Part shown: piece after piece, positions 1-64,000 of the stretch | How the letters are laid out: every line of letters begins with the position of its first letter | Position numbering within the stretch: the stretch's first letter is position 1 | From: Candidatus Udaeobacter sp. | GTDB taxonomy: Bacteria; Verrucomicrobiota; Verrucomicrobiia; Chthoniobacterales; UBA10450 | Reading direction: 5' to 3' | Length of the DNA stretch: 64,000 bases | NCBI GenBank assembly: GCA_035652195.1 | Contig: DASREH010000135.1 | Location: 31,151 to 95,150 of the forward strand | Translations under genes and position numbers: made by a program | Notes under the pieces: generated by a model | Told to the model about the DNA's origin: nothing | The model's input: the letters and a program-made list of their open reading frames with translations, nothing else | Databases searched by the model: none

Positions 1-1197
1 TGGTTCTCTGTCTATAATGATGTGCGCGAAAAGCTCATCGTACGCGGCATTCCTGCGGATCAGATCGCGTTCGCGCAGGACGCCACCGACGACGCATCCA
101 AAGCGATGCTCTTCAAATCCGTGCGCGAGGGAAGAGTGCGCGTTCTTCTCGGCAGCACAGCGAAGATGGGAGAAGGAACTAATGTCCAAACACGCCTCGT
201 CGCCTTGCATCATCTCGACGCGCCCTGGCGACCTGCCGATATCGAGCAGCGCGAAGGTCGAATCATCCGCCAGGGCAATCAGAATGAATACGTGAAAATC
301 TTCCGTTATGTGACCGAAGGCAGCTTCGACGCGTACATGTGGCAAACGCTTGAAACGAAGTGCCGCTTCATAACTCAAGTTATGACGGGCGATGCCACAA
401 TGCGCCGCGCAGAAGATGTCGATTCCACTGCTCTGACATATGCCGAAGTAAAGGCGATCGCGTCGGGCAATCCGCTTGTGATCGAGAAGGCGACCATTGA
501 TGCGGAAGTTATGCGCCTGACACGTTTGAAAAAGCAGCACGCGGAGAGCCTGTATCAGATGCGCTATCGCGTCCGACGCCTGAACGACAACGGCGTGATA
601 TTGGAGCGAGAAATCGCAAACATCCGCGAAGATTTGCGGACGCGGATCAGCACGCGCGGCGACAACTTCGCGATGACCGTGAGCAACGAGATGTTCACCG
701 ACCGCGTCAAAGCGGGTCGCGAGCTCATATTTCTTGCCTCAGCCATAAAGCCATTTGAATCAACTAAAGTAATTGGCACCATCGGCGGCTTTCCGATCTC
801 AATTGAGAGGTTCGATGAACGCGCAACGCTCTTGATCCAGGGCAAACACAACTATCGCGCGAATGTCAGTGACAGCCCAGCGGGAACAATTGCATCGCTG
901 GAACACGCGCTCGACAGCATTGAAGATCGACTGCGCGAACGCGAAACCGATCTCGCACAGTCCCGCCGACAAATTGTCGATCTGACGAATCAGTTCGACC
1001 AACCATTCGGGCACGAAGAAAAGCTCGCTGCCGCCACGAAACGGCAGCAGGAAATTATTGCAGCACTCGACATCACGAAGAACCAAGCTTCATCGAGAGT
1101 TGATGAAGGAGCCGAACAACCTGTAGTCTTAATGGAGGGAAAGCTCGAACAGAACCCGCAAGCGCAGAATCGGGCCCCGATCACTCTCGGGATGTAA
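1..1197 (+). CDS. C-terminal part of a large SNF2/DEAD-like helicase (mobile-element methylase-helicase type); 5' end lies outside the window
   Basis: Frame 1 is open from nt 1 (WFSVYNDVREK...), with the stop at 1195-1197. Helicase C-lobe motifs LLGSTAKMGEGTNVQ and QREGRIIRQGN are present, followed by FDAYMWQTLETKCRFI and a long helical tail. Confidence 0.75.
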   Translation, partial: WFSVYNDVREKLIVRGIPADQIAFAQDATDDASKAMLFKSVREGRVRVLLGSTAKMGEGTNVQTRLVALHHLDAPWRPADIEQREGRIIRQGNQNEYVKIFRYVTEGSFDAYMWQTLETKCRFITQVMTGDATMRRAEDVDSTALTYAEVKAIASGNPLVIEKATIDAEVMRLTRLKKQHAESLYQMRYRVRRLNDNGVILEREIANIREDLRTRISTRGDNFAMTVSNEMFTDRVKAGRELIFLASAIKPFESTKVIGTIGGFPISIERFDERATLLIQGKHNYRANVSDSPAGTIASLEHALDSIEDRLRERETDLAQSRRQIVDLTNQFDQPFGHEEKLAAATKRQQEIIAALDITKNQASSRVDEGAEQPVVLMEGKLEQNPQAQNRAPITLGM

Positions 1198-1215
1198 GCG
1201 GAAGTAAGAGAAATA

Positions 1216-1328
1216 AATCGTCCGATAATCGTCCGACGGTTTCGCGAAATCGTCCGACGCAGCGCGTCACCTCAGTTCGAGGCAAACCCAGCGATAATCT
1301 ATCGACGTTTTCCGCGAATCTATCGACG
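1216..1328. repeat. Phased short direct repeats (iteron- or centromere-like)
   Basis: AATCGTCCGA occurs at 1216, 1227 and 1248. AATCTATCGACG occurs at 1296 and 1317. Within each half the repeats are 21 nt apart, and the two 37-nt halves (1224-1260 and 1293-1329) are near-copies. Confidence 0.6.
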
Positions 1329-1508
1329 CCCAGCGCCTCGCCGAAGTGCCCATCTCGCAAAGACATTGAGCTTTCTCCTTCCGGCCTTCCGCGTCGCGGC
1401 TCCTACCTCCAAAAGCTCAAAGACTTTGCTCCCCATAGGCAGAGATGCAGTCATCGCACGTTGTTTCCCTTGGCTCCGCTCCGGCAGGCTGCGCGGCGCT
1501 CCATTCCA

Positions 1509-1677
1509 CAACGCGCGATCACTGCAGTGCGCTCAGAATTATCTTCGCGTGATCGACTTTGCGTTGAATCGCTCCTCGATTTTAAGGCTCGCTGTGCGCC
1601 GTAAAGGTATTGCTCGCACGCTGCGCTCCACCTTGACTGTGCTCGCTCGCCGGAGGGAGGTCGGTATCGATTCACGC
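1509..1677. repeat. Copy 1 of a ~170-nt conserved intergenic element
   Basis: Aligns by eye along its whole length with 3614-3780 and 14704-14873, from CAACGCGCGAYCACTGC to GGTATCGATTCACGC. It lies between convergent genes. Confidence 0.85.
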
Positions 1678-1734
1678 AAGGAGTATTCGCGGCTGGTATC
1701 ATCTGAGCTCGGCGATTTCCGATTATGAATCAAA

Positions 1735-2418
1735 TCAACTGCAACCGCAGTCCTCGGAAGAGATCGCGGCGCGAGCTTCTTTGATCAAAAATGGGATCAG
1801 GGCTAATGCAGCCACACTATCCAGCCACCACCAGCCGAGAATGCGTGTCGCGGCGAGCCCGACCATTAGGACAATCGATAAGTAACCGCAGACGATTGCT
1901 TCAATGGCATCCGCGCGAAGAGCGCGAGAATTCAATCGCGCCGCCACTTTCAATTTGTAACCGGCGAGAATTGGCATCCCAATCTTTGCCACCAAGCCGA
2001 TTAAAATTCCCCACGCGCTTTCGTGAGTATCTGTCACGCGATGCGCGACAAAAATTCCGTAGGCGGAATTGAGCGCGACATAGGCAACCAGCAGATAGAG
2101 CGTGTATCCAACGAGTCTTGACGCACGCAACTCGACTGCCTCGACGCGCGTTTCATCCCCACATCCGCTTGCCTCAATGCGAAGGCGCCACAGCAGAACG
2201 CTGGCACTGAATAGTTCGATGATGCTATCAATGCCGAACGCTTCGAGCAAAAGACTGTTCGATGCCCAACCTAACAAGAGCGACGCCGCAGCTTCGATGG
2301 TCATCCAGCCCAGGGTGATATACGTCAGCAGCAACGCGAGTCGTACGTCCTCCGCACGGGAGCGACCAGGCGAAAATTCTGGCGTCTCTAAACTGCGCTC
2401 TTGGATTCTTACTGGCAT
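1735..2418 (-). CDS. Cation diffusion facilitator-like transporter, membrane domain only
   Basis: 227 aa with about 6 TM helices. CDF-like TM segments carry acidic/His residues (EAFGIDSIIE, ADAIEAIVCG) and the tail ends in CGCS. ATG at 2418. Confidence 0.65.
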   Translation of the reverse strand: MPVRIQERSLETPEFSPGRSRAEDVRLALLLTYITLGWMTIEAAASLLLGWASNSLLLEAFGIDSIIELFSASVLLWRLRIEASGCGDETRVEAVELRASRLVGYTLYLLVAYVALNSAYGIFVAHRVTDTHESAWGILIGLVAKIGMPILAGYKLKVAARLNSRALRADAIEAIVCGYLSIVLMVGLAATRILGWWWLDSVAALALIPFLIKEARAAISSEDCGCS

Positions 2419-2494
2419 GAAGTCGGTTTTGCGCGGTCGTAACTATCTCGGGATTTTCTAGTAGCGTCCACGACTGTTAGGGCGAAACTTAGCC

Positions 2495-2656
2495 ATGAAG
2501 AATTACACGAAAATTCTGTTTTCGGTTCTGGTTGCAGCGATGGCCACGGTTTCTTTTGCAGCGGACAAACCCACCTGCAAGAAGACCGGCAAGAATTGTC
2601 CAATGAACAACGGCAAGGAGTGCAATTGCGGAAAGACTTGCGAATGCGCCAAGTAA
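2495..2656 (+). CDS. Small secreted Cys-rich protein (53 aa, metallothionein-like), paralog of 26846-27040
   Basis: Hand-translated ORF, too short for the ORF track: MKNYTKILFSVLVAAMATVSFAADKPTCKKTGKNCPMNNGKECNCGKTCECAK. It has a signal peptide followed by 7 Cys in about 30 residues. A paralog exists elsewhere in the window. Confidence 0.6.
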   Translation: MKNYTKILFSVLVAAMATVSFAADKPTCKKTGKNCPMNNGKECNCGKTCECAK

Positions 2657-3219
2657 CGAGCGCATGTCGCTCCTGAAATGTAACATCGACAATCAGCGTA
2701 CACAGACTGTTTAGAACTTTGTTGCGCGGAGCCGAAGAAGTGAATTCGAGGCAGAACATGAAAGCTGTTGTTCACCTCGGCTCTCCGCACCCAAAGGAGC
2801 GCATCGCGATGATTCGCGGCTATTGCGTTAGGGTGACTTATCGAGGACTCGGTGCTGACGAGCAAATCGAGTGGACGCGAAGATTATCTGAAGTCATCGC
2901 GCGTTCGCTGATCAGGCTTCGTTAATGGTTCGTCTTATGGCTACTCGCCGGGATGGAGACTCGTGTCACGGGGGAGTGGGACAGCGCCTACAGCTGTTCG
3001 AGCGATTTCTGAATCGCGGTGGTGGTGGTGGTGCGGTCAGAGAGTTCAATTTTCGCCCAAACCGGCTTGGTTGGGGTCGCGCCATGCCTGGGATTAAGCA
3101 TCCTCCTGCGGCACATGCGTAGCCCCACTCCGCTGCGGCCAGCAAACTGGACAATGGCGCCTTCTCTATTCAGCGTTTGACGACGAGTTCCCCGCTATAA
3201 AACCGAGTGGACCAGCCAG

Positions 3220-3555
3220 GTGAACTTCTTAAAAAGTCCGGTCAGCGAAGCCCTTTATGTCGCGCAAGTTATGGCGGCCACTGCGATCGGGATCGCGGTG
3301 ATTATTCTTTCCTACCGCGCGTATCGAAGCACGAAGTTCATCGGCTTCACACTCTGGATTGCTAGTTCGGTGATATCTCTTTGCGGAACGATTGGGTGGG
3401 ACATCGTTGGTCACGCGTATGCCTATCCGCGCCTTTATCCCGCTGCGGTGATCGCGTACCGCATCGTTTACCTCATTAATTCAGCGATCTCTTTCATCGG
3501 AACAGTTCTGGTTATTCGCGAGTTCGTCCGAATTTCAAAAGCGCGCCGGATGTAA
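3220..3555 (+). CDS. Hypothetical small integral membrane protein
   Basis: 111 aa with a GTG start and 3-4 hydrophobic helices. I recognised no family. Confidence 0.4.
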   Translation: MNFLKSPVSEALYVAQVMAATAIGIAVIILSYRAYRSTKFIGFTLWIASSVISLCGTIGWDIVGHAYAYPRLYPAAVIAYRIVYLINSAISFIGTVLVIREFVRISKARRM

Positions 3556-3613
3556 ACAAGCTCATCAGCACTTCGCCTGGCGGCGCGCGATGTTCGCAGA
3601 ATCTCCATTCGGG

Positions 3614-3780
3614 CAACGCGCGACCACTGCGGTGCGCTCTGAATTATCTTCGCGTAATCGACTCTGCGTGAATCGCTCCTCGATTTTATGGCTCGGTGCG
3701 CGCCGTAAAGGTATTGCTCGCACGCTGCGCTCCACCTTGACTGTGCTCCTCGCCGGAGGGAGGTCGGTATCGATTCACGC
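3614..3780. repeat. Copy 2 of the ~170-nt conserved intergenic element
   Basis: Same element as 1509-1677 and 14704-14873. It lies between the 3220-3555 ORF and RND operon 1. Confidence 0.85.
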
Positions 3781-3845
3781 GGCAAAGTCTTCTTCGCAGC
3801 AAACGGCTGAACGCATGAGTCGACGGATGGTCTAACTCGTGCTAT

Positions 3846-4214
3846 ATGAACCGCAGAGTGGTGACGCGATTGACGCTTATAGTTTGCATGTTGGCGGCGC
3901 TTTTTGTAAGCGCGGTCCGGCTGCCTGCATCAGCGTGTCCTGCTTCCAGTCCGCCGATGGGGCAAGCTTGCAAGCCAGGAAGCTGTCCCAACAAGGCGTG
4001 CTGCGCTCAAGCAGAGAAGAACAAATCGCTGCCGTCACTTCCGATAGCCAAAGACGACAACGCGAGCGACCATTTCCTCGCGATCGTTACTCCCAGTCTG
4101 AGCGGACGTTTAGCTCCCGTTCAGGGAATGGGAGAACAGCCTAGTTGGTCGGCGCCAATGGTCGCGAATTCTGCGACGCCGAAGTGCGCTCTGCTCTGCA
4201 CGTTTCTCATCTGA
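3846..4214 (+). CDS. Hypothetical exported Cys-rich protein leading RND operon 1 (in the position CzcI occupies)
   Basis: 122 aa. An N-terminal hydrophobic signal is followed by ACPASSPPMGQACKPGSCPNKACC. It sits directly upstream of the TolC-family gene. Confidence 0.45.
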   Translation: MNRRVVTRLTLIVCMLAALFVSAVRLPASACPASSPPMGQACKPGSCPNKACCAQAEKNKSLPSLPIAKDDNASDHFLAIVTPSLSGRLAPVQGMGEQPSWSAPMVANSATPKCALLCTFLI

Positions 4215-4285
4215 TCCAAAGCGTTTGACGCCGGAGGTGTGCCCATTCGTCGGTATGCCTGTGTTTCAACCGCAGTCTTGGATCA

Positions 4286-5605
4286 ATGAAAACAACTTAC
4301 CTTTTACTAGCTACCACAACTTTAATTTTTGCTTTCGCAGCAAAGCTCTCAGCAGGTGTTGCCGACGGCGAACCTGCGACACGATCGCTGTCGCTTAGCG
4401 AAGTGACGAGCGTAGTCCTGGCCAACAATCCGGCCATAAAGGAAGCGCTCAAAAAATGGAACGCAGCAAGAGCACGCGTCCCACAGGCTGCCGCGTGGGA
4501 CGACCCCCGATTGGGCGGCGATTCGCGGGTGCGTCGCTTTGTCGATATACCGCCCAACGCGTTCACGGACCAATCAGTAAGCATCGAACAGGTCGTTCCG
4601 GTTACTGGGAAAAATCTTTTGCGCGCGAGAGCCGCCGTGGCCGAGGCGATCTCGGCCTACGAGGATGTCCGCCGCCAACAACTGGATGTGATCGCGGCTG
4701 CGCGCGCGTCGTTTTTCCTGCTCGCGAACGCCTATGAACAGCTCGACATCAATCGCAAAAATATCGATTCGCTAAAGCAGATTGCTGATATTAGCCGGGC
4801 GAAATATGAAGCAGGCACGCAGAGCGCGGCTGATGTGCTGGTGGCGGAAACCGACTTGAGCAAGCTGTTCGAAGCGCGGCGCGACCTCGAGCGGCAGCTC
4901 TCCGACGAGCAGTCGCGACTTAATCAGTTAATGAATCGCGACGCTTTTGCGCCGCTGGGAGCACCGATTGCGGCGAGCATCGAACCGCCAGACCTCTCGC
5001 CGTCACGCCTCCGGCCACTGGTCCTTACGCATCGGCCGGAAGTCAAGATGGCCGAACTCAAAATCGAGGCGCAAAAATTCAAGCTGCAACTCGCCCATCG
5101 CGAGTGGATTCCCGATCCGGCGTTGATGGTCAAAGCGCAGCGTTACAATGGCGCCGGGCAAGCCGTGAGCGAAGTGGACGCCGGCGTTTCCTTTCCGCTG
5201 CCGTGGGTTAATTTCAGAAAGTACTCCGCTGGAGTTCGCGAGGCCGGCGAAAATCTAGGCGCTGCGCAACAGGGGCTTGATCGTTCGCAAAAAGAAGCGC
5301 TGCGACTGTTGCGCGATCAACTCGCCAAGATCGAGGCGACGCGTGATCAGCTGGCCCTTTTCCGCGATAAAATCGTGCCGCAGGCACAGCAGGCATTCGA
5401 AGCCAACCGGCTCGCCTATGAATCGGGCAAGGTGTCGTTTCTCGACTGGATCACATCGCAGCGAGTTTTGCGCGACGTCGAAGCAACCGCCCGCCAACGT
5501 CTGACTGATTACCAGGTTGCCGTTGCGGGACTGGAAGCAATCATTGGCGCGCAGCTTTACCCGCTACCCGCCGATCCACCTGAATCGAAAGCCAAACGAA
5601 AATGA
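4286..5605 (+). CDS. cusC: TolC-family outer membrane factor of the heavy-metal RND pump
   Basis: 439 aa with a signal peptide and two repeated alpha-helical/beta-barrel halves typical of OEP proteins. Its stop overlaps the next start (ATGA). Confidence 0.9.
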   Translation: MKTTYLLLATTTLIFAFAAKLSAGVADGEPATRSLSLSEVTSVVLANNPAIKEALKKWNAARARVPQAAAWDDPRLGGDSRVRRFVDIPPNAFTDQSVSIEQVVPVTGKNLLRARAAVAEAISAYEDVRRQQLDVIAAARASFFLLANAYEQLDINRKNIDSLKQIADISRAKYEAGTQSAADVLVAETDLSKLFEARRDLERQLSDEQSRLNQLMNRDAFAPLGAPIAASIEPPDLSPSRLRPLVLTHRPEVKMAELKIEAQKFKLQLAHREWIPDPALMVKAQRYNGAGQAVSEVDAGVSFPLPWVNFRKYSAGVREAGENLGAAQQGLDRSQKEALRLLRDQLAKIEATRDQLALFRDKIVPQAQQAFEANRLAYESGKVSFLDWITSQRVLRDVEATARQRLTDYQVAVAGLEAIIGAQLYPLPADPPESKAKRK

Positions 5606-6975
5606 AAGCGCGGAAATTTTTCAACAAAATCATTCCTCTCGTGGCGCTGCTTACTCTGTCGGGCATCGCTTCATGCTCGAAAGGGCCAACGGCGAAGAAG
5701 GATAGCAACGTCGATTACTGGACCTGCACCATGCATCCATCGGTGCATTCAAAGGACCCCGGAAAATGTCCCATCTGTTCGATGGACCTGGTCCCAGTAA
5801 TGAAAAAAGGCAGTGCCGAAGCCCAGCCATCGCAGACGCAGGGAGAACAAATGAAGGGCGGTGGCGAGTCGAAAGGAATGGCAGGCATGCCGGGAATGCC
5901 AGGCATGAAAGAGGGCGAAATGAAAGGCGGCGAGAAACCAAGCGAATTTGTCGTGCCCGTCGAACGCCAGCAGCAAATAGGTGTGCGCTACGCGAAAGTT
6001 GAACGCAAACCGCTTACGCACACGATCCGTTCCGTCGGCATGATTGTGCCGGACAGAAGTCGCAACTGGCAGTTCGTCTCTCGCGTCGATGGTTACGTAC
6101 AAAAGCTAAACGTCACATCGCCGGGCCAGGTTGTCGATAAAGACGCGCCGCTCCTATCGATCTACAGCCCGGATTTGCTTACGAGTGAACGCGAGTTCGT
6201 CGAGCTTTTGCGGATGCGCGACCAGGCGAAGTCCAAAGACGCGCGGGAAACGCCGCAGCGCCTGATCGAATCAGCCAAACGCCGGTTACACCTCTGGAAC
6301 ATCACTGACCAGCAGATCGCCGATCTTGAAAAAACACGCAAGGCGTCCGATACGCTCACTTTGCTCTCACCGTTTCGCGGCGTCGTACAGTCGGTGCCCG
6401 TCGAGCAAGGCAAGAACGTAAAAACGGGAGACTTACTTGTAGAGGTTGCCGACCTCAGCGTCGTCTGGCTGTGGGCGGAATTTTACGAGAATGAGTTGTC
6501 GATGCTTCAAATGGGGCAAAAGCTCGCCATCACCGCGAAGTCGTATCCTGGCCAAAACTTCGACGGCACGATCGCCCTCATCGATCCATTCATCAACGAA
6601 ACAAAACGCACGGCCAAAGTGCGCATCGATATTCCGAATCCTGATTTCAAGTTGCGGCCCGGCATGTACGTCAATGCCGAACTGGCGATGAACATGGGCG
6701 AGGCGCTCACCGTCCCAGTGAGCGCGATCATGCCGACCGGCGAGCGTAACGTCGTCTTTATCGATAAAGGCGAGGGAAAATTGGAGCCGCGCATTGTTCA
6801 GTTAGGCGCTAAGTACGGCGACATCTACGAGGTGCAAAGCGGCCTGCAGAAAGGCGAGCGCGTCGTCGCGAGCGCAAACTTTCTGATCGATGCCGAATCG
6901 AAAGTCCAAGGCGCGCTGAAGGACTTTGAGCAAGAAAAGCCACAAGAAGCTACCGCGTCTTCAGTGAAGCCGTGA
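5602..6975 (+). CDS. cusB: RND periplasmic adaptor (CusB-like) with an N-terminal heavy-metal-binding domain and a Met-rich stretch
   Basis: 457 aa. Contains DYWTCTMHPSVHSKDPGKCPICSMDLVP (an HMBD-type motif) and MAGMPGMPGMKEGEM, followed by an HlyD-like barrel-sandwich. It overlaps the next gene by GTGA. Confidence 0.92.
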   Translation: MKARKFFNKIIPLVALLTLSGIASCSKGPTAKKDSNVDYWTCTMHPSVHSKDPGKCPICSMDLVPVMKKGSAEAQPSQTQGEQMKGGGESKGMAGMPGMPGMKEGEMKGGEKPSEFVVPVERQQQIGVRYAKVERKPLTHTIRSVGMIVPDRSRNWQFVSRVDGYVQKLNVTSPGQVVDKDAPLLSIYSPDLLTSEREFVELLRMRDQAKSKDARETPQRLIESAKRRLHLWNITDQQIADLEKTRKASDTLTLLSPFRGVVQSVPVEQGKNVKTGDLLVEVADLSVVWLWAEFYENELSMLQMGQKLAITAKSYPGQNFDGTIALIDPFINETKRTAKVRIDIPNPDFKLRPGMYVNAELAMNMGEALTVPVSAIMPTGERNVVFIDKGEGKLEPRIVQLGAKYGDIYEVQSGLQKGERVVASANFLIDAESKVQGALKDFEQEKPQEATASSVKP

Positions 6976-9900
6976 CCAAAGCAGACTCAACTTCGCAAGA
7001 TAACAGCGCGGCCGAACTGAGACGCGGCCCGCTGATCGAGCGCATCATCGAAGCGAGCGCGAGAAACAAGTTCCTCATTTTCATCTTCACGATCTTCGCT
7101 GTCGCGGCCGGATTCTACGGCCTGATTCACACGCCGCTCGATGCAATTCCCGATCTAAGCGACGTGCAGGTGATCGTTTATACCGAGTGGGAAGGACGCT
7201 CGCCGGACTTGTTGGAAGATCAAATCACGTATCCGATTTCCACTGTGTTTATCGCTGCACCGAAAGTGAAATTCGTGCGTGGCGAATCGATGTTCGGCAA
7301 ATCATTCATTTACGTCATCTTTGAAGACGGCACCGATATTTACTGGGCGCGTTCGCGGGTTATCGAATATCTCAATTCAGTGCGCGGCTCGCTGCCGGAA
7401 GGGGTAAATCCGGTTATCGGCCCAGACGCGACTGGTGTTGGCTGGGTTTACGAATATGCGCTGGTTGACGACACCGGGAAGCACGATCTCGCGCAGCTGC
7501 GTTCCATTCAGGATTGGAATCTGCGCTACGCGCTCGCCTCGGTAAAAGGCGTGGCCGAAGTCGCACCGGTCGGCGGCTTTGTGAAGCAATACCAGGTCGA
7601 TCTAGATCCAAACGCGCTTGTTGCTTACAACATTCCGCTCAGCGAGGTCGTCAGCGCGATCAAGATGAGCAACGCCGACGTGGGCGGGAAAATTTTCGAA
7701 GTCGCAACGACCGAGTATTACATTCGCGGCCGCGGTTACATCAAAAAAATTGAGGACATCGAGAATATCGTCCTCAAAGTGGAGAACGGCACGCCGGTTT
7801 ATCTGAAAAATGTCGCAAACGTCCATCTCGGCGGCGATATCCGGCGCGGTGTTGCAGAGCTTGACGGCAAAGGCGAGACCGTCGGTGGCATCGTGGTCAT
7901 GCGGTATGGCGAAAATGCGCTCAATGTCATCGACGGCATTAAGAAGAAGCTAGAAGAGATCAAGGGTTCGCTGCCCGAAGGCGTGCGCGTGGTCACGACG
8001 TACGACCGCAGTGATTTGATCAAGCGCGCCATTGCCACGTTACGCGAGAAGTTGATCGAAGAAAGCGTGGTCGTCGCGCTCGTTTGTCTCGTCTTTCTCT
8101 GGCACGTCCGCTCGGCACTGGTGGCGATCATCACGCTGCCGATCGCGATCATTCTTTCATTCATCCCGATGTGGTGGATGCACGTCACTTCGAACATCAT
8201 GTCGCTGGGCGGCATCGCTATCGCCATCGGCGCCATGGTCGATTCAGCGATCATTATGATTGAGAACGCGCACAAGGGGCTGGAGCATTTCCGGGAAACG
8301 CACGGACGCGAGCCAGACAACCTTGAGCGCGTTCAAGTGATCATTGCTGGCGCCAAGAGCGTAGGGCGCTCGCTCTTTTTTGCGTTGCTCGTCATTACTG
8401 TGAGCTTCGTGCCTGTCTTCTCGCTAACTGCGCAGGAAGGCCGGCTCTTCCGGCCACTCGCCTTCACGAAAACTTTCTCGATGTTTTTCGCGTCGTTTCT
8501 CGGCGTGACGCTCGTGCCAGTGCTGATGACGTTGCTCATACGCGGGAAGATTACACCGGAAGAGAAGAATCCGGTGAACCGTTTTCTGATCCGAACCTAT
8601 CAGCCGTTTGCTGACTTCGTTCTGCGCTATCGCTGGTTCACTCTCGGCTGTGCGCTGGTTATTCTTCTGATCACAATTTTTCCTTACAAGAGACTCGGCA
8701 GCGAATTCATGCCGCCGTTGAACGAAGGCACGCTCCTTTACATGCCAACAGCCGTCCCGGGAATGTCGATTACAGAGGCAACGAAAATTCTCCAAATTCA
8801 AGATCGACAATTAAAAAAAATTCCCGAGGCCGTGACTGTTTTCGGTAAGGCCGGGCAAGCCGAGACGCCGACTGATCCTGCGCCATTGTCAATGTTTGAA
8901 ACCGTCGTCACACTTAAGCCTTCGGATCAATGGCGGCGCGGAATGACGTGGGACAAGCTGCTCGCGGAGGTCAACGCCAACATGAAAACGCCTGGCATGG
9001 CGAACATTTTCTGGATGCCGATCCAGACGCGCACCGAAATGCTCACCACGGGATTTCGCAGCGTGCTCGGCGTAAAAGTTTTCGGTCCCGATCTTGGGGA
9101 AATCCAGAAGCTCGCGGTGCAGATCGAAAGAGCGCTGGCTGAGCTTCCGGATACACGCAGCGCGTTCGCCGAGCGCACGGTTGGCGGTTATTTCCTCGAT
9201 TTCACAGTGAACCGCGAAGCGGCTGCACGCTACGGCCTGAAAGTCGGCGATGTGAACGACATCATCGAGTCAGCCATCGGCGGTAAGAACATCACCACCA
9301 CCGTGGAAGGACGCGAGCGCTATCCAGTGAACACACGTTACGCCCGCGATTTTCGCGAAGACCTCGACGCGCTCAAGCGCGTGCTCGTTCCCACACCCAC
9401 TGGCGCGCAGGTTCCCATCTCGATGCTGGCTGATATCCATTACAAAACCGGACCGCCTTCAATCCGCAGCGAGAATGGCAAACTAGTCGGTTTTGTTTTT
9501 GTGGACGTAACAACCAGCGACATCGAGGGCTACGTTCGCAAAGCGTCGCAACTGCTCGGCCAGCGAATTCAGTATCCGCCGGGGTATTACGTCGAATGGG
9601 CCGGTCAATTCCAATATCTGCAAGCGGCCAAGGAGCGGCTCAAAGTCGTGGTTCCCTTTACCCTGCTCATCATTTTCGTCCTCCTTTACTTCAGCACCCG
9701 GTCCGTCATCAGGACGTTTATAGTCCTACTGACGGTGCCATTCTCATCGGTCGGCGCGTTTTGGTTGCTCTACGTGCTCGGCTACAACATGAGCGTCGCG
9801 GTCTGGGTGGGGCTCATTGCGCTGGCGGGCGTCGGGGCCGAGACCGGCGTGGTGATGCTGCTCTATCTCGACCATGCCTGGGATAAGTTCAAAGCTGAGG

Positions 9901-10652
9901 GGCGCATGAACACGATGAAAGATTTGCACGCCGCAGTAATGGAAGGCGCGGTGCAACGGATTCGACCGAAGATCATGACGGTATGCGCGATTTTGTTCGG
10001 CCTTCTGCCAATCATGTGGTCGCCAGCCATGCAAGCCGGTGCCGATGTTATGAAACGAATCGCCACGCCTATGATCGGCGGCATCATCACTTCGGGCATT
10101 CTGGAGCTGCTGATTTATCCAGTGATTTACGTCGCCTGGCGGAAACGCGAACTCGAAGACCAAACCGAAGCAGAGGCGCCGTTGATCCCACCCGAGTTAA
10201 TTCCATCGGAGCGCACACGACAGCGTTTGCCGAAAATTATCGCGCTCATTGTCGCGATTATCCTGATCTTGTTCGGCGGAAAATTTGTCTGGCAAAGAAT
10301 CGCCGCACCAAAAGCAGCGGTGGCACAAAGCGCGCCGATCGCCACGCAAACGGTGAATGACTTGACGGTGAAACTTTACGGTCAAGTACGAAACGGCCCT
10401 AGCGAACTCCTCATCGAATTCCGCGATGCCAACGACCAACTTGTCGATGCTGGCGATGTCAAAATGGAGGCAAACATGAACATGCCGGGAATGCAGATGC
10501 ACGAAGGCGCGACAGTTCAACGCAGCGGAACGCCCGGCCAATACCGTGCCAAGATTAAGCCGGATATGGCGGGCGATTGGATGGCAAAGCTTTCATTCAA
10601 TGGCCCGCGCGGCAGCGGCCAAACGAGCTTCAACCTCAACGTCAAACAATAA
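6972..10652 (+). CDS. cusA: CusA-type heavy-metal efflux RND permease with a ~180-aa C-terminal extension (extra TM helix plus FixH/YtkA-like domain)
   Basis: 1226 aa. The TM4 motif [24 protein letters not shown] is CusA/SilA-like. The tail [18 protein letters not shown]...[24 protein letters not shown] resembles a FixH/YtkA Ig-like domain. Confidence 0.95.
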   Translation: [1226 protein letters not shown]

Positions 10653-10665
10653 AAGGAAACCAAAC

Positions 10666-11184
10666 ATGAAAACAAAACTACCCCTGGTTCTAACTCTGAC
10701 CGCAATGACCGTCGCATTGGCGACCAACGCTGGCGCTGGGCATCGGACATTTCCAAAGGAGCAAACCGATGCATTGATGGAGCCAGTGAAATCCGTGTTC
10801 GACTATTATCTGAAAATCGAATCTGCGCTGGCGAACGAATCAGGCGTCGGCATCGGGTTTAACGCTTCAGCAATTGCAAGCGCCATACGTGGCGATTCAA
10901 TGAAGATGTTCCCCAAAAAAGTGGCCAACCAAGCCGAAATCTTGGCCGGGACGAGAAACCTCTCTTCCGCGCGCGAGGCATTCAAGCCGCTCAGCAAATC
11001 GCTGATCCAGTACTTGGCAGATCACAACATCACGAGCGCGTATGTGGAAGTCTATTGCCCGATGGCGAAGGCAAGTTGGCTGCAAAAGGACAAGAAAATC
11101 AAGAACCCCTATCTCGGAGGTTCGATGCGCAGCTGCGGAGCAATCAGGCCGAAGCCAGGCGCATCGCGTGATTCCGATTGCTGA
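10666..11184 (+). CDS. DUF3347-like periplasmic protein
   Basis: The ATG at 10666 follows AAAGGAAAC. It has a signal peptide and a VYCPMAKASWLQ motif typical of DUF3347. The ORF-track start at 10546 overlaps cusA and was rejected. Confidence 0.7.
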   Translation: MKTKLPLVLTLTAMTVALATNAGAGHRTFPKEQTDALMEPVKSVFDYYLKIESALANESGVGIGFNASAIASAIRGDSMKMFPKKVANQAEILAGTRNLSSAREAFKPLSKSLIQYLADHNITSAYVEVYCPMAKASWLQKDKKIKNPYLGGSMRSCGAIRPKPGASRDSDC

Positions 11185-11207
11185 CCGACTGATGAGCTGA
11201 AGGCCGT

Positions 11208-11735
11208 ATGAAAAACCAGCCCAAAAAGAGCCGCCTGCGGGCAGCTATGCTGCACCGACGACGGGTCAGACTCATCTTTGGCGCGGCATTGGTGGGTGCA
11301 ATCGTCTTCGCTGCAATGATGATCAGGAGTTCGCTGGCCATCAGACTTACTGAAGCGGATCGCGCAATGCTACGGCAGTATGACTCGATTCGAGTAGCTC
11401 TGTCTCAGGAGAACTTAACGTCCGTTCAAAAAGCGGCTGCTACGCTAGCGGACTCCTACCAACAGCGGCGATCAGTCTCTGCAACCGCGCAGGCGCTATC
11501 GAAAGCCGACTCGCTGGAAGCAGCTCGCGAGGCATTCAGTACAATAAGCGCCGAAGCTGTGAAAATGGCGCGAGGTCACAAGGAATACTACGTCGTCGGC
11601 TGCTCGATGAATCAATGTCCTGCGCCCTGTGTGAACTGCCAGATGTGGAGATTTAGCGATTGGGTGCAGACCGACGCGACGATCGCAAATCCATTCATGG
11701 GAAGGGCGAGTCCTCACTGCGGAGTCATCAGATAA
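11208..11735 (+). CDS. Second, divergent DUF3347-like protein
   Basis: 175 aa with an N-terminal TM anchor and the same helical layout. Its C-terminus is Cys-rich (GCSMNQCPAPCVNCQMWRFSDWVQ). Confidence 0.55.
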   Translation: MKNQPKKSRLRAAMLHRRRVRLIFGAALVGAIVFAAMMIRSSLAIRLTEADRAMLRQYDSIRVALSQENLTSVQKAAATLADSYQQRRSVSATAQALSKADSLEAAREAFSTISAEAVKMARGHKEYYVVGCSMNQCPAPCVNCQMWRFSDWVQTDATIANPFMGRASPHCGVIR

Positions 11736-11793
11736 TGAGGCTCACGCGGTAATCATTTCCAGCACCAGCATTAACAGTGAAGAAAACTACAAT

Positions 11794-12165
11794 ATGCAGA
11801 CAAAATTATTTCTGCTCACTGCTTTGAGCATTGCGGCATTAAACATCTCTCCGTTTGTGGCCGCGCAAACCGACATTTCGCCGACGCCAACGCCAGCCGA
11901 AGCGGCATCGCCGTCGGCTTCGCAATTGCAAGGAATAAATGAAATGGCAGGCATGGATTCGATGAAACGAATGGCAGACATGTGTCAGGAGATGATGAAA
12001 GGCGAGAAAGCGATGATGCCTTACATTATCGGCACGTCCGTTCTCTTCGGCCTGTTGCTGTTCATAGCGCTTGTTCTCCTAATCGTGCTGGAAATCCAGT
12101 GGATCAAATATTGGAGCCGAATTTTGAGCCGTCGGGACAGTTCCGCCGCCAGCAATCGCGAATGA
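11794..12165 (+). CDS. Small Met-rich, C-terminally membrane-anchored protein
   Basis: A signal peptide is followed by MAGMDSMKRMADMCQEMMKGEKAMM and then one TM helix. Its stop overlaps the next ATG (ATGA at 12162-12165). Confidence 0.5.
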   Translation: MQTKLFLLTALSIAALNISPFVAAQTDISPTPTPAEAASPSASQLQGINEMAGMDSMKRMADMCQEMMKGEKAMMPYIIGTSVLFGLLLFIALVLLIVLEIQWIKYWSRILSRRDSSAASNRE

Positions 12166-13223
12166 ATGCACAAAAACCAGTCGTCCTCGTCACAGGAAGT
12201 AGCGGGCTCATTGGCTATTCGCTCTGCCAGCTGTTGGCAAAAGATTATCAGATGATCGGCTTCGATCGCGACGGTTATCCGTATCCGCCGCCCGAAGCAG
12301 AATGCGTTTGTGTCGATCTTAGCTCGGACCGAAGCGTGAAGTACGCGTTCGAGCGTGTGCGCTACGCTTATGGCGAACACATCACGTCGGTCATTCATCT
12401 TGCTGCCTATTATTCGTTCTCGGGCGAAGCGAGTCCGCTTTACGAAAAAATTACTGTCCGGGGGACTGAACGAATGTTGCTGGAACTGCAAAATTTTCAG
12501 GTCGAACAGTTCGTCTTTTCAAGTACGGAGCTTGTTCACGCTCCGACTGTGCCCGGAAAACCAATCAACGAAGATTCTCCTCTCGACCCGAAATGGGATT
12601 ATCCGAAATCAAAAGTCGAAACGGAAAAACTCATTCACAAAAAGCACGGCAACATTCCAGTTGTCATCTTGCGCATCGCCGGCATCTACAACGACCAGTG
12701 CGAATCGATTCCACTGGCGCATCAAATCCAGCGAATCTACGAGCGCCAGATAACCAGCAAGCTTTACCCGGGCGACATCACTCACGGCCAGGCGTTCGTT
12801 CATCTCGACGATGTGCTCGCCGCCCTTCGGCTGACAATTGAGCGCCGGCATGAACTGCCGCGCGACGTCACGATGATCGTCGGTGAGCCGGAAACGTTGA
12901 GTTACGACGAACTTCAGCGCGCATTTGGCCGGTTGATTCATGGCGAAGAATGGGAAACGCGCGAAATTCCCAAGACCGCGGCAAAAGCAGGCGCCTGGTT
13001 GGAGGATCACTTCCCGTTTCACGACGCCTTCATTAAACCATGGATGATCGATCGGGCCGACGACCACTACGAATTGGACATCACGCGTGCCCGCACCCTT
13101 CTTGGCTGGGCACCGAAACGTTCGCTGCGCGAAACGCTCCCGAAAATGGTCGCCGCACTCAAAGCAGATCCGGAAAAATTTTATTGCGATAATAAACTCG
13201 GCGAGCCGCCTTCCGAATCATGA
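12162..13223 (+). CDS. NAD-dependent epimerase/dehydratase (extended SDR)
   Basis: The start was reset to MNAQKPVVLVTGSSGLIGYSL, which contains the TGxxGxxG Rossmann motif. A YPKSK catalytic YxxxK is present. It overlaps the next gene by ATGA. Confidence 0.85.
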   Translation: MNAQKPVVLVTGSSGLIGYSLCQLLAKDYQMIGFDRDGYPYPPPEAECVCVDLSSDRSVKYAFERVRYAYGEHITSVIHLAAYYSFSGEASPLYEKITVRGTERMLLELQNFQVEQFVFSSTELVHAPTVPGKPINEDSPLDPKWDYPKSKVETEKLIHKKHGNIPVVILRIAGIYNDQCESIPLAHQIQRIYERQITSKLYPGDITHGQAFVHLDDVLAALRLTIERRHELPRDVTMIVGEPETLSYDELQRAFGRLIHGEEWETREIPKTAAKAGAWLEDHFPFHDAFIKPWMIDRADDHYELDITRARTLLGWAPKRSLRETLPKMVAALKADPEKFYCDNKLGEPPSES

Positions 13224-14566
13224 AAGAGCAGGATCATCGGGAAATGCTCGTGGAAATGCGCCGGAAATGGCTCTGGACAAATTTCGCAGTCATCTCGCTA
13301 GGTGCGTGGCTGATCACAAGCCCGTTTACGTTTGGATATGTCGATCTTCGCATCTTGTGGAGCGATGTGATTAGCGGCGTGCTCTTGATTTTGTTTTCCG
13401 CGCTCGCGCTCTGGCCGCGGTTTGATTTCGTCGGACGTTGGAGTGTTTCGTTTGTCGGCGGCTGGCTGCAATTCGCGCCGCTGATCTTCTGGGCGAAATC
13501 ACCGGCAGCATATTTGAATGACACGCTTGTTGGCGTAATCGCGATCGCATTGTCGATCCTAGTACCGATGATGCCGGGCATGGCGCATCACATGGAGATG
13601 ATGAAACCGGGCCCAGAAATTCCGCCGGGCTGGAGTTACAATCCATCGAGCTGGCATCAACGCGCGCCGATGATCGCGCTAGCGTTTATCGGATGGCTCG
13701 GCTCGCGTTATCTGGCTGCGTTTCAGCTCGGTTACATTCCGCAAGCGTGGGACCCGTTCTTTGGCGATAGCACGATGACGGTGCTGACATCTAAAGTTTC
13801 TAAAATGTTTCCGATCTCCGACGCCGGGCTCGGCGCGGCGGCTTACACCATCGAGATGCTGATGGGCTGGATGGGCGGAACGACGCGCTGGCGCACAATG
13901 CCGTGGATGGTGACGTTCTTTTTCATTCTCGTGGTGCCGCTCGGCATCGTCAGCATCGTGCTCGTGATTCTGCAACCGCTCGCGGTTGGCCATTGGTGCA
14001 GCATTTGTTTGTTCACCGCGCTAGTAATGCTGTTCATGATTCCCTTAACGGTGGACGAAGTCATCGCCATGGGCCAGTTCATGCGCACGAGCATGCGTAA
14101 GGGGAAACCGTTCTGGCGCACGTTTTGGGTTGGCGGCACGCTTGATGAAGTGAATAAAGACAAACGCACGCCGAGCTATGGCACGCCGGTTTCAAAGATT
14201 ATCGGGCCGATGGTCTGGGGAGTAAACCTGCCGTGGAATTTAATCATCAGCGCGGTCCTTGGGATCTGGCTGATGTTCGCGCCGGCTATCTTTGGCACGA
14301 GCGGCGCAGCGGCCGACAGCGACCATTTGGTCGGCGCGTTGATTACGACATTTGCAGTAATCGTAACGGCGGAAGTGATTCGCGCCGGCCGGTTCATTAA
14401 CGTGCTTTTCGGCGCATGGATCATCGCCGCGCCCTGGCTGCTCGGCGGCGCTTCGATTTTTTCGAAGCTGAATGACCTCGCAGTAGGTATCGCCGTGATC
14501 TTGCTAAGTCTGCCGCGCGGACCGGTGCGCGAGAGTTATGCTGGATGGGACCGGTTTGTCTTGTGA
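13220..14566 (+). CDS. Polytopic membrane protein with a VKOR-like core flanked by SPW repeats
   Basis: 448 aa. SPW-type motifs are present (GAWLITSPF, WLMFAPAIF, AWIIAAPWLLG). The central region contains VLTSKVSKMFPISDAGLGAAAY...GHWCSICLF, a VKOR-like CxxC. Confidence 0.65.
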   Translation: MKEQDHREMLVEMRRKWLWTNFAVISLGAWLITSPFTFGYVDLRILWSDVISGVLLILFSALALWPRFDFVGRWSVSFVGGWLQFAPLIFWAKSPAAYLNDTLVGVIAIALSILVPMMPGMAHHMEMMKPGPEIPPGWSYNPSSWHQRAPMIALAFIGWLGSRYLAAFQLGYIPQAWDPFFGDSTMTVLTSKVSKMFPISDAGLGAAAYTIEMLMGWMGGTTRWRTMPWMVTFFFILVVPLGIVSIVLVILQPLAVGHWCSICLFTALVMLFMIPLTVDEVIAMGQFMRTSMRKGKPFWRTFWVGGTLDEVNKDKRTPSYGTPVSKIIGPMVWGVNLPWNLIISAVLGIWLMFAPAIFGTSGAAADSDHLVGALITTFAVIVTAEVIRAGRFINVLFGAWIIAAPWLLGGASIFSKLNDLAVGIAVILLSLPRGPVRESYAGWDRFVL

Positions 14567-14597
14567 AAACTGAGCGGGACAAGTTACCCTTTTCAAA

Positions 14598-14732
14598 ATG
14601 ATGCCCGGAATGATGTGCACTTGGTCGGTCGTCGGCATTCTGCTCATTGTTTTACTGATCGTAGTAATCGCCAAGCTGCTCAGACGAACGGTGCCGTATT
14701 CCACAACGCGCGACCACTGCGGTGCGCTCTGA
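14598..14732 (+). CDS. Possible 44-aa Met-rich single-TM peptide
   Basis: Hand translation gives MMPGMMCTWSVVGILLIVLLIVVIAKLLRRTVPYSTTRDHCGAL. Its 3' end runs into repeat copy 3. There is no conservation support. Confidence 0.25.
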   Translation: MMPGMMCTWSVVGILLIVLLIVVIAKLLRRTVPYSTTRDHCGAL

Positions 14733-14873
14733 ATTATGTTCGCGTGATCGACTGTGCGTGAATCGGCCCTCGATTGTATGGCTCGCTGCGCGCCGTAAAG
14801 GTATTGCTCGCACGCTACGCTCCACCTTGACTGTGCTCCCTCCGCCCGGAAAAGAGCGCGTATCGATTCACGC
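14704..14873. repeat. Copy 3 of the ~170-nt conserved intergenic element
   Basis: Same element as copies 1 and 2. It lies between convergent genes 13220-14566 (+) and 14918-15439 (-). Confidence 0.85.
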
Positions 14874-14917
14874 AAAGGATATTCTCGATTGGTATCACCT
14901 AGCGGACCGCGATCAAA

Positions 14918-15439
14918 TCAATTGTGCGGCAGAACAAGGAAGCCGTTGCGATCTTCTTTTCGCTCCCGATAGAGTTGCTCTTTCTCTGTGAGAAAAATAC
15001 GAGCATCTTCGGGATTCATAATTTGGCTCACGCGACGGTGATGCTCCAGTTCTTCGGTCCAGCACGCCTCCCGCTGACGATTGGCTTCTGCGAAGAGCGT
15101 TTGAATTTCCGGCGTGATTTTCTTTGTGCGCTCAAAGAGCGTTTCGACGCGTCTGCGCGTTTTCTCCGCCTCGTTTCGCAAAGCCTTGTAGGTTGCGTGG
15201 TGCTGTTTCTCCAGCTCCTTAAAGGCCCGGAGTTGGTCATCATTCAGATGATATCTCTGACGGAATTGTCTATCGTGATCGGCTTTGGCGGCGTGATAGT
15301 ACATGTAAACAAAGCCGCCAAGAACCACTACGATCATGATCAATAACGCTGCGATTTGAACACGGTCTTTGCGCGTGAGTACCACCGGCTCTGCGCTGCC
15401 TCTCTTGCCACGACGACGTTTGGGCGGCCGTTGGCGCAT
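14918..15439 (-). CDS. Membrane-anchored Spy/CpxP/CnrX-family periplasmic protein (heavy-metal sensor-like)
   Basis: 173 aa. A basic N-terminus and one TM helix precede a helical domain with the LTxxQ-like motif LNDDQLRAFKELEKQHH. It is the last gene of the czc/ATPase unit. Confidence 0.55.
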   Translation of the reverse strand: MRQRPPKRRRGKRGSAEPVVLTRKDRVQIAALLIMIVVVLGGFVYMYYHAAKADHDRQFRQRYHLNDDQLRAFKELEKQHHATYKALRNEAEKTRRRVETLFERTKKITPEIQTLFAEANRQREACWTEELEHHRRVSQIMNPEDARIFLTEKEQLYRERKEDRNGFLVLPHN

Positions 15440-15445
15440 GATGCT

Positions 15446-17623
15446 TTACGTTGCTGATGGCATTCGTAGCAGCCGCAGTGCGTTTGCGACAACGACCAGA
15501 GTCGCACCCGTGTCAGCGGCGATTGCCAGCCAGAGACTTGTGTAGCCAAGCAGCGCAAGGACCAGAAAAACCGCTTTCACAGCGAGAGCGAATGCGATGT
15601 TGAATTGAATGACGCGTAGCGTGCGGCGCCCGAGCTGAACTGTTTCAGCAATTTTGCTCAGGTCGTCCTTCATCAGGGCGATATCCGCCGTTTCGATCGC
15701 GGTGTCCGTGCCGGCCGCGCCCATTGCGATGCCCACGGTGGCGATGGCCATTGCGGGTGCGTCATTGACGCCGTCGCCCACCATGCCGACGCAGCGCTCA
15801 CGCTTCATGAGGTCTTTAACACGATCCACCTTTTGGTCGGGCAACAGATCGCCTTGCGCTTCGTCAATGCCGGCTTGTCTGGCAATCGCGTCCACCGTGC
15901 GCTGATTGTCGCCGCTCAGCATCACAACTTTGCGCACGCCGGCGTCGTGCAGCGCCGCGATCGCGTCCTTCGCGTTTGGACGCACGGCATCGCCCACCGC
16001 GATAACGCCGAGCACTTCGCCTTTGCATCCGGGATGCGGCATGTGACCGACGACGACAACGGATTGCGTTTCACTTTCGATTTGCGCCAGCAACCGCTCG
16101 ATTTCCTCCGAGCAAACTGCCAGCTCGTGCGTGAAGCGATGGTTGCCGACGAAATACTCGTGATCGTCGATCTTACCGGAAGCGCCGCGGCCGCTGTGCG
16201 CCTTGTAATTTTCGCTGCGCGTAACATCGACATGCTGTTTGCGCGCGTAGTCCACGACAGCCTGCGCGAGCGGATGCTCGGAATGTGAGTCAATCGCGGC
16301 GGCGATGCGCACGATTTCATTTTCCGATGCGGCGTTGGGCGCGTGAACTTTTGTGACCCGAGGCTTGCCTTCAGTGATGGTGCCGGTTTTATCGAGCGCA
16401 AGAGCGCGCAGTTTGCCGATCGCTTCCAAGAACGCGCCCCCTTTGATAAGCACGCCCCGGCGAGCCATGGCGGTAAGACCTGAGACAATCGAAACTGGCG
16501 TGGAAATCACCAGAGCACACGGACAGGCGATGACCAACAGAACAAGTGCGCGATAAATCCACGTGAACCACGGCGCGTTGAAGAGGAACGGTGGAACCAA
16601 CAGAACAAGCAGTGCCAGCACGATTACGCTCGGCGTATAATATTTCGCAAAGACATCGACGAACCGCTGTGAAGGCGCTTTCTGCGCTTGCGCTTCTTCG
16701 ACGAGATGAATGATTTTCGCCAGCGTCGTATCGTTCGAAAGCTTCGTGACGCGCACGTCGAGCGAGCCACCACCGTTGATCGTTCCCGCAAAAACGATGT
16801 CGCCTTCTTTCTTTTCGACCGGGACGGATTCACCAGTGATGGGCGCTTGATCCACAACGGATTCACCGTTGATCACTTCGCCGTCGAGAGGGATGCGAGA
16901 GCCACTCTTAACCGCAATTACGTCGTTCGGTTTCACCTCCTCCACCGGCACCTCGCGGAACGATTCGCCTTTTTTGATCAGGGCCACCGGCGGCGACAAT
17001 TTCATCAGCGACGAGATGGCTTTGCGTGCGCGTGCAACGCTAAAACTTTCCAGTAACTCCGAGAGCGCGAAAAGAAACGCGACCGCCGCGCCTTCGGACC
17101 ATTCGCCAATTGCAGTCGCGCCCGCGACCGCTACGCTCATGAGGACATTCATGTCGAGGGCGAGACGGCGCGCGGCGCGGATCGCTTTCGGCAAGATGAA
17201 CCAACCACCGCTGACAATTGCTGCGGCAAACAGGCCTATGGCCAGTGGCTCATCTCCTCCTGCGCTCCAGCGAACGATCAGACCGACACCAGTGCACGCG
17301 CCCGAAATCAAAACGGAAATGAGGCGTGGCCTTTGCGCCCCTTCGGTCGCTTCACCGCTGTCGGCGCTTGCGAGTGTGGCCTTGAGTCCTGCGGCCGCGA
17401 TGGCCTGGATTAACGCTTGCGGTGTTACACTCTCGTCGTGCGAAATTGTTGCGTTTCCAGCGAGCAAATTGGCTCGGACTTCGCGCACTCCGCTCAATGG
17501 TTTCAGCGCACGCTGAACGGTAGCCACTTCCTCCGCACAATCCATTCCCACCACTGTGAGCGTCGTCTCACGCTCCGCGCGATCACCAACCGTCGGATTA
17601 AGCTGGGCCATTCCTATTTTCAT
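15446..17623 (-). CDS. Heavy-metal translocating P1B-type ATPase, Zn/Cd/Pb (ZntA/CadA) subtype
   Basis: Motifs present are CPC (VIACPCALVISTP), DKTGTIT, GDGVNDAP, and a K...DTGA pattern in the last TM helices. The start was reset to MKIGMAQ (ATG at 17623; an alternative is 17611), because the longer ORF overlaps the upstream gene. Confidence 0.95.
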   Translation of the reverse strand: MKIGMAQLNPTVGDRAERETTLTVVGMDCAEEVATVQRALKPLSGVREVRANLLAGNATISHDESVTPQALIQAIAAAGLKATLASADSGEATEGAQRPRLISVLISGACTGVGLIVRWSAGGDEPLAIGLFAAAIVSGGWFILPKAIRAARRLALDMNVLMSVAVAGATAIGEWSEGAAVAFLFALSELLESFSVARARKAISSLMKLSPPVALIKKGESFREVPVEEVKPNDVIAVKSGSRIPLDGEVINGESVVDQAPITGESVPVEKKEGDIVFAGTINGGGSLDVRVTKLSNDTTLAKIIHLVEEAQAQKAPSQRFVDVFAKYYTPSVIVLALLVLLVPPFLFNAPWFTWIYRALVLLVIACPCALVISTPVSIVSGLTAMARRGVLIKGGAFLEAIGKLRALALDKTGTITEGKPRVTKVHAPNAASENEIVRIAAAIDSHSEHPLAQAVVDYARKQHVDVTRSENYKAHSGRGASGKIDDHEYFVGNHRFTHELAVCSEEIERLLAQIESETQSVVVVGHMPHPGCKGEVLGVIAVGDAVRPNAKDAIAALHDAGVRKVVMLSGDNQRTVDAIARQAGIDEAQGDLLPDQKVDRVKDLMKRERCVGMVGDGVNDAPAMAIATVGIAMGAAGTDTAIETADIALMKDDLSKIAETVQLGRRTLRVIQFNIAFALAVKAVFLVLALLGYTSLWLAIAADTGATLVVVANALRLLRMPSAT

Positions 17624-18008
17624 GTTTGCTCCGAGGTGGAGCATGGGTTTGCCAGAAGACGCGCGTAACGTACTGCGGACCGAAGATAGGTGAGTGATAA
17701 CGAATGGAGACTCGCGTGCCGACGCGCAGCGCGTCTGGACTTGTAAAGTCGCTGTCGCGGACCAATTGCGTCCATTTGGCGTCCCAGGCAAAGACAATTG
17801 GCTTTGACTCGCCCGCAGGAAGTAGCGTCAACGTCTTAGCGGTAATCTGCTGCACTACGCCTGACATTTCGCGACTCATTGGAGGCATTGCCTGAATTGA
17901 CGGTGCAAGGCCTAATGTAAGAATCAGGAAAGCGAGCGCGGTCGTTAAAATCGAGCGCCGAACAAGCCTGTCGCCGTTCCTATTCATGGTCGAAAACGAG
18001 AGCTGCAT
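17598..18008 (-). CDS. Small secreted protein, paralog of 18026-18358
   Basis: It has a signal peptide (LAFLILTLGLAPSIQA) and shares a pattern with its neighbour: G-V..(12)..KP(I/L)...W....T..R......P....G..V...Y. An alternative start lies at 17987. Confidence 0.5.
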   Translation of the reverse strand: MQLSFSTMNRNGDRLVRRSILTTALAFLILTLGLAPSIQAMPPMSREMSGVVQQITAKTLTLLPAGESKPIVFAWDAKWTQLVRDSDFTSPDALRVGTRVSIRYHSPIFGPQYVTRVFWQTHAPPRSKHENRNGPA

Positions 18009-18025
18009 GGTTAAGAATTTGTCAG

Positions 18026-18358
18026 CTATTCCCGTTGCTTTCTCGGAAGAAGAATCAGTTGCTTCAGCATGGGATTTCTGAAGGAGATTCGCTTGTAGGA
18101 AACGAAGACGTTTTCTCCGGCCTTCATCTTCGCAGGATTGATCCGTCGATCATGACGACGAAACTCGGTTTCGTTGTTCCAATCCAAGATCAAAGGCTTT
18201 TCCTGCTTACCGGCTTTGAAGACGATTGTTTGGGTGTCGAGGTCAACCGCCAGAATCACGCCTTCCGCGCGTTCGGGCTGCGGCAGTCGCGCGTCAGCTT
18301 GGAGAGTAGTGAAAACGAATAACGCGATCGTCGCCAGGGTAAACCGTGATCGGTGCAT
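18026..18358 (-). CDS. Small secreted protein (110 aa), paralog of 17598-18008
   Basis: The start was reset to MHRSRFTLATIALFVFTTLQADA (ATG at 18358), one nt after the upstream stop. The longer ORF-track form overlaps the STAS-like gene. Confidence 0.55.
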   Translation of the reverse strand: MHRSRFTLATIALFVFTTLQADARLPQPERAEGVILAVDLDTQTIVFKAGKQEKPLILDWNNETEFRRHDRRINPAKMKAGENVFVSYKRISFRNPMLKQLILLPRKQRE

Positions 18359-18359
18359 G

Positions 18360-18791
18360 TTAACGTTTTCGCTCGATGCGGTAACTGGCGTTACCCGCGA
18401 ATTTGTGTGGATGCTGCTGTTCGGTAGACCACGGTCCTTTCTCCAGCCAGCGTGCGGCTCGTGTGCGTTGTCCGATATCGAAGTAACGGGTGTCAGCGTG
18501 AAAACCGCGCACCAGAACGCGCGCCCATTTGTAGGCTCGTCTCTCACCGACGACTGCCACGTGCCGCAGCTTGATTGCATTTTCTGCCGCTACAAAGGCG
18601 CCTTTCCAAACAACGCCGACGCTCACCCGTCGAAATGACGGGTCCAGCTCACAGAGCAAATCGACCGCGCCCTGCTTCGCGATTTTATCACTAATGAGTG
18701 CGCAGATTTCCTTGTATTCGCGGGCTGTAACCTTTCGCGAGATTTGCAGGCGCACCAGATTGGGTTTCGTTTCTGAAAGTTGTGAATACAT
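18360..18791 (-). CDS. SpoIIAA/STAS-like (DUF3478-type) protein
   Basis: About 143 aa. The pattern ...LCELDPSFRRVSVGVVWKGAFVAAENAIKLRHVAVVGERRAYKWARVLVRGFHADTRYFDIGQRTRAARWLE matches the SpoIIAA-like family as I remember it. The ATG is at 18791 (the track uses TTG at 18797). Confidence 0.55.
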   Translation of the reverse strand: MYSQLSETKPNLVRLQISRKVTAREYKEICALISDKIAKQGAVDLLCELDPSFRRVSVGVVWKGAFVAAENAIKLRHVAVVGERRAYKWARVLVRGFHADTRYFDIGQRTRAARWLEKGPWSTEQQHPHKFAGNASYRIERKR

Positions 18792-18839
18792 GTCCAATCA
18801 CTTCAAAAAAACGCAGCGCCTCATGTGATTCGTAAATTC

Positions 18840-21800
18840 CTAAGTGCCATACAACTGCGTTGTCAGCGGAGGTTCGGGCAGTGGATGCGGTGCGCGACGC
18901 GCCTTGCGCTCAAACACGTTGTAGAGCGTGGGCAGGATGAAAAGCGTGAGCAACGTAGAGCTGATGAGCCCGCCAATCACGACCGCGGCCAGTGGTTTTT
19001 GAATTTCGCTGCCCGGACCCGTGGCAAAAAGCATCGGGATTAAACCAAGTGCGGCGACACTCGCGGTAATTAAAACAGGCCGCAGACGCAACACGGCCCC
19101 TTTCACAACCGCAAGCTCGACGTTCGTTCCTTCACGCCGCAGTTCATTGAAGTAACTGACCATGACCACACCGTTGAGTACGGCCACGCCGAAGAGCGCG
19201 ATGAAGCCAACGCTGGCGCTCACGCTAAGATTAAATCGCCCGATGATGAGCGCGAGAATTCCGCCAATCAGCGCGAAAGGAATGTTCATGATGATGAGCA
19301 GCGCCTGCTTCACGGAATTGAATGAGCTGAAGAGCAACAGGAAGATCGATGCGATCGTGATCGGCACGACGATAGAAAAACGCTTCATGGCGCGCTGCTG
19401 ATTTTCGAATTGGCCGCCCCATGTCATGACATAGCCAGGCGGCAACTTCACAGCGTTGTCGATCTTCTGCTTGGCTTCGTGCACGAAACTGCCGATATCA
19501 CGTCCGGTCACATTGCATTGAATAACGATGCGGCGTTGCGCCATCTCGCGGCTGATCTGCGCCGGGCCTTCGCTCACTTCCACTTTGGCGAGTTGGCCAA
19601 GCGGAATGAGCGCGCCGCTTGGCGATGGAATGAGTATTTCGCGGATTGGTTCGACATCGTTGCGTGCAGCTTCGGGAAAGCGCACAGCAAGCCCGAAGAC
19701 TTTCATTCCGTCATAGACTTTGCTCGCTTCCTTACCGCCGATTGCCGTCTCTATGACCTCGTGGATGTCGGCAACGTTAATGCCGTAGCGCGCAATCTTC
19801 TCGCGATCGACTTCGATTTGCAGATACGCCAGTCCGCTCACTTTCTCGACGTTCACGTCGGTGGCGCCGCGTACCTTCGAAAGTACGCGTGCGACCGCAT
19901 CAGCTTTCTCTTTTAATACCTTGAGATCGTCACCGAAGATTTTGATTCCGATCGCGGATTTGACTCCGCTCACGAGTTCATCAACTCGCAGGGCGATTGG
20001 CTGCGTAAAGTTCCCGGTCACGCCGGGCAGATCGCCGAAGGCGGCGCGCATTTTTGACACGAGTTCTTCTTTGGTTTTGGCGCTGGTCCATTCCGACTGA
20101 GGGCGCAATGTCAGCATCACGTCAGTGGACTCGATGCCCATGGGATCGGTTGCGATGTCGGCCCGCCCCGTCTTCGATACTGCATCGATTACTTCGGGAA
20201 AGCGTTTGAAGATGCGTTGAGCGCGCGTCTGTAAGTTAGCGGCTTGCTGGAGCGAAATACTCGGCAGCGACCGCGCTTCGATAGCAACCGCGCCTTCATC
20301 AAGAGAAGGCAGAAACTCCGTGCCGATTAAGGGTACGAGCAGAAACGCAGCGATCAGCGCGATAACCGCTGGCAGCACGACGCGCCCAGGACGGCGGATA
20401 CATGGCTTCAGCGCAACAAGATAAACGTGCTTTAGCCAGCGAATGTGAATGGGATCATGCTCATGCGGCGTTTGCTTGAGAAAGAAAGTGCAAAGTGTCG
20501 GCACGAGCGTAAGGGAAAGGACGAGCGAGCCAAGCAGCGCGAACGAAATGGTGAACGCGAGCGGGCTAAACATTTTTCCTTCGAATCCCTGGAGTGTGAA
20601 GAGCGGCAGAAAAACGATTATGATGATGGCAATGCCGAAGACGATTGGCCGCCCGACTTCCTTGGCGGCGTAGAGAACCGTTTCGACCTTGCCCACGTGC
20701 CGGTGATGGAGCTTAGCGGGATCGGGTTTCTCTGTGAGGTGTCGATGAATATTTTCCACCATCACCACCGCGCCGTCCACCATCATGCCGATGCCGATTG
20801 CCAGCCCGCCTAACGACATCAGGTTGGCGCTCAGGCCATACCAGCGCATCATGATGAAAGCGAAGAGCGCGGAAAGCGGCAGGACGAGCGTCACAATGAT
20901 TGCGCTGCGCAAGTCGGCGAGCAAAACGACGAGAACGATCAGCACCAAGATTGCGCCTTCCTGGAGTGCAGACGTGACGGTGTGAATGGCCTTCCGGACG
21001 AGATCGGTCCGATCGTAGAACGGAACCAGCTCGACGCCTTTGGGCAATGCTTTCTGAATTTCCGGTAACTTCTCCTTTACTGCGTTTACCACGTCGCGGC
21101 CGCTGGCTCCTTTGAGCATCAGCACAATGGCGCTAACCACTTCGCCCTGGCCGTTCATCGTGACCGCGCCTTGTCTCAACTCCGCCCCAATCTTTACCTC
21201 GGCGACATCGCGCACGTAGATCGGCGTGTGCTCGTGGACGGCGACGATGATGTTGCCGATGTCCTGCGTGTTTTTTACCAGACCCAGCCCGCGCACAACG
21301 TATTGCTCGGACTGATGCTCGATGAAGTTACCGCTCGCGTTTGAATTGTTCTTCGCGAGTGCCTCAAAGACTTGTTGAAGGCTCACACGAAACGACGTCA
21401 GCCGCTCGGGTTTGACGATGACCTGAAATTGTTTTACCAGCCCGCCGAACGAGTTCACATCCGCGACGCCCGGGACCGCTCGGAGCAGAGGGCGCACAAT
21501 GTAATCCTGGATTGTGCGCAGTTCCGTCGCGTCGTATTTTGGATCCTTGCTGATTAGGATGTATTGAAAGACTTCTCCCAATCCGGTGGTAATCGGACCA
21601 AGCTCAACATCGACGCCAGCCGGTAAGTTCTCGCGAGCACTGGCTAACCGTTCGGAAACAAGCTGGCGCGCGAAGTAATCATTCACGCCGTCTTCAAAAA
21701 CGATCGTGATCGCGGCAAGCCCGATCTTTGAAACCGAGCGAATCTCGGTCAGACGCGGCAGACCGCCCATCTGAATTTCAATCGGACGCGTGACCAGTTT

Positions 21801-21986
21801 CTCGACTTCCGGTGGCGACATTCCGCCGGCCTTAGCGAGAACTTGCACCTGCACGTTAGTAACATCGGGAAACGCATCGATCGGGATGCGCTGCCACGCC
21901 AGGGTGCCAAAGCCTGTAAGAATTACTGCCGCAAGAATGACGAGCATCCTTTGCCGGACCGAGAAATTCAGGATCGCGTTGATCAT
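18840..21986 (-). CDS. czcA: CzcA-type heavy-metal efflux RND permease
   Basis: 1048 aa. The TM4 motif GLAIGIGMMVDGAVVMVEN (DGA...VEN) is typical of divalent-cation HME pumps. Confidence 0.95.
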   Translation of the reverse strand: MINAILNFSVRQRMLVILAAVILTGFGTLAWQRIPIDAFPDVTNVQVQVLAKAGGMSPPEVEKLVTRPIEIQMGGLPRLTEIRSVSKIGLAAITIVFEDGVNDYFARQLVSERLASARENLPAGVDVELGPITTGLGEVFQYILISKDPKYDATELRTIQDYIVRPLLRAVPGVADVNSFGGLVKQFQVIVKPERLTSFRVSLQQVFEALAKNNSNASGNFIEHQSEQYVVRGLGLVKNTQDIGNIIVAVHEHTPIYVRDVAEVKIGAELRQGAVTMNGQGEVVSAIVLMLKGASGRDVVNAVKEKLPEIQKALPKGVELVPFYDRTDLVRKAIHTVTSALQEGAILVLIVLVVLLADLRSAIIVTLVLPLSALFAFIMMRWYGLSANLMSLGGLAIGIGMMVDGAVVMVENIHRHLTEKPDPAKLHHRHVGKVETVLYAAKEVGRPIVFGIAIIIIVFLPLFTLQGFEGKMFSPLAFTISFALLGSLVLSLTLVPTLCTFFLKQTPHEHDPIHIRWLKHVYLVALKPCIRRPGRVVLPAVIALIAAFLLVPLIGTEFLPSLDEGAVAIEARSLPSISLQQAANLQTRAQRIFKRFPEVIDAVSKTGRADIATDPMGIESTDVMLTLRPQSEWTSAKTKEELVSKMRAAFGDLPGVTGNFTQPIALRVDELVSGVKSAIGIKIFGDDLKVLKEKADAVARVLSKVRGATDVNVEKVSGLAYLQIEVDREKIARYGINVADIHEVIETAIGGKEASKVYDGMKVFGLAVRFPEAARNDVEPIREILIPSPSGALIPLGQLAKVEVSEGPAQISREMAQRRIVIQCNVTGRDIGSFVHEAKQKIDNAVKLPPGYVMTWGGQFENQQRAMKRFSIVVPITIASIFLLLFSSFNSVKQALLIIMNIPFALIGGILALIIGRFNLSVSASVGFIALFGVAVLNGVVMVSYFNELRREGTNVELAVVKGAVLRLRPVLITASVAALGLIPMLFATGPGSEIQKPLAAVVIGGLISSTLLTLFILPTLYNVFERKARRAPHPLPEPPLTTQLYGT

Positions 21987-21988
21987 GC

Positions 21989-22933
21989 CTACTCCTCCTC
22001 GAGCTCACCTTTGAGCATTTCCGATTTGAGAATGAAGCTGCCCTCGGTCACGAGCTTCTCCCCGACCTTCAATCCTTCGGTGACTTGCGCTCGCCCATGC
22101 GGCTCAATTCCCAACTTCACCACACGCTTTTGAAATTTATTTCCACCAAGATCGACAAATACGATCTGGTTCTCTTCGTCCGTTTGAAGCGCTGTATCGG
22201 GAATCACAATCGTATCCCGTAAAATTGTTGTCGTGATTTCTACATCGGCGAACATTCCCGGCTTCAGTCGTCCATCGGAGTTGTTGACTTCAATGCGCAC
22301 TTCCAACGTGCGCGATTGTGCTTCAACTTGATTGCCGGTTCGCACGACTTTCCCGCGGAATGTTTCGCCGGGGTACGCCAGCACCGAGAAGCTGGCGTCC
22401 TGTCCAACCTTCACGGCGCCAATGTCACGTTCCTTTACTTCTGCGATAACCCACAGATCAGTCGGATCGCTGATCGTGTAGATTTCCTTGTCTTTACTGA
22501 CAAGTTCGCCCGGTGCGCTTTTGCGATCGATAATCACACCGTCAATCGGCGCTTTCAGTTCAAGCGGTTTGCCTAACAACTCCGGCGTTTGCACAAGACA
22601 GAGCACTTCGCCCGCCTTTACCCTGTCGTTGAGGTCGACGTTTAATTTTATCAATCGTCCTTCCAGCGTGCTCGCAATCTTCGCGGTCCTGTTGAGGTTT
22701 TCACTCACGCGGCCTGGCGCTTTCAACGTGGTCTCGATGCTTCCCAGCTCTACCGGCTCGGTTTTGATTTCGGCATGTTGGAGCTGTTCTTTGGTTAAAG
22801 TGACGACGTTTGCTTCGTGCTTCTTCGCTTCTGACTCCTCGCTCGCTTCCTTCTTGCCGCAGCCTGCAAGTAACGTCGCAGCGAAGACAACGTTCATCGC
22901 CCGAGTGATTATCGATCTTACGCTTGTTCGCAT
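21989..22933 (-). CDS. czcB: RND periplasmic adaptor (CzcB-like)
   Basis: 314 aa with a lipoprotein-like N-terminus (LLAGC) and an HlyD barrel-sandwich. It lies 2 nt upstream of czcA. Confidence 0.9.
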   Translation of the reverse strand: MRTSVRSIITRAMNVVFAATLLAGCGKKEASEESEAKKHEANVVTLTKEQLQHAEIKTEPVELGSIETTLKAPGRVSENLNRTAKIASTLEGRLIKLNVDLNDRVKAGEVLCLVQTPELLGKPLELKAPIDGVIIDRKSAPGELVSKDKEIYTISDPTDLWVIAEVKERDIGAVKVGQDASFSVLAYPGETFRGKVVRTGNQVEAQSRTLEVRIEVNNSDGRLKPGMFADVEITTTILRDTIVIPDTALQTDEENQIVFVDLGGNKFQKRVVKLGIEPHGRAQVTEGLKVGEKLVTEGSFILKSEMLKGELEEE

Positions 22934-22936
22934 AAA

Positions 22937-24229
22937 TCAGGGCTTCAATTCGAGAGGAACACCAACAGCCGATTCAAGGTCAGCGCGGCTTTCGGCAACT
23001 TTTGAGAGCGCTTCGTAATAATCTGTCAGCGCATCGAAATAAGTGCGTTTGGCGTCGAGATAGATAATGAGCGTAGTCGCGTTCTGCGCGTAACCCTGCT
23101 CGGCCTGGGCGACGAAATCTTTGAGCTTTTGCAGAAACTCCGGCGAATAAAGTGCCAGCTGATCTCGCGCGACCTCGAGCTTCGCCGCTGCTTTGGTGAC
23201 GCCGCCGGTAATTTCCAGTCGCAACTTCTCGATCTCAGCGAGCGCTTTTTGCTGCTCGGCGTTTGCCGTTAGGATTTCGCCCTTTGCCTGATTCCAAAGT
23301 GGAAGCGCGACAGTTGCACGCAAAGCATAAGTGCGCTCACCCGCGTTCGAACTATATTCAATGGCTGGACCAATGGCGAAATCCGGCCGCCGGCCGAACC
23401 TCGTCTTGCGCAGATTCAAACCGGCGAGATTCGCCTGCAATTCCTGCGTCCGCAGACTTGGGTTCCGCGCCATCGCCAGCGCGACATAGCTTTCGGCTAT
23501 GCCTTTTGGGGCGGCACCTTCGAGCGTTCCGGTCGGATGCGACGGAGAAGACGATGCACGTCCTAAAAGCGTATTCAATTCGACGCGCGCGGTTGCTACG
23601 TTCCCCTCTGCCGCCCGCGCCAATTTGCGCGCGTTGATCAAGTCCGCCTGGCCCTTGACCGTTTCGAAATCCGAAGCAAAACCCGCTTGAGCGCGCTTCA
23701 CCGCTGCGTCGTAAAACGTCTGCGCAGACTGAATCTGGTCTTGGCGCAGCTTAACGATTTTCTCGGCAGCCAGATACTCGTAAAATGCCTTCCGCACTGC
23801 GGTCGCCAGCTGAAACCGAAAACCTTCCAGCGCTAGTTTGCTGATCTCGACATTGCGCTGCGCGATAGCAATCAGCAGCTGGCGCTTTCCCGGAAAAAGA
23901 AAAAGCTGATTTAGCTCGAACGTCGCGTTGAAGCCGGGTTTGGGCGGGCCGTTGGTGGCGGCATTCTCGCGCACGCCTGGTCCAACGCTCAATTCGGGAT
24001 TCTGCCACGTCTTCGCTGTGGTGACTCCGCCTTGGGCGGCCGTGACACTCGCCTCCAAAACACGAAACTCGGGATTATTGCGAAATGCCTCCTGCGTCAG
24101 TTGCGACAACGTTTCGGCATGAGCAGCCAACGCGCTTGCCATGACACTAGCAGCAAGGATGAATTTAAAGTTGTGATGGAACATTAGTTTGGAAATAGAA
24201 GACCTGATGGGGTGACAACGGCGCGACAT
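22937..24229 (-). CDS. czcC: TolC-family outer membrane factor (CzcC-like)
   Basis: 430 aa OEP-type repeat protein. A shorter start at 24184 (MFHHNFKFILAASVMASALAAHA) would give a cleaner signal peptide. Confidence 0.88.
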   Translation of the reverse strand: MSRRCHPIRSSISKLMFHHNFKFILAASVMASALAAHAETLSQLTQEAFRNNPEFRVLEASVTAAQGGVTTAKTWQNPELSVGPGVRENAATNGPPKPGFNATFELNQLFLFPGKRQLLIAIAQRNVEISKLALEGFRFQLATAVRKAFYEYLAAEKIVKLRQDQIQSAQTFYDAAVKRAQAGFASDFETVKGQADLINARKLARAAEGNVATARVELNTLLGRASSSPSHPTGTLEGAAPKGIAESYVALAMARNPSLRTQELQANLAGLNLRKTRFGRRPDFAIGPAIEYSSNAGERTYALRATVALPLWNQAKGEILTANAEQQKALAEIEKLRLEITGGVTKAAAKLEVARDQLALYSPEFLQKLKDFVAQAEQGYAQNATTLIIYLDAKRTYFDALTDYYEALSKVAESRADLESAVGVPLELKP

Positions 24230-24305
24230 AGCGCGCGTCCGACCAAGAACCCGAGTTCGACGAGAAAATCGTGTCGTCAGGACACGAGGGTGCTACTCGG
24301 GCAAG

Positions 24306-24617
24306 CTAGCTAAGCTGAGGCGGATGATCGATTGCAACCGGCAAGGTGCTTACCGCCTGAAGTGTGTCCAAGAGTGAAAAATCGATGGGCGAAAGCTTGA
24401 GGGCCGACAAAGGTTCTGCCGCGGCGAACAACACCGCACCAGAATGTACCGTACAAAGACATACTGTGCATGGGCTTTGTTTCGACGTCTGCGATGTCTG
24501 CTCGCATGGATGGCCTCGCATATCCACAACCGCATCCGCAACGATGTCGCCAGTAAAAGCAAACAGCGACACTGACGCGATCAGCAAAAATACGCGCGGG
24601 ACGCGGAAGATTGTCAT
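24306..24617 (-). CDS. Hypothetical exported Cys-containing protein leading the czc operon (in the position CzcI occupies)
   Basis: The start was reset to MTIFRVPRVFLLIASVSLFAFTG. It contains HPCEQ...SPCTVCLCTVH. Its placement matches that of 3846-4214 in operon 1. Confidence 0.4.
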   Translation of the reverse strand: MTIFRVPRVFLLIASVSLFAFTGDIVADAVVDMRGHPCEQTSQTSKQSPCTVCLCTVHSGAVLFAAAEPLSALKLSPIDFSLLDTLQAVSTLPVAIDHPPQLS

Positions 24618-24780
24618 CGGATTGACCTCATACCGTGCGGAATAGCAGGTGTCAAACCGCGCGTCGCATCTCGCCACGGGGCGGTTTCTTCAATGCGAAC
24701 TGTGGTTCCAAGAGTGATAAAACCGCGCGGCTTGCGGGTGATTCGCTTGTCTGCAACTTTGCATTCAGGAGGATCACATC

Positions 24781-25386
24781 ATGAAGAAATGGTTTTTCGA
24801 CGCAGATTATCTACAGGCGTGTAATTGCGATTATGGATGTCCCTGCGAATTCGCCGCGCCGCCGACACCGGGCTATTGCCAGGGCGTCGGTGTTTGGAAG
24901 ATCAACAAGGGCAAATATGGCGATCTCTCACTCGACGGCACCGGCCTGGCTTTCGCGGCGAAATGGCCGGGAGCAATTCATGAAGGCAACGGCACCGTCT
25001 GCCTGTTCGTCGATGAAAAAGCTTCGACCGCGCAAAGAGAGGCGTTGCTTGAAATCGGTTCAGGAAAAGCCGGTGGTCTGCCGTTCGAAATATTAGCAAC
25101 GACGTTCAGCACGCTGCTCGAACCGCAATTCGTCCCATTTGACATCAAGATCGATGGCCTTCAAAGCACTGCCCGCCTCGGCGATAACTTTCGGATCGCG
25201 CTCGAACCAATCAAAAATCCGGTCACCGGAAACGCTGAGCAGGTGACGGTGAATCATGGAACTGGATTCATTTTCAAAACGGCCGAGTGCGCATCCGCGC
25301 GGGAGGGATCTGTTGACGTCGACCAAATGAAGTTCAGCTATCCGAACAAAGCCGGCTTCGTCGCGCAAATCCATTACGGCAACTGA
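24781..25386 (+). CDS. DUF1326 family protein
   Basis: The N-terminus MKKWFFDADYLQACNCDYGCPCEF is the characteristic DUF1326 Cys motif. A good SD sequence (CAGGAGG) precedes the ATG. Confidence 0.8.
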   Translation: MKKWFFDADYLQACNCDYGCPCEFAAPPTPGYCQGVGVWKINKGKYGDLSLDGTGLAFAAKWPGAIHEGNGTVCLFVDEKASTAQREALLEIGSGKAGGLPFEILATTFSTLLEPQFVPFDIKIDGLQSTARLGDNFRIALEPIKNPVTGNAEQVTVNHGTGFIFKTAECASAREGSVDVDQMKFSYPNKAGFVAQIHYGN

Positions 25387-25396
25387 CAAGATCGAC

Positions 25397-26200
25397 ATGA
25401 GCGCAGTGGAAACAGTGCTGCGTCGCGATCGATTGATCGTCGGGACCGGGCTCGCTTTCATCGCGATGGCCGCCTGGCTTTACATGATTTACGAAGCGCG
25501 CCGGATGAACATGACGGGCGTGTGCGAATGCATGCGAATGAAGATGGGCGGCCCCGAACTTTCCGACTGGTCCGCAGCTACGCTACCGCCGCTCTTCTTA
25601 ATGTGGTCGGAAATGATGGTGGCAATGATGTTGCCCAGCGCGATGCCAATGATTCTGACTTTCGCGTCGGTTGCGCGCAATCGCCAAAAACAGCGACGAC
25701 CCTATGTCCCAGTCGCAGTTTTCGTTTCGGGCTACATCACGATCTGGTGCGCCTTCAGTCTCGTTGCTGCTCTTAGCCAATGGCTGCTGCATCGACACGC
25801 TTTACTTTCAACTTCGATGGGCAGCACGAGCGCAATCCTCGGCGGCATTCTTCTCCTCGCGGCCGGCGCGTTTCAATTCACGCCGCTAAAAAATAGTTGC
25901 CTCACCCATTGTCGCGGCCCAATGGAATTCATTATGACTCGCTGGCGCGGCGGTTGGCGCGGTGCATTCGCGATGGGGCTTGAGCATGGCGCGTTTTGCA
26001 CCGGTTGTTGCTGGGCCTTGATGATCCTTCTTTTCGTTGCGGGCGTGATGAACCTCCTTTGGATCGCCGCGCTCACCATTCTCGTTTGCTTGGAGAAAGT
26101 GCTGCCTTGTCGCAATCTCGTCAGTGTCGGAACGGGCCTGCTGCTCACTGCTTGGGGCGTCTGTCTGCTGGCCCGACACTTCTTCGAATTAGCCGCGTAA
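25397..26200 (+). CDS. DUF2182 family predicted metal-binding integral membrane protein
   Basis: 267 aa and polytopic. It contains Met/Cys/His-rich motifs (CECMRMKMGG, SCLTHCRGP, EHGAFCTGCCW) and is the usual partner of DUF1326. Confidence 0.8.
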   Translation: MSAVETVLRRDRLIVGTGLAFIAMAAWLYMIYEARRMNMTGVCECMRMKMGGPELSDWSAATLPPLFLMWSEMMVAMMLPSAMPMILTFASVARNRQKQRRPYVPVAVFVSGYITIWCAFSLVAALSQWLLHRHALLSTSMGSTSAILGGILLLAAGAFQFTPLKNSCLTHCRGPMEFIMTRWRGGWRGAFAMGLEHGAFCTGCCWALMILLFVAGVMNLLWIAALTILVCLEKVLPCRNLVSVGTGLLLTAWGVCLLARHFFELAA

Positions 26201-26265
26201 CATCCATTCCTGCCAGCGCTCGTTGCCGGCGAAGATTGGCAGTGAGTCCGAAACGGGTAGGCTTT

Positions 26266-26814
26266 TCACGAGGGAAAATTTTTTCTGAACAATTCACGTA
26301 CCTTCTCCAGACTTAACGGATAAGGCGGAGGATCATGTTCCTCACCATAAAGGAAAATGCCTACGAGTTTTCCGCCCGGCCGAAGCAGCTGCGTCATGCG
26401 CTCGACGTAAGCTGGCCACAAATCTGGCGGCAGCGCGCACAGAAACGTCCGTTCGTAGATCACGTCGAAATACCGCGAACCGAAATCATGCGTGAAAAAG
26501 TCGCCGTGTATGACGCGGCTCGCGAGTCCGCCGAGACTGGCTCGCGCCCGTTCCGTCGCGACAGGCGAGAAATCGATCGCGGTTACTTTCCAACCGGCCT
26601 CGTGGAATGCGCGCACTTCGTAACCCGTTCCGCATCCCGGAATCAGGACGCTTCCAGGCTGTGAAGTTTTAAGGAATGCTTTCAATTCCGCGGGCACGCC
26701 ATGAAAATCCCACGGCGTCTCACCCGCCGTGTAGCGCACATCCCAAAACTCAGGAGGGCTGCTGTCGTTCGAGTCCGTTCGCTGTTCGCCCATACGTTCG
26801 TTTTTTGCTCGCAT
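26266..26814 (-). CDS. SAM-dependent methyltransferase, thiopurine S-methyltransferase (TPMT)-like
   Basis: Contains FWDVRYTAGETPWD, VLIPGCGTGYEV (SAM motif I) and ERTFLCALPP. The start was reset to 26814 (or 26793), because the longer ORF overlaps the divergent Cys-rich gene. Confidence 0.8.
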   Translation of the reverse strand: MRAKNERMGEQRTDSNDSSPPEFWDVRYTAGETPWDFHGVPAELKAFLKTSQPGSVLIPGCGTGYEVRAFHEAGWKVTAIDFSPVATERARASLGGLASRVIHGDFFTHDFGSRYFDVIYERTFLCALPPDLWPAYVERMTQLLRPGGKLVGIFLYGEEHDPPPYPLSLEKVRELFRKNFPS

Positions 26815-26845
26815 CAATGCCTTAATTGCGATCAAACTAAGACCG

Positions 26846-27040
26846 ATGACAAAGTATCCGAAAATTTTGCTTTCAATTGTGCTCGCCGCGATGTGTACGG
26901 TCTCTTTTGCAGCGGACAAACCAAATTGCAAAAAGAGCGGCAAAAACTGCCCGATGAACGATAACAAGGACTGCAATTGCGTTGTAGAAAAATGCGGCTG
27001 CGCCAAGAGGGAGCATCCAGGCAACAAGCGTAGTAAGTGA
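26846..27040 (+). CDS. Small secreted Cys-rich protein (64 aa), paralog of 2495-2656
   Basis: Sequence is MTKYPKILLSIVLAAMCTVSFAADKPNCKKSGKNCPMNDNKDCNCVVEKCGCAK.... A 20-nt stretch, TCTTTTGCAGCGGACAAACC, is identical to the other copy. Confidence 0.65.
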   Translation: MTKYPKILLSIVLAAMCTVSFAADKPNCKKSGKNCPMNDNKDCNCVVEKCGCAKREHPGNKRSK

Positions 27041-27157
27041 GACGTTCCTAGTCACTCCTAGCACAAGCGAGAGCAAGGAATTAGGAAAAGTACTTTGCAG
27101 CTGAGCACCATTTGCACGGCGTGCTTCATTTCACGATTCCGAACGGTGCGATTGCGG

Positions 27158-28195
27158 TCAATCGACCTTCCGTTCTGTGAACGCCGGCAGCTTTCCGAAA
27201 AGGAACTGGAACGGGATCGGGCTGCGCGCAGCCCACGCGTTCTCGTTGTGTTTTGCTTCGGGAAACGCGAGGTAAAATAATTCTGACCCGGGCCGGTACC
27301 CTTTCCAGATCAGCCGGTCTCTCATGCTGCGCGTGGCTTCGTAGTTGTCCCCCGGCCAGCCGCTGTCAAGATAGATCCTGATGTTTCTCTTCGGCTCAGC
27401 GAAGACACGCTCAAGCAGATTGTCCCGAAGCGTGAACGTGCTTGAGAGGCACGCGACCTTGCCGAAGACTTCGGGCCACTGCCACCCAAGATAAAAGGAA
27501 ACTACACCGCCGAGGGATGAGCCCATCACCGCCGTGTCAGACGGGCCTGCGAGTATGCGGTATTTCGCGTCGATCAGTGGTTTGAGCGTTTCAACCAGGA
27601 AGAGCCCGTACTCCTCGTAGCCGGGCAACGTGTATTCGCGTTCGCGCTGATTGGGATGGATTCCGACGACGATCGCCTCCTCAATTGCGCTCATCTGATC
27701 GAGCACAGTGAGGACTTCGTCGGCCCTCCAGGGATTACCGAAAAACGCTTCCTCCTTTAAGAATAGGTTCTGCCCGTCGTGCATGTAGAGGACGGGATAT
27801 CTCTTGAGAGTGTTCTCATAATAGCCGGGAGGCAGAAACACGCGGAACCTATGTTCACCAGCTATGGCACTGGTGAGTGGAGACAATTCGCAGACGCCGC
27901 AGACGCTGCAGTGTGTATCGTCGAGAAAGTACGGATAGATGTCGACAGGCGTACTAGATGTCGCGACCGCCAGAAAATTCGCCCCACGCGACCAATGCAT
28001 CGTATCCGCTTGGAGCAGGACCGGCTTAAAATAGAAGAATGGCCCCTCTGTCTCGACTGAAAACTCCGACATGCAGCCGTCCTCGCTTACGGACCGCGCC
28101 GGAAGATCAGTGTCCCAATCTGCCTCTGTTCGAAGCACGATTCTCCCGTTGTTCGTCGGGTAGATGACGCGAATTATTTGTTTATTGACCTGCAT
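27158..28195 (-). CDS. Alpha/beta hydrolase of the putative-esterase family (siderophore esterase-like) with an N-terminal beta-sandwich domain
   Basis: Contains YPVLYMHDGQNLF and the GSSLGG nucleophile elbow. 345 aa. Confidence 0.8.
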   Translation of the reverse strand: MQVNKQIIRVIYPTNNGRIVLRTEADWDTDLPARSVSEDGCMSEFSVETEGPFFYFKPVLLQADTMHWSRGANFLAVATSSTPVDIYPYFLDDTHCSVCGVCELSPLTSAIAGEHRFRVFLPPGYYENTLKRYPVLYMHDGQNLFLKEEAFFGNPWRADEVLTVLDQMSAIEEAIVVGIHPNQREREYTLPGYEEYGLFLVETLKPLIDAKYRILAGPSDTAVMGSSLGGVVSFYLGWQWPEVFGKVACLSSTFTLRDNLLERVFAEPKRNIRIYLDSGWPGDNYEATRSMRDRLIWKGYRPGSELFYLAFPEAKHNENAWAARSPIPFQFLFGKLPAFTERKVD

Positions 28196-28270
28196 GCTGT
28201 TCTTTCATTACGATCACACGCGAGATGGTTTTGCGGCCAAAATTCGCGAGCGATCTCTTTACGATTGGCG

Positions 28271-28648
28271 CTAATATTTGTCTTGGTCCGGCAGGCGATC
28301 CGCTCGTGGACCTTCGCGGCGCCAAGGCAATTTTCCTTCGATCTCTAGTTGCAGTGACAGACTAAGGAATGTGCGGATGAGAACGATCAATCCCAGGACG
28401 AGGACGTTTTGCATTGTAGGCGCCACCACGACGGTGCGAATGATGTCGCCGGCAATGAGGAACTCGAGGCCCAGCAAAATTGCCCTTCCCACATCCTGCC
28501 GGTAAGCGCGGTAATATTCACCGCTGCCTCCGGTGCGAGGAACTAGGAGTCGAGCCGTTGCAAAGACTGCGCCTCCAACAACGATAAGCACGCCAGCGGC
28601 ATCAACCACGGTCCCGACGATTTCTACAATCTCTCGAAAACGTTCCAT
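28271..28648 (-). CDS. DUF1622 membrane protein
   Basis: 125 aa. ILLGLEFLIAGDIIRTV is typical of DUF1622. Confidence 0.7.
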   Translation of the reverse strand: MERFREIVEIVGTVVDAAGVLIVVGGAVFATARLLVPRTGGSGEYYRAYRQDVGRAILLGLEFLIAGDIIRTVVVAPTMQNVLVLGLIVLIRTFLSLSLQLEIEGKLPWRREGPRADRLPDQDKY

Positions 28649-28667
28649 GACCTGTGCGACGCCTTTT

Positions 28668-29507
28668 TTAGTGATGCTTGTAGTAGCCCACGCCTTTGAT
28701 GTCGTTCCAGGAAGTCGTCTGGTGGCAGCGATAACACTGATTCACCTGAACTGGGCCGCAGCATTCGGCTACCCGCCAATCTTCTTGTTTGGCCACCGTC
28801 TTCGAGACCATGTTGAAGTGCTCCATGTAATGGCTCGGCGGGGCCTGGTGACATTGAGCGCATGATTGTGATGCGGCGGAGGGATGGCGAAATTCAGAGA
28901 TCGTCCACGCGGTCGTGTTATGGCACGCGGCGCAATCGGTTCCGAAGAAACCGAGATGCCGGTCTTTGGTTTGGTGGCAGGCGGCGCAGTTGAGCACCGC
29001 TTCTTCCGGTCGCAGATGGACGTGTGCCGATTGTTGCGGCATGGAGTGGGTTTCTTCGAGCCAGCGTTTGATCGCCGGCACGTCCACACCGCCTTGCTGC
29101 GGCTGACGTTCGAGTTCCTTGAAGCCTATACGCGCCAGGGCCACGTGATCCATTTTCGCCGTGCGCGCGACAGGCCCCTGGTGTTCCAGATGGCAGGCCG
29201 TGCACGTAGTGATGTTGGCGTGAAAGGCAGTCGGCTGCCGTTGTAGGATCGCTTCGTTGTTGGCATGGCAGACAATGCAGTTCTGCGCCGCAACACCCTT
29301 GACCGGCGTGTGGCAGGCGGCGCAGTTATTTTCGAGAAAGGCATGCGCTTGCGACAAGTCGCCGGGAATGACCGTGTGCTGCCAGGAGGCGGGCGAGAGG
29401 ATCGCGTGGATTGTTCTTTCCCGATGACGAGAGGAAAACGCAAAGAATGCGGACGCGAGGAGCGCAAAAGTAAAAGCCGCAAGGCAGAATGCCTTCCGTA
29501 GCGTCAT
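28668..29507 (-). CDS. Heptaheme c-type cytochrome, membrane-anchored or secreted
   Basis: Seven CxxCH motifs are present: CAACH x3, CIVCH, CTACH, CAQCH and CYRCH. The ATG at 29507 overlaps the upstream stop (ATGA), whereas the track uses GTG at 29516. Confidence 0.85.
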   Translation of the reverse strand: MTLRKAFCLAAFTFALLASAFFAFSSRHRERTIHAILSPASWQHTVIPGDLSQAHAFLENNCAACHTPVKGVAAQNCIVCHANNEAILQRQPTAFHANITTCTACHLEHQGPVARTAKMDHVALARIGFKELERQPQQGGVDVPAIKRWLEETHSMPQQSAHVHLRPEEAVLNCAACHQTKDRHLGFFGTDCAACHNTTAWTISEFRHPSAASQSCAQCHQAPPSHYMEHFNMVSKTVAKQEDWRVAECCGPVQVNQCYRCHQTTSWNDIKGVGYYKHH

Positions 29508-30247
29508 GAAAGCCACCTCAGTCCGAAATGGATTCCTGCCCAGATGTGAAGGGCGAGCAGGACGTAAAGGAGCACGGAGAGAACGATGTGCACCTTCAAA
29601 GCTCGGCTGAACCAGCGCTTGAAGACCTCGTCCGTGCGCACAGCGTACTCCAAGTCCGCGACGGATTCGGCGAGGCGGATGACTTCACCGGCCAGGCCGC
29701 TAGGTGCGAGCTCGATGCCGAACGACGCGAGGCCGGTCACCAAGAGTGAGGCTTTCGGGAGCGCTCTCGCTTCCGGCGGGGAATTCTCGAGCACGCCCCA
29801 CGCATGATCCAGATCGCCCCTCGCCGTCTGCAACAGGAGCAACTTATCTTTGACGTCATGCGTGACGAAGGTGAGCAGATAACGCACAGCAAACCCACTC
29901 ACCACGACGAGCAGCATTACCCCCGTGAGCGTGATCCCGAGCCAGCTGTCGAATTTGTGGCCCGTATGAATGATCGCGAGCAAAGGGCCGAGGATGCCGG
30001 AATAGACGTGCAGCGTAAGCAACGACTGCAACGAGACGCGCGCCGTGATTCGGCTGCGGACAAACGGGATACGCTTTGCGATTACATATGCGAGCGGGAG
30101 GAGCATGAGCACGGCCCCGGCGATCCCAAACGCAGCCCCGACTCCGCTGCCCGCAAAACGCGGCGAGCGATGGACGAAGAAGCCGAGCCACGCCACGAGC
30201 AAGAGGCAGACACCGCCGCTGACGATGATGCCTTCACGCTCCTTCAT
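29504..30247 (-). CDS. Five-TM membrane protein with conserved-looking intramembrane His pairs (possible b-heme/ferric-reductase-like domain)
   Basis: 247 aa. TM3 is LTLHVYSGILGPLLAIIHTGH and the last TM is VHIVLSVLLYVLLALHIWAGIH. The start lies 2 nt after the reductase stop, and the stop overlaps the cytochrome start. Confidence 0.55.
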   Translation of the reverse strand: MKEREGIIVSGGVCLLLVAWLGFFVHRSPRFAGSGVGAAFGIAGAVLMLLPLAYVIAKRIPFVRSRITARVSLQSLLTLHVYSGILGPLLAIIHTGHKFDSWLGITLTGVMLLVVVSGFAVRYLLTFVTHDVKDKLLLLQTARGDLDHAWGVLENSPPEARALPKASLLVTGLASFGIELAPSGLAGEVIRLAESVADLEYAVRTDEVFKRWFSRALKVHIVLSVLLYVLLALHIWAGIHFGLRWLS

Positions 30248-30249
30248 CG

Positions 30250-32208
30250 TTAGGCCTCTACGACCACGTCAGTGATTGGCTTTGCCTGGCAGGCGAGAAT
30301 AATGCCATTGGCTTTGTCATCCTCATCGAGCGCGTCCTGCACCGCCATCTCCACTTCGCCGGAGGTCATCTTAATTTTGCACACGCCGCAGGTGCCCACG
30401 CGGCAGGAGAAATCGATTCCGATGCCGAGCTCCTCTGAGAGTTCTAGGATGCTCTGCTGCGGCGGGCTATCTCCCTTCTCTAGATCCAGGCGAATTTTGG
30501 CCGCCTTGTTGCTCTTCGCGAATGTGACCAGCGGCCCCGTCGCGGGCGCAAGCGGCTTCGCAGTGATCGTTGGCGGTGACGGCGGAGGCCTCGGTGTGCC
30601 GAATTTCTCGGTCTTCACCTGCTCGGGAGGAACTTCCAGTTCAGCCAACAGCGCCTCGGTCGCGTCCATCATCGCTGGTGGCCCGCAGATGTGGATTCTA
30701 CGCGAAGCAATATCGGGTACGATCTGCGTAAGCCATTCTTTCGTGATGCGCTCGCGATGCCCCTGCCAGTCTGTTCCTTCCGCTTTCGACACGGTGATCT
30801 CAAGGTGCAGCTTCGGGTTGCGCTGCTCCAGCGCGGCGAGTTCGTTCTTGAAAATGAAGTCAGTCGGGGTGCGGCACGTATGAATAAAGAAAATTTCTCC
30901 GGACCATAACCGTTCCGTGAGATAACGAGCGATGCTCATCATCGGCGTGATGCCCACGCCGCCGGAGATGAGCACAATGCTGTCGGCCTCAGCGCCGGTG
31001 AAAGTAAATTTCCCCATCGGACCGCCCGCTTCGATTGTGTCGCCGCTTTTAAGCAGATCATCGATGTGACGGGAGACCGCTCCTCGCGGCTCACGCCGCA
31101 CGGTTAAATCGAGATATTCGAGCTCCGTGGGAGAGGACGAGATGGAGTAGGACCGGTTCATTCGCGCGCCGCCGATCCAGAACGACACGTTCAGGAACTG
31201 GCCGGGCACAAAGGTGAATGGAAGAAGGCCGCCATTGTTCGATGGCAGCAGGCGAATCGTTTTCACGCTCGGCGTTTCCGGGGTGACGTTGCCCACGCGA
31301 AGCTGTCCCTGCCAATTCGACGTCAGCACCGCTTGTCCCCTTCTGTTCGAAACGGCTGATGACTGCGCCGCTTTTTCCGCGCTCGTTCCAGCCAGGGTGG
31401 CAGGCGGGCTGCCTCCGGGTGGCGATGATCCTCCGCCCGGTGGCGGTTTATTGCCCGAAGGTCCACCTACTGGAGGCGGACTCTTTCCCAAAAGCGGCGG
31501 TGCTGATCCCGGCGGCGGCGGCCCTTTTCCGCCCTCGATCCGGCCAAAGAGCGCCGCAGCGCGCCGCATCTTGAAGAAATAGAGCACGAGCATGGCGAGC
31601 GCGAAGCCCACCAGCAGCACCATCGTGAAGATGTGAAACAGACTGACGCGCTGATGCGACGCCGGCGCAGCGCCTAACGACAGGTTCATCTCGCGTTTGA
31701 ACCAGGCGAGCGCGACCTCGCGCGGCGCTCGACCTTCCGCGAGCGCGCGATGCGCAGCCAGGCCGCTGTCGTAACGCGCCATGCCTTCATGCAGGCGTGC
31801 GGTCGCATCCTGCATCGCCTTTAGATCGTTCGCGGCGGTCGCGCTTTGCAGAGCACCTAACGACTCGGACATCAAACTCGCGCCAGACTGCATCCGCTCA
31901 TGGGCGGCGCGTTCCACTTCGGCGCGTTTCTCTGGCGAAAGCTCCGGCAGCGACATCAACTCCGGATAAAACTCCTTCTTTTTGGGCACGCCCATCTCCT
32001 TCATCATCTCGCCCATGCCTTCCATCATTCCGCCGCCGGGCTTGGCGCCAGGTGAAGCGCCCATTGCACCAGGAGACGCGCCGGGACTCGTCGCCTGATT
32101 CGGATGATGGCTGGCGTGTTCCTCGGGCGGCATTTGGCCGTAAAGCGCCTGTGACCTAACGAACAGCGCAAATGCGCCGATCAGCGAAAGGGCAACGGTT
32201 GCGCGCAT
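30250..32208 (-). CDS. Fusion protein: signal peptide, Met-rich helical periplasmic domain, TM helix, Pro/Gly-rich linker, FNR-like FAD/NAD(P)H reductase and a C-terminal plant-type 2Fe-2S ferredoxin
   Basis: 652 aa. FAD-binding motif RSYSISS, NAD-binding motif LISGGVGITP, and the 2Fe-2S motif CRVGTCGVCK...C are present. The linker reads GKGPPPPGSAPPLLGKSPPPVGGPSGNKPPPGGGSSPPGG. Confidence 0.85.
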   Translation of the reverse strand: MRATVALSLIGAFALFVRSQALYGQMPPEEHASHHPNQATSPGASPGAMGASPGAKPGGGMMEGMGEMMKEMGVPKKKEFYPELMSLPELSPEKRAEVERAAHERMQSGASLMSESLGALQSATAANDLKAMQDATARLHEGMARYDSGLAAHRALAEGRAPREVALAWFKREMNLSLGAAPASHQRVSLFHIFTMVLLVGFALAMLVLYFFKMRRAAALFGRIEGGKGPPPPGSAPPLLGKSPPPVGGPSGNKPPPGGGSSPPGGSPPATLAGTSAEKAAQSSAVSNRRGQAVLTSNWQGQLRVGNVTPETPSVKTIRLLPSNNGGLLPFTFVPGQFLNVSFWIGGARMNRSYSISSSPTELEYLDLTVRREPRGAVSRHIDDLLKSGDTIEAGGPMGKFTFTGAEADSIVLISGGVGITPMMSIARYLTERLWSGEIFFIHTCRTPTDFIFKNELAALEQRNPKLHLEITVSKAEGTDWQGHRERITKEWLTQIVPDIASRRIHICGPPAMMDATEALLAELEVPPEQVKTEKFGTPRPPPSPPTITAKPLAPATGPLVTFAKSNKAAKIRLDLEKGDSPPQQSILELSEELGIGIDFSCRVGTCGVCKIKMTSGEVEMAVQDALDEDDKANGIILACQAKPITDVVVEA

Positions 32209-32220
32209 CGCTCAAGTCAT

Positions 32221-33033
32221 TTACCACCAAAGCTGCAAGCCCGCGACAAATGCGATCGTGTCCGCAGTCTCGCCTTCGCTGCGAGCTATCTGGGCCGTTT
32301 CGCCAAAGCTGCGCAACCACGAGATGCCGATGTAAGGAGCGATTTCACGCCGGATTTCGTAGCGCAGGCGCAGGCCGAGATCGAGTTCCGTCACTCCGCT
32401 TCCGGTGCTGAATCTTTTGTCGCCTTGAATTGAAACTTCGCCTTGGAAACGCGGCTGCAACACGATGTGCTGAGTCAGCAAAAGATCGACACTTGCTGTC
32501 AGCTCGGCGGAAACTTCGCCGTGATCGCTAATGTAAAGCGCCGGCTCGAAGTCGAACAAGAACGGCGTCAGTCCTTGAAATCCGATTACGGCATAGGTGC
32601 GGCCATTGTTGCCGAGGCCGCCGTTACCCAAATTTGATTTGCCGCGCACGCCGATTTGGAAATCCCAAAACGGCGCGATGAGCCGGCCGTAGAGTAATTG
32701 GAGGTCGCCTTCGCCGCGATAGCCGTCGGAAAGTCTCTGCCGGCCTTCCGTTTTTAACCAGAGTCGATTCCAATCGCCGCCGAACCAGCCCACGAAGTCC
32801 CACACGAACATGGCCGGCCCGGAGCTGTTGTAACGATATTCGAGCAGATCGAAAATAGAGAAACTATTGAATGGGCTGTCATCGACCGGCGGAGGCAGGG
32901 TGTTAATATATTGCTGAAGCTGGGCGCGCGATGGCGGGGAGCCGGGCGCATCCTGCGCGTCGGCATTAATCGACGACATCATCAGCACTGTGGCGGTGAT
33001 GACGATTCCTGAAAAGAAACGCCGAGCTTTCAT
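32221..33033 (-). CDS. copB: Copper resistance protein B (outer membrane)
   Basis: 270 aa. CopB-family strings are present: DLLEYRY, WFGGDWNRLWLKTEG, GLRLRYEIRREIAPYIGISW. The C-terminus ends in W. Confidence 0.9.
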   Translation of the reverse strand: MKARRFFSGIVITATVLMMSSINADAQDAPGSPPSRAQLQQYINTLPPPVDDSPFNSFSIFDLLEYRYNSSGPAMFVWDFVGWFGGDWNRLWLKTEGRQRLSDGYRGEGDLQLLYGRLIAPFWDFQIGVRGKSNLGNGGLGNNGRTYAVIGFQGLTPFLFDFEPALYISDHGEVSAELTASVDLLLTQHIVLQPRFQGEVSIQGDKRFSTGSGVTELDLGLRLRYEIRREIAPYIGISWLRSFGETAQIARSEGETADTIAFVAGLQLWW

Positions 33034-33039
33034 TAAAGG

Positions 33040-34938
33040 CTACGCTCCATTCGGCGTGACGGAGAACACGCGCAGCATGCCCATCTCCATGTGGTAAAGG
33101 ATGTGGCAGTGGAATGCCCACGCACCGGGCGCATCAGCGGTGACGTCCACGGAAAGTTTCTCGCCCGGCTTGAGACCAATTGTGTGCTTGAGCGGATTAT
33201 GCCCGCCGTGGCCGTTGACGAGTTGCATCCACATGCCATGCAAATGCAGCGGGTGTTCCATCATGGTGTCATTGACGAAGGTGAGCCGGACGCGCTCACC
33301 GAGCACAAGCGGAATTGGTTCGGGCGCTTCGGAAAACTTTTTGCCGTCGAACGACCACATGTAACGGTCCATGTTGCCGGTGGCGTGCAGCTCGATTTCG
33401 CGCTGCGGCGGGCGCGAATCGTAGCCGGGCTTGAGCCCGCGCAGATCGCTGTAAGCCAGCACGCGCCACGGCATTTCCTCCAGGCCGTCGCCCGGCTCAT
33501 TTAGCCGGTTTTTCGGCGACTTCGCCACGACTTGATTCTCGGGGCCGTGCTTGTCCGGCCCATGCATTCCGTCCGGCTGCACCAGGCCCGCTTCGGTTCC
33601 GCCGGGCGCGGGAATTGTCGGAATGTTCGCCGGCGGCGTCTCGCTCGGCGAGCGCGCAGTGCCGTGCGACATGCCCGGCATTCTTTGTGCGTTCATTTCG
33701 TTCATTCCCGCCATGCCGGCGTGTTTCTGCGGGGGTGGAGGACCCATCGCCATTCCACCATGCGATCCCACTGCGCCAGACATTCGTTTCATTTCGCCAG
33801 TGCTGCTGCCGCTGGGCATTCCCGCCATGTCCGCCATGCCCATGTCGGCCATCGTGCGCAACGGCCGTTTGCGCCGTTCTGGAATGGCGGCGCTCATACC
33901 GGCGCGCGGCGCGAGTGTCCCGCGCGCATAGCCGCTGCGATCAATTGTCTCGGCAAAAATCGTGTATGCGCGATCCGCCTGCGGGTGCACGATCACGTCG
34001 AACGTCTCCGCAATCGCGATGCGCATTTCGTCCACCGTCACCGGCTTGACGTATTGACCATCGGCCGCCACCACGGTCATCGGCAGTCCGGGTATGCGCA
34101 CATCGAAAAAGGTCGCGGCGCCCGCATTAATGAAACGCAGCCGCACCCGCTCGTCCGGCTTGAAAATGCCGGTCCAGTTCGTTCCGGGCGCGAGGCCATT
34201 CATCAAGTAGGTGTAATGATGCCCGGTCACGTCCGAGATGTCGGTCGGGTCCATGCGCATGAGGCCCCATTCCTTGCGCGCGGCGATGGCGGCCCCGAGG
34301 CCGTCGTTGCTGACATTACGAAAGAAATCGCCGACGGTGCGTCGCTGAAAATTAGAGTAATTGCTTTGCTTTTTTAGTTTCGATAGCAGCAGCTCAGGAT
34401 CGACAAACGTCCAATCGCTCAGCATCACGACATATTCGCGGTCGTAGCCAAACGGCTCGTCGCCGGGCGGATCAATAATGAGCGGCCCGGCGTGACCTGT
34501 TTGTTCCTGAAGCCCGCTGTGGCTGTGATACCAGTAGGTGCCGTGCTGTTTGAGCCGGAAGCGATAGGTGAAAGTCTCGCCGGGCGCGATGCCGGCGAAC
34601 GATACGCCCGGCACACCATCCATTTTCATCGGCACGATCACGCCGTGCCAGTGAATCGAAGTGGCTTTCCTTAGCCGGTTGCTTACTCGAATCACCACCT
34701 GTTCGCCTTCGCGGAAACGGAGCAGTGGACCTGGATAAGTGCCGTTGATTAGTGTGCCGGTAGCTGCGCGTCCACCCACGTCAAGCGCCCGCTCCGCGAT
34801 TTCCAAGTCAACCGCCGGTCCAAGTCCCCTGAGGCGTTGTCCGCTGCGCGCGTAAGCCGGCGTGAAGCGACCCAGCGCGGCAAATAATCCCGCCCCCGCT
34901 GCGCAGCGGATAAAACGGCGCCGCGTAAGATGAGTCAT
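33040..34938 (-). CDS. copA: Copper resistance multicopper oxidase CopA/PcoA
   Basis: Tat signal RRRFIRCAAGAGLF. Cu-site motifs are HWHG, HSH and HCHILYHMEMGM. There is an internal Met-rich region (MADMGMADMAGMPSG...). Confidence 0.95.
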   Translation of the reverse strand: MTHLTRRRFIRCAAGAGLFAALGRFTPAYARSGQRLRGLGPAVDLEIAERALDVGGRAATGTLINGTYPGPLLRFREGEQVVIRVSNRLRKATSIHWHGVIVPMKMDGVPGVSFAGIAPGETFTYRFRLKQHGTYWYHSHSGLQEQTGHAGPLIIDPPGDEPFGYDREYVVMLSDWTFVDPELLLSKLKKQSNYSNFQRRTVGDFFRNVSNDGLGAAIAARKEWGLMRMDPTDISDVTGHHYTYLMNGLAPGTNWTGIFKPDERVRLRFINAGAATFFDVRIPGLPMTVVAADGQYVKPVTVDEMRIAIAETFDVIVHPQADRAYTIFAETIDRSGYARGTLAPRAGMSAAIPERRKRPLRTMADMGMADMAGMPSGSSTGEMKRMSGAVGSHGGMAMGPPPPQKHAGMAGMNEMNAQRMPGMSHGTARSPSETPPANIPTIPAPGGTEAGLVQPDGMHGPDKHGPENQVVAKSPKNRLNEPGDGLEEMPWRVLAYSDLRGLKPGYDSRPPQREIELHATGNMDRYMWSFDGKKFSEAPEPIPLVLGERVRLTFVNDTMMEHPLHLHGMWMQLVNGHGGHNPLKHTIGLKPGEKLSVDVTADAPGAWAFHCHILYHMEMGMLRVFSVTPNGA

Positions 34939-34957
34939 CGTTGGTTCTGTTTGGCGG

Positions 34958-35329
34958 TCAGCTCACTTCGAGCACGCGATTCATTGTGCCGTATTCATTG
35001 CAGACGCAGCCATCTCGTCCATCATACACTTGGTCCGGGCCTGGTTCGCAAGACCATTGTCCGTCAATAATGAATTTCCATTCGTAGCGCCCCGTCGCGA
35101 GAGGAAGGGAAATCGACCAGTTGCCCTCGGCGTCGCGCACCAACGGTGTCGCGTCGGGTTGCCAGCCGTTGAAGGTGCCGGCCAGGAATACACTCTGAAC
35201 GTGCGGCGCATTGCAACTGAATTTAACCGGTTTGAGATTTTCCGGCGTTGGATTTGTTTCTGGCGTGGAGTTCATAGAAGCATCTTTCGGTTTTCTTTTT
35301 CGTTTCACGGATTCTTTTTGAAAAATCAC
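34958..35329 (-). CDS. CBM48/early-set (glycogen-binding-like) beta-sandwich domain protein
   Basis: VKFSCNAPHVQSVFLAGTFNGWQ...GRYEWKFIIDGQW is the AMPK-beta/isoamylase N-domain pattern. A GTG at 35329 overlaps the upstream stop, and an alternative ATG lies at 35275. Confidence 0.6.
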   Translation of the reverse strand: MIFQKESVKRKRKPKDASMNSTPETNPTPENLKPVKFSCNAPHVQSVFLAGTFNGWQPDATPLVRDAEGNWSISLPLATGRYEWKFIIDGQWSCEPGPDQVYDGRDGCVCNEYGTMNRVLEVS

Positions 35330-36141
35330 ATGTGATCGCTCATCGGCGATGAGGATGCGGCTGGCGCCGGCGAGGCGAAGCCGGTCAGAATTTTACGCTG
35401 ATCGGGGGTAAGGAGCTTGGCCGCTTCACCAACAGAGCGAATGAAGGAAAGACGCTCGTTGGCGCGAAGCTTTTCAATCTCGCGCACCTTTGCCTCGATC
35501 TTTCCGGTATCGGGCTGATCAGCCGAGGTCAAGGTCGCAAGCTCCTGCTCGTCCTGCTCGATTTGTCGTTCAGCGGAATTCTTGGAGGCAAGCGCCTGGT
35601 CCTTGATTTTGTTGAGCGCCACTTGCTGATCGGTTGAAAGAGCGATGTGGTCGGTGCGATCGAGAAAGAACCCGGTCGCACCGATGTGATAGAGATGCGA
35701 CGCGCCTGGAAAACCGGGCAGAGCTGATCGAGGCATGTTCATTCCCTGCATCCCTTCCATGCCGCTCATCATCCCCATCATGTCCATTCCCTCCATTGGT
35801 CCCATCATGTTCTCCATTCCCTGCATACCGCCCATCTGGCTCATGCCTCCACCGGCCTGCATGCCCATTCCGCTCATGCCTCCGCCAGCGCGCATTCCGG
35901 GCATACTGCCGGGGGAGCCAGGCGGCTGAGAGTGTGCCGTCGCTTCCAATTTTTTAATCTTGGCTTGAAGCTCGGCAATCTGTTGCGCAAGAGCGGCGTC
36001 GCTCGACGGTTGCGCCGTTCCTGTTGCCGGGGTCGACATTTGGGCGGGCAAAGTCACAGTGAATGCCGCGATTGCGATGCTCGCGAGCATCGTGGCAGGC
36101 ACTGGCCTGATCTGAACTAATTTATACATCGATGTTTTCAT
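35326..36141 (-). CDS. Periplasmic Met/Gly-rich protein with a CpxP/Spy-like (LTxxQ) C-terminal domain
   Basis: A signal peptide is followed by about 70 aa of M/G repeats (GSMPGMRAGGGMSGMGMQAGGGMSQMGGMQGMENMMGPMEGMDMMGMMSGMEGMQGMNM). After that come LSTDQQVALNKI and LLTPDQRKIL. Confidence 0.7.
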   Translation of the reverse strand: MKTSMYKLVQIRPVPATMLASIAIAAFTVTLPAQMSTPATGTAQPSSDAALAQQIAELQAKIKKLEATAHSQPPGSPGSMPGMRAGGGMSGMGMQAGGGMSQMGGMQGMENMMGPMEGMDMMGMMSGMEGMQGMNMPRSALPGFPGASHLYHIGATGFFLDRTDHIALSTDQQVALNKIKDQALASKNSAERQIEQDEQELATLTSADQPDTGKIEAKVREIEKLRANERLSFIRSVGEAAKLLTPDQRKILTGFASPAPAASSSPMSDHM

Positions 36142-36655
36142 ATTTCGTATGGTTTGCTGATTTACGAGCCCGCTCTTCCGAACACGTTGGTTTCAAAAAA
36201 TCAGACAACGAAGCAGCGCGCGCCGCTACGCATTCATTCGGAAAGAATGCGCATTTGTTCCGTTGCTGAAGCCCGGGTTTGCCATGTTGCGACGCGCAAC
36301 ACCCGGGAGAAGCACCGCATGCGCCACCAATGAAGAGTTCCGAAACAGCCGCGCGGCAAGTGCGAGCGGGAATAGGCCGAATCATTCCACCCGCTAGACA
36401 CGCTAGCCCATCGAAACTTTGGCTTCGATCTTATCGTGTTTCCGTAAGGATTTTCTGAGCGCAGAAGTTCAGTTGATGCGCCTCTATTCGGCGCGCCAGC
36501 CGATGCTAACCATCGAGTTCGTACTTAAGCTGGCGCTCATACTCCGTGTCGAAATGGTTTTTCAAGTTCCTAATGACAGTATTCGGATTGGCTGACGGAT
36601 TTCGGATTCCACTCAGCGATCACTATCCCGCTGGCATCCTTCTATTCTTGCAATC

Positions 36656-37075
36656 CTAGCGGTCGGCCCCGAAAAATCTTTGAGCCAGCAACATGCCGAT
36701 CGCCATCGTCGGCACGAAGAGCAGCGCTTCCGCGCGGAGAGCGCCCAGATTGGCGAGCGACGGCCCGGGGCAGAACCCGCCCAAGCCCCAGCCCAGGCCG
36801 AAAATCGCGGCCCCGATTACAAGCTGACGGTCAATCGGCGACGATCCAGCCGAGGGCAGCTTCAGACTTCGACGTCTGTAACGGCGCAAGACCAGCATTC
36901 CCAGTCCATAGACGCCGACCGCACCTGCCATGACGAAAAGCAGCGCTGGGTCCCAAGCGCCGAAGACATCAAGAAATCCGATTACTCGCGCCGGATCGGT
37001 CATCCCCGAGACAGCGAGCCCCGACCCGAAGAGGCCGCCGGCCACGAGAAGAAGAAACAATTTTCCTGCTTTCAA
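36656..37075 (-). CDS. YeeE/YedE-related (DUF6691-type) sulfur-compound transporter half
   Basis: 139 aa with 4 TM helices. Contains GLFGSGLAVSGMTDPARVIGFLD. The TTG start overlaps the upstream stop. Confidence 0.78.
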   Translation of the reverse strand: MKAGKLFLLLVAGGLFGSGLAVSGMTDPARVIGFLDVFGAWDPALLFVMAGAVGVYGLGMLVLRRYRRRSLKLPSAGSSPIDRQLVIGAAIFGLGWGLGGFCPGPSLANLGALRAEALLFVPTMAIGMLLAQRFFGADR

Positions 37076-37494
37076 AGGTTTACTCGGTTATAGATGAAAA
37101 CTGTCACCATCGCCGCAGCGATGAAGATGAGCGTCGCCGCGATCCAGTCCTTCGCGCCCAACCCAAGGCCGCAAACTCCATGGCCGCTCGTGCAGCCTCC
37201 GCCGAGGCGGGTGCCAAATCCGACGAACAAACCGGCAATAGCAATAACACCGAGCGGGCGCATCGGTCGAAAAAAGGCGGCGCTTTGCCACAGCGCAAAA
37301 CTCAGCGCGGCGCCGCCAATCAGGCCCAAGAGAAATACCGCTCGCCATGTCTTGTCGGGCGTCGCCGGAACGAGGAGGCGACCGAACACACCGGAGATAC
37401 CTGGAATCTTTCCGCTCAGCACGGTCGCGACCAGGCTGGCGAGACCGATCAGGATTCCACCGATCAGCGGATTCAAGAGCGTGTAATGGTCCAT
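37072..37494 (-). CDS. YeeE/YedE family protein (transporter half)
   Basis: 140 aa. Contains GKIPGISGVF and the GGGCTSGHGVCG motif. Confidence 0.8.
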   Translation of the reverse strand: MDHYTLLNPLIGGILIGLASLVATVLSGKIPGISGVFGRLLVPATPDKTWRAVFLLGLIGGAALSFALWQSAAFFRPMRPLGVIAIAGLFVGFGTRLGGGCTSGHGVCGLGLGAKDWIAATLIFIAAAMVTVFIYNRVNL

Positions 37495-37608
37495 CAGTCA
37501 GAAGCTTGGCAACGTGTCTGAAGCAAATTAGCGGCGCAGCCAGACATAGCTATGCCATACCTTCGCGAAGCGTTTGCAAGCTGTTCATTTAAAGCAAACT
37601 GATACCGA

Positions 37609-38652
37609 TTATGCGTCGGCTATCTTTAATACGACGCGGCCGGTCACTTTGCCTTCCCGTAAGCGTTGGAAAACTTCGTTGATGGCCTCCAGCGGCTGAA
37701 GTTCAATTTGCGCTTTGACCTTGCCTTCACCAGCGAAGTCGAGAGCCTCTTGTAAATCTCGACGCGTGCCGACAATTGAGCCGCGAATCGTAATGCCATT
37801 GAGCACGACATCGAAAATAGGCGTCGGAAAATCTCCGGGCGGCAGGCCAACCAGCGAACAAGTGCCACCGCGACGAACCATCCTGATTCCTTGAAGGAAA
37901 GCGCTGCGCGAGACCGCAGTCACCAGCACGCCGTGCGCGCCGCCGATCTGTTTCTGAATCTCGGTGACGGGATCGCTCTGAGTCGCATTGATCGTCAGAT
38001 CGGCACCGAGTTTGCGGGCCAGCTCGAGTTTATCGTCGCCCACATCCACCGCGGCCACGTGTAGTCCCATCGCTTTGGCGTACTGCACTGCCACATGACC
38101 GAGGCCGCCGATTCCGGAAATAGCTACCCATTGTCCAGGCCGAGTATCGGTCTGCTTGAGACCTTTGTAGGTGGTGACACCAGCACAAACGATAGGCGCG
38201 ATTTCACTGAAAGATGATCTCGCCGGCAGGTGACCCACATAGTTTGCGTCAGCTAAAGCATATTCCGCGTACGCGCCATCCACGGAATACCCACTGTTTT
38301 CCTGTTTGGGGCAAAGCGTTTCCCAGCCTGTCATGCAATACTCACAATACCCGCAGGCGCTGTGTAACCATGCAATGCCGACACGCTCTCCTTCCTTCAC
38401 CGAGCGGACGCCTTTGCCGATGGCGACCGCGTAACCAACGCCTTCATGGCCCGGAATAAATGGCAACTTGGGCTTAACCGGCCAATCACCGTCAGCGGCA
38501 TGAAGATCCGTATGGCACACTCCGCAGGCCACGATCTTTACCAGAACCTGTCCCTCTCCAGGTTCAGGAATCGGAACTTGTTCAATCAAGAGCGGTTTGC
38601 GGAATTCGCGAACCATCGCCGCCTTCATTTGTTGGCCCGCTTTTGTCTTCAT
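37609..38652 (-). CDS. Zinc-dependent alcohol dehydrogenase (AdhP-like)
   Basis: Contains [14 protein letters not shown] and a GLGGLGH Rossmann motif. The start is either ATG at 38652 (ATGA overlap with the upstream stop) or 38628 (MKAAMV). The track start at 38778 was rejected. Confidence 0.92.
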
Positions 38653-39071
38653 GAGCTGGTTTGCGAGATCGGGTGAGGCACCGGGCATTTGAACGGTTTC
38701 TCGCGACAGATGCTGCAGCGATGCTGCAATTTGCCTTCGCGGACGAAAGTCGTAATCGCGCCCTGACAGCCCGGGCATCGATCCTCATAAGTTGTCGGCG
38801 GAAGTGACAAACCGCCCCAAGCGTATGTGCTCCAACCTGGAAAGCCGCCAGGGAATCCAGGATAATAAACATATGGCGGTATCGGCCGGTAAAACGGCAC
38901 CGCAACCATTTTGCATTGCGGGCAAACCAGTGCTTCGCCCGGTTTGTTGCCTGCGTCTCTCGATGCAGCCGTCGATGCGTTTTCGGTAGCGCAACTTTGT
39001 AGCAAAGCGCCAAACGTTAGTGCAACAATTGCTGCCGCAGTTGCCGATTTTGTCTTAACGTCTGCTTTCAT
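38649..39071 (-). CDS. Cys-rich putative lipoprotein (CxxC-knuckle family, paralog A)
   Basis: Lipobox-like LLQSC. The Cys pattern is CPQC...CPGCQG...HRCSIC...C, with a Pro/Tyr/Gly-rich insert. Confidence 0.6.
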
Positions 39072-39077
39072 GCTTTC

Positions 39078-39503
39078 TCAGATGTGATTTGTTTTGGATT
39101 CACCAGACGTAACGATAATTTTCCTGGGACAGCCTGGGCCGCACGGCACGCCGAATTTGCTGGCACGCTGTGTTCGCGAAGAAGTGTCGGACAATACGGG
39201 GCAACGGAATGGCGTTCGCGCACAAATGGAGCATTTATGTTTCCAAGCGCCCTCGCTAACGAATGATTCCAAGACGCCCTTGCAACCGCTGCACGCGGTC
39301 ACGTGACTTGCGCCGGCTCGGCGGCTGTAAGGAAAATGAGACCGTATCCGCATCGTCGCTGCTTCTACAGCGACGGATCTGCATTGCGGGCAAACCAGTG
39401 CTTCGCTGCTGGTAGTCTCAGCGGTCGATACGCAGCCAGCGGTGAAGGCAATAAAAGCAAGGGCGCCGGTTACGGCCGCTGAGTTCGCTGAAAACGATCT
39501 CAT
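39078..39503 (-). CDS. Cys-rich putative lipoprotein (CxxC-knuckle family, paralog B)
   Basis: Lipobox-like FTAGC. The Cys pattern is CPQC...CSGCKG...HKCSIC...C. Its ATG overlaps the stop of the GltD-like gene (ATGA). Confidence 0.6.
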   Translation of the reverse strand: MRSFSANSAAVTGALAFIAFTAGCVSTAETTSSEALVCPQCRSVAVEAATMRIRSHFPYSRRAGASHVTACSGCKGVLESFVSEGAWKHKCSICARTPFRCPVLSDTSSRTQRASKFGVPCGPGCPRKIIVTSGESKTNHI

Positions 39504-41155
39504 AGCCGCACGCTATCGCGACGTTTAATCTCACGCTCCGCATTCGCACGGAAACATTGCCCATTCTTCGTGGTGGCCAGCGGAGCGAATGACGAGTCTG
39601 AACGGCCGATCGTGGTCCATGCAGGAGTCGCAAGACTCCCTCGATGCCCAGCTAGGGAAGTTCCTGAATGAGAAACATTCGCTACGACGGACTCTTCCTC
39701 ACATTGGCTTGGACTTGAGAGGTAGCGATGGATACCGGCCGCGGCTTTGCGTCCATCACGCACCGCGTGAGCAACCAAACTGGGACCGCGCACCAGGTCG
39801 CCACCGGCAAAGACGCCGGGGACGCTGGTCATTTGATTGGCATCGACGATCACGCTTCCCCAGTTGTTGATATCGATCTTGTCCGAATTGCCCGCGGCAA
39901 AGATCGGCACCGGATCGAAGCCGAACGCCACGAGCACCACATCGGCCGGCACGCTGAATTCAGAATTTGGAATGGCGCGCGGCTTGCGCCGTCCTTTCGC
40001 GTCCGCTTCGCCTAATTCCATCCGCACGCAGCGCACTTGCGAGATGTGCCCAGTGCCATCGTCCTGAAGCGCGATCGGATTGGTGAGAAACAAAAACTGC
40101 GCGCCTTCTTCAACTGCGTTGGCGTATTCCTTGCGACTGCCAGGCATGTTGGCCAGATTGCGGCGGTAAAGACAAACCGCTTCGCGCGCGCCGGAGCGAA
40201 TCGCAGTGCGCAAACAATCCATGGCCGTATCGCCGCCACCGACCACGACCACCCGCTTTTCTGAGACATTGACCGCACCGTGGGAAACATCGCCGAGATT
40301 TTTTTCGATGAGAAACGGCAGCGCATCGAAGACGCCGTCCAAATTGGCGCCGGGAATATCGAGCGACTTCGGTTTTTGCGCGCCGATCGCCAGATAAATT
40401 GCATCGAACTGCTCGCGCACGACCGACAACGAAACGTCCCGCCCGATCGTAACGCCGAGCCGAAATTTGACGCCGCGGTCGCGCAAAAGTTCGAGCCGCC
40501 GCTCAACAATTGGTTTCTCCAGCTTGAAGGCAGGAATGCCGTTGACGAGCAGACCGCCGGCGCGTGTTTGCGAATCGAAGATCGTGACCGCGTAACCGAG
40601 TTTGGCCAGTTCATCCGCGCAAGCCATGCCGCCGGGACCGCTGCCTACGATCGCGACGCGCAATCCATTCGGCACAGCGCGCGACGCTTCGACGGCATCA
40701 TGGGCGAACGCGTATTCGTTAATGAATTTTTCGATCGCGCCAATTGCGACCGGATCGGAGCGGGCATTGAGGATGCAGGCGCCTTCACACAATCGCTCCT
40801 GCGGACAAACGCGGCCGCAAATTTCCGGCACGTTGCTGGTCGAGCGGGAAACCGCCGCTGCTTCCAGAAAGCGTCCATCGGCGGCGAGGGCGAGCCAGTC
40901 CGGAATCAAGTTGCCAAGCGGACATCCGATGCGGCAGAGCGGATCCGGGCATTGAATGCAGCGGCTGGCCTGCTCGCGCACGGTTGCTTCATCGAGCAAT
41001 GAGTAGATCTCGTCGAAATCACATACGCGCTCGCTAGCCTCGCGCTTCGGCGGCTCGACACGCGGGATTTTGTACCAGGCCTGCTTCGCCTGGTATCCCG
41101 GCAGCACACGTGCAGCATCGGCGCCACGTTTTTGCGGAGAGTTTGTCACATTCAT
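39500..41155 (-). CDS. GltD-like (glutamate synthase small subunit family) NAD(P)H-dependent FeS flavoprotein oxidoreductase
   Basis: The start was reset to MNVTNSPQ (ATG at 41155, ATGA overlap). Contains CIQCPDPLCRIGCP, VAIVGSGPGGMACA and VVVVGGGDTAMDC. A ~70-aa low-complexity C-terminal tail is present. Confidence 0.9.
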   Translation of the reverse strand: MNVTNSPQKRGADAARVLPGYQAKQAWYKIPRVEPPKREASERVCDFDEIYSLLDEATVREQASRCIQCPDPLCRIGCPLGNLIPDWLALAADGRFLEAAAVSRSTSNVPEICGRVCPQERLCEGACILNARSDPVAIGAIEKFINEYAFAHDAVEASRAVPNGLRVAIVGSGPGGMACADELAKLGYAVTIFDSQTRAGGLLVNGIPAFKLEKPIVERRLELLRDRGVKFRLGVTIGRDVSLSVVREQFDAIYLAIGAQKPKSLDIPGANLDGVFDALPFLIEKNLGDVSHGAVNVSEKRVVVVGGGDTAMDCLRTAIRSGAREAVCLYRRNLANMPGSRKEYANAVEEGAQFLFLTNPIALQDDGTGHISQVRCVRMELGEADAKGRRKPRAIPNSEFSVPADVVLVAFGFDPVPIFAAGNSDKIDINNWGSVIVDANQMTSVPGVFAGGDLVRGPSLVAHAVRDGRKAAAGIHRYLSSPSQCEEESVVANVSHSGTSLAGHRGSLATPAWTTIGRSDSSFAPLATTKNGQCFRANAEREIKRRDSVRL

Positions 41156-41490
41156 GAGTGCGGCGCGCCCTTGCAATCGGCGCAGAGATGTTTTTGTGCC
41201 GGCTGAAAATACGGCGCCGCCGGCCATTTTGCCGAAGAAACCTGCCATGCACCGGCAGAATAACCCCAGTGCCAGTACGCAGGGCCCCAGTCCCACGCGT
41301 TCCGGCAGGTCGTGCACGCATCGGCCATCGGGACGGCGCCGGCTTTTCCGCATTTTGCGCAGCCGGGCGGTTCTTCTGCTTTCTCCCCGCCTCGGGCTGG
41401 GCCGCCAACTAACAGCGCCAATGAAAGTCCGGTCAGCAGCGTGACCTGCGACATCGCACGTCCGATACTTTTGAGGCCGAATCCTTTCAT
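41152..41490 (-). CDS. Exported Cys- and Trp-rich small protein
   Basis: The start was reset to MKGFGLKSIG... (ATG at 41490), preceded by GGAGAG. It has a signal-like helix followed by CAKC...CTTC...CADC. Confidence 0.5.
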   Translation of the reverse strand: MKGFGLKSIGRAMSQVTLLTGLSLALLVGGPARGGEKAEEPPGCAKCGKAGAVPMADACTTCRNAWDWGPAYWHWGYSAGAWQVSSAKWPAAPYFQPAQKHLCADCKGAPHS

Positions 41491-41581
41491 AGACTCTCTC
41501 CATTTCTTATAACGCCGTCCGGCATTTTTCTTCCCACCACCTTTTGCCAAAAGCTCACCATTAGTTGCTGTCCGTTCACGG

Positions 41582-42409
41582 TCATGGCTTGGATAGACTC
41601 GACTGCTCGCAGCACGGCCCGGTGCCGCTAAGACCGCATTCTCCCAACCACGGCAAATACCGCGGACCTGCGGGCTTGAGACCAAAAGATTTAATGGCCT
41701 TTTCGCGAATGTGCTCAATGGCCATCTCAACCGAATCGGTCACGTAAAGAAGATCGAGATCTTTCGAACTGATGTTGCCCAAGCGCGCCATCTTCTCGAT
41801 GAGGCCGACCATCTCCCGCCAGTAATCCGTCCCCATGACGACAATGGGAAAATTGTCAATCTTTCCGGTTTGAATCAGCGTCAACGCTTCGAACAATTCG
41901 TCCATCGTCCCTGCGCCGCCGGGGAATACGACGAAGGCGTAGGAATATTTCACGAGCAGCGTTTTGCGGACGAAGAAGTAGCGCATCGTCACGCATCGAT
42001 CGAGATAAGCATTGGGCTTCTGCTCAAATGGCAATTCGACGTTGCACCCGACGGAGCGACCCCGCGCCTCCCTGGCGCCGCGATTGGCCGCTTCCATGAT
42101 TCCCGGTCCCCCGCCGGTCATTACGGTAAAACCGAGCCGCGCAATCGCCGCGCCCATTTGCCGGGCGAGTTGATAGTTTGAATTATCCTCCCGCGTTCTT
42201 GCTGATCCGAACACGGTCACGCACGGGCCAACGAAATGGAGCACGCGAAAGCCGCGCACAAAATCCCGCATCACACGCATGAGCGTAAGCAACTCGCCTA
42301 TGCGCGAACGCGGACCTTCCAGCATCTGGCGGTCGGCTTCGCCGCAACCGCAAGCGTGCTTGTCTTTTGAAACGCTTTGCTCAAGCAAATTGGTGTCGCT
42401 TGTGCTCAT
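41582..42409 (-). CDS. LOG-family / TIGR00730 Rossmann-fold protein (lysine-decarboxylase-like nucleotide hydrolase)
   Basis: Contains GGGPGIMEAANRGA and PGGAGTMDELFE. The start was reset to MSTSDTN (ATG at 42409), which overlaps the cusA stop (ATGA). Confidence 0.88.
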   Translation of the reverse strand: MSTSDTNLLEQSVSKDKHACGCGEADRQMLEGPRSRIGELLTLMRVMRDFVRGFRVLHFVGPCVTVFGSARTREDNSNYQLARQMGAAIARLGFTVMTGGGPGIMEAANRGAREARGRSVGCNVELPFEQKPNAYLDRCVTMRYFFVRKTLLVKYSYAFVVFPGGAGTMDELFEALTLIQTGKIDNFPIVVMGTDYWREMVGLIEKMARLGNISSKDLDLLYVTDSVEMAIEHIREKAIKSFGLKPAGPRYLPWLGECGLSGTGPCCEQSSLSKP

Positions 42410-45400
42410 GCAGTCGCCGCACTCTCGGCTAACTCTCGTGGCGTTGGACTCGGCGCGAGCCCCGCTCTCACGCCCCGCGCGCGCCAGATGTAATAAAGCG
42501 CGGGGAAGACGACCAGCTCCATGATCACGGAAGTAACCACGCCGCCAATCATCGGCGTGGCGATGCGTTTCATCACATCCGCGCCCGCGCCGTGACTCCA
42601 CATGATGGGCAACAATCCGGCAATGATAACGGCGCCGGTCATGGCTTTGGGACGAACGCGCTTGACGGCACCGTGATAAATCGCGTCGCGCAGATCGGCC
42701 AGGCTGCGCATCGATCCCTTTCTGCGCCACTCGTCGTAGGCAAGATCGAGATAAAGGAGCATGACCACGCCGGTTTCCGCACTGATGCCGGCGAGCGCGA
42801 TCAGTCCAATCCAGACCGCCACACTCAGGTTGTAATGCAGCCAATAAAGCATCCAGACCGAGCCGACGAGCGCGAACGGCACCGCCAGCAGGACGATCGC
42901 AGTTTTAACGGCCGATTGGGTGTTGAGGTAAATGATCAACACTATGATCAGCAGCGTGAGAGGCACCACCACCATGAGCCGCTGCTGGGCCCGCAGCATG
43001 TATTCGTATTGGCCGCTCCAAAAAATGTTGTAGCCGTTCGGCAATTTGATCGTGCCTTTGCTCACGGCGTCGGCGACAACGCGACGCGCCATCTCGACAT
43101 AAGTGCCGATGTCGATGTTCTTGACATCGACGTAAATCCACGCGTTAGGCACAGCGGCTTCGCTTTTGATTCCCATCGGCGCGCGCACGGTCTTGATCTC
43201 GGCAAGCTGACCGAGCGGAATTTGCGCGCCGGTCGGCGTGGGCACAATGATCTCGCGCAAGGCGTCGAGGTTCTCTCGAAAATCGCGATCGTAGCGCAGG
43301 TTGACTGTGTAGCGTTCGAGTCCTTCGACGGTTGTCGTGAGAGGCATCCCGCCGAGCGCGACTTCGAGCACGTCCTGCACATCGCCGACGACAAGGCCGT
43401 AACGTGCAATCTCATCGCGGTTGATGTGAAACTCGATGTAGTTGCCGCCCATGACGCGCTCAGCAAAAACGCTCGACGTGCCCGGCACCTGGCGCACGAC
43501 CGCTTCGATCTCGGCGGCAACGCGTTCCAACTCCGCCAGGTTCGGGCCGGCGACTTTGATGCCGACGGGCGTTTTGATGCCGGTAGCCAACATGTCGATC
43601 CTCGTTTTGATCGGCATCGTCCAGGCATTGCTTAGCCCGGGAATTTGAATGGCGGCGTTCATCGCATCGACCAGTTCATCCGGAGTGCGGCGGCGATGCG
43701 CGATCACTTTTCCGGCCGCGTTTTTGATGTCCACCTTCGGCCATTCTTTCTCGTCTTTGAGCTGGATTGTCGTCTCGACCATGTCGAACGGCGCGGGATC
43801 GGTGGCGGACTCGGCCCGCCCGATCTTGCCGAAGACGTGATGCACCTCCGGGAACGTTTTGATCATTTTGTCGGTTTGCTGAATCACTTCCCGCGCTTTT
43901 GTCGGCGAGATGCCGGGGAAAGTCGTCGGCATGTAAAGGAGGTCGCCTTCGTAAAGCGGCGGCATGAATTCGCTGCCCAGCCGTTTGTAAGGAAACCAGG
44001 TAATGATGAGAAGCGCCGCCGCCGCGCCAACGACGATCCAGCGCCAGCGAATCACGAAATCGATCACCGGATGGTAAAGCCAGATGAGCGCGCGGTTAAT
44101 CGGATTTTTTTCTTCGGCCAGAATTTTGCCGCGAATGAAATAGCCCATCAGCACAGGCGCGAGCGTGATGGAGAGCAGCGCGGCCGCGGCCATCGAGTAG
44201 GTTTTGGTAAAAGCGAGCGGCTTAAACAATCGGCCTTCCTGCGCCTGCAAGGTGAAGACCGGGACAAATGAGACGGTGATCACGAGCAGCGAGTAAAAGA
44301 GCGTCGGCCCAACTTCGACCGATGCGTCGCGGATGATTTGCCAATGCGGTTTTTTGCCGGTGTCGCGCTCGATGTGTTTGTGCGCGTTCTCGATCATGAT
44401 GATGACCGCGTCCACCATCGCGCCGATAGCGATGGCGATGCCGCCGAGCGACATGATGTTTGAGCTGATGCCCTGCTTGAACATGATCACGAAAGAAATC
44501 AGAACCGCGATCGGCAGGATGAGGATGGCCACGAGCGCGCTGCGCAGGTGCAGCAGGAACGCGATGCAAACGAGCGCGACCACGATGCTTTCCTCGACCA
44601 GCTTTTCCTCGAGCGTCGCCACCGCGCGATCGATCAGCGCCGTGCGATCGTAGGCAATGGTGTAGCTGACATCCGATGGCAATCCTTTCATCGCTTCATC
44701 GAGCCGCTTCTTCACGTCTTTGATCACCTGACGCGCGTTCGCGCCGTAACGCACCACCACGATTCCGCCCGCCGTTTCGCCTTCGCCGTTCAATTCCGCG
44801 ATACCGCGCCGCATGTCGGGACCAAGCTGCACGTTGGCCACTTCCCGGAGCAGGATCGGGACGCCGCCTTCGCCGACGCCGACCGTAACTTTTTTCAAGT
44901 CCTCAATGTCCTGCACATAACCGCGCACGCGCAGAATGAACTCCTTCTCCGCCATTTCGATCGAGCGCCCGCCGACCTCGCCGTTGCTGCGGCGCACAGC
45001 CATTTCGACATCGCGGATCGACAAGTTGTAAGCGCGCAGTTTTGTCGGATCGACAGTAACCTGGTATTGTTTTACGAAGCCACCGATGCTTGCGACTTCG
45101 GAGACACCTTCTACCGACGCAAGCTGGTAACGAAGATACCAATCCTGCATCGAACGAAGCTCGGCCAGGCTGCGCTGCTTTGAGTTGAGCGAATACATGA
45201 ATGCCCAGCCGACGCCGGTCGCATCAGGGCCGAGGGTCGGCGTGACTTTTTCCGGCAGGCGGGAACTGAGTCCGCTCAAATATTCGAGCACGCGGCTCCG
45301 TGCCCAGTAAGGATCGGTTCCGTCCTCGAAGATGACATAGACAAACGAGAACCCGTAGAACGAATAACCGCGCACGACCTTCGCGCGCGGGACAGAGAGC

Positions 45401-45618
45401 ATCTTGGTGGTGATCGGATAAGTCACCTGGTCCTGCACGATTTGCGGCGCCTGGCCCGACCATTCGGTGTAAATAATCACCTGGGTGTCGGAGAGGTCAG
45501 GAATCGCGTCGAGCGGGATGTTGCGTAGCGCATAAACTCCGGCGAGCACAAGCCCGATCGTGGCAAAGAGGACGATGAATTTGTTCTTGAGCGAGAAATC
45601 GATGATGGCTTTGAGCAT
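42406..45618 (-). CDS. cusA: CusA-type heavy-metal efflux RND permease
   Basis: 1070 aa. The TM4 motif is LGGIAIAIGAMVDAVIIMIENAHK. Confidence 0.95.
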   Translation of the reverse strand: MLKAIIDFSLKNKFIVLFATIGLVLAGVYALRNIPLDAIPDLSDTQVIIYTEWSGQAPQIVQDQVTYPITTKMLSVPRAKVVRGYSFYGFSFVYVIFEDGTDPYWARSRVLEYLSGLSSRLPEKVTPTLGPDATGVGWAFMYSLNSKQRSLAELRSMQDWYLRYQLASVEGVSEVASIGGFVKQYQVTVDPTKLRAYNLSIRDVEMAVRRSNGEVGGRSIEMAEKEFILRVRGYVQDIEDLKKVTVGVGEGGVPILLREVANVQLGPDMRRGIAELNGEGETAGGIVVVRYGANARQVIKDVKKRLDEAMKGLPSDVSYTIAYDRTALIDRAVATLEEKLVEESIVVALVCIAFLLHLRSALVAILILPIAVLISFVIMFKQGISSNIMSLGGIAIAIGAMVDAVIIMIENAHKHIERDTGKKPHWQIIRDASVEVGPTLFYSLLVITVSFVPVFTLQAQEGRLFKPLAFTKTYSMAAAALLSITLAPVLMGYFIRGKILAEEKNPINRALIWLYHPVIDFVIRWRWIVVGAAAALLIITWFPYKRLGSEFMPPLYEGDLLYMPTTFPGISPTKAREVIQQTDKMIKTFPEVHHVFGKIGRAESATDPAPFDMVETTIQLKDEKEWPKVDIKNAAGKVIAHRRRTPDELVDAMNAAIQIPGLSNAWTMPIKTRIDMLATGIKTPVGIKVAGPNLAELERVAAEIEAVVRQVPGTSSVFAERVMGGNYIEFHINRDEIARYGLVVGDVQDVLEVALGGMPLTTTVEGLERYTVNLRYDRDFRENLDALREIIVPTPTGAQIPLGQLAEIKTVRAPMGIKSEAAVPNAWIYVDVKNIDIGTYVEMARRVVADAVSKGTIKLPNGYNIFWSGQYEYMLRAQQRLMVVVPLTLLIIVLIIYLNTQSAVKTAIVLLAVPFALVGSVWMLYWLHYNLSVAVWIGLIALAGISAETGVVMLLYLDLAYDEWRRKGSMRSLADLRDAIYHGAVKRVRPKAMTGAVIIAGLLPIMWSHGAGADVMKRIATPMIGGVVTSVIMELVVFPALYYIWRARGVRAGLAPSPTPRELAESAATA

Positions 45619-45622
45619 TGGA

Positions 45623-47116
45623 TCAGTGCTGGTGTTCGCTCTTCGGGGGCTCGGGCGCGGCAGCTGCCGACGATTCGTTAGGCTTCGGGATCAGCGTCAT
45701 CCCGCAGATAGGGCATTTGCCCGGGTGCTCGTATTCAATCGAAGCATGCTCCGGCATCGGGCAGATGTAAGTGGATGATGGCTGGGGCGTAGGCGCGATT
45801 GCTTCAGGTTTTTCTTTCGCTTCGTGTCCTGCGTGCGTTTCTGTTTGCGGCGACATTTTGTGTCCTGTGTGCTCGCTGGGTTTTGCAAGCGCCGTCGGCT
45901 CGATCATTTTCTGAATCGCTTCCCGAAGCTGGCTTTCGGAATCGAGCATGAACTGGCCGCTCGTGACCACTCGCTCGCCTTCATTCAAACCGCTCAACAC
46001 CTGATAGAGATTGTTTTCCGAGCGCGGGCCGAGCGTAACCGTGCGCGGCTCGAACTTGCCGCCTTCGAGCGCCACGAAGACGGTTGTTTTCGCGCCGCTG
46101 CGCAAGATCGCGGTGTCAGGGACAAGCAGTGTCGAAGGCTCCAGCTCCGCTTCCAGTTCCACCGTCGCGAACATTCCCGGCTTAAGGAACAAACCGGGAT
46201 TGTGAAACTCCATTCGCACCTGCGCCGTGCGCGTCTTTTCATCAACAGTGGGATAAACGTAAGTGACGCGGCCGCGAAACTTCCGATCGGGCAAATAGGA
46301 AAGTGTGGCGACTGCTTCCTGGCCCAGCCGCACATAGGCGAGGTCTTGCTCGTAAATCTGCGATTGCAGCCAGACGATCGACAAATCAGCCAGCCGGTAG
46401 AGTTTCATGCCGGCTTCGACCATCTGGCCTTCCACGGCCATTTTCTCCAGCACTACGCCGTCGGCCGGCACTTTGACTTGCAACGTTTTGGTGCCTTTGC
46501 GGGTCTTTTCCAGCTCGGCAATTTGTTCGTCGGAAATGTCGAAATATTTGAGTCGCGTGAGCGCGCTCTGCTTCAAGTTTGCCGGGCCTTTGAGCGCGAG
46601 CAGGTACTCATTTTGCGCGCTGTAAAGATCGGGCGAGTAAATGTCGAAGAGCGGCTCGCCCTTTTTCACTTCCTTGCCGGTGGCATCGACATAGAGCTTC
46701 TCGATCCAGCCTTTGAATTTCGTGGTCACATCGGTCAACGCTGTCTCGTTAGGCTGGATGCGCCCCACGGTGCGCACGATGCGGCGCAGCGGCCCGCGCG
46801 TGACGGTACCGATGCGAACTCCCATGTTTTGGACCGTGACCGGATCGATGGAAATAATTGAGGTGTCGCCTGCCTCATCTTCATACACCGGCACCATGTC
46901 CATTCCCATGCTGTCCTTTTGCGGCGTCAGGCTGATCTGGCCAAGCATCATGGTGGACTTGTAGTATTTGATCTTGCGGCTGCCCTGCGCCTTGCCCGCA
47001 GCGGGAGAACCTGCCGCTGGACTGCGCGTTGGCTTTTTGCTCGCGAAATAAATCCCTGTCCCTCCACCGATGAGAGCGATGAGTGCCAGGACGATGACCA
47101 GTTTCTTGCGTTTCAT
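45623..47116 (-). CDS. cusB: RND periplasmic adaptor (CusB-like) with a C-terminal heavy-metal-binding domain
   Basis: 497 aa with an HlyD-like core. The C-terminus carries YICPMPEHASIEYEHPGKCPICGMTLIPK. Confidence 0.92.
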   Translation of the reverse strand: MKRKKLVIVLALIALIGGGTGIYFASKKPTRSPAAGSPAAGKAQGSRKIKYYKSTMMLGQISLTPQKDSMGMDMVPVYEDEAGDTSIISIDPVTVQNMGVRIGTVTRGPLRRIVRTVGRIQPNETALTDVTTKFKGWIEKLYVDATGKEVKKGEPLFDIYSPDLYSAQNEYLLALKGPANLKQSALTRLKYFDISDEQIAELEKTRKGTKTLQVKVPADGVVLEKMAVEGQMVEAGMKLYRLADLSIVWLQSQIYEQDLAYVRLGQEAVATLSYLPDRKFRGRVTYVYPTVDEKTRTAQVRMEFHNPGLFLKPGMFATVELEAELEPSTLLVPDTAILRSGAKTTVFVALEGGKFEPRTVTLGPRSENNLYQVLSGLNEGERVVTSGQFMLDSESQLREAIQKMIEPTALAKPSEHTGHKMSPQTETHAGHEAKEKPEAIAPTPQPSSTYICPMPEHASIEYEHPGKCPICGMTLIPKPNESSAAAAPEPPKSEHQH

Positions 47117-47118
47117 GC

Positions 47119-48414
47119 CTACTTAGTGGTTTTTTTTAAATCTTTGACCGTGGCGGCGCGCGCGCCGGAGAGTGGCGCGGCGGGATCGACGCCGATGATC
47201 GCGCGCAATTCGGCAATGGCAGTTTGGTGCTCGGCGAGGTTGTTCAGCGCGGCGGATTGCGCATCAAAAAAGTTGCGCCGCGCAGTGATCAGGTCCAGAA
47301 AGCTGCTCTTGTCCGATTCATAGCCGGCACGAGTTGCTTCGACGGCTTGCTTTGACAGCGGGACGATTTTGTTTTGAAACAGGGCGTAGTTGCTCGCGGC
47401 GGTGTCGATCCGCTGGAGCTGGCTCCGCACCAAGCCCAGCACCTCGACGCGAGCGCCTTCGAGATCGCGCTGCGCTTGCTCGACTCCGTTACGTGCTTCC
47501 GATACCCCGGCAGAGTACTTTCGAAAATTGACCCACGGCACGTTGAAGAAAACGCCCGTATCGTATTCCTGAATTACGCTGCTGGAGTCTTTGAACTCAC
47601 GCGCTCTGATTTGAACCTGAGGATCGGGAAACCATTGCCGGTGCGCGAGTTGAAGCCGGGCTTTGCCGGCATCCACCATTTTTCGCGCCTGCAACACTTC
47701 CGGCCGGCTCGCCAGCGAAAGCATCTCGACGGCTTGCGGCGACAACTCCAGCCCTCTGAACACAATTGCCGGCGGATGTGCGAGCGTCGCCGACGCAGGC
47801 CGGTCCATCAGCACGTTAAGTTCAGCCTGGCGGATGGTGATCTCCCGATCGAGGTTCGCCTCCGTTTCGCTCAGCCTTGCCAGGTCAGTCTGCGCGAGCA
47901 GAACGTCGGACTGGGTCTGCAAGCCCGCCTCGTATTTGACGCGGCTGATCTCAGCGAACTGCCGGAGCAACTCCTGATTTTCGTGCGTGATGTCGAGTTG
48001 CGCATACGCGTTGGCGAGGGCGAACCACGCCGTGCGCGCGCGCCGCAGCGCATCCAGTTCTGCCCGCCGCAATTCTTCAAACGCGGCTTCGGCCTCCGCG
48101 CTTGCTATGCGCCCGCGGCTCAAGTTTTTGCCGGATACGGGCACACTTTGAACGATCATGTATTCCACGTCGGAAAACGTTGCAAAACGTGTCGTGCCTG
48201 CGCGCTGAAAATCCGTACCAACCAGCGGGTCGTCCCAGGCGCGTTCCTGCGGCACGCGCTGCCGCCTGGCCTGCCATCTGGCGCGGGCGGCCTTGATTAC
48301 CGGATTATCACGCAGAACAGTGTTGACCACTTCGCTTTCTGAAAGCGTGTCGGCGACCGAGAAAACTGGGGCGCCGAGCAGTCCGGTCAGCGCAACCATG
48401 AGAATTCGCTTCAT
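47119..48414 (-). CDS. cusC: TolC-family outer membrane factor
   Basis: 431 aa with a signal peptide and OEP repeats. Its start overlaps the YHS gene stop (ATGA). Confidence 0.9.
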   Translation of the reverse strand: MKRILMVALTGLLGAPVFSVADTLSESEVVNTVLRDNPVIKAARARWQARRQRVPQERAWDDPLVGTDFQRAGTTRFATFSDVEYMIVQSVPVSGKNLSRGRIASAEAEAAFEELRRAELDALRRARTAWFALANAYAQLDITHENQELLRQFAEISRVKYEAGLQTQSDVLLAQTDLARLSETEANLDREITIRQAELNVLMDRPASATLAHPPAIVFRGLELSPQAVEMLSLASRPEVLQARKMVDAGKARLQLAHRQWFPDPQVQIRAREFKDSSSVIQEYDTGVFFNVPWVNFRKYSAGVSEARNGVEQAQRDLEGARVEVLGLVRSQLQRIDTAASNYALFQNKIVPLSKQAVEATRAGYESDKSSFLDLITARRNFFDAQSAALNNLAEHQTAIAELRAIIGVDPAAPLSGARAATVKDLKKTTK

Positions 48415-48650
48415 TGGTCGAAAGGCGAAAACGACCCCGGCGGCCGTTTGTCATCCGTGATTTTGCGTACCGCGCGGCGACGCAGGTACTTGGCCGGATC
48501 TTTCTCGAATGTTTCAAAACAGAGCGGGCAACAGAGCGCGATCATCTGGCCCTCGATGTTGAGATGGCTGAAGCCTTCGTTGTGTCCGACTGATTTGCCA
48601 CAAACGGCGCACTGCTCGTCCCACTTGAGCTCCGAATTTTTAGCTTCCAT
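48411..48650 (-). CDS. YHS/TRASH-type metal-binding zinc-finger domain protein
   Basis: 79 aa. The spacing in CAVCGKSV...(21)...CCPLCFETFEKDPAKY matches TRASH/YHS domains. Confidence 0.65.
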   Translation of the reverse strand: MEAKNSELKWDEQCAVCGKSVGHNEGFSHLNIEGQMIALCCPLCFETFEKDPAKYLRRRAVRKITDDKRPPGSFSPFDQ

Positions 48651-49014
48651 TGCTGATACTGGGTGGATGAAAATCCGCTGTGTCGGGAATCAGCTTGACG
48701 CACGTACAAAAGGGATTTGAACAGTTGCGGACTGGCGCTGTTGCGGGCTGAATGGCCTCAGCGACGATAGTTAGCCGGCGCTTCTCGAAGCTGGCAGCCG
48801 CATGCACGACAGTGAAGAAACGAAAGCGTTTGCCGATTCGCAGGGAAAGCTCACCCGAGGTGATGGCGCCAAAGTAGGAAATGTTGTCGGGCTCCAACTG
48901 CAGCACCCCGTTTGGCCACATAAATTCCACTGCCGAGACGCCGCCGGAAAAGACCTTGCCTTTTGGCGTCATCAGCCTGACAAAGAAATTCTTCGATGAA
49001 CGCGACCGCGCCAT
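48640..49014 (-). CDS. Small protein resembling the N-terminal beta-sandwich of F-ATPase subunit epsilon
   Basis: The start was reset to MARSRSS (ATG at 49014, 2 nt after the upstream stop). FVRLMTPKGKVFSGGVSAVEFMWPNGVLQLEPDNISYFGAITSGELSLRI...RLTIVAEAI follows the epsilon N-domain pattern. Confidence 0.45.
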   Translation of the reverse strand: MARSRSSKNFFVRLMTPKGKVFSGGVSAVEFMWPNGVLQLEPDNISYFGAITSGELSLRIGKRFRFFTVVHAAASFEKRRLTIVAEAIQPATAPVRNCSNPFCTCVKLIPDTADFHPPSISNGS

Positions 49015-49016
49015 TT

Positions 49017-49415
49017 CTACATACCTTTCGTCTTTTCGCCCGGATGGGTTGAGCAGCAGAACATCGACTTCGACCCGCACTTCGAACACGTGTGCGTGTA
49101 AGGGCCGCGAAAACCGACTCGACGATGCGAATACTGGTAGCTGCCGCCGCAGCCGGGACAGAGATGCTTTTTGTCCGGCTCGAACCAGGACATGAAGCCT
49201 TTCTTCTTGTCCACTTCCGCGACCTGCACAGTTTTGCACTTGATGCAGGTCATTGCGATTTTCGTTCCGGGTTTCAGTCCCTGCGCTTGCTCCCAGCTGG
49301 TGACTGGGATGTCGAAGTTCCAGCTACCCGATATTCCGGCGCGCGCTTGAATCGGGAGCGAGCAAAGTGCTGCTACTGCAAGCGCGAAGACTATCGATTT
49401 AATATGTGATTTCAT
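49017..49415 (-). CDS. Secreted Cys-rich protein (CxxC-knuckle family, paralog C)
   Basis: It has a signal peptide (ALAVAALCSLPIQARA). The Cys pattern is CIKC...CPGCGG...HTCSKCGS...CC, the same spacing logic as 38649-39503. Confidence 0.6.
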   Translation of the reverse strand: MKSHIKSIVFALAVAALCSLPIQARAGISGSWNFDIPVTSWEQAQGLKPGTKIAMTCIKCKTVQVAEVDKKKGFMSWFEPDKKHLCPGCGGSYQYSHRRVGFRGPYTHTCSKCGSKSMFCCSTHPGEKTKGM

Positions 49416-49765
49416 GATTTGCCTTTCTTGCTTCTAGTTTGTTGTGAGTCTTTCTCGCTTTCAGCCTCACGAAGGATGTGCGTACCCGCTACGCATCTAC
49501 GCGGAAATTCTGCGCAATTTTTCGGACACGCGGAGGATGTGCGAAAAAAGATCTTATCGCCGCGCTAAGAACAATGGTTGGCAGGTGGAAAGGCTGCAGA
49601 GATATTGAGCCCGGCGTCACCATCATTTGACCTCGCCCTGGGCAGAGGACGATGAGTCGCAGGACTAATTTCTCAAACGACCCGAGGTATCTGTAGCTGA
49701 GGCGGCTCGCTTTGCAGCTGATGTTTCTGATACGATTTATCGGATAACAGCAGCGGATTCGGGGG

Positions 49766-50761
49766 CTAACTGATGGGATACGTCGACAGCGCACGCGTGT
49801 ACTGGGCGCGCTCGAATGCGGTGGGGTTCGGGCAGTTTTTCTGACTCATGATGCCTTTGATTTGCTCCACCGATTCGTATTCGTGTTCTTCCATCCATTC
49901 CCGCATCTCGCGTTCGATCACGCGAATGTGATGGATACCGCGCCGCAGCAGGACTGAGCAAAGCATCGTGACATCCGCGCCCGCCATCAGCATTTTCAAC
50001 GCATCTGTGGCGTGATGAATACCGCTGGTCGCAGCCAGGTTTGCGCCAATCCGGCCATACAAAAGTGCAATCCACCGCATCGGCAGCCGCATCGCCATGG
50101 GCGTGCTGAGAAGCAGGTTGGGGCTGACCTCGAGCGTTTCCAGTTCGATGTCCGGCTGGTAAAAGCGGTTGAACAACACCAGCGCATTGGCGCCGTTTTG
50201 ATCGAGGCGCCGCGCAAATCGGGAAAGATTCGTGAAAAATGGGCTGAGCTTCACCGCCACCGGGATTTTCAACAGCCCTTTTATTGACGCGACAATCGTG
50301 AAGTAATCAGTCTCAATCTCGTCAGCTGTACGATCTGGATCGGTCGGCACCGCATAGATGTTCAGCTCGAGCGCATCCGCGCCAGCTTGTTCAATTTGGC
50401 GGGCGTACCGCTGCCAGCCGCCAAAGGTTGAGCCGTTCAGACTGCCGATGATTGGAATACGGACCGAAGCTTTTGCCTTCGCGATATGGCTGACATATGC
50501 CTCGGCGTTCACCTTGAAGACCGGCTCATCGGAAAAATTGGTGAGCGCGTCGGACGAAAATTGCCCGCCATTTCCAGAACGACGGCGCACCGGATAACTG
50601 CCTGGGCGAAGTTGTTCTTCAAAAAGCGAATGGAAGACCACGGCCGACGCACCGGCGTCTTCCATCCGCTTAATATTATCGAGATTTTCCGAAAGCGGTG
50701 ACGCCGACGGCACGAGCGGCGTCCGCAGTTTAAAGCCGAGATATGTAGTGGCCAATTTCAT
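49766..50761 (-). CDS. Dihydroorotate dehydrogenase-like (class 1 DHOD/DHPD family) TIM-barrel flavoprotein
   Basis: The start was reset to MKLATTYLGFKLRTPLVPSASPL. IGSLNG and LELNIY are consistent with the family. 331 aa. Confidence 0.85.
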   Translation of the reverse strand: MKLATTYLGFKLRTPLVPSASPLSENLDNIKRMEDAGASAVVFHSLFEEQLRPGSYPVRRRSGNGGQFSSDALTNFSDEPVFKVNAEAYVSHIAKAKASVRIPIIGSLNGSTFGGWQRYARQIEQAGADALELNIYAVPTDPDRTADEIETDYFTIVASIKGLLKIPVAVKLSPFFTNLSRFARRLDQNGANALVLFNRFYQPDIELETLEVSPNLLLSTPMAMRLPMRWIALLYGRIGANLAATSGIHHATDALKMLMAGADVTMLCSVLLRRGIHHIRVIEREMREWMEEHEYESVEQIKGIMSQKNCPNPTAFERAQYTRALSTYPIS

Positions 50762-51126
50762 GGGATTGCCTCCAGTGCTGATGGTAAAAGCATTCTTATT
50801 GCCGAAATCATAGCCGGCCCTCGCGTGCGGCGATGTACCGCGATTGCTTTTTACTATGCAGTTATTGCAGTAGCTAAAACGGACGATGAGCAAGCGTAGC
50901 TACGCTGCAATCAGCGACGCGCGGCCATGATAATCGAGGGTGCAGGGTGACTCTGGTTGAAATTCTGAGAAACCGTTGCTGGATAATGCCGCAAAACAAT
51001 TAAACGACGATCGTGATCTTTTCTGATCAACGAATCAGGGGTGCACAATTTTTGCAAAGAAAAAGCCAACCGATGTGGAGCACCTCATTTCGGGATTCGT
51101 AGCCTGAATATGTGAAAGGAGTAGTT

Positions 51127-51366
51127 ATGAAAACAGATACGGTTCTGACAATGAACGAAAATCTCAATATGTGTTGTGGCGTCACCGAGCAGGTGAATCC
51201 GCCGGCTGACAATGCGCGTCACATTCCAATAACGAGCAAAGGCGATATTGATCCCAGGAGCGAGGAGCACGGTTGCCGGTGCGACCGCTGGGGGCATCCG
51301 TGCACGGACTGTCTTGAAGAGCGGAAGCCCCGACTCTGCCCTGCGTCCGACGAGCTTTACCTGTAA
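51127..51366 (+). CDS. Hypothetical small Cys-rich protein (79 aa)
   Basis: The ATG at 51127 is preceded by AAGGAG. Contains MCCG...HGCRCDRWGHPCTDC...LC. I recognised no family. Confidence 0.4.
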   Translation: MKTDTVLTMNENLNMCCGVTEQVNPPADNARHIPITSKGDIDPRSEEHGCRCDRWGHPCTDCLEERKPRLCPASDELYL

Positions 51367-51385
51367 CACAAATGAGGTGAACAAA

Positions 51386-51478
51386 ATGGAATATGTGATT
51401 GCATTCAGCGTGGTCGCGATGATGGCGCTCTATGTGCTGATCATCGCGCGATGCTTGAGAGAACCTGAGTGGCAGTAA
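51386..51478 (+). CDS. Possible 30-aa single-TM micro-peptide (KdpF-like shape)
   Basis: Hand translation gives MEYVIAFSVVAMMALYVLIIARCLREPEWQ, preceded by GAGGTGA 5 nt upstream. Confidence 0.3.
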   Translation: MEYVIAFSVVAMMALYVLIIARCLREPEWQ

Positions 51479-51509
51479 ACTTTCGACAGCGAATGGCAAA
51501 CGGATATGA

Positions 51510-52406
51510 TTGCCATTCGTGAAGCTTGGCAACAAGCAGCTTGTCGAAAAGCTCACTCGATCCGCGATTTATCGCGATTATGTGCGCGCCTTCTCTGCGG
51601 CAACCGGTATGCCACTGGCACTGCGAGCAGTCGAACATTGGCAGCCGGCTTTGAAGGGCGTGCCGGACGAAAATCCATTTTGCGAATTGATGGCGCGTTC
51701 GAATCGTGTTTGTGCTGCGTGTCTTGAAGTGCAGCGGAAGCTTACTGAAAAAACCGGAGACCGTTCGCGCACGGTGACCTGCTTCGCCGGACTTTCCGAT
51801 AGCGCCGTGCCGATTCGGGTGGGCGACCAATTGATCGGCTTTTTGCAAACCGGGCAGGTCCTGCTCAAACAACCGGACAAGTTTCGGTTTGATCGCGTAG
51901 CGAAACAATTGGTTAACTGGGGAGTAGAAGTTGATCTGAGCAAAGCGCGTGAAGCTTACTTTCACACCAAGGTACTGACGAAGAAGCAATACCGGGCGAT
52001 GTTGCGGCTGCTCGAAATCTTCGGGCGACACCTCTCAATCCTGAGCAATCAGCTCGCAGTCGAAAATTCAAGCGCCGAGCCGCTGGCAGTCACGCGCGCG
52101 AAACAGTTCATTGCTCGAAATCAGGACAACGCGATCTGCCTGGCCACCGTCGCGAAAGCAGTGAATACAAGCACATTTTACTTTTGCAAACTCTTCAAGC
52201 GCGCGACCGGCCTCACCTTAACCGATTACCTCGCCCGGGTGCGAATCGAGAAAGCCAAGAACCTGCTGCTTGATCGGAATCGTCGCATCAGCGAGGTCGC
52301 CTACGATGTCGGTTTCCAATCGCTCACGCATTTCAATCGCGTTTTTCGGAAGATCGTCGGTGCATCGCCCAGCAGCTATCGCCAATCATCTTCCAAGCTT
52401 GCATAG
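51510..52406 (+). CDS. AraC-family transcriptional regulator with an N-terminal PocR sensory domain
   Basis: FCELMARSNRVCAACLEVQ...CFAGLSDSAVPIRVGDQLIGFLQTGQV is the PocR pattern. The C-terminus has an HTH_AraC region (ISEVAYDVGFQSLTHFNRVFRK). The TTG start is uncertain. Confidence 0.85.
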   Translation: MPFVKLGNKQLVEKLTRSAIYRDYVRAFSAATGMPLALRAVEHWQPALKGVPDENPFCELMARSNRVCAACLEVQRKLTEKTGDRSRTVTCFAGLSDSAVPIRVGDQLIGFLQTGQVLLKQPDKFRFDRVAKQLVNWGVEVDLSKAREAYFHTKVLTKKQYRAMLRLLEIFGRHLSILSNQLAVENSSAEPLAVTRAKQFIARNQDNAICLATVAKAVNTSTFYFCKLFKRATGLTLTDYLARVRIEKAKNLLLDRNRRISEVAYDVGFQSLTHFNRVFRKIVGASPSSYRQSSSKLA

Positions 52407-52424
52407 TGGCGACCTCAAAGCGCC

Positions 52425-53564
52425 ATGAGCGCGAAAGATCACATCTTTACCATTGGGATCGAGGAGGAATTTCAGATCCTTGACCCGGAGACGCGGGAAC
52501 TTCGTTCGCATATCCAACAAATTCTGGCCGGCGGTAAAATGATTTTGAAGGAACACGTCAAGCCAGAGATGCATCAATCCGTCGTTGAGCTTGGCACGGA
52601 GATCTGCAACGACGCGCGCTGCGCGAGACAACAAGTTGTCGACCTTCGAAGCGAGCTGGCCAGGCTCGCAGCGCAAGATGGATTAAGAATCGCCTCCGCT
52701 GGCACCCATCCATTTTCGCATTGGATGGATCAACTGATCACGCTGGATGAACGCTACGCAACCATCGTGAAAGACATGCAACAAATCGCGCGGGCGAATT
52801 TGATCTTCGGCTTACACGTGCACGTGGGAATTCCAGATCGCGACGAAGCGATCGACATCATGAACCAGGCTCGCTATTTCTTGCCGCACCTTTACGCGCT
52901 CTCGGTCAATTCGCCGTTCTGGTTAGGCCAAAACACTGGGCTGAAAGCATATCGGCAGATGATCTTCGAGCGCTTCCCACGCACCGGTATTCCCGACGCA
53001 TTCGAAAGCCTCAGCGAGTACGAAGATTACCTGAAGCTGCTCGTGGCCACCGGTTGCATCGACAACGCAAAAAAAATCTGGTGGGACATCCGGCTCCATC
53101 CCTTCTTCAACACCATCGAGTTCCGCATTTGCGACGCGCAATCGCGCGTGGACGACACCATCGCGCTGGCTGCTTTGATGCAAGCGATCGTCCTGAAATT
53201 GCACAAGCTACGGCGGCAGAACGTTACTTTTCGCAGTTATCCACGTCGTTTAGTCGACGAAAACAAGTGGCGTGCTGCGCGCTACGGACTGGATGGGAAA
53301 TTGATCGACTTTGGCCGCAAGTGCGAAATGGATGAACGCGAATTGCTCCACGAAATGCTGGACTTTATCGCCACGGAAGTGGAGGAGCTGGGCAGCCACG
53401 CAGAAGTGGCGCACATCGAGAACATCATACGCGAAGGCACGGGCGCGGACCGACAACTCATGGTGTGGGAACGCACTCAAGATATGAAGGCCGTCGTTGA
53501 TCAAATCATCGCGGAAACAAACGAAGGCTTGGCGCAGCTGTGCGAGGGGCACGCAACGACGTGA
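52425..53564 (+). CDS. ybdK: Carboxylate-amine ligase, YbdK / glutamate-cysteine ligase family 2
   Basis: 379 aa. Contains FTIGIEEEFQILD, GTHPF and HVHVG, which are hallmarks of GCS2. Confidence 0.9.
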   Translation: MSAKDHIFTIGIEEEFQILDPETRELRSHIQQILAGGKMILKEHVKPEMHQSVVELGTEICNDARCARQQVVDLRSELARLAAQDGLRIASAGTHPFSHWMDQLITLDERYATIVKDMQQIARANLIFGLHVHVGIPDRDEAIDIMNQARYFLPHLYALSVNSPFWLGQNTGLKAYRQMIFERFPRTGIPDAFESLSEYEDYLKLLVATGCIDNAKKIWWDIRLHPFFNTIEFRICDAQSRVDDTIALAALMQAIVLKLHKLRRQNVTFRSYPRRLVDENKWRAARYGLDGKLIDFGRKCEMDERELLHEMLDFIATEVEELGSHAEVAHIENIIREGTGADRQLMVWERTQDMKAVVDQIIAETNEGLAQLCEGHATT

Positions 53565-53773
53565 GGAAGCAATTCGATCAGCCGCCGTGGCCAAGCCGAT
53601 CGTTACTTTCTGTGCCATAAGAATGTGCGCAGCTCAGCAATTCGGGCCGACACTCGCCTGCGGAATAGCTGACGCAGTGCACTTGCGATCTTCTCCGAAA
53701 GTGGAGACGCTGAGGGAACCAGCGGCGAGCGGAGAGACAGTCCGAGATAGTTTGTGGTCAGATCCACGGGCGG

Positions 53774-54076
53774 TTAGTTACTACTCTTCAGGAACTCAAG
53801 GATCTTTTTGTACTCGTCGGCGGTGAGGTTAGCGCGCACGCGCATGTGCTGCATCGCTACTCCCCATTCGGCATCGCTGTAAATTGAAGGCGAGCGCATG
53901 TTGTGACAGCGCGCACAATTTTCGCCCCAAAGTTGCGCACCACCCTTTGCCAGCGGTGCAACTTCTGCCGTTGCTTGTCCGCCCGGTTTTTCGCTTGTCT
54001 TACAACTGACAATGACAATGAGAGCAGGGACAACTAACAGGGCCGTCGTTTGAGCAATTCTTTTCATGCGTGTCAT
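53774..54076 (-). CDS. Small monoheme c-type cytochrome (lipoprotein-like)
   Basis: The start was reset to MTRMKRIAQTTALLVVPALIVIVSC. It has one CxxCH (CARCH) and a distal Met candidate. Confidence 0.72.
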   Translation of the reverse strand: MTRMKRIAQTTALLVVPALIVIVSCKTSEKPGGQATAEVAPLAKGGAQLWGENCARCHNMRSPSIYSDAEWGVAMQHMRVRANLTADEYKKILEFLKSSN

Positions 54077-54089
54077 AGTTGGGTCCTTT

Positions 54090-55481
54090 TTAGAATCCCA
54101 TCGCCGCTTGGAGGAGAAACGCGTTAGCATCTTCCCAATCGCTGCCAGTAGGTTTACGATCGCCCCATTCATACGCAGCTTTGATAACCGTGCTGCCGCC
54201 CAGCCAATAGTTAAGGCCGAGGGTCCAGCGGCGCTCGTCGAATGCGCCGGGCGCGTTAGAGGGCGAGTCGAGTCTGTCATATCGGCCGACAAGCTCAAGT
54301 TTATCGATGACTGGGACTTTCAGTTTGGAAGGCCGATACGCGAGCTGCACATAGCCGCCATTACGATGATTGCTAAAAGTAACTGGGCCGAAGCCCATGG
54401 AACCATCGGGATCATAGGTAAGCCGGCTCACTTGTGACCAAGCCCACTCACCGAGTACGTTAATGCCTCCCTTTAGCCAATCGATGTCTCGCGTGTAGCT
54501 AAGATCGACAGCCTGCAAGAGCACGCTCGCATCATGGGACGAAGTTCCACTTGCATCAACGCGCGCGTACTGAATCCCATAACCGGCCTCCAGTTCCGGC
54601 AAAATCCGCACGCCAACTCGTCCGCCCACAGCCTTGTTGTCGTTCGTATCGGTAAAGTTTTCGAAGTTGAGTGACCCTGCGTCATCTGCGCCGGTGTTCA
54701 GACGCGGACCATTCGAAACATAAGCAGCATACAAGAGAGTGACCGGCCCGATTGGAATGCCGCCGCGAACTTCTGCGCCGACTTCGGAAAATGGCAGCAG
54801 TCCGTCTTCTTCCCCGACTGCGAGTGGTTGATCCGGCAGCTTATTGATCCAGGCCGCGTGGAAACGCTCGCCGAAAATGTTCGATGGCGATAGAAACTTT
54901 CCTGCCCCGATGGTGATATAATCGTTGAGGAAATAGACAAGTTGCGCGTATTCCAAGTTTAATTCCGTCTCGTTGTCATTGAGCTCTAGCTCCAGTTCGC
55001 TCTCAAAGAAAAGTCGGTCGCTTAGCTGCCACAAAAAGATTGGCGATAGCCCGGCGCTAAAGGTGGACTTTTCACCATGTCGATCTTCAAAGCCTGCAAA
55101 ACCGTAACCGGTGAGCAGAAAATGAGTAGTGCCCGGCCTCGAGCTCTCGGCTGTTTCTTTAACCTTGGCTAATTGATCGCGGAGCTCATCAATCTCATTC
55201 TGAGACGTTGTCGTACTAACAACTTGTTTTCCATCCGACGGTTCTTTGTTAGGCGCGGGACCTTCCGCGGGTGCTGTCGCCTCCTGCTTCTTAATGAGCT
55301 CGGCCATTTGCACCTTGAGCGCCTCCATCTCGCCCTTCAGTTTGTCATATTCCTCGCGCGAGACGTACTTGTCCGGCGGCGGAGAGGAGTCCGGCGACGG
55401 CGAGGATTGTGGCTCTTGTGAATAAAGGGGCGCGCTGCCGATAACCAAAAGCGCGGCAACCAGGTGAATCGGCTTTTTCAT
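54090..55481 (-). CDS. Outer-membrane beta-barrel (porin-like) with an N-terminal coiled-coil
   Basis: It has a signal peptide and coiled-coil segments (EEYDKLKGEMEALKVQMAELIKK). Alternating beta-strand patterns follow, and the C-terminus ...LLQAAMGF ends in Phe. Confidence 0.7.
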   Translation of the reverse strand: MKKPIHLVAALLVIGSAPLYSQEPQSSPSPDSSPPPDKYVSREEYDKLKGEMEALKVQMAELIKKQEATAPAEGPAPNKEPSDGKQVVSTTTSQNEIDELRDQLAKVKETAESSRPGTTHFLLTGYGFAGFEDRHGEKSTFSAGLSPIFLWQLSDRLFFESELELELNDNETELNLEYAQLVYFLNDYITIGAGKFLSPSNIFGERFHAAWINKLPDQPLAVGEEDGLLPFSEVGAEVRGGIPIGPVTLLYAAYVSNGPRLNTGADDAGSLNFENFTDTNDNKAVGGRVGVRILPELEAGYGIQYARVDASGTSSHDASVLLQAVDLSYTRDIDWLKGGINVLGEWAWSQVSRLTYDPDGSMGFGPVTFSNHRNGGYVQLAYRPSKLKVPVIDKLELVGRYDRLDSPSNAPGAFDERRWTLGLNYWLGGSTVIKAAYEWGDRKPTGSDWEDANAFLLQAAMGF

Positions 55482-55488
55482 CACGCCT

Positions 55489-55869
55489 CTATTTGAGTGT
55501 CCGCATGTAGTTCACGACGTCCCAGCGTTGCTGCTCACTGAGTTTAGTGGCATACGAGGCCATTGGTTTTTTCCCTTCCGTAACTTTCCAGAACAAGGCG
55601 CCGTCGGTTTGTCCGCCAAGTTTCGTAAGATCGCCCGCCGGTACTTCCAAATCCTTCGCGGCCGGGCCATCTCCCTTGCCACCGCTGCCGTGGCACGACG
55701 CGCACTCGGCGGTATAAACAGCTTTGCCGCGGCCTGAAGAAGCTGCGTCGGCTTTGACAGGATTCTTCTTTGCGGACGCGCGTGCTGGCGCGACCCACTT
55801 TTCTTGCGCTCCCATTATTACGGCAACCACTCCCGCGGCAGCGGCGATGACTAACAATGTGCATTTCAT
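55489..55869 (-). CDS. Class I monoheme cytochrome c
   Basis: The start was reset to MKCTLLVIAAAAG (ATG at 55869, overlapping the upstream stop). Contains CASCHGSGGKGDG and a downstream Met ligand region (KKPMASY). Confidence 0.85.
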   Translation of the reverse strand: MKCTLLVIAAAAGVVAVIMGAQEKWVAPARASAKKNPVKADAASSGRGKAVYTAECASCHGSGGKGDGPAAKDLEVPAGDLTKLGGQTDGALFWKVTEGKKPMASYATKLSEQQRWDVVNYMRTLK

Positions 55870-56462
55870 GTTTTTGCTCCTTGTTTGATTTTGATGATTT
55901 GACTGACAACGAAAGCGTAACTCCCCCAGACGGCGACGAGAATTCCGGTAACGGCGGCGAGGAGGAGGAACGGTGCCCGCGGCGCCCACAATGCCCGCGG
56001 CACATGCCCCTGTTCCTGGAGAATCTTGACGTCGCCTTTGAGCGTGAACTGCGCGTCGATGATCTGCGGTGCTGTGGGCGCGGGCGCGGCCGCTGGCTCC
56101 GCCGGTGTGGCCGGCGCGGCTACGTCAGTGCTTGCTTTCACTTCGCCGGCAGAAGCTTCAGGCAACGTTGCCTGGGCAAGGATTTTCAATTCCCCCCCGG
56201 GCCCGCTTGGCAACCCTTCGGGAGCGGCGATAGCGGCCGATCCATCTTCAAGTGTTTTATCTTCGCCAATCGCTAACTTTCCAAAACTCCGCTGCACGTA
56301 AAACGAAACCGTGATGCCCTCTAGCGGCTTGCCATCGCGGGTCACGGTGGCAACGATCATTTTCTTGTTGTCTTCTACGTCAGTTTTCAGGGTCAGCGAG
56401 GGCGCGGCCGGGAGCGCGCTGCTTACCATTAACAATAAAAGGATTGGACTTATGATGCGCAT
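55866..56462 (-). CDS. Periplasmic beta-sandwich-like protein with a C-terminal TM anchor
   Basis: The start was reset to MRIISPILLLLMVSSALPA. An Ala/Pro-rich linker precedes the C-terminal helix FLLLAAVTGILVAVWGSYAFVV. Confidence 0.5.
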   Translation of the reverse strand: MRIISPILLLLMVSSALPAAPSLTLKTDVEDNKKMIVATVTRDGKPLEGITVSFYVQRSFGKLAIGEDKTLEDGSAAIAAPEGLPSGPGGELKILAQATLPEASAGEVKASTDVAAPATPAEPAAAPAPTAPQIIDAQFTLKGDVKILQEQGHVPRALWAPRAPFLLLAAVTGILVAVWGSYAFVVSQIIKIKQGAKT

Positions 56463-57808
56463 GCTATCGCCTCCGGTTGTCCGCGGCTTTCGCTCACTGC
56501 AATCGCACCCGGCGTTTCCGCTACTTCCCAAATCGAGACGATTGGAAAAATTTTCGAGAAGATGATGTAGAAAAGACAGGAAGCGGCAAACGCGCTCACC
56601 GTGATCGTCCATTCAACCCATGTTGGAATATAAACCAGGTGCGAACCGTGGACCGTTGAGGGCGGCATGAAAGGCGAGCCAAGCGTCGGGACGACGATCA
56701 CGTAGCGTTTCAACCACATTCCGACGTTGACCAGAATCGATGCCGTGATGATTCCTTTGACGTTGCGAAACGGAGGCAACACCAGGATGAGGGCGGGCAG
56801 GAACAAACCGATGATCGCCATGGTCCAAAACTCGATCGCGTAGGGGCCGCTAAAGATGGAAGAGAGCAGGTGTTGCTCGGCGCCGCCCGTATAGCCGGGC
56901 CCAAGGTATTCGTTGATGACAAAATACATGTAGGCAAAACACGAACCGAGAAGGAGAAGCGAGAGCTTCTTGAAATGATCGACTGTGATGTATTTCTCGA
57001 GATGAAACATCCAGCGAAAGAGCGCCATCACCGTCAGGACCGCTGCAATGCCTGAGTAAAGCGCGCCGACGACGAAATCCGGCCCAATGATCGTGCTGTG
57101 CCAGCCGGGACGCAGCGTCGTGCCGAAGAGCCACGCCGTTACGGTGTGGATCGACACCGCGACTGGAATTAAGACAATCGCGAGCACTGCGACTGCGCGC
57201 TCCAGCACGCGGTGTTGCTCGGGCGAACCACGCCAGCCCGCGGCAAGCTTCGTGTAGAGCCAGCGGCGCCAGCGCGAAAACTTCGTGGGGTGGTCACGCA
57301 GGATGGCGAGGTCAGGAATCAACGGCAGATATAGATAGAGTACGCTCCCGGCGAGATACGTCGTCAGCGACATCACATCCCAAATAATCGGCGATTGAAA
57401 ACGGCCATAGACGAAGACCTTCCAAAGCCGATCCGGTCGCCCCATATCTACGACAATCATGGCCGCGGCCAGCAGCAGCGCTATGACTGTAATTCCCTCC
57501 GCCATGCGCGTGATCGGCCTTCGCCATTGTGCGCCCGTGAGTCGTAGAATCGCTGAGATCAACGTTCCGGCCATGCTGATCCCGATGAAGAAAACAAAAT
57601 CGACAATGTAAATGCCCCACGAGAAATAATCCGTCATCGCAGTGACGGCCAGTCCGCGTCTCAGTTGATGCACCCAGGCTAAAGCGCCCGCCAGAACCAC
57701 TGCACCCAAAGCGCCAAGCACGATTTTTAGCCGGCGCGACATCGGCCCGAGCGTGCCGATGAGTTGCATTTCGATTTCTGCTTTCGTGTTGGCGTCTTGT
57801 TCAGCCAT
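56450..57808 (-). CDS. NrfD/PsrC-family polytopic quinone-interacting membrane subunit
   Basis: 452 aa with about 10 TM helices. FSWGIYIVDFVFFIGISMAGTLISA is typical of NrfD/ActC/DsrP proteins. Confidence 0.88.
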   Translation of the reverse strand: MAEQDANTKAEIEMQLIGTLGPMSRRLKIVLGALGAVVLAGALAWVHQLRRGLAVTAMTDYFSWGIYIVDFVFFIGISMAGTLISAILRLTGAQWRRPITRMAEGITVIALLLAAAMIVVDMGRPDRLWKVFVYGRFQSPIIWDVMSLTTYLAGSVLYLYLPLIPDLAILRDHPTKFSRWRRWLYTKLAAGWRGSPEQHRVLERAVAVLAIVLIPVAVSIHTVTAWLFGTTLRPGWHSTIIGPDFVVGALYSGIAAVLTVMALFRWMFHLEKYITVDHFKKLSLLLLGSCFAYMYFVINEYLGPGYTGGAEQHLLSSIFSGPYAIEFWTMAIIGLFLPALILVLPPFRNVKGIITASILVNVGMWLKRYVIVVPTLGSPFMPPSTVHGSHLVYIPTWVEWTITVSAFAASCLFYIIFSKIFPIVSIWEVAETPGAIAVSESRGQPEAIACAS

Positions 57809-58685
57809 GGATAGTTGCTTGGTTCGGCGCCGGATACATCCGGTCTTTGGGCGGCAAATAATAAACGCGCGGCTTTGTCCCCAGTTCCTCCATGTGCCGG
57901 TAACCGGCGCGATCTTTCAGCAACTTCGAAAGTCGCAAAGTCTCGCCGAGGCCGCTTGTGACCGCATCCTCGTTTTCATCGCCGTAGTAGATTGCGCCCA
58001 TCGGGCAGACAAAGGCGCACGCCGGAAGTTTTCCAGCCGCCGCCATGTCGGGACAAAAATCGCACTTTTCCACCGTGCCGACTTTTCTGGGATAACCACG
58101 CTCCGGAGAATACTGCTGTGATTTCTCCGCGGCTGGCTCTTCGGTCAACTCCCAGTTGAAGCTGCGGACATTGTACGGACACGCGGCCATACAGAGCCGG
58201 CAGCCGATGCAACGATCGTTGTCGATCAACACGACGCCGTCCTGGCGTTTGAAAGTTGCATCGACCGGGCAAACTTTCGTGCACGGCGGATTGTCACATT
58301 GGTAACAAGGTTGCGGGAAATAATATGGCGCGGTATTCTCGGAATCTTTAATCCGCAACACCTTGATCCACTCCCGCGTCGGCGGGATGAAGTGCATTTT
58401 CGAGCACGCCTCCGAACATTTGCCGCAGCCGTCGCACTTGGCCAAATCGATCGCCATGATCCATCGGCGGCCGGGAATGCCGACGCGCGCAGCGTCCCCT
58501 GTCAGCGCGTGCGTTGCTTTCATCGCTTCGGCATGAGTCTCGGCGGCGCCTGCCTTTTGGATCAAAACGCCACCGAACGCGACCGCACCCGCGGCCATCG
58601 CGGCGGAGCGCACAAACTGTCGTCGAGATAAACACGAACAACTGTGTTCATCGCAACCTTGCAGAGTCGGTGATGGCATGTGCAC
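57801..58685 (-). CDS. Tat-exported 4x[4Fe-4S] ferredoxin subunit (NrfC/DmsB/PsrB-like)
   Basis: Tat motif SRRQFVRSAAMAAGAVAF. Four Cys clusters are present: CDGCGKCSEAC, CYQCDNPPC, CIGCRLCMAACP and CDFC...CAFVCP. An alternative ATG lies at 58679. Confidence 0.9.
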   Translation of the reverse strand: MHMPSPTLQGCDEHSCSCLSRRQFVRSAAMAAGAVAFGGVLIQKAGAAETHAEAMKATHALTGDAARVGIPGRRWIMAIDLAKCDGCGKCSEACSKMHFIPPTREWIKVLRIKDSENTAPYYFPQPCYQCDNPPCTKVCPVDATFKRQDGVVLIDNDRCIGCRLCMAACPYNVRSFNWELTEEPAAEKSQQYSPERGYPRKVGTVEKCDFCPDMAAAGKLPACAFVCPMGAIYYGDENEDAVTSGLGETLRLSKLLKDRAGYRHMEELGTKPRVYYLPPKDRMYPAPNQATIHG

Positions 58686-58773
58686 GTAGTCCCGGTTCGA
58701 CCATCACGAATTTGCCGCGAGTGCCCGTTCGTGACTACGCACCTGAACGGAATCTATCCGCATTTTTTCCGTT

Positions 58774-59535
58774 TTATCCCCTTGCGAAACTGCGGAGCAA
58801 AATGATCGCTGCGACAGCGAACATGGCGATGCCGAACACAGTCTGCAGCTGTCGGTCGGAAATTCTTTTGCCAAGGTGCGCCCCTGCTATCATTGCCACC
58901 GCTCCGCTCCCGACGAATAACGCGGTCGCAATCACTGGTACGCGCTGGCCTGCAAGGAAGTGTGAAATAATCGCGGAGATTCCGATAAAAAAAACGATCG
59001 ATACCGAGGTGGCGATCGCGCGATGAATATGGATCCCGGCAAGCATGACGAGCGATGGAATGATGAGTAGGCCACCGATGCCAAGCAGACCGGCAAGAAT
59101 ACCAGTCGTTAGACCAGCTACTGCCAGGGCAAATCGCTTCGCGCCTTTTCTGGCGAGCACGTGTGAGCCCGGCATGGCCGGCTCCGCACCGCGAATTATC
59201 ATCCGCGGAGCAGTGACTATCACAACACATGCAAAGACCAGCATTAGTGACCTACCTGTTAGAAATCTTCCGATCCATGCACCGATCGGTGCGCCCGCGA
59301 TTCCCATAACCGCGATGAGTCCGCCAGCACGCAATTCAATTTCGCTGCGACGCCAACGCAGTGCTGTACTTAGCAACGAAAGAAACGCTACGGCAATCAT
59401 CGCCACACAGACAGCGCGATGTGGCGGGAGTCCGAGGGCATAGACGAGCATTGGCACGGCGAAAATCGACCCGACGCCCGTTAGGCCGAAAGCGAAGCCG
59501 AAAATAATCCCACAGACTAGAGCGAGAAGCCACAT
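58774..59535 (-). CDS. TauE/SafE family sulfite/anion exporter
   Basis: 253 aa with about 8 TM helices and internally repeated G-rich helices (GLTGVGSIFAVP... / GLLGIGGLLIIP...). Confidence 0.85.
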   Translation of the reverse strand: MWLLALVCGIIFGFAFGLTGVGSIFAVPMLVYALGLPPHRAVCVAMIAVAFLSLLSTALRWRRSEIELRAGGLIAVMGIAGAPIGAWIGRFLTGRSLMLVFACVVIVTAPRMIIRGAEPAMPGSHVLARKGAKRFALAVAGLTTGILAGLLGIGGLLIIPSLVMLAGIHIHRAIATSVSIVFFIGISAIISHFLAGQRVPVIATALFVGSGAVAMIAGAHLGKRISDRQLQTVFGIAMFAVAAIILLRSFARG

Positions 59536-59590
59536 TGCAACCTTTGCGCTTTAGGAGCGCCTATCGACGAACGGCGAGCAACTTCGGACT

Positions 59591-60187
59591 TCAGAACCTG
59601 ATCCCCAATTTCAAGAGCAATCCGACAAGTCCGATTGCGTCATCTTTGTGCGCCGTATGCAACAGAGCCTGCTCTTGTTCGGTCAGATGCCGACAGATGT
59701 AATGCGTGGCGTGCCGCAGTGAGATCGTTTCGAAATGCGGTTTTGCCTCATCCGGTTCTCCGCCTGAGAAGACTACAATGCGGATGCGGCAGTGTTGCGC
59801 TGGACCGCCGTGCGAGCAGGAGCGCTCGCCGCGAAGCACAGCCTCCGCAGTTGCGCGCGGGTCCTCGCAACAACCAAATCGGCGCAGAACAGTTTCAATA
59901 ACGGGCAAAGTGTAAGCAGCGCGATTCAAGCGGTAGTGACTTTCCTTTACTTCGCTGATTATCATGTCCATTCGATCAGTCGGTGCGTCGAGCAACGGAT
60001 CGGGCGGCAATGTCTGCCGCTTGCTCGGAATCCAGCGACCGGCGCGCGGGAAACGAATCGCAAGAACATCGACATCAGTAAGAGTAACAGTGTTTCCGTG
60101 ATTCAGACTAACGACCGGGTACTCCGTTTCAGTAAAATAGCCGTTGAGCCGGAGATACGCTTGAACCAGAGCAACGGCCGCGTCCAT
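59591..60187 (-). CDS. Hypothetical protein with a PD-(D/E)xK-like nuclease motif
   Basis: 198 aa. The string of E..YLRLNGYF, TDVDVLAIRF and MIISEVKE resembles a restriction-endonuclease-like core. Confidence 0.4.
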   Translation of the reverse strand: MDAAVALVQAYLRLNGYFTETEYPVVSLNHGNTVTLTDVDVLAIRFPRAGRWIPSKRQTLPPDPLLDAPTDRMDMIISEVKESHYRLNRAAYTLPVIETVLRRFGCCEDPRATAEAVLRGERSCSHGGPAQHCRIRIVVFSGGEPDEAKPHFETISLRHATHYICRHLTEQEQALLHTAHKDDAIGLVGLLLKLGIRF

Positions 60188-60196
60188 CAGCGCGCA

Positions 60197-61237
60197 CTAG
60201 GTAGTAAAGGCACAAAGGCTCTCGTGAGTTTCGGAGAGCCGGTTGGAACGCGGGAGCACTTCGCGCAACTGCACCGCCGCGGTTTCTGGAGCGGTGCTGT
60301 TGATGTAAATGCCGGCGCCGAGTTCAAACCCTGCGGCAACCGCCAGTCGCGGAACGATCTCGATATGCCAATGAAAACGCTCCGACAATTCCGTAGTCAG
60401 CAACATAAAATTGTAGGGTGGATCATTGAGACACAGATCAAGCCGCAAAAGCACTTCCTTAAAAATCGTAGCCAGATCACTCAACTCGGAATCGTCAACA
60501 TCGGCAAAGTGCGCCCTGCGTTCGATCGGCACGATCCAAGTCTCGAACGGGTGTCTCGACGCATAGGGTGCGAAGGCAACAAAGGATTTGCTCACGGCCA
60601 CTAACCGTTCTTCCTCGTTTAACTCTTGTTCAACCATGTCGCAGTAAACGCAGCGACCATATCTGCGCTCGTAGCGCTCAACTCCTTCAATTTTTATCCG
60701 CGCATATTGCGGGATTATCGGCGTGGCGATGATCTGTGAGTGCGCGTGCTGAATCGACGCGCCCGCCGCTTCGCCATGATTCCCGAAGATCAGCACGTAT
60801 TTGAGACGCTTGTCCGCGCGTAATGCCAGATAGCGCGCTCGATGTGCACTCAGCACAATCATTACCTCCGCTTCGCTCAAGTCCGCCAGTTTCGTGTCGT
60901 GCCGCGAAGTCTCGATCACAACTTCATGCGCGCCGGTCGGCGGCGCGACTTCGTAAATGCCATGATGCCGCCGCTGCGCTTTCGCTTCGCCAAAAAATGC
61001 CGGAAACTTGTTAGGAACAACGCGGACGGACCAATCGCCGGCTTCTCCGGACGGATAACGCAGCAGATCAGTGCTACTTGTGTCTTCGTGCCCAGGACAG
61101 AACGGACATGTGCTTCGCAAACCCTTTCGTTGGGAAGTAGTTTTTCGCGCCCGGGCAAAATCAGACGATCGTTTGCCCCGCTCTGGTGCGATATTCACCC
61201 ATTCAAGCGTGATTGGATCCTGGCGAAGCTCGGCCAT
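60197..61237 (-). CDS. galT: Galactose-1-phosphate uridylyltransferase family (class I HIT)
   Basis: Contains CPFCPGHE and the HAHSQIIATP active-site HxHxQ. 346 aa. Confidence 0.88.
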   Translation of the reverse strand: MAELRQDPITLEWVNIAPERGKRSSDFARARKTTSQRKGLRSTCPFCPGHEDTSSTDLLRYPSGEAGDWSVRVVPNKFPAFFGEAKAQRRHHGIYEVAPPTGAHEVVIETSRHDTKLADLSEAEVMIVLSAHRARYLALRADKRLKYVLIFGNHGEAAGASIQHAHSQIIATPIIPQYARIKIEGVERYERRYGRCVYCDMVEQELNEEERLVAVSKSFVAFAPYASRHPFETWIVPIERRAHFADVDDSELSDLATIFKEVLLRLDLCLNDPPYNFMLLTTELSERFHWHIEIVPRLAVAAGFELGAGIYINSTAPETAAVQLREVLPRSNRLSETHESLCAFTT

Positions 61238-61291
61238 TTCTTTTAATGCGTTTAAACCGCGCGGGCTCTTAAAAGCGCGCCTTTGCTATCA

Positions 61292-61594
61292 TCACCTGTC
61301 GATGTGCGCGGCCATCTCGGCATTCATCGCTTTGCGTTGCTCGAGCAGTTTGTTTATGACCGCAACAATCGCATCGATCCGCTTTTCGCCAGTAGCACTG
61401 TTCATCTGGGCGAGGAGCTTTTCAATTTCGGTATCCTGCGCCTTCTGTTGTTCTATTATTTTCGCATGAACCGGCATCATCTCGCGATGCTTCTGCTGAT
61501 TCATTCCCTGCATTCCGCCCGAATCTTGGGCGAACACCGTCGCGCTCTGAAGCGCGACGGCCAATGCGGCTGCCACTATGTATCTTACTTTCAT
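61292..61594 (-). CDS. Small secreted helical protein, Met/Gln-rich N-terminus
   Basis: The start was reset to MKVRYIVAAALAVALQSATVFAQ. It is followed by DSGGMQGMNQQKHREMMPVH and a helical tail. Confidence 0.45.
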   Translation of the reverse strand: MKVRYIVAAALAVALQSATVFAQDSGGMQGMNQQKHREMMPVHAKIIEQQKAQDTEIEKLLAQMNSATGEKRIDAIVAVINKLLEQRKAMNAEMAAHIDR

Positions 61595-61791
61595 GTTGGT
61601 GTCTCCGGTTATGATTCGCGGCACGTTGTCGCGTTCTTTTCACCACCCAAATTGCAAGGAAATTCCGCGGGTTGCTCCGCGTTTCTTCGGAAAGAACGCG
61701 CAATATTTCGCATCCAATTTAGCGCACAGTCTGGATCAACCAGCAAAAGCACTAGTCGATCACAGTTCCGCAACAGACCTCGTGCGGACGA

Positions 61792-63363
61792 TTACTGCTT
61801 ATAGTTGTTTTTCTTGCTTCCCCGCATCTTCGCAACCTCGGATGCGATTCGTGCAAGCTGCCTGCTTGTATCGTTGGGTGGGATCTTTAGTTCGATGACG
61901 GAAACACCGTTAGATTTTCGTGCGCGCCGCAGAGCCGCATCGAATTCCCCTTTCGTGGATGCCGTAGTGCTCTGACCGCCGCGCACAAGCTCGCAGACTT
62001 TCCTGTAATCCCACTGCGTGATCTGATTGAAACATCCGGCGCGGATGCTTCGCATTGTGCCGTAGCCGTCATTGTTAAGAATAATGATGATCGGATTGAG
62101 ATCGAGACGAACGATGGTCGAGATTTCGACACCAGTCATTTGGAATGCACCATCGCCGACCAAGACGTAGGGGCGTAGCTTTGCAGCAGCCATCGCTACG
62201 CCGATGCTTCCGGGAACAGCGAATCCCATCGACATGTAATATGCAGGCGCGATGAACTGCGCCTGCCGAGCGCTCCGGATACCCACTGCACCGAAGATCG
62301 CGTCGCCTACATCGGCGACAACACAGCAACGCTCGTCGAGATGTAGGGAAAGAATGCGAAAAACCTCGACCATGGTTAGCGAGTCGAAGCATTCTGCCTT
62401 TTTCAACGGTAAAGGTACCGCGTGGGGATTAGGATGGTGGAAGCGCTTCGGCTTAATCTTCGCAGTCGCGAGCGACTTAAGGAAATCGGGAAACTGAATC
62501 GATTCATAACGATGATATTGAACGCTCACGCGCTCGGTCGTTGCCAGAACCGTCCGTCTGCGATCGAGCTTCGCGGTGTAAAAGCCCATGCTCATGTCGG
62601 TGATGAAAGTGCCCAACATGAGAACGAGGTCAGCCGATTCCACGTACTTGCGGACATGTTCGTCGCTGCTCATCGCCCCGCCGTAAACGCCGATGTACAG
62701 ACGATGATTCTCCGGAACGGCACTCTTGCTTAAGAGATCAGCCGCGATCGGAATGTTCATGCGTTCGGCCATTCGTATGACTAGTCTAGCGGTGCGATAA
62801 CGCGCCAATTCTACGCCCGCCAGAATCACTGGTTTCTTGGCAGCACGAATAAGGGTGAGCGTCTCTTCGAGCGCCGCTGTTAGCGTGCGGGAATCGGACT
62901 CTTCGGGTACGCCGGCAGAAATTCCGCTTACTGGAATCTTGCGGTCCACCATGTCGTGCGGGATCTCGATATAAACAGGCCGCTTGTGACGCAGACACGC
63001 TTCGACACAACGGACAATCTCGGAAGCTGCTCGCTGCTCATCAAGCAAGACAGTACTTGCGACCGTCACTTCGTCGTACACCCGGCGTTGAGTTTCGAAA
63101 GTCTTGACCTTGTGATGAAGCAACGGGTCTTTTTCGCGATCTTTCCGGCCAGGCGCGCCGCTTACGACTACTACCGGTGATTTCTCGGCGTACGCGCCGG
63201 CAATTGCATTCAGAACATTGAGACCGCCCACACAATAAGTAACGCACACCAAACCGATGCCGTTGATGCGCGCATAAGCATCAGCCGCAAATCCTGCCGC
63301 GGGTTCGTGCGTCATGGTGATGCTTCGGATTTTCGACTTCTCAAGCCAGCTAAACGTGGGCAA
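61792..63363 (-). CDS. Thiamine-diphosphate-dependent alpha-keto acid (indolepyruvate/pyruvate-type) decarboxylase; the 5' end appears frameshifted
   Basis: A GDGAFQMT...NNDGY TPP-binding motif is present. The N-domain lacks its first ~35 residues in this frame. The matching sequence (...VKRVAANEAAG) lies in another frame upstream, up to the ATG at 63503. Confidence 0.85.
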   Translation of the reverse strand: MPTFSWLEKSKIRSITMTHEPAAGFAADAYARINGIGLVCVTYCVGGLNVLNAIAGAYAEKSPVVVVSGAPGRKDREKDPLLHHKVKTFETQRRVYDEVTVASTVLLDEQRAASEIVRCVEACLRHKRPVYIEIPHDMVDRKIPVSGISAGVPEESDSRTLTAALEETLTLIRAAKKPVILAGVELARYRTARLVIRMAERMNIPIAADLLSKSAVPENHRLYIGVYGGAMSSDEHVRKYVESADLVLMLGTFITDMSMGFYTAKLDRRRTVLATTERVSVQYHRYESIQFPDFLKSLATAKIKPKRFHHPNPHAVPLPLKKAECFDSLTMVEVFRILSLHLDERCCVVADVGDAIFGAVGIRSARQAQFIAPAYYMSMGFAVPGSIGVAMAAAKLRPYVLVGDGAFQMTGVEISTIVRLDLNPIIIILNNDGYGTMRSIRAGCFNQITQWDYRKVCELVRGGQSTTASTKGEFDAALRRARKSNGVSVIELKIPPNDTSRQLARIASEVAKMRGSKKNNYKQ

Positions 63364-63563
63364 GGCGAAATCGCCGGGAATACCGAAGCTGTGACGGACC
63401 CAGCGGCCTCGTTCGCGGCAACGCGTTTGACGCTAAGCGTGGCGATTTGAACCGGCGTCTCACCAACTAATCGTCGTAGCTCTCGAATGCGCGAACTACG
63501 CATCCGTACGGAAAAGCTGCGCCATTTTTCGGTATCAGGCGCCGCGCCGCAGAGTGACAACCG

Positions 63564-64000
63564 TTACAGATACGGACAATGAATCCCGAATGACGGGTAA
63601 AGTGCGTGTGGCACTGGAATCATAATCGCGGCCAAGAGCAGGAACGCGAACCAGCCGAGCGCGCGGCGTCCCGGGTTAAGCGGAGTAATGTCATCTAGCG
63701 CGGGCACGTCTCGGGTGCCGGCGATGAACCAGACAATCGCCGCCCATATCATCAATCCCGGCCAAACGAAGAGCGCCAACGCAAATAGCGTGACGAGAGC
63801 GCCGACACTGACTGCATGTCCGCGTCTCGCCCCCAAAAGGGCGTGCGCCATATGTCCGCCGTCGAGTTGACCGATCGGCAGCAAATTGAGCGCGGTGACC
63901 AACAAGCCGAGCCAGCCGGCAAACGCGAGCGGGTGCAGCATGAGTTGATGTCCCGCTATTGTGTCCGCACCCAGGGCAATTTTTGCCAGGATCGCCAACA
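63564..64000 (-). CDS. Site-2 (M50) metalloprotease family membrane protein, N-terminal part outside the window
   Basis: The ORF is open to the window end. NLLPIGQLDGGHMAHALLG is the conserved M50 LDG motif. Confidence 0.8.
   Translation of the reverse strand, partial: LAILAKIALGADTIAGHQLMLHPLAFAGWLGLLVTALNLLPIGQLDGGHMAHALLGARRGHAVSVGALVTLFALALFVWPGLMIWAAIVWFIAGTRDVPALDDITPLNPGRRALGWFAFLLLAAIMIPVPHALYPSFGIHCPYL

Follow-up and report, generated by a model that had tools for sequence, protein, structure and literature searches.

Gene content of the locus

The window is a 64,000-nt stretch of DNA from Candidatus Udaeobacter sp. (contig DASREH010000135.1), and all of the genes described here lie on its minus strand, with coordinates given as positions in the window. 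The first two genes of what we find to be a conserved module encode a Met/Gly-rich periplasmic Spy/CpxP/ZraP-like protein of 271 aa (35326..36141) and a small CBM48/AMPK1_CBM-like protein of 123 aa (34958..35329). They are followed by a copA/pcoA-type multicopper oxidase gene with a Met-rich insert (33040..34938; TIGR01480, 806 bits where the cutoff is 479), whose product matches three Cu-oxidase Pfam domains, and by a gene for a copB/pcoB outer-membrane protein (32221..33033; PF05275, E = 1.2e-70). Twelve nucleotides beyond copB lies the ORF of a 652-aa FAD/NAD(P)H reductase of the FNR type that ends in a 2Fe-2S domain (30250-32208), and after a gap of only 2 nt (TAA-CG-ATG) comes that of a 247-aa five-helix inner-membrane protein, a putative di-heme b cytochrome (29504..30247). 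The last member of this triad is a heptaheme c-type cytochrome with seven CxxCH motifs. Its ORF spans 28668..29516, and the probable start is the conserved ATG at 29507, which shares ATGA with the stop of the 247-aa ORF. These gaps and the overlap bear out the sequence-only reading, which had placed the triad directly after copA-copB. A gene for a DUF1622 small membrane protein (28271..28648; PF07784, E = 2e-24) lies 19 nt downstream of the cytochrome, and at the other end of the region is a Zn-dependent alcohol dehydrogenase (Zn-ADH) gene (37609..38778; Pfam ADH_N and ADH_zinc_N).

The reductase and the cytochrome

The 652-aa protein begins with a signal peptide and a helical periplasmic domain (residues 1-189; 31642..32208), continues through a transmembrane (TM) helix at residues ~190-222 and a cytoplasmic, Pro-rich linker that runs to residue ~299 (31312..31641), and ends with a cytoplasmic FNR-type reductase (residues ~300-540) and a plant-type 2Fe-2S ferredoxin domain (~575-652), which together occupy 30250..31311. 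Pfam matches FAD_binding_6 (PF00970) at residues 332-402, NAD_binding_1 (PF00175) at 413-518 and Fer2 (PF00111) at 582-644. The RxYS, GGxGxxP and CGP motifs and the cysteines of CxxGxCGxC...C are kept in 67 homologues; the domains and motifs together confirm the original assignment as an FAD/NAD(P)H reductase that carries a 2Fe-2S ferredoxin domain at its C-terminus. For the reductase part, the nearest named families are GbcB, Hcr and PaaE, each scoring under its cutoff, and the nearest PDB sequences are 5ogx, 1krh and 2pia. The sequence does not reveal whether NADPH or NADH is preferred, since the relevant reductase strand is poorly conserved.

This reductase had also been called "membrane-anchored". 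The TM helix is indeed there, with an invariant juxtamembrane motif 'KMRRAAALFGRIE', but the N-terminal part is not a bare anchor: residues 1-189 form a conserved His/Met-rich periplasmic domain. Specifically, an alignment of 46 sequences shows an invariant 'EEHASHHP' motif (H31, H34, H35) and a Met-rich 'GGMMEGMGEMMKEM' stretch (M61, 65, 68, 69, 72), and the periplasmic helices at residues 92-173 have pLDDT > 90 in the AlphaFold model. The domain is without a Pfam match or a PDB fold match; it is encoded by its own gene in 25 loci and fused in 34. The single apparent fusion of reductase and membrane protein (P0180) lies on one 1.9-kb contig, and we dropped it as evidence because it looks like a frameshift read-through.

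In the cytochrome, the CxxCH motifs lie at residues 65, 80, 105, 177, 195, 219 and 261. Exactly seven such motifs are present in 70 of the 72 homologues, and all seven positions are fully or near-fully conserved, in agreement with the initial description as a heptaheme cytochrome c. The protein has 9-10 additional invariant histidines, sufficient for bis-His ligation at every heme. Seven CxxCH motifs with at least nine extra histidines fit a six-coordinate heme wire and not an open-heme enzyme. The cytochrome is predicted to be periplasmic, with a hydrophobic signal or anchor at its N-terminus; it gives weak Pfam matches to Paired_CXXCH_1 and the cytochrome c3/c7 families, and a 'PPSHYMxHFxM' motif is conserved.

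The five-helix membrane protein

The AlphaFold model of the 247-aa protein (mean pLDDT 92.4) has five TM helices, with a long helical hairpin (residues ~125-215) connecting TM4 and TM5. As had been noticed from the sequence, histidine pairs lie within TM3 (H80/H94) and TM5 (H220/H234), each with the spacing H-x13-H, and both the model and the alignment agree on them. None of the four histidines varies among 46 sequences, which reach down to 27% identity, so the putative ligands are conserved across homologues. An SG motif in TM4 is also conserved, and two further histidines, H26 and H97, are invariant in the copper-linked clade only. Because the TM2-TM3 loop contains five K/R residues, the positive-inside rule places the TM4-TM5 hairpin in the cytoplasm. 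H80/H220 would then be the pair closer to the cytoplasm and H94/H234 the pair closer to the periplasm, each at equal depth. Judged by these histidine positions alone, the protein is a putative di-heme b cytochrome.

Any kinship to known heme b families lies below threshold. The 247-aa protein itself has no Pfam match, and the family falls below threshold for every Pfam and NCBIfam model. Among the 46 relatives, sub-threshold Pfam matches were found to DUF4405 (20 of 46), to PF01794 (Ferric_reduct; 14 of 46, taken at E <= 1) and to Ni_hydr_CYTB (8 of 46), and the weak family matches are to di-heme b families only. In other words, the comparison with Ferric_reduct, DUF4405 and cytochrome b families gave nothing for the window protein, and sub-threshold matches for its relatives. 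The proposed resemblance to Ferric_reduct and MsrQ did not rise above this level: hhalign found no signal when E. coli MsrQ was the target, and a Foldseek search of the model against the PDB returned nothing at E < 0.4. The protein also has five helices, against the six of the ferric-reductase domain. The family profile aligns with csNOX5 (5o0t) at E = 0.38, with the TM3 histidines and 'HTGxxF' in register with the TM3 heme ligands. The protein has 2527 homologue clusters (754 representative clusters at 50% identity), and in the best 120 of the 2527 no informative non-automatic functional name appears, only 'hypothetical protein'.

Conservation and genomic context of the module

About 80 genomes, spread over more than 10 phyla, keep the order of the triad. 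This breadth is somewhat overstated, because the MAG labels Bifidobacterium, Akkermansia and Heliobacteriaceae are probably attached to mis-binned contigs. The triad is found on 54 plasmids, 27 of them conjugative. Where the flank is long enough, the FNR-Fdx gene is immediately upstream of the membrane gene in 62 of 64 loci and the heptaheme cytochrome immediately downstream in 69 of 72, an order that excludes chance as the cause of the triad.

We counted module membership in 44 well-flanked loci. A multicopper oxidase, copAB or another, lies within 10 kb of the triad in 37 of them, so synteny with cop genes extends to other genomes. The description of the triad as embedded in the copAB operon holds for this genome only, because elsewhere the position of copAB relative to the triad varies. 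A Spy-like gene is found upstream in 33 loci. In the window its product scores 28.5 bits against PF13801 (cutoff 29.2) and E = 2e-7 against ZraP NF008584; the BTAi1 homologue reaches 74 bits for LTXXQ, and PGAP labels homologues 'periplasmic heavy metal sensor' or 'Spy/CpxP family'. The CBM48-like gene (PF16561, E = 2e-12; PF02922, E = 5e-9; no signal peptide) is found in 25 loci. The conserved unit is therefore five genes, for the Met-rich Spy-like protein, the CBM48-like protein, the reductase, the putative heme-b protein and the cytochrome, and copAB is a frequent but movable companion.

Other genes recur less regularly. DUF1622 is an occasional member (7 of 44 loci), and it adjoins the triad in loci L038 and L068 and on Sphingobium SYK-6 pSLPG. 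Zn-ADH, a possible source of NAD(P)H for the module, recurs near it in 10 of 44 loci; on Variovorax WDL1 and Sphingobium SYK-6 plasmids, adhP separates the triad from copAB. Counting glucose-6-phosphate dehydrogenase as well, 19 of 44 islands carry one or other gene, a possible reductant supply. Neighbors also include Csp-like four-helix-bundle copper proteins, DUF411, copper-binding proteins, a MerR-type regulator and Cus-type RND pumps. The Legionella pneumophila Philadelphia-1 chromosome has a copy of the module beside a CopA-CopB fusion oxidase. The gene for a relative of the membrane protein with 30% identity lies between those for a free-standing 2Fe-2S ferredoxin of 88 aa and for a multiheme cytochrome, so the 2Fe-2S/b/c core is retained where the FNR part is absent.

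He et al. 2017 (PMC5566968, Suppl. Table 6) is the sole earlier source that we found to mention the triad; its supplementary table lists it without a function or a copper link, in Fe(II)-oxidising Bradyrhizobium strains and R. palustris TIE-1. We found no such module in the cop/pco literature, and the sequence-only reading likewise named none. The gene set belongs to bacterial copper-resistance islands, widely transferred and without earlier characterisation.

Proposed electron path and alternative explanations

We regard it as somewhat likelier than its negation that the triad and the Spy-like and CBM48-like genes that usually precede it form a horizontally mobile copper-stress module, exporting NAD(P)H electrons to the periplasm with Cu(II) as the favored acceptor. 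Inference supports the electron path well. NAD(P)H would reduce the FAD of the cytoplasmic FNR-type domain, and the electrons would pass to the C-terminal 2Fe-2S cluster, for which the long cytoplasmic hairpin of the five-helix protein may be the docking place. With both predicted b hemes in place, electrons would flow outward across the membrane from the H80/H220 (inner) to the H94/H234 (outer) bis-His heme, and then enter a periplasmic wire of seven bis-His c hemes. The invariant histidines, and the 2Fe-2S and cytochrome flanks retained at 30% identity, support the earlier idea of a split chain, NOX/FRE-style, by which electrons of cytoplasmic NAD(P)H would reach a multiheme cytochrome in the periplasm. 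The acceptor would be periplasmic Cu(II), possibly also Cu(I), held by the His/Met-rich domain of the reductase, the cytochrome 'PPSHYMxHFxM' motif or the Met-rich Spy-like protein. Once Cu(II) was reduced to Cu(I), Met-rich carriers could hand it to Cu(I)-specific Cus-type pumps or to the CopA/CopB encoded nearby. Two points count against copper: a cupric reductase in one operon with a Cu(I) oxidase (CopA) looks antagonistic, and 7 of the 44 loci are without a multicopper oxidase within 10 kb.

The same chain could instead serve Fe(III) or another metal or metalloid, as a periplasmic ferric reductase restoring Fe(II) supply when iron starvation arises from copper stress and from the ferroxidase activity of the multicopper oxidase. 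Multiheme cytochromes are able to reduce many metals. Several homologues bear the names 'iron reductase' or 'Ferric reductase like transmembrane component' in UniProt and PGAP, the triad occurs in Fe(II)-oxidising Bradyrhizobium and R. palustris TIE-1 (He et al. 2017, PMC5566968), and the Legionella multicopper oxidase family has been tied to iron by others (cited in 10.1101/2024.09.04.611240). We nevertheless consider such an acceptor unlikely: those names are automatic, not experimental, the neighbors are copper proteins and Cus pumps with no Feo, Efe or siderophore genes, and both the invariant periplasmic His/Met motifs and the Met-rich partner of Spy type are characteristic of sites for Cu(I)/Cu(II), not for iron. 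Nor do we find it probable that the exported electrons serve periplasmic protection, with the cytochrome reducing H2O2, superoxide or O2, or by donation to CopA or oxidized periplasmic proteins, under oxidative stress driven by copper. The module's first gene does encode a homologue of Spy/CpxP-type envelope-stress chaperones, MsrPQ is a precedent for electron export in periplasmic repair (PMC12525009), and O2 and peroxide can react with bis-His hemes of low potential. However, the module has no MsrP-like, peroxidase-like or thiol-oxidoreductase partner, a sixth ligand appears to be conserved for each heme, with no open catalytic heme evident, and Cu(I) oxidation by CopA needs no outside electrons.

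The two remaining alternatives change the role of the five-helix protein itself. As a quinone-reactive cytochrome b, it would join the quinone pool and the periplasm through the b/c pair in either direction, with the FNR-Fdx protein otherwise employed; periplasmic Cu(I) or Fe(II) could, for instance, be oxidized into the quinone pool. Geobacter Cbc-type b/c complexes are quinol-linked, and some relatives weakly match Ni_hydr_CYTB, a quinone-reactive family. He et al. 2017 (PMC5566968) proposed this function for the related PCC3/PCC4 inner-membrane proteins, which have five helices and HX13H. We think it quite improbable here, since a 2Fe-2S protein is the consistent upstream neighbor in relatives both near and remote, separated by 2 nt or overlapping stop to start codon, and no quinone-site motif was identified in the five-helix protein; on thermodynamic reasoning, moreover, Cu(I) oxidation into quinone or on to NAD(P)+ would be uphill, against the membrane potential. 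A metal channel or transporter, with TM histidines binding copper instead of heme, is very improbable. Intramembrane histidines do line some copper transporters, and the clade-specific H26 and H97 would suit such a role, but two helices that each bear an H-x13-H pair, at depths that match, characterize a bis-heme bundle, essentially every locus partners the protein with an Fe-S flavoprotein and a multiheme cytochrome, and the weak family matches all point to heme b.

In the favored copper-directed chain, NAD(P)H electrons would move outward through hemes of low potential; as in NOX enzymes, such transfer runs downhill and is helped by the membrane potential. Among eukaryotic proteins, Fre and STEAP reduce Cu(II). 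If this reading is true, bacteria would have a NOX/ferric-reductase-like route for supplying electrons to extracytoplasmic copper.

Gene order and setting in the window

The gene triad directly downstream of copA and copB is real. It belongs to a string of genes on the minus strand that opens with a Met/Gly-rich protein matching Spy/ZraP-like profiles (35326-36141) and a CBM48/AMPK1_CBM-like protein recognized by Pfam (34958-35329). The string continues with copA (33040-34938; TIGR01480, 806 bits against a cutoff of 479) and copB (32221-33033; PF05275, E = 1e-70), and then with the triad itself: a 652-aa protein with the Pfam domains of an FAD/NAD(P)H reductase and a C-terminal 2Fe-2S ferredoxin (FNR-Fdx; 30250-32208), a 247-aa membrane protein with five helices in its AlphaFold model (29504-30247), and a 282-aa cytochrome (28668-29516). 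A DUF1622 protein follows (28271-28648). With a copper_res_A-subfamily multicopper oxidase followed by a CopB-family protein, copA-copB is a CopA/PcoA-CopB/PcoB system; neither copC nor copD was found among the surrounding genes examined. The junctions are those described in the sequence-only reading: 12 nt separate copB from the reductase gene, which meets the membrane-protein gene at TAA-CG-ATG, and the membrane-protein and cytochrome genes share an ATGA overlap that uses a conserved ATG at 29507.

About 500 nt of non-coding DNA lie ahead of the Spy-like gene, the first of the string. Our promoter and terminator scan of positions 26000-37600 gave no convincing terminator within the string, and the counts of both signals in that interval were no higher than in shuffled sequence. 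A palindrome upstream of the operon, GCATTC-N9-GAATGC (36230-36250), was considered as an operator and rejected: none of the 92 other loci has it, and it is no rarer than chance would predict. The window holds no tRNA genes and no Rfam matches. The Spy-like protein falls just under the PF13801 cutoff (28.5 bits against 29.2) and scores 18.6 bits against LTXXQ, a model to which its homologue in Bradyrhizobium BTAi1 scores 74 bits. We also considered whether it is a paralogue of the reductase's periplasmic domain, and rejected this because BLASTP found no similarity.

The wider window is a metal-resistance island, with three Cus-like RND systems, a P1B ATPase with an HMA domain, and a PocR-AraC regulator. 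Several of its other genes have unusual architectures. One Cus-like RND pump (6972-10652) ends in a YtkA-like domain, and its adaptor (5602-6975) begins with a heavy-metal-binding domain (HMBD). A 448-aa protein with a VKOR (vitamin K epoxide reductase) domain and SPW repeats (13220-14566) lies beside an epimerase and a P1B ATPase. On the plus strand, between two metal-efflux clusters, lies a pair made up of a DUF1326 protein (24781-25386) and, downstream of it, a PpoB2 'copper chaperone' membrane protein (25397-26200). A 667-aa GltD-like protein (39500-41503), with Fer4_20 and Pyr_redox_2 domains and an N-terminal extension of about 160 residues, is a further NAD(P)H-linked Fe-S flavoprotein of the island; it sits between a Zn-dependent alcohol dehydrogenase on the minus strand (37609-38778) and a Cus-type pump.

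Conservation of the module

To examine synteny we scanned one genome per species, which returned 121 relatives, and retained 80 loci. The triad is strongly syntenic: the FNR-Fdx gene lies directly upstream of the membrane-protein gene in 62 of the 64 loci with enough flanking sequence, and the heptaheme cytochrome gene directly downstream in 69 of 72. For wider neighborhoods we used the 44 loci that have 5 kb or more of sequence on both sides. Full-length copA and copB are present in 24 of these, another multicopper oxidase, often of a two-domain type of about 560 aa, in 13, and none in 7. The Spy-like gene occurs in 33 of the 44 and the CBM48-like gene in 25.

The triad had been proposed to be embedded in the copAB operon. 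This holds as a description of the window, where copAB lies between the CBM48-like gene and the reductase gene, but not as a rule across genomes: copAB is downstream of the cytochrome in most loci and upstream in some. Because its position varies, the conserved unit is a module of five genes, those for the Spy-like protein, the CBM48-like protein and the triad, and copAB is a frequent but movable partner. Comparative evidence largely upholds the earlier interpretation and refines it to a mobile five-gene module with a His/Met-rich periplasmic domain. Neither of the two outcomes that would have counted against that interpretation and that can be checked by computation, non-conserved histidines among homologues of the membrane protein and a lack of synteny with cop genes, was observed.

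The oxidase of about 560 aa replaces copAB in many Planctomycetota and Acidobacteriota loci (L050, 4259-5944; also L011, L024, L026, L030, L037, L041, L044 and L078). Its only domains are Cu-oxidase_3 and Cu-oxidase_2, and it often adjoins an outer-membrane efflux protein.

De novo clustering of neighboring genes in the 44 well-flanked loci brought out a second group of recurrent companions: glucose-6-phosphate dehydrogenase (G6PD; 12 loci), a PF10091 glucanase or 'glycoamylase' (13 loci, 66-86% identical across phyla), Zn-dependent alcohol dehydrogenase (10 loci, plus the window) and GH130 (3 loci). Of the 44 loci, 27 have one or more of these, for example L007, L010, L024, L037, L041 and L057, and a glycogen-debranching-like gene adjoins one of the copies on the BTAi1 plasmid. 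Since these genes recur, together with the CBM48-like gene, one might speculate that the island brings its own supply of NAD(P)H.

The membrane protein

The prediction of a five-helix protein with histidine pairs in TM3 and TM5 was borne out by the AlphaFold model (pLDDT 92.4), which has five membrane helices. H80-x13-H94 lies on TM3 and H220-x13-H234 on TM5, the histidine arrangement of a ferric-reductase domain (FRD, PF01794), in which the members of each pair are spaced 12-13 residues, and the four residues are putative heme ligands. All four are invariant in 80 close homologues and again in a set of 46 sequences whose identity falls as low as 27%, an alignment in which only four further columns are invariant; the invariance of H26 and H97 is confined to the close, copper-linked clade. 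TM4 and TM5 run on into a long helical hairpin that the positive-inside rule would place in the cytoplasm and that carries the invariant motifs 'LLQTARGDLD' and 'ADLEYA'.

The likeness to ferric reductases and MsrQ that had been suggested extends to the layout of the histidine pairs, but not to a family match above threshold, to the fold or to the number of helices. The window protein has no Pfam or NCBIfam match, and none to PF01794 at E <= 0.1. Its relatives come closer: of the 46, 14 match PF01794 at E <= 1 (best 0.004, all sub-threshold), 20 match DUF4405 (best E = 5e-5) and 8 match Ni_hydr_CYTB (best E = 3e-5). Families matched by more than a handful of these relatives are heme b families only, the remainder being a few chance-level matches. 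Aligned with csNOX5 (5o0t, E = 0.38), the family profile has both its TM3 histidines and its 'HTGxxF' motif in register; hhalign comparisons of the same profile with single E. coli sequences gave no signal for MsrQ (probability 0.2%) or YodB. A Foldseek search of the model against the PDB returned nothing with E < 0.4 and no FRD structure among the top 50, the best matches being ABC-transporter helices and, at probability 0.3, cytochrome b561. On these sequence and model comparisons, membership of the FRD family is not established.

Two fusions deserve mention. In P0124, a metagenomic homologue of 545 aa, the five-helix protein is fused at its C terminus to DUF547 (E = 2e-16), which suggests that the family is used with other periplasmic partners too. 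P0180, a candidate natural fusion of FNR-Fer2 and the membrane protein, was rejected: it is known from a single 1.9-kb contig and its junction resembles an out-of-frame read-through.

The reductase and the cytochrome

The 652-aa protein has the predicted FNR-like reductase with a C-terminal 2Fe-2S domain, matching FAD_binding_6 (1.7e-12), NAD_binding_1 (4.4e-19) and plant-type Fer2 (1.1e-14), and its RxYS, GGxGxxP, CGP and four-Cys motifs are kept in 67 homologues. Its nearest named relatives in NCBIfam, GbcB, Hcr and PaaE, are all far under their family cutoffs (218 bits against 500 for GbcB), and the closest PDB sequences are PDR/BenC-type reductases. By its domains and motifs it belongs to the FNR/[2Fe-2S] class of PDR, BenC, Hcr and PaaE, but, because no named equivalog reaches its cutoff, to no characterized enzyme family. 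The strand that would show a preference for NADPH or NADH is poorly conserved, so the sequence gives no guide to which of the two is preferred.

The reductase had been called membrane-anchored. A membrane helix is indeed present, but it is no bare anchor: the N-terminal 230 residues or so hold a conserved periplasmic domain. A signal peptide is followed by an invariant 'EEHASHHP' motif, a Met-rich 'GGMMEGMGEMMKEM' stretch with five conserved methionines, and a confidently predicted helical domain (residues 92-173 in the model). The membrane helix carries an invariant 'KMRRAAALFGRIE' motif and leads into a Pro-rich linker. In 25 related loci the periplasmic part is a separate gene, and in 34 it is fused as in the window. 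The domain has no Pfam family, and a PDB fold search with its model returned only generic helical hairpins. In P0290, a metagenomic protein of 407 aa, the His/Met-rich periplasmic domain and CBM48/AMPK1_CBM were called as one protein, either as a real fusion or as a gene-calling merge of two adjacent genes.

As first described, the cytochrome has seven CxxCH motifs. Exactly seven are present in 70 of 72 homologues, and the seven motif positions are fully or near-fully conserved. Together with an N-terminal hydrophobic segment that probably directs export, these motifs mark it, as judged from sequence, as a multiheme c-type cytochrome; it has no significant match to named cytochrome families. 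A further 9-10 histidines outside the motifs are invariant, sufficient to give each heme a sixth ligand, which suggests that the protein is an electron wire rather than a catalytic heme protein. It also contains a conserved 'PPSHYMxHFxM' motif. The window protein carries a lineage-specific insert, 'RVAECCGPVQV', whose Cys-Cys is at residues 252-253 (28761-28766) and which 78% of the homologues lack.

Spread across genomes and plasmids

The membrane protein has 2527 homologue clusters, and its sequence is the same, at 100% identity, as that of a hypothetical protein from a Candidatus Udaeobacter (Verrucomicrobiota) metagenome-assembled genome. It is 67-80% identical across Verrucomicrobiota, Planctomycetota, Acidobacteriota, Elusimicrobiota, Chloroflexi and others, and also in Alpha-, Beta-, Gamma- and Deltaproteobacteria, while CopA from the same loci is only 46-63% identical. 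Hosts include the isolates Variovorax WDL1 and Variovorax JS1663, Methylotenera mobilis 13 and Acidobacteriaceae TAA166, and closed chromosomes; the labels Bifidobacterium, Akkermansia and Heliobacteriaceae on some metagenome-assembled genomes are likely to be binning errors.

Homologues are found on 54 plasmids, 27 of them predicted to be conjugative. Plasmid pBBta01 of Bradyrhizobium BTAi1 has three places matching by tblastn and two full copies of the triad. The copy closest to that of the window (L083, 7093-11998; 74% identity) is disrupted by an IS3 transposase that cuts its reductase gene to the last 210 residues or so, and the more divergent copy nearby is intact. On Sphingobium SYK-6 pSLPG and Variovorax WDL1 plasmid 3, the module is accompanied by a MerR-type regulator, DUF1622, DUF411, four-helix-bundle copper proteins, adhP and copAB. 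One Legionella pneumophila plasmid carries a homologue, and a 42%-identical version is on the Philadelphia-1 chromosome beside an N-type ATPase operon. This position is probably inside the L. pneumophila 'efflux island' reported to be up-regulated in the post-exponential and transmissive phase (PMC3048289). Near the Legionella triad, next to the N-type ATPase operon, there is also a 1024-aa CopA-CopB fusion with three Cu-oxidase domains and a CopB domain (L091/L092, 14836-17910; Philadelphia-1 AE017354.1 included).

Clusters tabulated previously

The module had been thought undescribed in cop/pco systems. Our full-text literature search found no functional study of it, but the triad itself had been tabulated by He et al. 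in 2017. That paper (PMC5566968) describes inner-membrane proteins of five helices, found beside multiheme cytochromes, that carry SGxxG on TM4 and the HX13H motif on both TM3 and TM5. For Bradyrhizobium japonicum strains and R. palustris TIE-1, its Supplementary Table 6 sets out cytochromes with 7 hemes and 256-258 aa, proteins of 231-235 aa that have five helices and two HX13H motifs, and 'redox proteins' of 608-702 aa (PMC5566968). The window fits this type of cluster, as far as the table describes it, with 282 aa and seven CxxCH, 247 aa and two HX13H, and 652 aa; its membrane protein shares with theirs the five helices, the SG motif on TM4 and the HX13H pairs on TM3 and TM5.

This likeness to the tabulated entries is one of sizes and features, and sequence was compared through the BTAi1 plasmid copy (cytochrome 258 aa, membrane protein 234 aa, reductase 597 aa, just below the listed range). 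The BTAi1 membrane protein is 41% identical to that of the window (E = 3e-45), and the BTAi1 cytochrome has the same seven CxxCH and the same C-terminal motifs. The accessible text of He et al. gives no function or copper link for the Table 6 clusters, and we found in it no domain make-up for the 'redox proteins', no periplasmic His/Met domain and no mention of mobility (PMC5566968). By the authors' account, no homology can be detected between the PCC3/PCC4 proteins and those of Table 6 (PMC5566968); the PCC3/PCC4 inner-membrane proteins, as presented there, are larger (about 300 aa) and porin-associated, unlike the window protein. The window cluster lacks a porin of the porin-cytochrome type, and its gene string includes the outer-membrane protein CopB, as do 24 of the 44 well-flanked loci.

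Proposed electron path and its acceptor

The module is probably a system for flavin-to-heme transmembrane electron export, a kind of system already known, built here on an uncharacterized family of putative heme proteins, and from its parts we infer its function. Electrons would pass from NAD(P)H to FAD, to the 2Fe-2S cluster, to an inner b heme (H80/H220), to an outer b heme (H94/H234) and on to the seven c hemes, a path that is most likely complete and thermodynamically downhill. The Fe-S protein would be the direct donor to the membrane protein, since its gene is always adjacent to the membrane gene and since a 30%-identical relative retains the Fe-S/b/c core, with a stand-alone 88-aa ferredoxin in the place of FNR-Fdx. 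By analogy with NOX enzymes, the 2Fe-2S domain may dock on the enlarged cytoplasmic TM4-TM5 hairpin, at the position of the NOX D-loop. We consider this electron-export architecture probable.

A link to copper stress is very probable. The copper connection is independent of copAB, because it comes from the His/Met-rich periplasmic domain, the Met-rich Spy-like partner, the 'PPSHYMxHFxM' motif of the cytochrome and the surrounding copper genes. We therefore favor a periplasmic cupric reductase over the other roles considered, although the chance that Cu(II) itself is the acceptor seems to us somewhat short of even. Such a reductase would pass Cu(I) to Met-rich carriers and to Cu(I)-specific efflux, for which the window has three Cus-type systems. 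It would stand beside a Cu(I) oxidase, CopA, an apparent antagonism; CopA and the reductase might act under different oxygen regimes or on separate pools of copper.

The rival explanations differ in what the electrons are for, in where they come from, or in whether there are any. Ferric iron could be the substrate instead, and some homologues are automatically named 'iron reductase' or 'Ferric reductase like transmembrane component' in UniProt and PGAP; the metal-binding features and neighbors that bear on this choice are those of copper. The module could also detoxify an oxidant or repair proteins, roles that share the proposed path and the envelope-stress setting of MsrQ, with a cytochrome that looks like a wire as the terminal component. 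Electrons could come from quinones: He et al. propose a quinone-reactive cytochrome b and judge a role in extracellular electron transfer unlikely (Front Microbiol 8:1584, PMC5566968). A quinone-linked b/c complex would keep the heme proteins and their pairing, and would have to accommodate the constant adjacency of the Fe-S protein. The five-helix protein might, finally, be a metal channel, a reading against which stand its invariant histidine pairs and the heme b families matched by its relatives.

The most far-reaching version of the cupric-reductase reading is one that we regard as unlikely to hold in full. It would make the module the first heme wire dedicated to metal detoxification in bacteria that is NOX/Fre-like and draws on NAD(P)H: a mobile 'reduce-and-hand-off' periplasmic cupric reductase, perhaps depositing Cu(0), with its own Cu(II)/Cu(I)-binding domain and often its own supply of reductant (G6PD, alcohol dehydrogenase, glucan-degrading enzymes), its five-helix protein representing a new structural family of transmembrane electron carriers.

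Current models of copper handling in Gram-negative bacteria hold pumps, chaperones and a Cu(I) oxidase, without dedicated delivery of electrons to periplasmic copper. The module is common and unusually conserved across phyla, yet mostly annotated as 'hypothetical'. If the proposal is correct, it adds a redox arm to copper resistance, provides a compact, self-contained conduit from NAD(P)H to the periplasm that would be of interest for bioelectrochemistry, and assigns a role to a protein family that had been seen near multiheme cytochromes in iron-oxidizing bacteria. Tractable cultured carriers are L. pneumophila Philadelphia-1, Bradyrhizobium BTAi1, Sphingobium SYK-6, Variovorax WDL1 and Methylotenera mobilis 13.

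Comparison with known systems

Among characterized bacterial enzymes, CcoG was the only specific cupric reductase up to a 2020 review, which contrasted it with the heme-based eukaryotic reductases Fre, STEAP and Dcytb (PMC7558416). Like the proposed system, CcoG is membrane-bound and has been proposed to act in bacterial copper handling by reducing Cu(II) to Cu(I). It is not homologous to the window proteins, however, and has two 4Fe-4S clusters, faces the cytoplasm and serves cbb3 oxidase assembly, with no hemes, flavin or periplasmic wire. Reducing equivalents also reach the periplasm, from the cytoplasm or from the quinone pool, through the thiol-based DsbD/ScsB-ScsC systems of copper tolerance and the Geobacter complexes CbcL and CbcBA. 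Scs has a link to copper, as the module appears to have, but works by cysteine relays instead of hemes; the Cbc complexes join b hemes to multiheme c but are quinol-fed for respiration, without the NAD(P)H/Fe-S input or the copper context of the window module.

The reductase component has the same order of FAD_binding_6, NAD_binding_1 and C-terminal Fer2, and the same cofactor motifs, as phthalate dioxygenase reductase, BenC, Hcr, PaaE and GbcB. The oxygenase reductases among these serve an oxygenase, whereas the partner of the 652-aa protein would be a membrane cytochrome, and the 652-aa protein is tethered by its membrane helix and Pro-rich linker to the His/Met-rich periplasmic domain.

By analogy, the closest functional counterparts would be NOX, Fre, STEAP and MsrQ-Fre. 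The PF01794 enzymes NOX, Fre, STEAP and SpNOX/csNOX5 share with the proposed path one logic, in which NAD(P)H reduces a flavin and two stacked bis-His b hemes carry the electrons to an acceptor outside; Fre and STEAP reduce Cu(II) (PMC7558416). They resemble the window protein in TM1-TM5 topology and in the histidine pairs on TM3 and TM5, and comparison with the NOX D-loop makes the TM4-TM5 cytoplasmic loop a likely docking site. They have six helices to its five, however, and it matches them significantly neither in sequence, where the hits are sub-threshold, nor in fold. The window system also differs in having a dehydrogenase on a separate, PDR/BenC-type polypeptide with a 2Fe-2S cluster between flavin and hemes, an outside seven-heme c wire, and a TM4-TM5 loop grown to a helical hairpin of about 85 residues. 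MsrQ (YedZ), which works with Fre and MsrP, is a bacterial di-heme b membrane protein, as the window protein is proposed to be, and under envelope stress it conveys electrons to a periplasmic redox partner from an NAD(P)H:flavin reductase in the cytoplasm. Its partner is a molybdoenzyme, whereas that of the window protein is a multiheme cytochrome, and the window donor would be a dedicated, co-encoded Fe-S flavoprotein.

Follow-up and report, generated by a model that had tools for sequence, protein, structure and literature searches.

Small exported cysteine-knuckle proteins in a mosaic gene chain of a Candidatus Udaeobacter metal-resistance island

In a MAG of Candidatus Udaeobacter (Verrucomicrobiota, order Chthoniobacterales), a GltD-like oxidoreductase and an alcohol dehydrogenase (ADH) are encoded in one chain with three small cysteine-rich proteins that carry N-terminal export signals. 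The locus, which was analysed within a 64-kb stretch of DNA (hereafter, the window), raises the question of whether these genes form a system and what the small proteins do in it. A first-pass annotation, made from the sequence alone, offered two answers: the small proteins are either membrane-anchored rubredoxin-like carriers that pass electrons to or from the GltD-like flavoprotein, or periplasmic cysteine-rich metal-binding proteins. The reading favoured here, with a probability of roughly 0.55, is that the chain is a mosaic within a metal-resistance island, that its small exported cysteine proteins bind metal in the periplasm, and that the two enzymes are not conserved partners of these proteins.

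The gene chain and its surroundings

The minus-strand chain (g1 to g5, 37609-41490; Table 1) is seen both in the sequence and in the list of open reading frames. As first described, its genes are joined by ATGA overlaps at 41152-41155, 39500-39503 and 38649-38652 and by one 6-nt gap between g3 and g4 (39072-39077). This coupling is real but not unusual: at least six further NTGA overlaps occur in the window (between the CusA and LOG genes at 42406-42409 and at 5602, 6972, 13220, 35326 and 37072), and such overlaps are the usual style of its operons. The overlap between g2 and g3 exists because g2 carries a 62-aa C-terminal tail, which is missing from its orthologue in a close relative (locus L016). 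Because the AdhP model aligns only from residue 9 of g5, the true start of this gene is probably the ATG at 38628, which would give an AdhP-like N-terminus (MKAAMV); a 20-nt gap would then separate g5 from g4 instead of an overlap.

The window is a large copper and heavy-metal resistance island. Pfam searches found in it three OEP-CusB-CusA sets, an HMA P-type (P1B) ATPase and CopA/CopB, as well as a ZraP-like Met-rich Metal_resist protein and a TRASH protein; none of the Cus operons of the window contains cusF. On the 5' side of g1, the genes of the TRASH-OEP-CusB-CusA-LOG block (41582-48650, minus strand) are all tightly linked, as seen from their junction sequences. Neighbours of the small cysteine proteins match TRASH, HMBD and Metal_resist profiles. 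The same window also holds a VKOR (DsbB-like) gene.

Table 1. Positions of the chain and of the neighbouring features in the window
Feature	Positions	Strand	Length	Basis or remark
g1	41152-41490	-	112 aa	
g2	39500-41155	-	551 aa	
g3	39078-39503	-	141 aa	
g4	38649-39071	-	140 aa	
g5	37609-38652	-	347 aa	
PocR-AraC regulator	51510-52406	+		recurs in family loci (see text)
A-type Cys-knuckle protein	49017-49415	-	132 aa	predicted Sec signal, no lipobox
TRASH-domain protein	48411-48650	-		Pfam; 5' context
OEP	47119-48414	-		Pfam; 5' context
CusB	45623-47116	-		Pfam; 5' context
CusA	42406-45618	-		Pfam; 5' context
LOG-family protein	41582-42409	-		Pfam; ATGA overlap with CusA
Split YeeE/YedE-like pair	37072-37494 and 36656-37075	-		Pfam/NCBIfam; 3' context (32221-37494 as a whole)
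Met-rich ZraP/Metal_resist protein	35326-36141	-		Pfam/NCBIfam; 3' context
CBM48 protein	34958-35329	-		Pfam/NCBIfam; 3' context
CopA multicopper oxidase	33040-34938	-		Pfam/NCBIfam; 3' context
CopB	32221-33033	-		Pfam/NCBIfam; 3' context

The GltD-like enzyme and the alcohol dehydrogenase

The g2 product is predicted to be a cytoplasmic GltD-like NAD(P)H/FAD/2x[4Fe-4S] oxidoreductase without a signal peptide. It scores 507.2 bits against TIGR01318 (cutoff 482.95) and contains the Pfam domains Fer4_20 (E 5e-34) and Pyr_redox_2 (E 7e-31); among proteins of solved structure, its closest match is the GltS beta subunit of Azospirillum (6s6s_G, E 7e-131). The Fer4_20, FAD and NAD(P)H domains are shared with the GltD family at large (TIGR01318, Azospirillum GltS beta, NfnB/SudA and the C-terminal domains of AegA/YgfT). 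However, g2 differs from this family in its additional 62-aa tail and in the gene for an exported cysteine-rich mini-protein, g1, that lies just 5' of it with a 4-nt overlap. Within the window it also lacks a partner: a functional GltBD enzyme would have GltB encoded alongside, and none of the large ORFs of the 64-kb window that were scanned with Pfam is GltB-like, in agreement with the first-pass annotation. The orthologue in L016 (489 aa) is 79% identical, and a dN/dS of 0.17 between the two indicates purifying selection.

The g5 product matches the AdhP model NF006940 over its full length (371 bits, cutoff 344; residues 9-345 on model positions 1-336) and contains the Pfam domains ADH_N and ADH_zinc_N; it is thus predicted to be a Zn-dependent alcohol dehydrogenase of the AdhP type. 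Compared with such enzymes, nothing about it is notable. Its proximity to a g4-like gene is repeated in a single further locus, L014, where the ADH gene is located upstream.

Two families of small exported proteins

The three small proteins carry the features first ascribed to them, namely N-terminal helices (a signal-type helix in g1, the lipoboxes FTAGC in g3 and LLQSC in g4) and CxxC and CPxC motifs. They do not, however, form a single set: g3 and g4 are paralogues (BLASTP E 3e-18), whereas g1 has no BLASTP similarity to g4. None of them matches a curated family, and it was fair to regard their arrangement as not previously described.

g4 is a typical member of its family, with seven invariant cysteines and a histidine in the mature part; g3 is a divergent member with an extra C-terminal CGPGC, and it aligns within the family alignments A1, A2 and A3. 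A single-sequence search with g4 recovered 19 homologues and a profile search at least 177 clusters, none of which contains a Pfam domain; relatives that could be located in genomes belong to Chthoniobacter and Spartobacteria MAGs. The family signature consists of a lipobox, CPxC, a variable loop and CxxCxG-x12-HxCxxC-x6-C, and both the spacing of the last element and the cysteine pattern are invariant (121 of 121 homologues). A lipobox-like motif precedes CPxC in 104 of the 121, the others being N-terminally truncated gene calls, and after upstream extension of the ORFs all 15 locus copies have a signal peptide and a lipobox. The lipobox cysteine is invariant in alignment A2, and g3 and g4 both agree with the bacterial consensus [LVI][ASTVI][GAS]C, although LQSC is slightly atypical. 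Exactly seven cysteines are found in the mature part of 101 of 104 sequences.

Further 5' of the chain, a fourth cysteine-knuckle protein of the island carries the pattern CxKCKTVQV…KHxCPGCGG…HTCSKCG…FCC (A-type in Table 1). It aligns with g4 at every cysteine (BLASTP E 5e-5), and comparison of the two families by hhalign (97.3% probability, E 2.7e-11) indicates that they are homologous; in many loci, A-type copies adjoin g4-like genes. Judged by these alignments, g3, g4 and the A-type protein constitute one superfamily of small, predicted exported proteins that has hitherto not been described.

In contrast, g1 is a near-orphan; with its few homologues it forms a separate, very small family of exported proteins that are rich in Trp and share the pattern CxxC…CxxC. 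The core of the predicted Sec-exported product is Trp-rich and lies between two CxxC motifs that are conserved, unlike a further motif, CAKC, near the N-terminus; a Shine-Dalgarno motif (GGAGAG) is present 5' of the gene. It has no Pfam or NCBIfam match at E<=0.01, only one close homologue (P0021, 65% identity) and four distant small ones (P0123-P0126). Comparison with the A-type family by hhalign gave a no more than suggestive E 3e-4 at 38% probability; g1 may thus be a shortened member of the g3/g4/A-type superfamily. Between g1 and its L016 copy, dN/dS is approx. 0.12, which points to purifying selection, and 36 of the 55 differences in the mature part fall at third codon positions.

The lack of a curated family match and the scarcity of g1 homologues might suggest that the small ORFs arose by chance or are errors of annotation. 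The probability of this is negligible given the size of the g3/g4 family, its invariant Cys/His residues and conserved lipoboxes, and the dN/dS and third-position bias of the g1 frame; conservation beyond this genome, broad for g3/g4 and confined to a few homologues for g1, rules out a chance origin.

Only in L016 does the g1-GltD pair occur a second time, again overlapping by 4 nt. It has to be considered whether g1 and g2 are a genuine two-gene module, apart from g3/g4, in which, for instance, the cytoplasmic oxidoreductase and the exported Cys/Trp-rich peptide would be co-regulated in fixed stoichiometry for copper-related redox chemistry. The order and the ATGA overlap are kept downstream of CusA in both genomes, the L016 copy has a CusF-SCO1 fusion and nosZDFY as neighbours, and both genes are under purifying selection. 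However, these two instances come from close relatives, and their conservation may be plain synteny; moreover, GltD is missing from the surroundings of the more distant g1 homologues P0125 and P0126, separate compartments are predicted for the products of g1 and g2, and g2 is about as similar to a genuine GltS beta subunit as would be expected of a true GltD and may pair with a gltB elsewhere. Such a module is therefore improbable.

The paired CxxC/CPxCxG knuckles of the g3/g4 family resemble those of zinc-ribbon and rubredoxin domains. Rubredoxin has approx. 50 residues and binds Fe between two CxxCG knuckles, and in zinc ribbons two beta-hairpin knuckles coordinate one Zn. Matches to Zn_ribbon_TFIIB (PF13453; 20 of 22 members, best E 0.002; g4 14.6 bits against a cutoff of 22) and Zn_ribbon_IS1595 (PF12760; 11 of 22, best E 0.0008) all remain below threshold and sit on the CPGC…HxCSIC segment (g4 98-124). 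Rubredoxin (PF00301) does not match g1, g3 or g4 at E<=0.01 and is absent among weak matches up to E<=10. AlphaFold2 models predict strands and beta-hairpins around the knuckles, at a pLDDT of 49 (20 sequences) or 52 (121 sequences) that makes their coordinates unreliable, and neither Foldseek (best E 3.8) nor sequence searches of the PDB gave a significant match. The family also differs from these domains in its export, a third knuckle, extra Cys/His residues and a long variable loop. The zinc ribbons and rubredoxins described so far are cytoplasmic, whereas g1 and the A-type protein have predicted Sec signals and the g3/g4 family has lipoboxes; no twin-arginine motif occurs in family members, and their signals would place the cysteine domains outside the cytoplasm. 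The odd number of cysteines together with the invariant histidine favours metal ligation over a fold in which every cysteine is part of a disulfide. In the oxidising periplasm, many of the family's cysteines could be disulfide-bonded.

Genomic associations and a proposed role

The genomic company of the family was examined in 53 loci with g3/g4 relatives, which were reduced to 22 non-redundant loci of at least 5 kb. By tblastn, a GltD-like gene is found in 0 of the 53 (and 0 of the 22), while Cus, Cop, Metal_resist or TRASH genes are present in 16 of the 22 and no metal gene lies within reach in the other six. The A-type paralogue occurs in 11 of the non-redundant loci, ADH in one and g1 in one, and a g4-like gene closely follows CusA in L038 and L049/L050. 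These counts are not phylogenetically independent because the soil Verrucomicrobia that contain the loci are close relatives of one another, and the co-occurrence with metal genes may in part be inherited synteny; non-metal genes, i.e., GH57, glycogen phosphorylase, GalT, a TPP enzyme, TauE, an ACIII-like complex and LOG, are repeated in the same loci. The g3/g4 family keeps company with genes for copper and heavy-metal resistance and not with a GltD-like enzyme, and the five-gene unit is a one-off, lineage-specific mosaic rather than a conserved system.

These associations bear directly on the electron-carrier proposal. The resemblance of the knuckles to rubredoxin and zinc-ribbon motifs, the translational coupling in the window and the second g1-GltD pair in L016 all speak for it. 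However, the proposal is not supported because GltD is missing from the family loci; consistent occurrence of homologues without the oxidoreductase was the outcome that the first-pass annotation had itself named beforehand as refuting the idea. L054 and L055, which carry distant g1 homologues, likewise contain no GltD. Furthermore, Sec and lipoprotein signals without a twin-arginine motif imply export in an unfolded state to a compartment other than that of g2, no rubredoxin family is matched, and the g2/g3 overlap hangs on a non-conserved tail. Co-occurrence and topology thus largely refute the carrier proposal, which is left very improbable, and of the two original readings the neighbouring Cus, Cop, Metal_resist and TRASH genes favour periplasmic metal binding.

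Another explanation is that the small proteins are disulfide-rich, redox-sensing envelope lipoproteins in which the state of the CxxC motifs signals envelope or copper stress to a downstream pathway, or that they serve the efflux or outer-membrane machinery as adaptor subunits. A model for the former is NlpE (CutF), an outer-membrane CxxC lipoprotein of E. coli tied to copper tolerance and envelope-stress signalling. Like NlpE, the g3/g4 family combines a lipoprotein signal with conserved CxxC motifs, and a Met-rich CpxP/Spy/ZraP-like protein often adjoins it; the PocR-AraC regulator in 9 of the 22 non-redundant loci, an ECF sigma factor in L018 and the VKOR gene of the window would also suit a sensor. 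Nonetheless, such a function appears unlikely: the seven cysteines and invariant histidine suit metal sites better than disulfides, there is no similarity to NlpE (no Pfam NlpE match; size and cysteine pattern differ) or to any sensor family, and the neighbourhood of the genes shows no cognate two-component or Cpx-like system.

Periplasmic metal binding, as inferred from genomic context and motif logic, is the best available reading. Small exported proteins, such as CusF, CopC, CopK, PcoE, CopM and CopG, are likewise encoded in or beside CusCBA and CopAB determinants, and the g3/g4 family would share with the CusF-type chaperones or buffers the binding of periplasmic Cu(I) or other thiophilic metals. 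However, the two have no sequence or profile similarity: g1, g3, g4 and the A-type protein do not match CusF_Ec, CopC, CopK, YHS/TRASH, HMA, Metal_resist, NlpE or metallothionein models, even at E<=1-10. Moreover, CusF uses Met/His/Trp ligands in an OB fold, whereas the g3/g4 family would be lipid-anchored and offers seven cysteines and histidine in knuckles as putative ligands.

It is proposed that the g3/g4/A-type proteins, which would be built of a signal, a CxxC knuckle, a variable loop rich in aromatics, Gly and Pro, and then a rigid module, cross the membrane unfolded and fold in the periplasm as zinc-ribbon-like knuckles on one or two thiophilic ions, Cu(I) and/or Zn(II)/Cd(II). One site might comprise C99, C102, C119 and C122, and the other C50, C53 and C129 with H117 or H133. 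The enzymes encoded by g2 and g5 would be ordinary cytoplasmic NAD(P)H enzymes that landed in the island. The small proteins may buffer periplasmic metal, pass it on or report it for the adjoining Cus/Cop machinery, a role that would be analogous to that of CusF, which is missing from these Cus operons.

The gene chain at 37609-41490

The first-pass annotation described five consecutive minus-strand genes chained by ATGA stop/start overlaps and one 6-nt gap, and this arrangement is borne out by the minus-strand read and the ORF listing. g1 encodes a Cys/Trp mini-protein, g2 a GltD-like enzyme, g3 and g4 paralogous lipoproteins, and g5 an alcohol dehydrogenase (ADH). The ATGA junctions are present at 41152-41155, 39500-39503, and 38649-38652, and the g3-g4 spacer is six bases long. 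A clear Shine-Dalgarno sequence (GGAGAG) precedes g1 only; g2, g3, and g5 lack any, which is consistent with translational coupling. NTGA overlaps are usual in the window: CusA and the adjoining LOG-family gene share an ATGA (42406-42409), and there are at least five others, at 5602, 6972, 13220, 35326, and 37072.

Features of the chain and its surroundings (g1 to g5 from the minus-strand read and the ORF list)
Feature	Position	Strand	Length or remark
OEP-CusB-CusA set	4286-10652		
VKOR-SPW fusion	13220-14566	plus	
HMA-bearing P-type ATPase	15446-17797		
OEP-CusB-CusA set	18840-24229		
Flavoprotein/247-aa/cytochrome trio	28668-32208	minus	
CopA multicopper oxidase and CopB	32221-34938		
CBM48-ZraP/Metal_resist pair	34958-36141	minus	
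Met-rich ZraP/Metal_resist protein	35326-36141		
Split YeeE/YedE-like pair	36656-37494	minus	
g5	37609-38652	minus	347 aa
g4	38649-39071	minus	140 aa
g3	39078-39503	minus	141 aa
g2	39500-41155	minus	551 aa
C-terminal tail of g2	39500-39690	minus	62 aa
g1	41152-41490	minus	112 aa
LOG-family gene	41582-42409	minus	
OEP-CusB-CusA set	42406-48414		
TRASH/YHS-type protein	48411-48650	minus	79 aa
ATP-synt_DE_N-like protein	48640-49011	minus	
A-type paralogue of g3/g4	49017-49415	minus	132 aa; Sec signal, no lipobox

g2 and g3 overlap only because g2 continues 62 residues beyond the stop of its 79%-identical orthologue in L016, another locus carrying a relative of g1. This tail has no counterpart in the orthologue and looks like read-through after the loss of a stop codon. 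The AdhP model alignment begins at g5 residue 9; therefore, the real ADH start may be the ATG at 38628, in which case a 20-nt gap would replace the overlap. When 36400-42600 was scanned for consensus promoters and terminators, the yield did not exceed that of shuffled sequence, and no operon boundary appeared inside the chain. A start of g2 further upstream, in the frame that stays open through g1 to 41503, was rejected, since GltD homologues align from residue 29-34 and substitutions follow the g1 frame.

g2 scores above the curated cutoff of TIGR01318 (507 versus 483 bits), the GltD family, which covers proteobacterial GltD and its paralogues. It contains Fer4_20 and Pyr_redox_2 domains, lacks a signal peptide, and has the beta subunit of Azospirillum glutamate synthase as its closest solved relative (E 7e-131). 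The reported absence of a GltB-like partner holds among the large ORFs that were Pfam-scanned in the 64-kb window. g5 is an AdhP-type zinc alcohol dehydrogenase (371 versus 344 bits).

Exported cysteine-knuckle proteins

g3 and g4 are paralogues (33% identity, E 3e-18), for which a single-sequence search found 19 relatives and a profile search 177 clusters, nearly all named 'hypothetical' and none with a Pfam domain. In 121 aligned members, C-P-x-C, C-x2-C-x-G, H-x-C-x2-C, and one more cysteine are invariant; the CxxCxG-x12-HxCxxC-x6-C spacing is constant in all 121, and the loop behind the first knuckle ranges from 22 to 53 residues. A lipobox lies upstream in 104 of these sequences, and 101 of the 104 have exactly seven cysteines in the mature part. 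Once short gene calls are extended upstream, a signal peptide and a lipobox appear in each of the 15 locus copies examined.

Pfam and NCBIfam assigned no family to g1, g3, or g4, and relaxed thresholds gave only sub-cutoff zinc-ribbon matches. In particular, Zn_ribbon_TFIIB matched the C-terminal module consistently, in 20 of 22 members, each time below threshold. AlphaFold2 yielded no usable model of g4 (pLDDT 49.3 with 20 sequences, 51.9 with 121); a Foldseek search of the PDB with the better model returned ribosomal bL36 and other zinc-ribbon fragments, none significant (best E 3.8), and PDB sequence and profile searches with three family alignments (A1, A3, and A6) found nothing significant. 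The name 'phage FluMu protein Com', given automatically by JGI to two members, was rejected as merely a CxxC…CxxC pattern match. No description of the family was found in the papers searched on Udaeobacter and copper, on Chthoniobacter, heavy metal and PocR, or on cysteine-rich lipoproteins and copper resistance.

A fourth cysteine-knuckle protein of the island is encoded 10 kb further upstream. This A-type protein (CxKCKTVQV…KHxCPGCGG…HTCSKCG…FCC) aligns with g4 with all cysteines in register (BLASTP E 5e-5), and hhalign joins the A-type and g3/g4 families with 97.3% probability (E 2.7e-11); this brings the members of one superfamily in the island to at least three. Many related loci have tandem A-type copies next to their g4-like genes, and in L032 two further small exported Cys-rich genes, of which the window's A-type protein is a homologue, lie immediately upstream of the g4-like gene.

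g1 is a real gene: comparison with the L016 copy gives a dN/dS of 0.12, and in the mature part third codon positions account for 36 of the 55 differences. One homologue, P0021, is close (65% identity). An exhaustive all-versus-all HMMER search of representatives gave seven matches, four of them further small homologues; the other three, P0127-P0129, are repetitive cadherin-like or low-complexity proteins and were discarded as spurious. A pattern scan of JGI metagenomes found no relatives. The conserved core is CxxC[RK]D-W-WG-AYWRWGYS…KHxCxxC, and conservation does not extend to the first CAKC of g1. BLASTP detects no similarity between g1 and g4, and the g1 profile matches the g3/g4 and A-type families over short stretches only (89% probability over 23 columns, 38% over 44 columns). 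In profile alignment, both CxxC motifs and 'F-P-x2-KH-C-x2-C-G' are matched (E 3e-4, 38% probability), and local matches agree. This is an unproven hint that g1 may be the counterpart of the superfamily's first two knuckles.

The island and the neighbourhoods of relatives

The window, whose g1 protein NCBI assigns to a Candidatus Udaeobacter sp. MAG (Verrucomicrobiota, Chthoniobacterales), amounts to a dense island of metal resistance, in which g1-g5 are flanked by CusA-LOG and by the split YeeE/YedE pair; a VKOR fusion, a GCS2 ligase, and a PocR-AraC regulator are also encoded. The window's proteins were compared by tblastn with all fetched loci, near-identical loci being collapsed into 34 clusters, 22 of which have at least 5 kb of sequence. 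A Cus, Cop, Metal_resist, or TRASH gene lies within 16 of these 22 loci, an A-type paralogue within 11, and PocR-AraC within nine; an ADH (L014, upstream of the g4-like gene) and a g1-like gene (L055) occur once each. Called-gene tables agree with this picture.

A GltD-like gene is present in 0/22. Thus, the link to the GltD-like enzyme suggested in the first-pass annotation does not hold for g3/g4, whose homologues are consistently found without the oxidoreductase, nor for g1 beyond its nearest relative, GltD being absent at L054 and L055, the loci of more distant g1 homologues. L016 again has the g1-GltD pair and its 4-nt overlap, after CusA and before a CusF-SCO1 fusion and nosZDFY. This is the only other such pair; within the region 516-10812 it is set between the CusA 3' end and the divergent fusion; further on lie a cupredoxin, nosZ, nosD, nosF, nosY (with an interrupting IS481-type transposase), and NnrS. 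The five-gene 'operon' is an incidental juxtaposition. The association between a GltD-like enzyme and Cys-rich proteins, apparent here, disappears when related loci are compared, a caution that tight ATGA coupling in one genome does not equal a conserved functional unit.

Phylogenetically the loci stand close together, and they also have non-metal genes in common (GH57, phosphorylase, GalT, TPP enzyme, TauE, ACIII-like complex, LOG), so that the metal context is suggestive, not decisive. In five loci (L006, L007, L010, L011, and L019), the g4-like gene stands without any metal gene amid TauE, a TPP enzyme, GH57/GalT, a DHO_dh-like gene, and an ACIII-like complex of Fer4_11, NrfD, and cytochrome c. 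These loci suggest a larger mosaic island, associated with PocR-AraC, that does not revolve around metals alone.

The LOG-family gene (Lysine_decarbox/SLOG), cytokinin-riboside-phosphoribohydrolase-like and joined to the CusA end by its ATGA, also occurs near g4-like and g1-like genes in L008 (9786-10754) and L055 (964-1833). The TRASH/YHS-type Cys-rich protein (PF24273, 30.1 bits; cutoff 27) has a 4-nt overlap with the OEP start and homologues in nine of the 22 non-redundant g4-like loci. The next small protein, with a borderline match to ATP-synt_DE_N (epsilon beta-sandwich), recurs after PocR-AraC and beside Cys-knuckle genes in at least six non-redundant loci. A 123-aa CBM48/AMPK-beta-like glycogen-binding-module protein, odd for a copper cluster, is coupled by GTGA to the Met-rich ZraP/Metal_resist protein, and the pair is kept in L012 and L014. 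By the Cop genes lies a trio of an FNR-like flavoprotein (2Fe-2S domain, Met-rich N-terminal region), a 247-aa protein of no recognized type, and a multihaem cytochrome c; conserved beside Cop genes in L014 (18061-20273) and L032 (6461-9500), it may be a metal-reductase module. The YeeE/YedE-like sulphur-transport pair (Sulf_transp and DUF6691, TTGA overlap) is immediately downstream of the ADH. Finally, a DsbB-like disulfide oxidoreductase (VKOR) with fused SPW repeats is coupled through ATGA to an NAD-dependent epimerase; it may bear on how far the exported Cys-rich proteins are oxidized.

A possible role in periplasmic metal handling

The small Cys-rich proteins are conserved, carry export signals without twin-arginine motifs, keep seven cysteines and a histidine in fixed register, and occur together with metal-efflux and detoxification genes. 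The proposal that they are rubredoxin-like electron carriers for the GltD-like enzyme fails on both compartment and co-occurrence. They are best read as putative accessory periplasmic metal-handling proteins of resistance islands. Such proteins would cross the membrane unfolded and fold in the periplasm around a thiophilic metal, with C99, C102, C119, and C122 forming a putative zinc-ribbon-like site and C50, C53, C129, and a histidine a second; their task might then be to buffer Cu(I), Zn(II), or Cd(II), to pass it on, or to sense it on behalf of the Cus/Cop systems, from which CusF is missing here.

By function, the nearest analogues are CusF-type periplasmic chaperones and NlpE/CutF, and by motif, zinc ribbons and rubredoxin knuckles; membership in none of these families was established, the zinc-ribbon matches being sub-cutoff. 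The main rival explanation is that the proteins act as an NlpE-like redox or stress sensor. A bolder reading, to which we give a probability of roughly 0.3, is that they represent a new class of periplasmic metalloprotein, a Sec- or lipoprotein-exported 'triple-knuckle' zinc-ribbon-like domain whose metal-thiolate sites of Cys7His type would be assembled outside the cytoplasm. In Chthoniobacterales, the CusF-less Cus/Cop systems would have in it their dedicated metallochaperone, buffer, or sensor in the periplasm, and g1 would be a pared-down form with two knuckles, co-translated with a GltD-like reductase of the cytoplasm.

Chthoniobacterales are among the most abundant groups of soil bacteria, as are the uncultured Candidatus Udaeobacter and its relatives, whose metal-homeostasis toolkit is, to our knowledge, essentially unknown. 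The exported Cys7His mini-proteins encoded in the Cus/Cop islands of this globally abundant soil lineage form a superfamily that is conserved and unannotated, and they give expression and metal-binding work a concrete target. If the proposed role is true, they would be a new module for handling metals in the periplasm and one of the rare cases in which zinc-ribbon-like knuckles act outside the cytoplasm.

Follow-up and report, generated by a model that had tools for sequence, protein, structure and literature searches.

A cytochrome-porin-cytochrome cassette joined to an ACIII-like NrfCD module in a predicted copper/heavy-metal resistance island of Candidatus Udaeobacter sp.

Fe(II) oxidisers (Acidithiobacillus, Mariprofundus and Gallionellaceae) have a fused cytochrome-porin, Cyc2, and in Acidithiobacillus electrons pass from Cyc2 to rusticyanin/Cyc1 and then to an oxidase or bc1. 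Cyc2 was described as an OprO/P-like porin of 16 strands that carries a single haem (PMC8406198). Alternative complex III (ACIII), which includes ActC, ActB and ActE, acts as a quinol:cytochrome c oxidoreductase (PMC8076601). Here we describe a six-gene operon of Candidatus Udaeobacter sp. that resembles both, located in a 64,000-nucleotide stretch of contig DASREH010000135.1 (referred to as the window). A first-pass annotation had likened the operon to Cyc2 and porin-cytochrome conduits; the split-Cyc2 comparison proved apt, as a 16-strand barrel with distant Porin_O_P likeness is what has been reported for the Cyc2 porin (PMC8406198), and we judged that the operon may represent a Cyc2-like cytochrome-porin idea with its parts split.

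ORF calling on the window returned all six minus-strand ORFs at 53774–58685, with exactly the coordinates, overlaps and gaps given in the first-pass annotation. The FeS protein and NrfD genes overlap by 8 nt (57801–57808), NrfD and the third gene (g3) by 13 nt (56450–56462), and g3 and the first cytochrome gene (cytA) by ATGA (55866–55869), while 4 nt separate cytA from the barrel gene and 13 nt, with an AAGGA inside, separate the barrel from the second cytochrome gene (cytB). Profile matches, motifs and AlphaFold2 models agreed with the kind of product proposed for each of the six genes, and no catalytic molybdopterin or multihaem subunit was found among them, again as proposed. The same arrangement was seen in nine loci, and with this recurrence in related loci it is far beyond chance; the close relatives came from metagenome-assembled genomes in every case.

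The first gene (57801–58685, minus strand) encodes a 294-aa ferredoxin-type subunit (Fer4_11, E 5.5e-20), whose translation has an SRRQFV twin-arginine motif, with a weak match to the TAT_signal profile, and 16 Cys in 4 ferredoxin-type motifs. It matched PsrB (2VPW_B, E 8e-30) and the C-terminal part of ActB (6F0K_B residues 796–992, E 4e-19) in the PDB, and is predicted to be a Tat-exported four-[4Fe-4S] protein of the NrfC/PsrB/ActB C-terminal domain type. The second gene (56450–57808, minus strand) encodes a 452-aa ActC-type membrane subunit of the NrfD family with a predicted quinol/quinone site (PF03916, E 4.5e-44). In a PDB sequence search it aligned with ACIII subunit C over residues 33–430 (6F0K_C, E 3.4e-62), and chains of this subunit (6F0K_C, 6BTM_C, 6LOD_C and 8K9E_C) were its only matches at E <0.01, with PsrC absent from them. 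Like DsrOP, NrfCD and PsrBC, the pair combines a Tat-exported four-cluster ferredoxin with a cofactor-less NrfD-family membrane subunit, and DsrO and DsrP were the best NCBIfam matches, both under the curated cutoffs (177.5 bits against 200 and 122.6 against 350, respectively); however, the partners DsrMKJ, NrfAB and PsrA are not present.

The product of g3 (55866–56462, minus strand, 198 aa) is a single-pass membrane protein, modelled by AlphaFold2 (pLDDT 83) as a periplasmic seven-strand beta-sandwich at residues 22–142 followed by a C-terminal membrane helix at 165–196; profile and structure searches gave no family or fold match at E <1e-3. In many relatives it is fused to the C-terminus of NrfD, resulting in NrfD proteins of 640–700 aa, and we assign it to the NrfCD module as an accessory subunit. 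The fourth gene, cytA (55489–55869, minus strand), encodes a 126-aa monohaem cytochrome c of class I (PF13442/PF00034, E about 1e-14) that begins with a signal or anchor segment. It matched c552 (9VR0_A, E 8e-19) and ActE (6BTM_E, E 2.6e-11) in the PDB, and in its alignment CxxCH is invariant and a KPMP motif is conserved.

Since NrfD is ActC-type and cytA is ActE-like, the inner-membrane part appears to be a truncated ACIII-like quinol:cytochrome c module. As in ACIII (ActABCDEF, quinol:cytochrome c/HiPIP oxidoreductase), the FeS subunit is Tat-exported; NrfD matches ActC over the full length, the FeS protein aligns with the FeS domain at the C-terminus of ActB, and cytA matches ActE. Unlike ACIII, the operon has an unrelated beta-sandwich anchor (g3) and is coupled to an outer-membrane porin, and its 16 Cys suggest four [4Fe-4S] clusters where ACIII has one [3Fe-4S] and three [4Fe-4S]. 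The pentahaem ActA, the molybdopterin-like half of ActB, ActD and the second NrfD-like subunit, ActF, were found neither in nor beside the operon, so it is not an ACIII locus of standard composition; the first-pass annotation had named membership of such a locus as an outcome that would refute its reading. In more distant relatives, FeS-NrfD-g3-cytA was found without the barrel, which was present in 16 of the 18 evaluable metagenome loci with NrfD at least 57% identical and in 1 of 27 with NrfD below 57%.

The barrel gene (54090–55484, minus strand) encodes a 464-aa predicted outer-membrane porin with a signal peptide and a periplasmic coiled-coil stalk. In its AlphaFold2 model (pLDDT 83), helices at 43–69 and 95–115 are followed by 16 strands across 121–463, which answers the strand count suggested earlier. 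Foldseek retrieved the trimeric 16-strand porins OmpC, OmpT, OmpM1, DcaP and OprO at probability 1.0, and DcaP (6EUS) shares the N-terminal periplasmic coiled coil. Against Porin_O_P, the family of OprP/OprO, the barrel scored 16.8 bits, under the Pfam gathering cutoff of 20.9, with 47 of its 61 homologues matching the same profile; similarity to Porin_4 was weak, and the barrel seems to be distantly related to Porin_O_P. In contrast to OprP/OprO, it has no phosphate-regulon context, and in contrast to both OprP/OprO and DcaP it is invariably paired with cytochromes and has a family-specific invariant W-x-N-K-L-P-D motif (W212 and N214-K-L-P-D218) in a long loop (199–232) that points inward, OmpF-like. 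The lumen charges are mixed (about 16 acidic and 14 basic), with no clear ion selectivity indicated, and the 464-aa sequence has neither Cys nor a haem motif.

The last gene, cytB (53774–54076, minus strand), encodes a small monohaem cytochrome c of 100 aa (about 75–80 aa when mature) with a single CxxCH and an IVSC lipobox. Its homologues have a single CxxCH in 120/120, a lipobox-like motif in 100/120, with Asp not among the common +2 residues, and H[HQ]M[RK] in 83/120. Pfam and NCBIfam searches gave no above-cutoff family; cytB is an orphan one-haem protein, probably a lipoprotein and perhaps tethered beside or under the porin. Conserved Met residues would suggest His/Met ligation, and hence high-potential haems.

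To get a clearer picture of the barrel's neighbours, we considered 80 species-representative genomes with the barrel, counting evaluable loci only. In 75/76 loci the gene immediately after the barrel was cytB, and cytA preceded the barrel, or was fused to it, in 65/72; the genomes belong to Verrucomicrobiota, Planctomycetota, Methylomirabilota, Bdellovibrionota, Gammaproteobacteria and others. Natural cytA-barrel fusions made up 17 of 120 full-length cluster representatives (about 14%; P0033, P0036, P0040 and P0081 are examples), with roughly 100–200 residues, coiled coil included, between cytochrome and barrel, and a Legionella anisa plasmid carries a three-haem fusion followed by two more cytochromes. 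Among 44 evaluable loci, the cassette was accompanied by NrfCD in 5, DoxX in 6, cupredoxins in 14 and nothing obvious in 19; the identified partners are all electron-transfer proteins. The cupredoxins are of plastocyanin-type and amicyanin-like kinds; in 12/44 genomes one immediately preceded cytA, and several loci have Tat-exported ferritin-like proteins downstream. The earlier conservation question was answered positively for the barrel and its cytochromes, whereas NrfCD, to which the first-pass annotation had linked them, accompanies the cassette in a minority of loci. Synteny and fusions argue that the cassette is selected as a unit. As cytA occurs in barrel-free loci next to NrfCD-g3, in barrel loci that lack NrfCD, and as part of barrel fusions, it is the shared connector of the two modules.

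Like Cyc2, the system has an OprO/OprP-resembling 16-strand barrel that would work with a single c-type haem, a likeness of fold and profile, includes N-terminal monohaem-barrel fusions, and has cupredoxin and class I cytochrome partners reminiscent of the Cyc2-rusticyanin-Cyc1 chain. Unlike Cyc2, modelled as a close fusion, the cassette consists of three separate genes with the lipoprotein cytB as universal haem partner, a coiled-coil stalk stands between the barrel and the upstream or fused cytochrome, itself a complete class I domain, and the window context is copper/heavy-metal resistance. MtrAB/MtrCAB, PioAB/MtoAB and Geobacter Pcc/Ext also encode a barrel together with periplasmic and lipoprotein c-type cytochromes and are tied to a quinol-oxidising inner-membrane module; however, all these conduits have 20–26-strand barrels sheathing 8–12-haem cytochromes, whereas here there are 16 strands, an inward loop and one haem in each cytochrome.

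The window also contains three RND systems, including a CusCBA-type heavy-metal efflux system (42406–48414, minus strand; ACR_tran E 1e-219, HlyD_D23 with a heavy-metal-binding domain, and OEP), in addition to an HMA P-type ATPase, a multicopper oxidase, CopB, PpoB2 and Metal_resist. Judging from these annotations, it is a putative copper/heavy-metal resistance island, the strongest functional clue and one missed at first pass. HMBD, multicopper oxidase and TRASH genes neighbour the close relative L084, CzcCB lies near the cassette in L085, and a distant porin and cytochrome pair adjoins CopC/CopD on Alteromonas plasmid pKD02. Metal or efflux genes flanked 18/61 cassette loci and 1/20 NrfD-only loci (Fisher p = 0.019), with a small control set (n=20) and an RND query that also catches non-metal RND pumps. 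TauE is the upstream neighbour of the operon, and a GCS2 carboxylate-amine ligase on the other strand (52425–53564, plus; PF04107, E 1.5e-66), recurring near the cassette in seven loci, is the downstream one. A PocR-AraC protein (51510–52406, plus strand; PocR E 1e-23, HTH_18 E 6e-25) is a candidate regulator of the operon, its family adjoining the cassette in 11 loci, and a DHO_dh-like flavoprotein (49766–50893, minus strand; PF01180, E 2.5e-12) lies downstream of cytB, as in five loci.

We propose, with a probability of about 0.5, that the operon encodes an electron path which spans the envelope and connects menaquinone with a metal ion located at the porin. ActC-type NrfD would exchange electrons with menaquinol/menaquinone within an inner-membrane part made of the Tat-exported four-[4Fe-4S] protein, NrfD, g3 and cytA, and the outer-membrane part would comprise the stalked porin and cytB. 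Electrons may run from quinol to the FeS clusters, cytA and cytB, or in reverse, and would meet a redox-active metal ion entering or bound at the porin, comparable to the proposed encounter of Fe(II) with the haem in fused Cyc2; different bacteria may plug the cassette into this ACIII-like module, DoxX or cupredoxins. Homology would favour quinol-to-cytochrome flow over the substrate-to-quinone flow suggested at first pass; if the haems are high-potential, cytochrome-to-menaquinone flow would be uphill, and the direction is therefore uncertain. Because the operon sits in the copper/heavy-metal island, copper is the most likely substrate, through an oxygen-free interconversion of Cu(I) and Cu(II), with iron as the alternative. 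Against this proposal, metal genes adjoin just about 30% of cassette loci, neither of the associated regulator types, PocR-AraC and sigma-54 two-component systems, belongs to the classic copper sensors, the natural fusions hold their cytochrome well apart from the barrel, unlike the Cyc2 model, a 16-strand lumen could not sheathe a cytochrome as MtrB does, and a haem-less barrel with an inward invariant loop may be a mere solute-specific channel.

Perhaps the porin lets Fe(II) in by diffusion and cytB oxidises it in a Cyc2-like Fe(II)-oxidation pathway, or Fe(III) is reduced, with onward flow through cytA to a cupredoxin and terminal oxidase, much as in Acidithiobacillus, or to the quinone pool via the ACIII-like module. 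The 16 strands and distant Porin_O_P relationship of the barrel, as reported for Cyc2 (PMC8406198), the natural monohaem-barrel fusions, the upstream cupredoxins and downstream ferritin-like proteins, cytochrome 579 of Leptospirillum among the weak best NCBIfam matches of cytA, and reports of Cyc2-like genes in Verrucomicrobia MAGs (PMC6344600) speak for iron. Nevertheless, we consider it unlikely, as most hosts are heterotrophs of soil and fresh water in which iron oxidation is not known, the window neighbours (multicopper oxidase, CopB, Cus-type RND and HMA ATPase) are copper/soft-metal rather than iron genes, and the long coiled-coil linker is unlike Cyc2. It is similarly doubtful that the inner-membrane part is an ordinary respiratory branch, an ACIII-like menaquinol:cytochrome c oxidoreductase delivering electrons through cytA to terminal oxidases, while porin and cytB are co-expressed for solute uptake, coiled-coil envelope tethering or haem/cytochrome handling and form no outer-membrane redox site. 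The ActC-type NrfD, the ActE-like cytA, the barrel-free relatives, the missing haem site and the resemblance of the barrel to general diffusion porins and to coiled-coil DcaP would fit such a branch; however, it leaves the pairing of barrel and haem lipoprotein and the repeated cytA-barrel fusion unexplained, cassettes that lack the ACIII-like module far outnumber those that have one, and the window has no oxidase genes near the operon.

A different substrate of metal(loid) islands admitted by the porin, for example selenite/tellurite, Hg, Au, Mn or some small PocR-sensed organic redox shuttle, is quite improbable. Soft-metal genes are numerous in the window, which also has a TPMT-type methyltransferase, PocR-type sensor regulators recur next to the cassette, the cytochrome of the distant Alteromonas porin weakly matches ExtS of a selenite/tellurite operon (E 1.7e-5), and TauE is upstream both here and in L084; yet every hint is weak or single-case, and conservation of TauE does not extend to other NrfCD-type loci. 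An ordinary phosphate or anion porin adjacent by chance, which had been named beforehand as a refuting outcome, or a fragment of a standard ACIII operon, would agree with the weak Porin_O_P/Porin_4 similarity and the ActC-type NrfD, but we rejected this reading as hardly credible given the near-universal synteny and the gene fusions; phosphate-uptake genes were also absent nearby.

The conserved evolutionary unit is cytA-barrel-cytB, with NrfCD as one of several interchangeable partners. This cytA-porin-cytB unit is an old, mobile and widespread cassette, hitherto uncharacterised.

The six genes of the operon are all on the minus strand and encode, in order, a Tat-exported 4x[4Fe-4S] protein (the FeS protein; 57801-58685, 294 aa), an NrfD membrane subunit (56450-57808, 452 aa), an anchored beta-sandwich protein denoted here by g3 (55866-56462, 198 aa), the monohaem cytochrome c cytA (55489-55869, 126 aa), a beta-barrel (54090-55484, 464 aa) and a second monohaem cytochrome c, cytB (53774-54076, 100 aa). 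The first three junctions are overlaps of 8, 13 and 4 nt (ATGA), and the last two are gaps of 4 and 13 nt, the latter, between the barrel and cytB, carrying an AAGGA ribosome-binding site. This layout, taken from the ORF table, agrees with the first-pass annotation at every position and junction, and the absence of a molybdopterin or multihaem gene from the operon was likewise borne out by the ORF table and family scans; no multihaem ORF adjoins the operon either. Upstream, a TauE gene is found after an 88-nt gap, while the downstream neighbour, GCS2, is on the opposite strand. TauE was rejected as a member of the operon, being kept only in the closest relative (L084), at distances of 88-210 nt. 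Promoter and terminator scans were uninformative.

A scan with the barrel profile, at one genome per species, returned 80 loci, whose ORFs were searched with the six window proteins. Most of these loci belong to Verrucomicrobiota, including the abundant soil groups Udaeobacter and Chthoniobacterales, and the others to Planctomycetota (including the isolate ZRK34), Methylomirabilota, Bdellovibrionota, Gammaproteobacteria, Nitrosomonas and Thermoanaerobaculia. A cytB homologue lies directly downstream of the barrel in 75 of the 76 evaluable loci, and a cytA homologue is directly upstream of the barrel, or fused to it, in 65 of 72. The conserved unit is cytA-barrel-cytB, referred to here as the cassette. 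True fusions, in which cytA is joined to the barrel by a linker or coiled coil, were identified in four barrel homologues (P0033, P0036, P0040 and P0081). An exhaustive search of 1.84 billion representatives gave 2,563 members of the barrel family at E <= 1e-3 and 530 at E <= 1e-30; counted as clusters at 50% identity, the family has a size of about 2,500.

Two distant relatives, each 29% identical, are carried on plasmids and keep the theme of a porin with cytochromes. In Alteromonas macleodii plasmid pKD02 (L087), the porin gene precedes that of a cytochrome c, beside CopC/CopD. On Legionella anisa plasmid NZ_CP082853.1 (L088, 6528-10714), a 758-aa protein annotated merely as 'c-type cytochrome' has three class I cytochrome c domains fused to a barrel, and two more c-type cytochrome genes follow it.

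The barrel was modelled with AlphaFold2 from a 61-sequence alignment (pLDDT 83). In the model, a signal peptide precedes two long helices (43-69 and 95-115), which form a coiled-coil-like stalk, and 16 beta-strands spanning residues 121-463; strands 5 and 6 are joined by a long loop (199-232) bearing the family-invariant W212 and N214-K-L-P-D218. Foldseek matched it to trimeric 16-strand porins in the PDB at probability 1.0 and 10-14% identity, including OmpC, OmpT, OmpM1, DcaP, Omp32 and OprO (4RJX); a barrel-profile sequence search against the PDB gave spurious coiled-coil matches alone. The residues predicted to face the lumen are of mixed charge, some 16 being acidic and some 14 basic, and include an invariant Glu ladder (E161/E163/E165); no clear cation or anion selectivity is apparent from these predicted positions.

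That the barrel might be an ordinary phosphate or anion porin, adjacent to the cytochromes by chance, was the case that the first-pass annotation had set against its own reading of an electron route between quinone and the outer membrane. Some likeness exists, since Porin_4 and Porin_O_P (PF07396) both match the window barrel below threshold, and the latter weakly matches 47 of 61 barrel homologues, with a best E of 4e-9. Membership in the OprP/OprO group fails, as the window barrel scores 16.8 bits against the Porin_O_P gathering cutoff of 20.9. No pst/pho genes are present near the operon within the window. Chance adjacency, along with a plain phosphate porin, is ruled out by the conserved synteny and the gene fusions. 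Neither is the cassette a conduit of the MtrAB/PioAB type, in which a barrel of about 26 strands encloses a multihaem cytochrome, whereas here the barrel has 16 strands and the cytochromes have one haem each. Another comparison is with Cyc2, the fused cytochrome-porin of Fe(II) oxidisers, which shares the 16-strand barrel and the OprO/OprP-type resemblance. Cyc2 combines an N-terminal CxxCH domain and a barrel in one polypeptide, whereas the window barrel has no Cys at all, and so binds no c-haem itself, and its cytochromes are encoded by separate genes; a fused form, with an N-terminal CxxCH, is found in 17 of the 120 full-length barrel representatives listed.

The other case weighed against an electron route was that the operon is part of a larger, standard locus for alternative complex III (ACIII), a quinol:cytochrome c/HiPIP oxidoreductase built of ActA-F (PMC8076601). 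NrfD belongs to PF03916 (E 4.5e-44), and against all PDB sequences it matches ACIII subunit C alone (6F0K_C, 6BTM_C, 6LOD_C and 8K9E_C), at E 3.4e-62 over residues 33-430 for 6F0K_C, with PsrC undetected; in a profile search of the PDB, subunit C reached E 7e-86 and ActF was much weaker. The FeS protein has a Fer4_11 match, a twin-arginine motif and 16 Cys in four ferredoxin motifs, and its PDB matches are PsrB (E 8e-30) and, in ActB, the FeS domain at the C-terminus (6F0K_B residues 796-992, E 4e-19). The class I cytochrome cytA fits the monohaem ActE (6BTM_E, E 2.6e-11; 6F0K_E, E 1.9e-6), although soluble c552 proteins are better matches (E ~1e-19). On the other hand, ActB is a protein of ~950-1040 aa with a molybdopterin-like domain fused to its FeS domain, whereas the 294-aa FeS protein has no molybdopterin domain by Pfam and its alignment is confined to ActB residues ~796-992; the pentahaem ActA has no counterpart in or beside the operon, and neither ActD nor the second NrfD-like subunit ActF is represented, there being a single NrfD gene. 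A standard ACIII locus is rejected, since the operon lacks ActA, ActD, ActF and the molybdopterin-like half of ActB; by its homologies, the FeS-NrfD-g3-cytA module is a truncated relative of ACIII. Assignment to DsrOP, Qrc, Nrf, Ttr or Arr was also rejected, every NCBIfam score being far under its cutoff (for the equivalogs DsrO and DsrP, 177.5 bits against 200 and 122.6 against 350), and the ORF table has no DsrMKJ genes.

The new part relative to ACIII is g3, modelled as a seven-strand beta-sandwich with a C-terminal membrane helix. It has no match in Pfam, NCBIfam or the PDB, and no Foldseek neighbour below E 1e-3. Fusions with g3 at the C-terminus of NrfD, in proteins of 640-700 aa, are common, and g3 is taken as a subunit of the NrfD module because of them.

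The linkage of an NrfCD core to the barrel, as described in the first-pass annotation, holds in the window operon and does not extend to the cassette in general. In the 44 loci whose upstream side extends for at least 3 kb, the cassette is preceded by NrfCD in 5, by DoxX in 6, by a plastocyanin-family cupredoxin immediately before cytA in 12, by a second cupredoxin-like protein (with a C-x2-H-x2-M motif and a CarboxypepD_reg domain) in 2, and by none of these in 19. When the survey was anchored on NrfD, the full operon was recovered in 16 of 18 evaluable loci with an NrfD at least 57% identical, and a barrel in only 1 of 27 at 48-56% identity, where FeS-NrfD(+g3)-cytA occurs without a barrel or joined to multihaem cytochromes. 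Since the cassette-anchored and NrfD-anchored surveys are complementary, two modules meet at cytA, namely an inner-membrane FeS-NrfD-g3-cytA and an outer-membrane cytA-barrel-cytB. Besides that of L084, the barrels nearest to the window barrel among the genomes are those of L004 (64%) and L005 (62%); L004 has no NrfCD, and yet its barrel is closer than those of the other NrfCD-type operons (28-53% identical, apart from L084), which suggests a reshuffling of cassette and partner modules.

A larger cluster recurs around the cassette in seven loci of Chthoniobacterales/Udaeobacter type (L004, L011, L025, L029, L031, L032 and L040). It comprises, in this order, a CarboxypepD_reg cupredoxin-like protein, a sigma-54 sensor kinase, a second beta-barrel of 405 aa and a response regulator, followed by a plastocyanin-type cupredoxin, cytA, the barrel and cytB, and often, downstream, by a small membrane protein and Tat-exported ferritin-like, NHL-repeat and LolA-like proteins. 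In two loci without the barrel (L131 and L161), FeS-NrfD+g3-cytA is followed by two consecutive unannotated proteins of 468 and 552 aa (family G6, no Pfam match) and then a DoxX gene; the G6 proteins may be an alternative outer-membrane partner of the ACIII-like module.

The cytB family has no Pfam domain, its members being named 'cytochrome c5/c553/hypothetical' by their sources, and the window cytB gave a weak cytochrome signal around its sole CxxCH. Like cytA, it has one CxxCH, as do all 120 listed cytB homologues, 100 of which have a lipobox-like motif within the first 40 residues, with R, A, S, Q, T or K after the lipid-modified Cys; the mature part is about 80 residues. These features lead us to infer that cytB is a monohaem lipoprotein tethered to the outer membrane. 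An H[HQ]M[RK] motif, present in 83 of the 120, could provide a Met ligand. The best candidate for a haem at the periplasmic mouth of the porin is cytB; in Cyc2, it is the cytochrome domain that has been proposed to sit there (PMC8406198).

The 64-kb window forms a dense island of copper/heavy-metal genes, noted over 1-48414. It has three RND efflux systems, at 4286-10652 (with a C-terminal YtkA-like domain on the pump), 18840-24229 and 42406-48414 (with a CusB-type adaptor bearing a heavy-metal-binding domain), together with a VKOR-SPW fusion (13220-14566), an HMA-domain P-type ATPase (15446-17797), a DUF1326 and PpoB2 'copper chaperone' (24781-26200), CopB (32221-33033), a multicopper oxidase (33040-34938), a Metal_resist protein (35326-36141) and a TPMT-type methyltransferase. 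In L084, whose NrfD and barrel are 83% and 93% identical to those of the window, the neighbours are HMBD, OEP, multicopper oxidase and TRASH genes; other relatives have CzcCB (L085) or a multicopper oxidase (L002). With window proteins as probes and cassette loci of at least 10 kb, metal/efflux genes were found to flank 18 of 61 cassette loci versus 1 of 20 NrfD-only loci (Fisher p = 0.019), an enrichment that is no more than suggestive, given that the RND probe is not specific to metal pumps. PocR-AraC regulators, GCS2 and a DHO_dh-like flavoprotein, which occupy 49766-53564 in the window, also recur near the cassette.

Three co-oriented genes of the island lie at 28668-32208 on the minus strand. 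The product of one has 652 aa, a periplasmic N-terminus rich in Met and His, a single membrane helix, and FAD/NAD/2Fe-2S domains on the cytoplasmic side; another encodes a membrane protein of 247 aa and five helices that has no family, and the third a membrane-anchored c3/c7-like cytochrome with about 7 CxxCH motifs. Together they resemble a second route for taking electrons outward across the membrane. On pKD02, a set with matching annotations and sizes (a 2Fe-2S protein of 644 aa, a hypothetical of 252 aa and a cytochrome c3 of 264 aa) is found some 2 kb downstream of the porin-cytochrome pair, and homologues of the 652-aa reductase are found near the cassette in L008, L070 and L074. Two small exported proteins of no family, encoded at 49017-49415 and 61292-61624 (both minus strand), are candidate periplasmic metal binders; one, of 132 aa, has several CxxC pairs (CIKCK, CPGCGG, CSKCG, CC) and a homologue that recurs in a few cassette loci, and the other, of 110 aa, is Met/His-rich (GGMQGMNQQKHREMMPVH).

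Beyond the parts, folds, homologies, conserved order, fusions, modular partners and metal-island context observed here, a working scheme can be proposed, in which the operon would, by analogy, work like a split Cyc2 joined to a minimal ACIII. cytB would associate with the barrel, cytA would shuttle between the FeS subunit and cytB, with the coiled coil as its tether in the fused forms, and a redox-active ion would meet cytB at or inside the porin. One direction would run from menaquinol through the FeS protein, cytA and cytB to an acceptor, and it is favoured because of the ACIII homology and the probable His/Met haems; such outward flow could be the reduction of Cu(II) to Cu(I) exportable by Cus/CopA, or of another oxidised metal. 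The opposite direction, in which Cu(I) or Fe(II) would be oxidised and electrons passed on either to an oxidase or, uphill and at the cost of proton-motive force, to quinone, would fit the cupredoxin variants and the Cyc2 analogy equally well. On the boldest reading, to which we give a probability of about one in four, cytA-porin-cytB would be an unrecognised, widespread class of redox conduit at the outer membrane, minimal in its parts and resembling a 'split Cyc2' whose haem partner is a lipoprotein; here it would be wired to menaquinone through a minimal ACIII and act as an oxygen-independent copper oxidoreductase (Cu(I) oxidation or Cu(II) reduction at the outer membrane) in copper resistance. 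We found no description of the cassette or the operon in the literature on NrfD with porins and cytochromes, ACIII with porins, Cyc2 in Verrucomicrobia, or copper and cupredoxins with porins; ordinary ACIII-type clusters, and not the cassette operon, are described in PMC10732223.

If the cassette is a redox conduit, the cytochrome-porin principle of Fe(II) oxidisers would extend to a large unstudied family, hosted by Verrucomicrobiota and Planctomycetota that abound globally in soil and freshwater, and such conduits would be modular, plugging into quinone modules or cupredoxins. The FeS domain, the ActC-type subunit, the ActE-like cytochrome and the new beta-sandwich subunit make up a candidate minimal quinol:cytochrome c oxidoreductase, and such a truncated ACIII could help to define the essential parts of the complex. 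The cassette hypothesis is open to direct test in a family that is large and present in abundant soil lineages. If copper is the substrate, the operon would provide a respiratory-chain-linked, oxygen-independent control of periplasmic copper speciation, which would bear on microaerobic and anaerobic copper tolerance.
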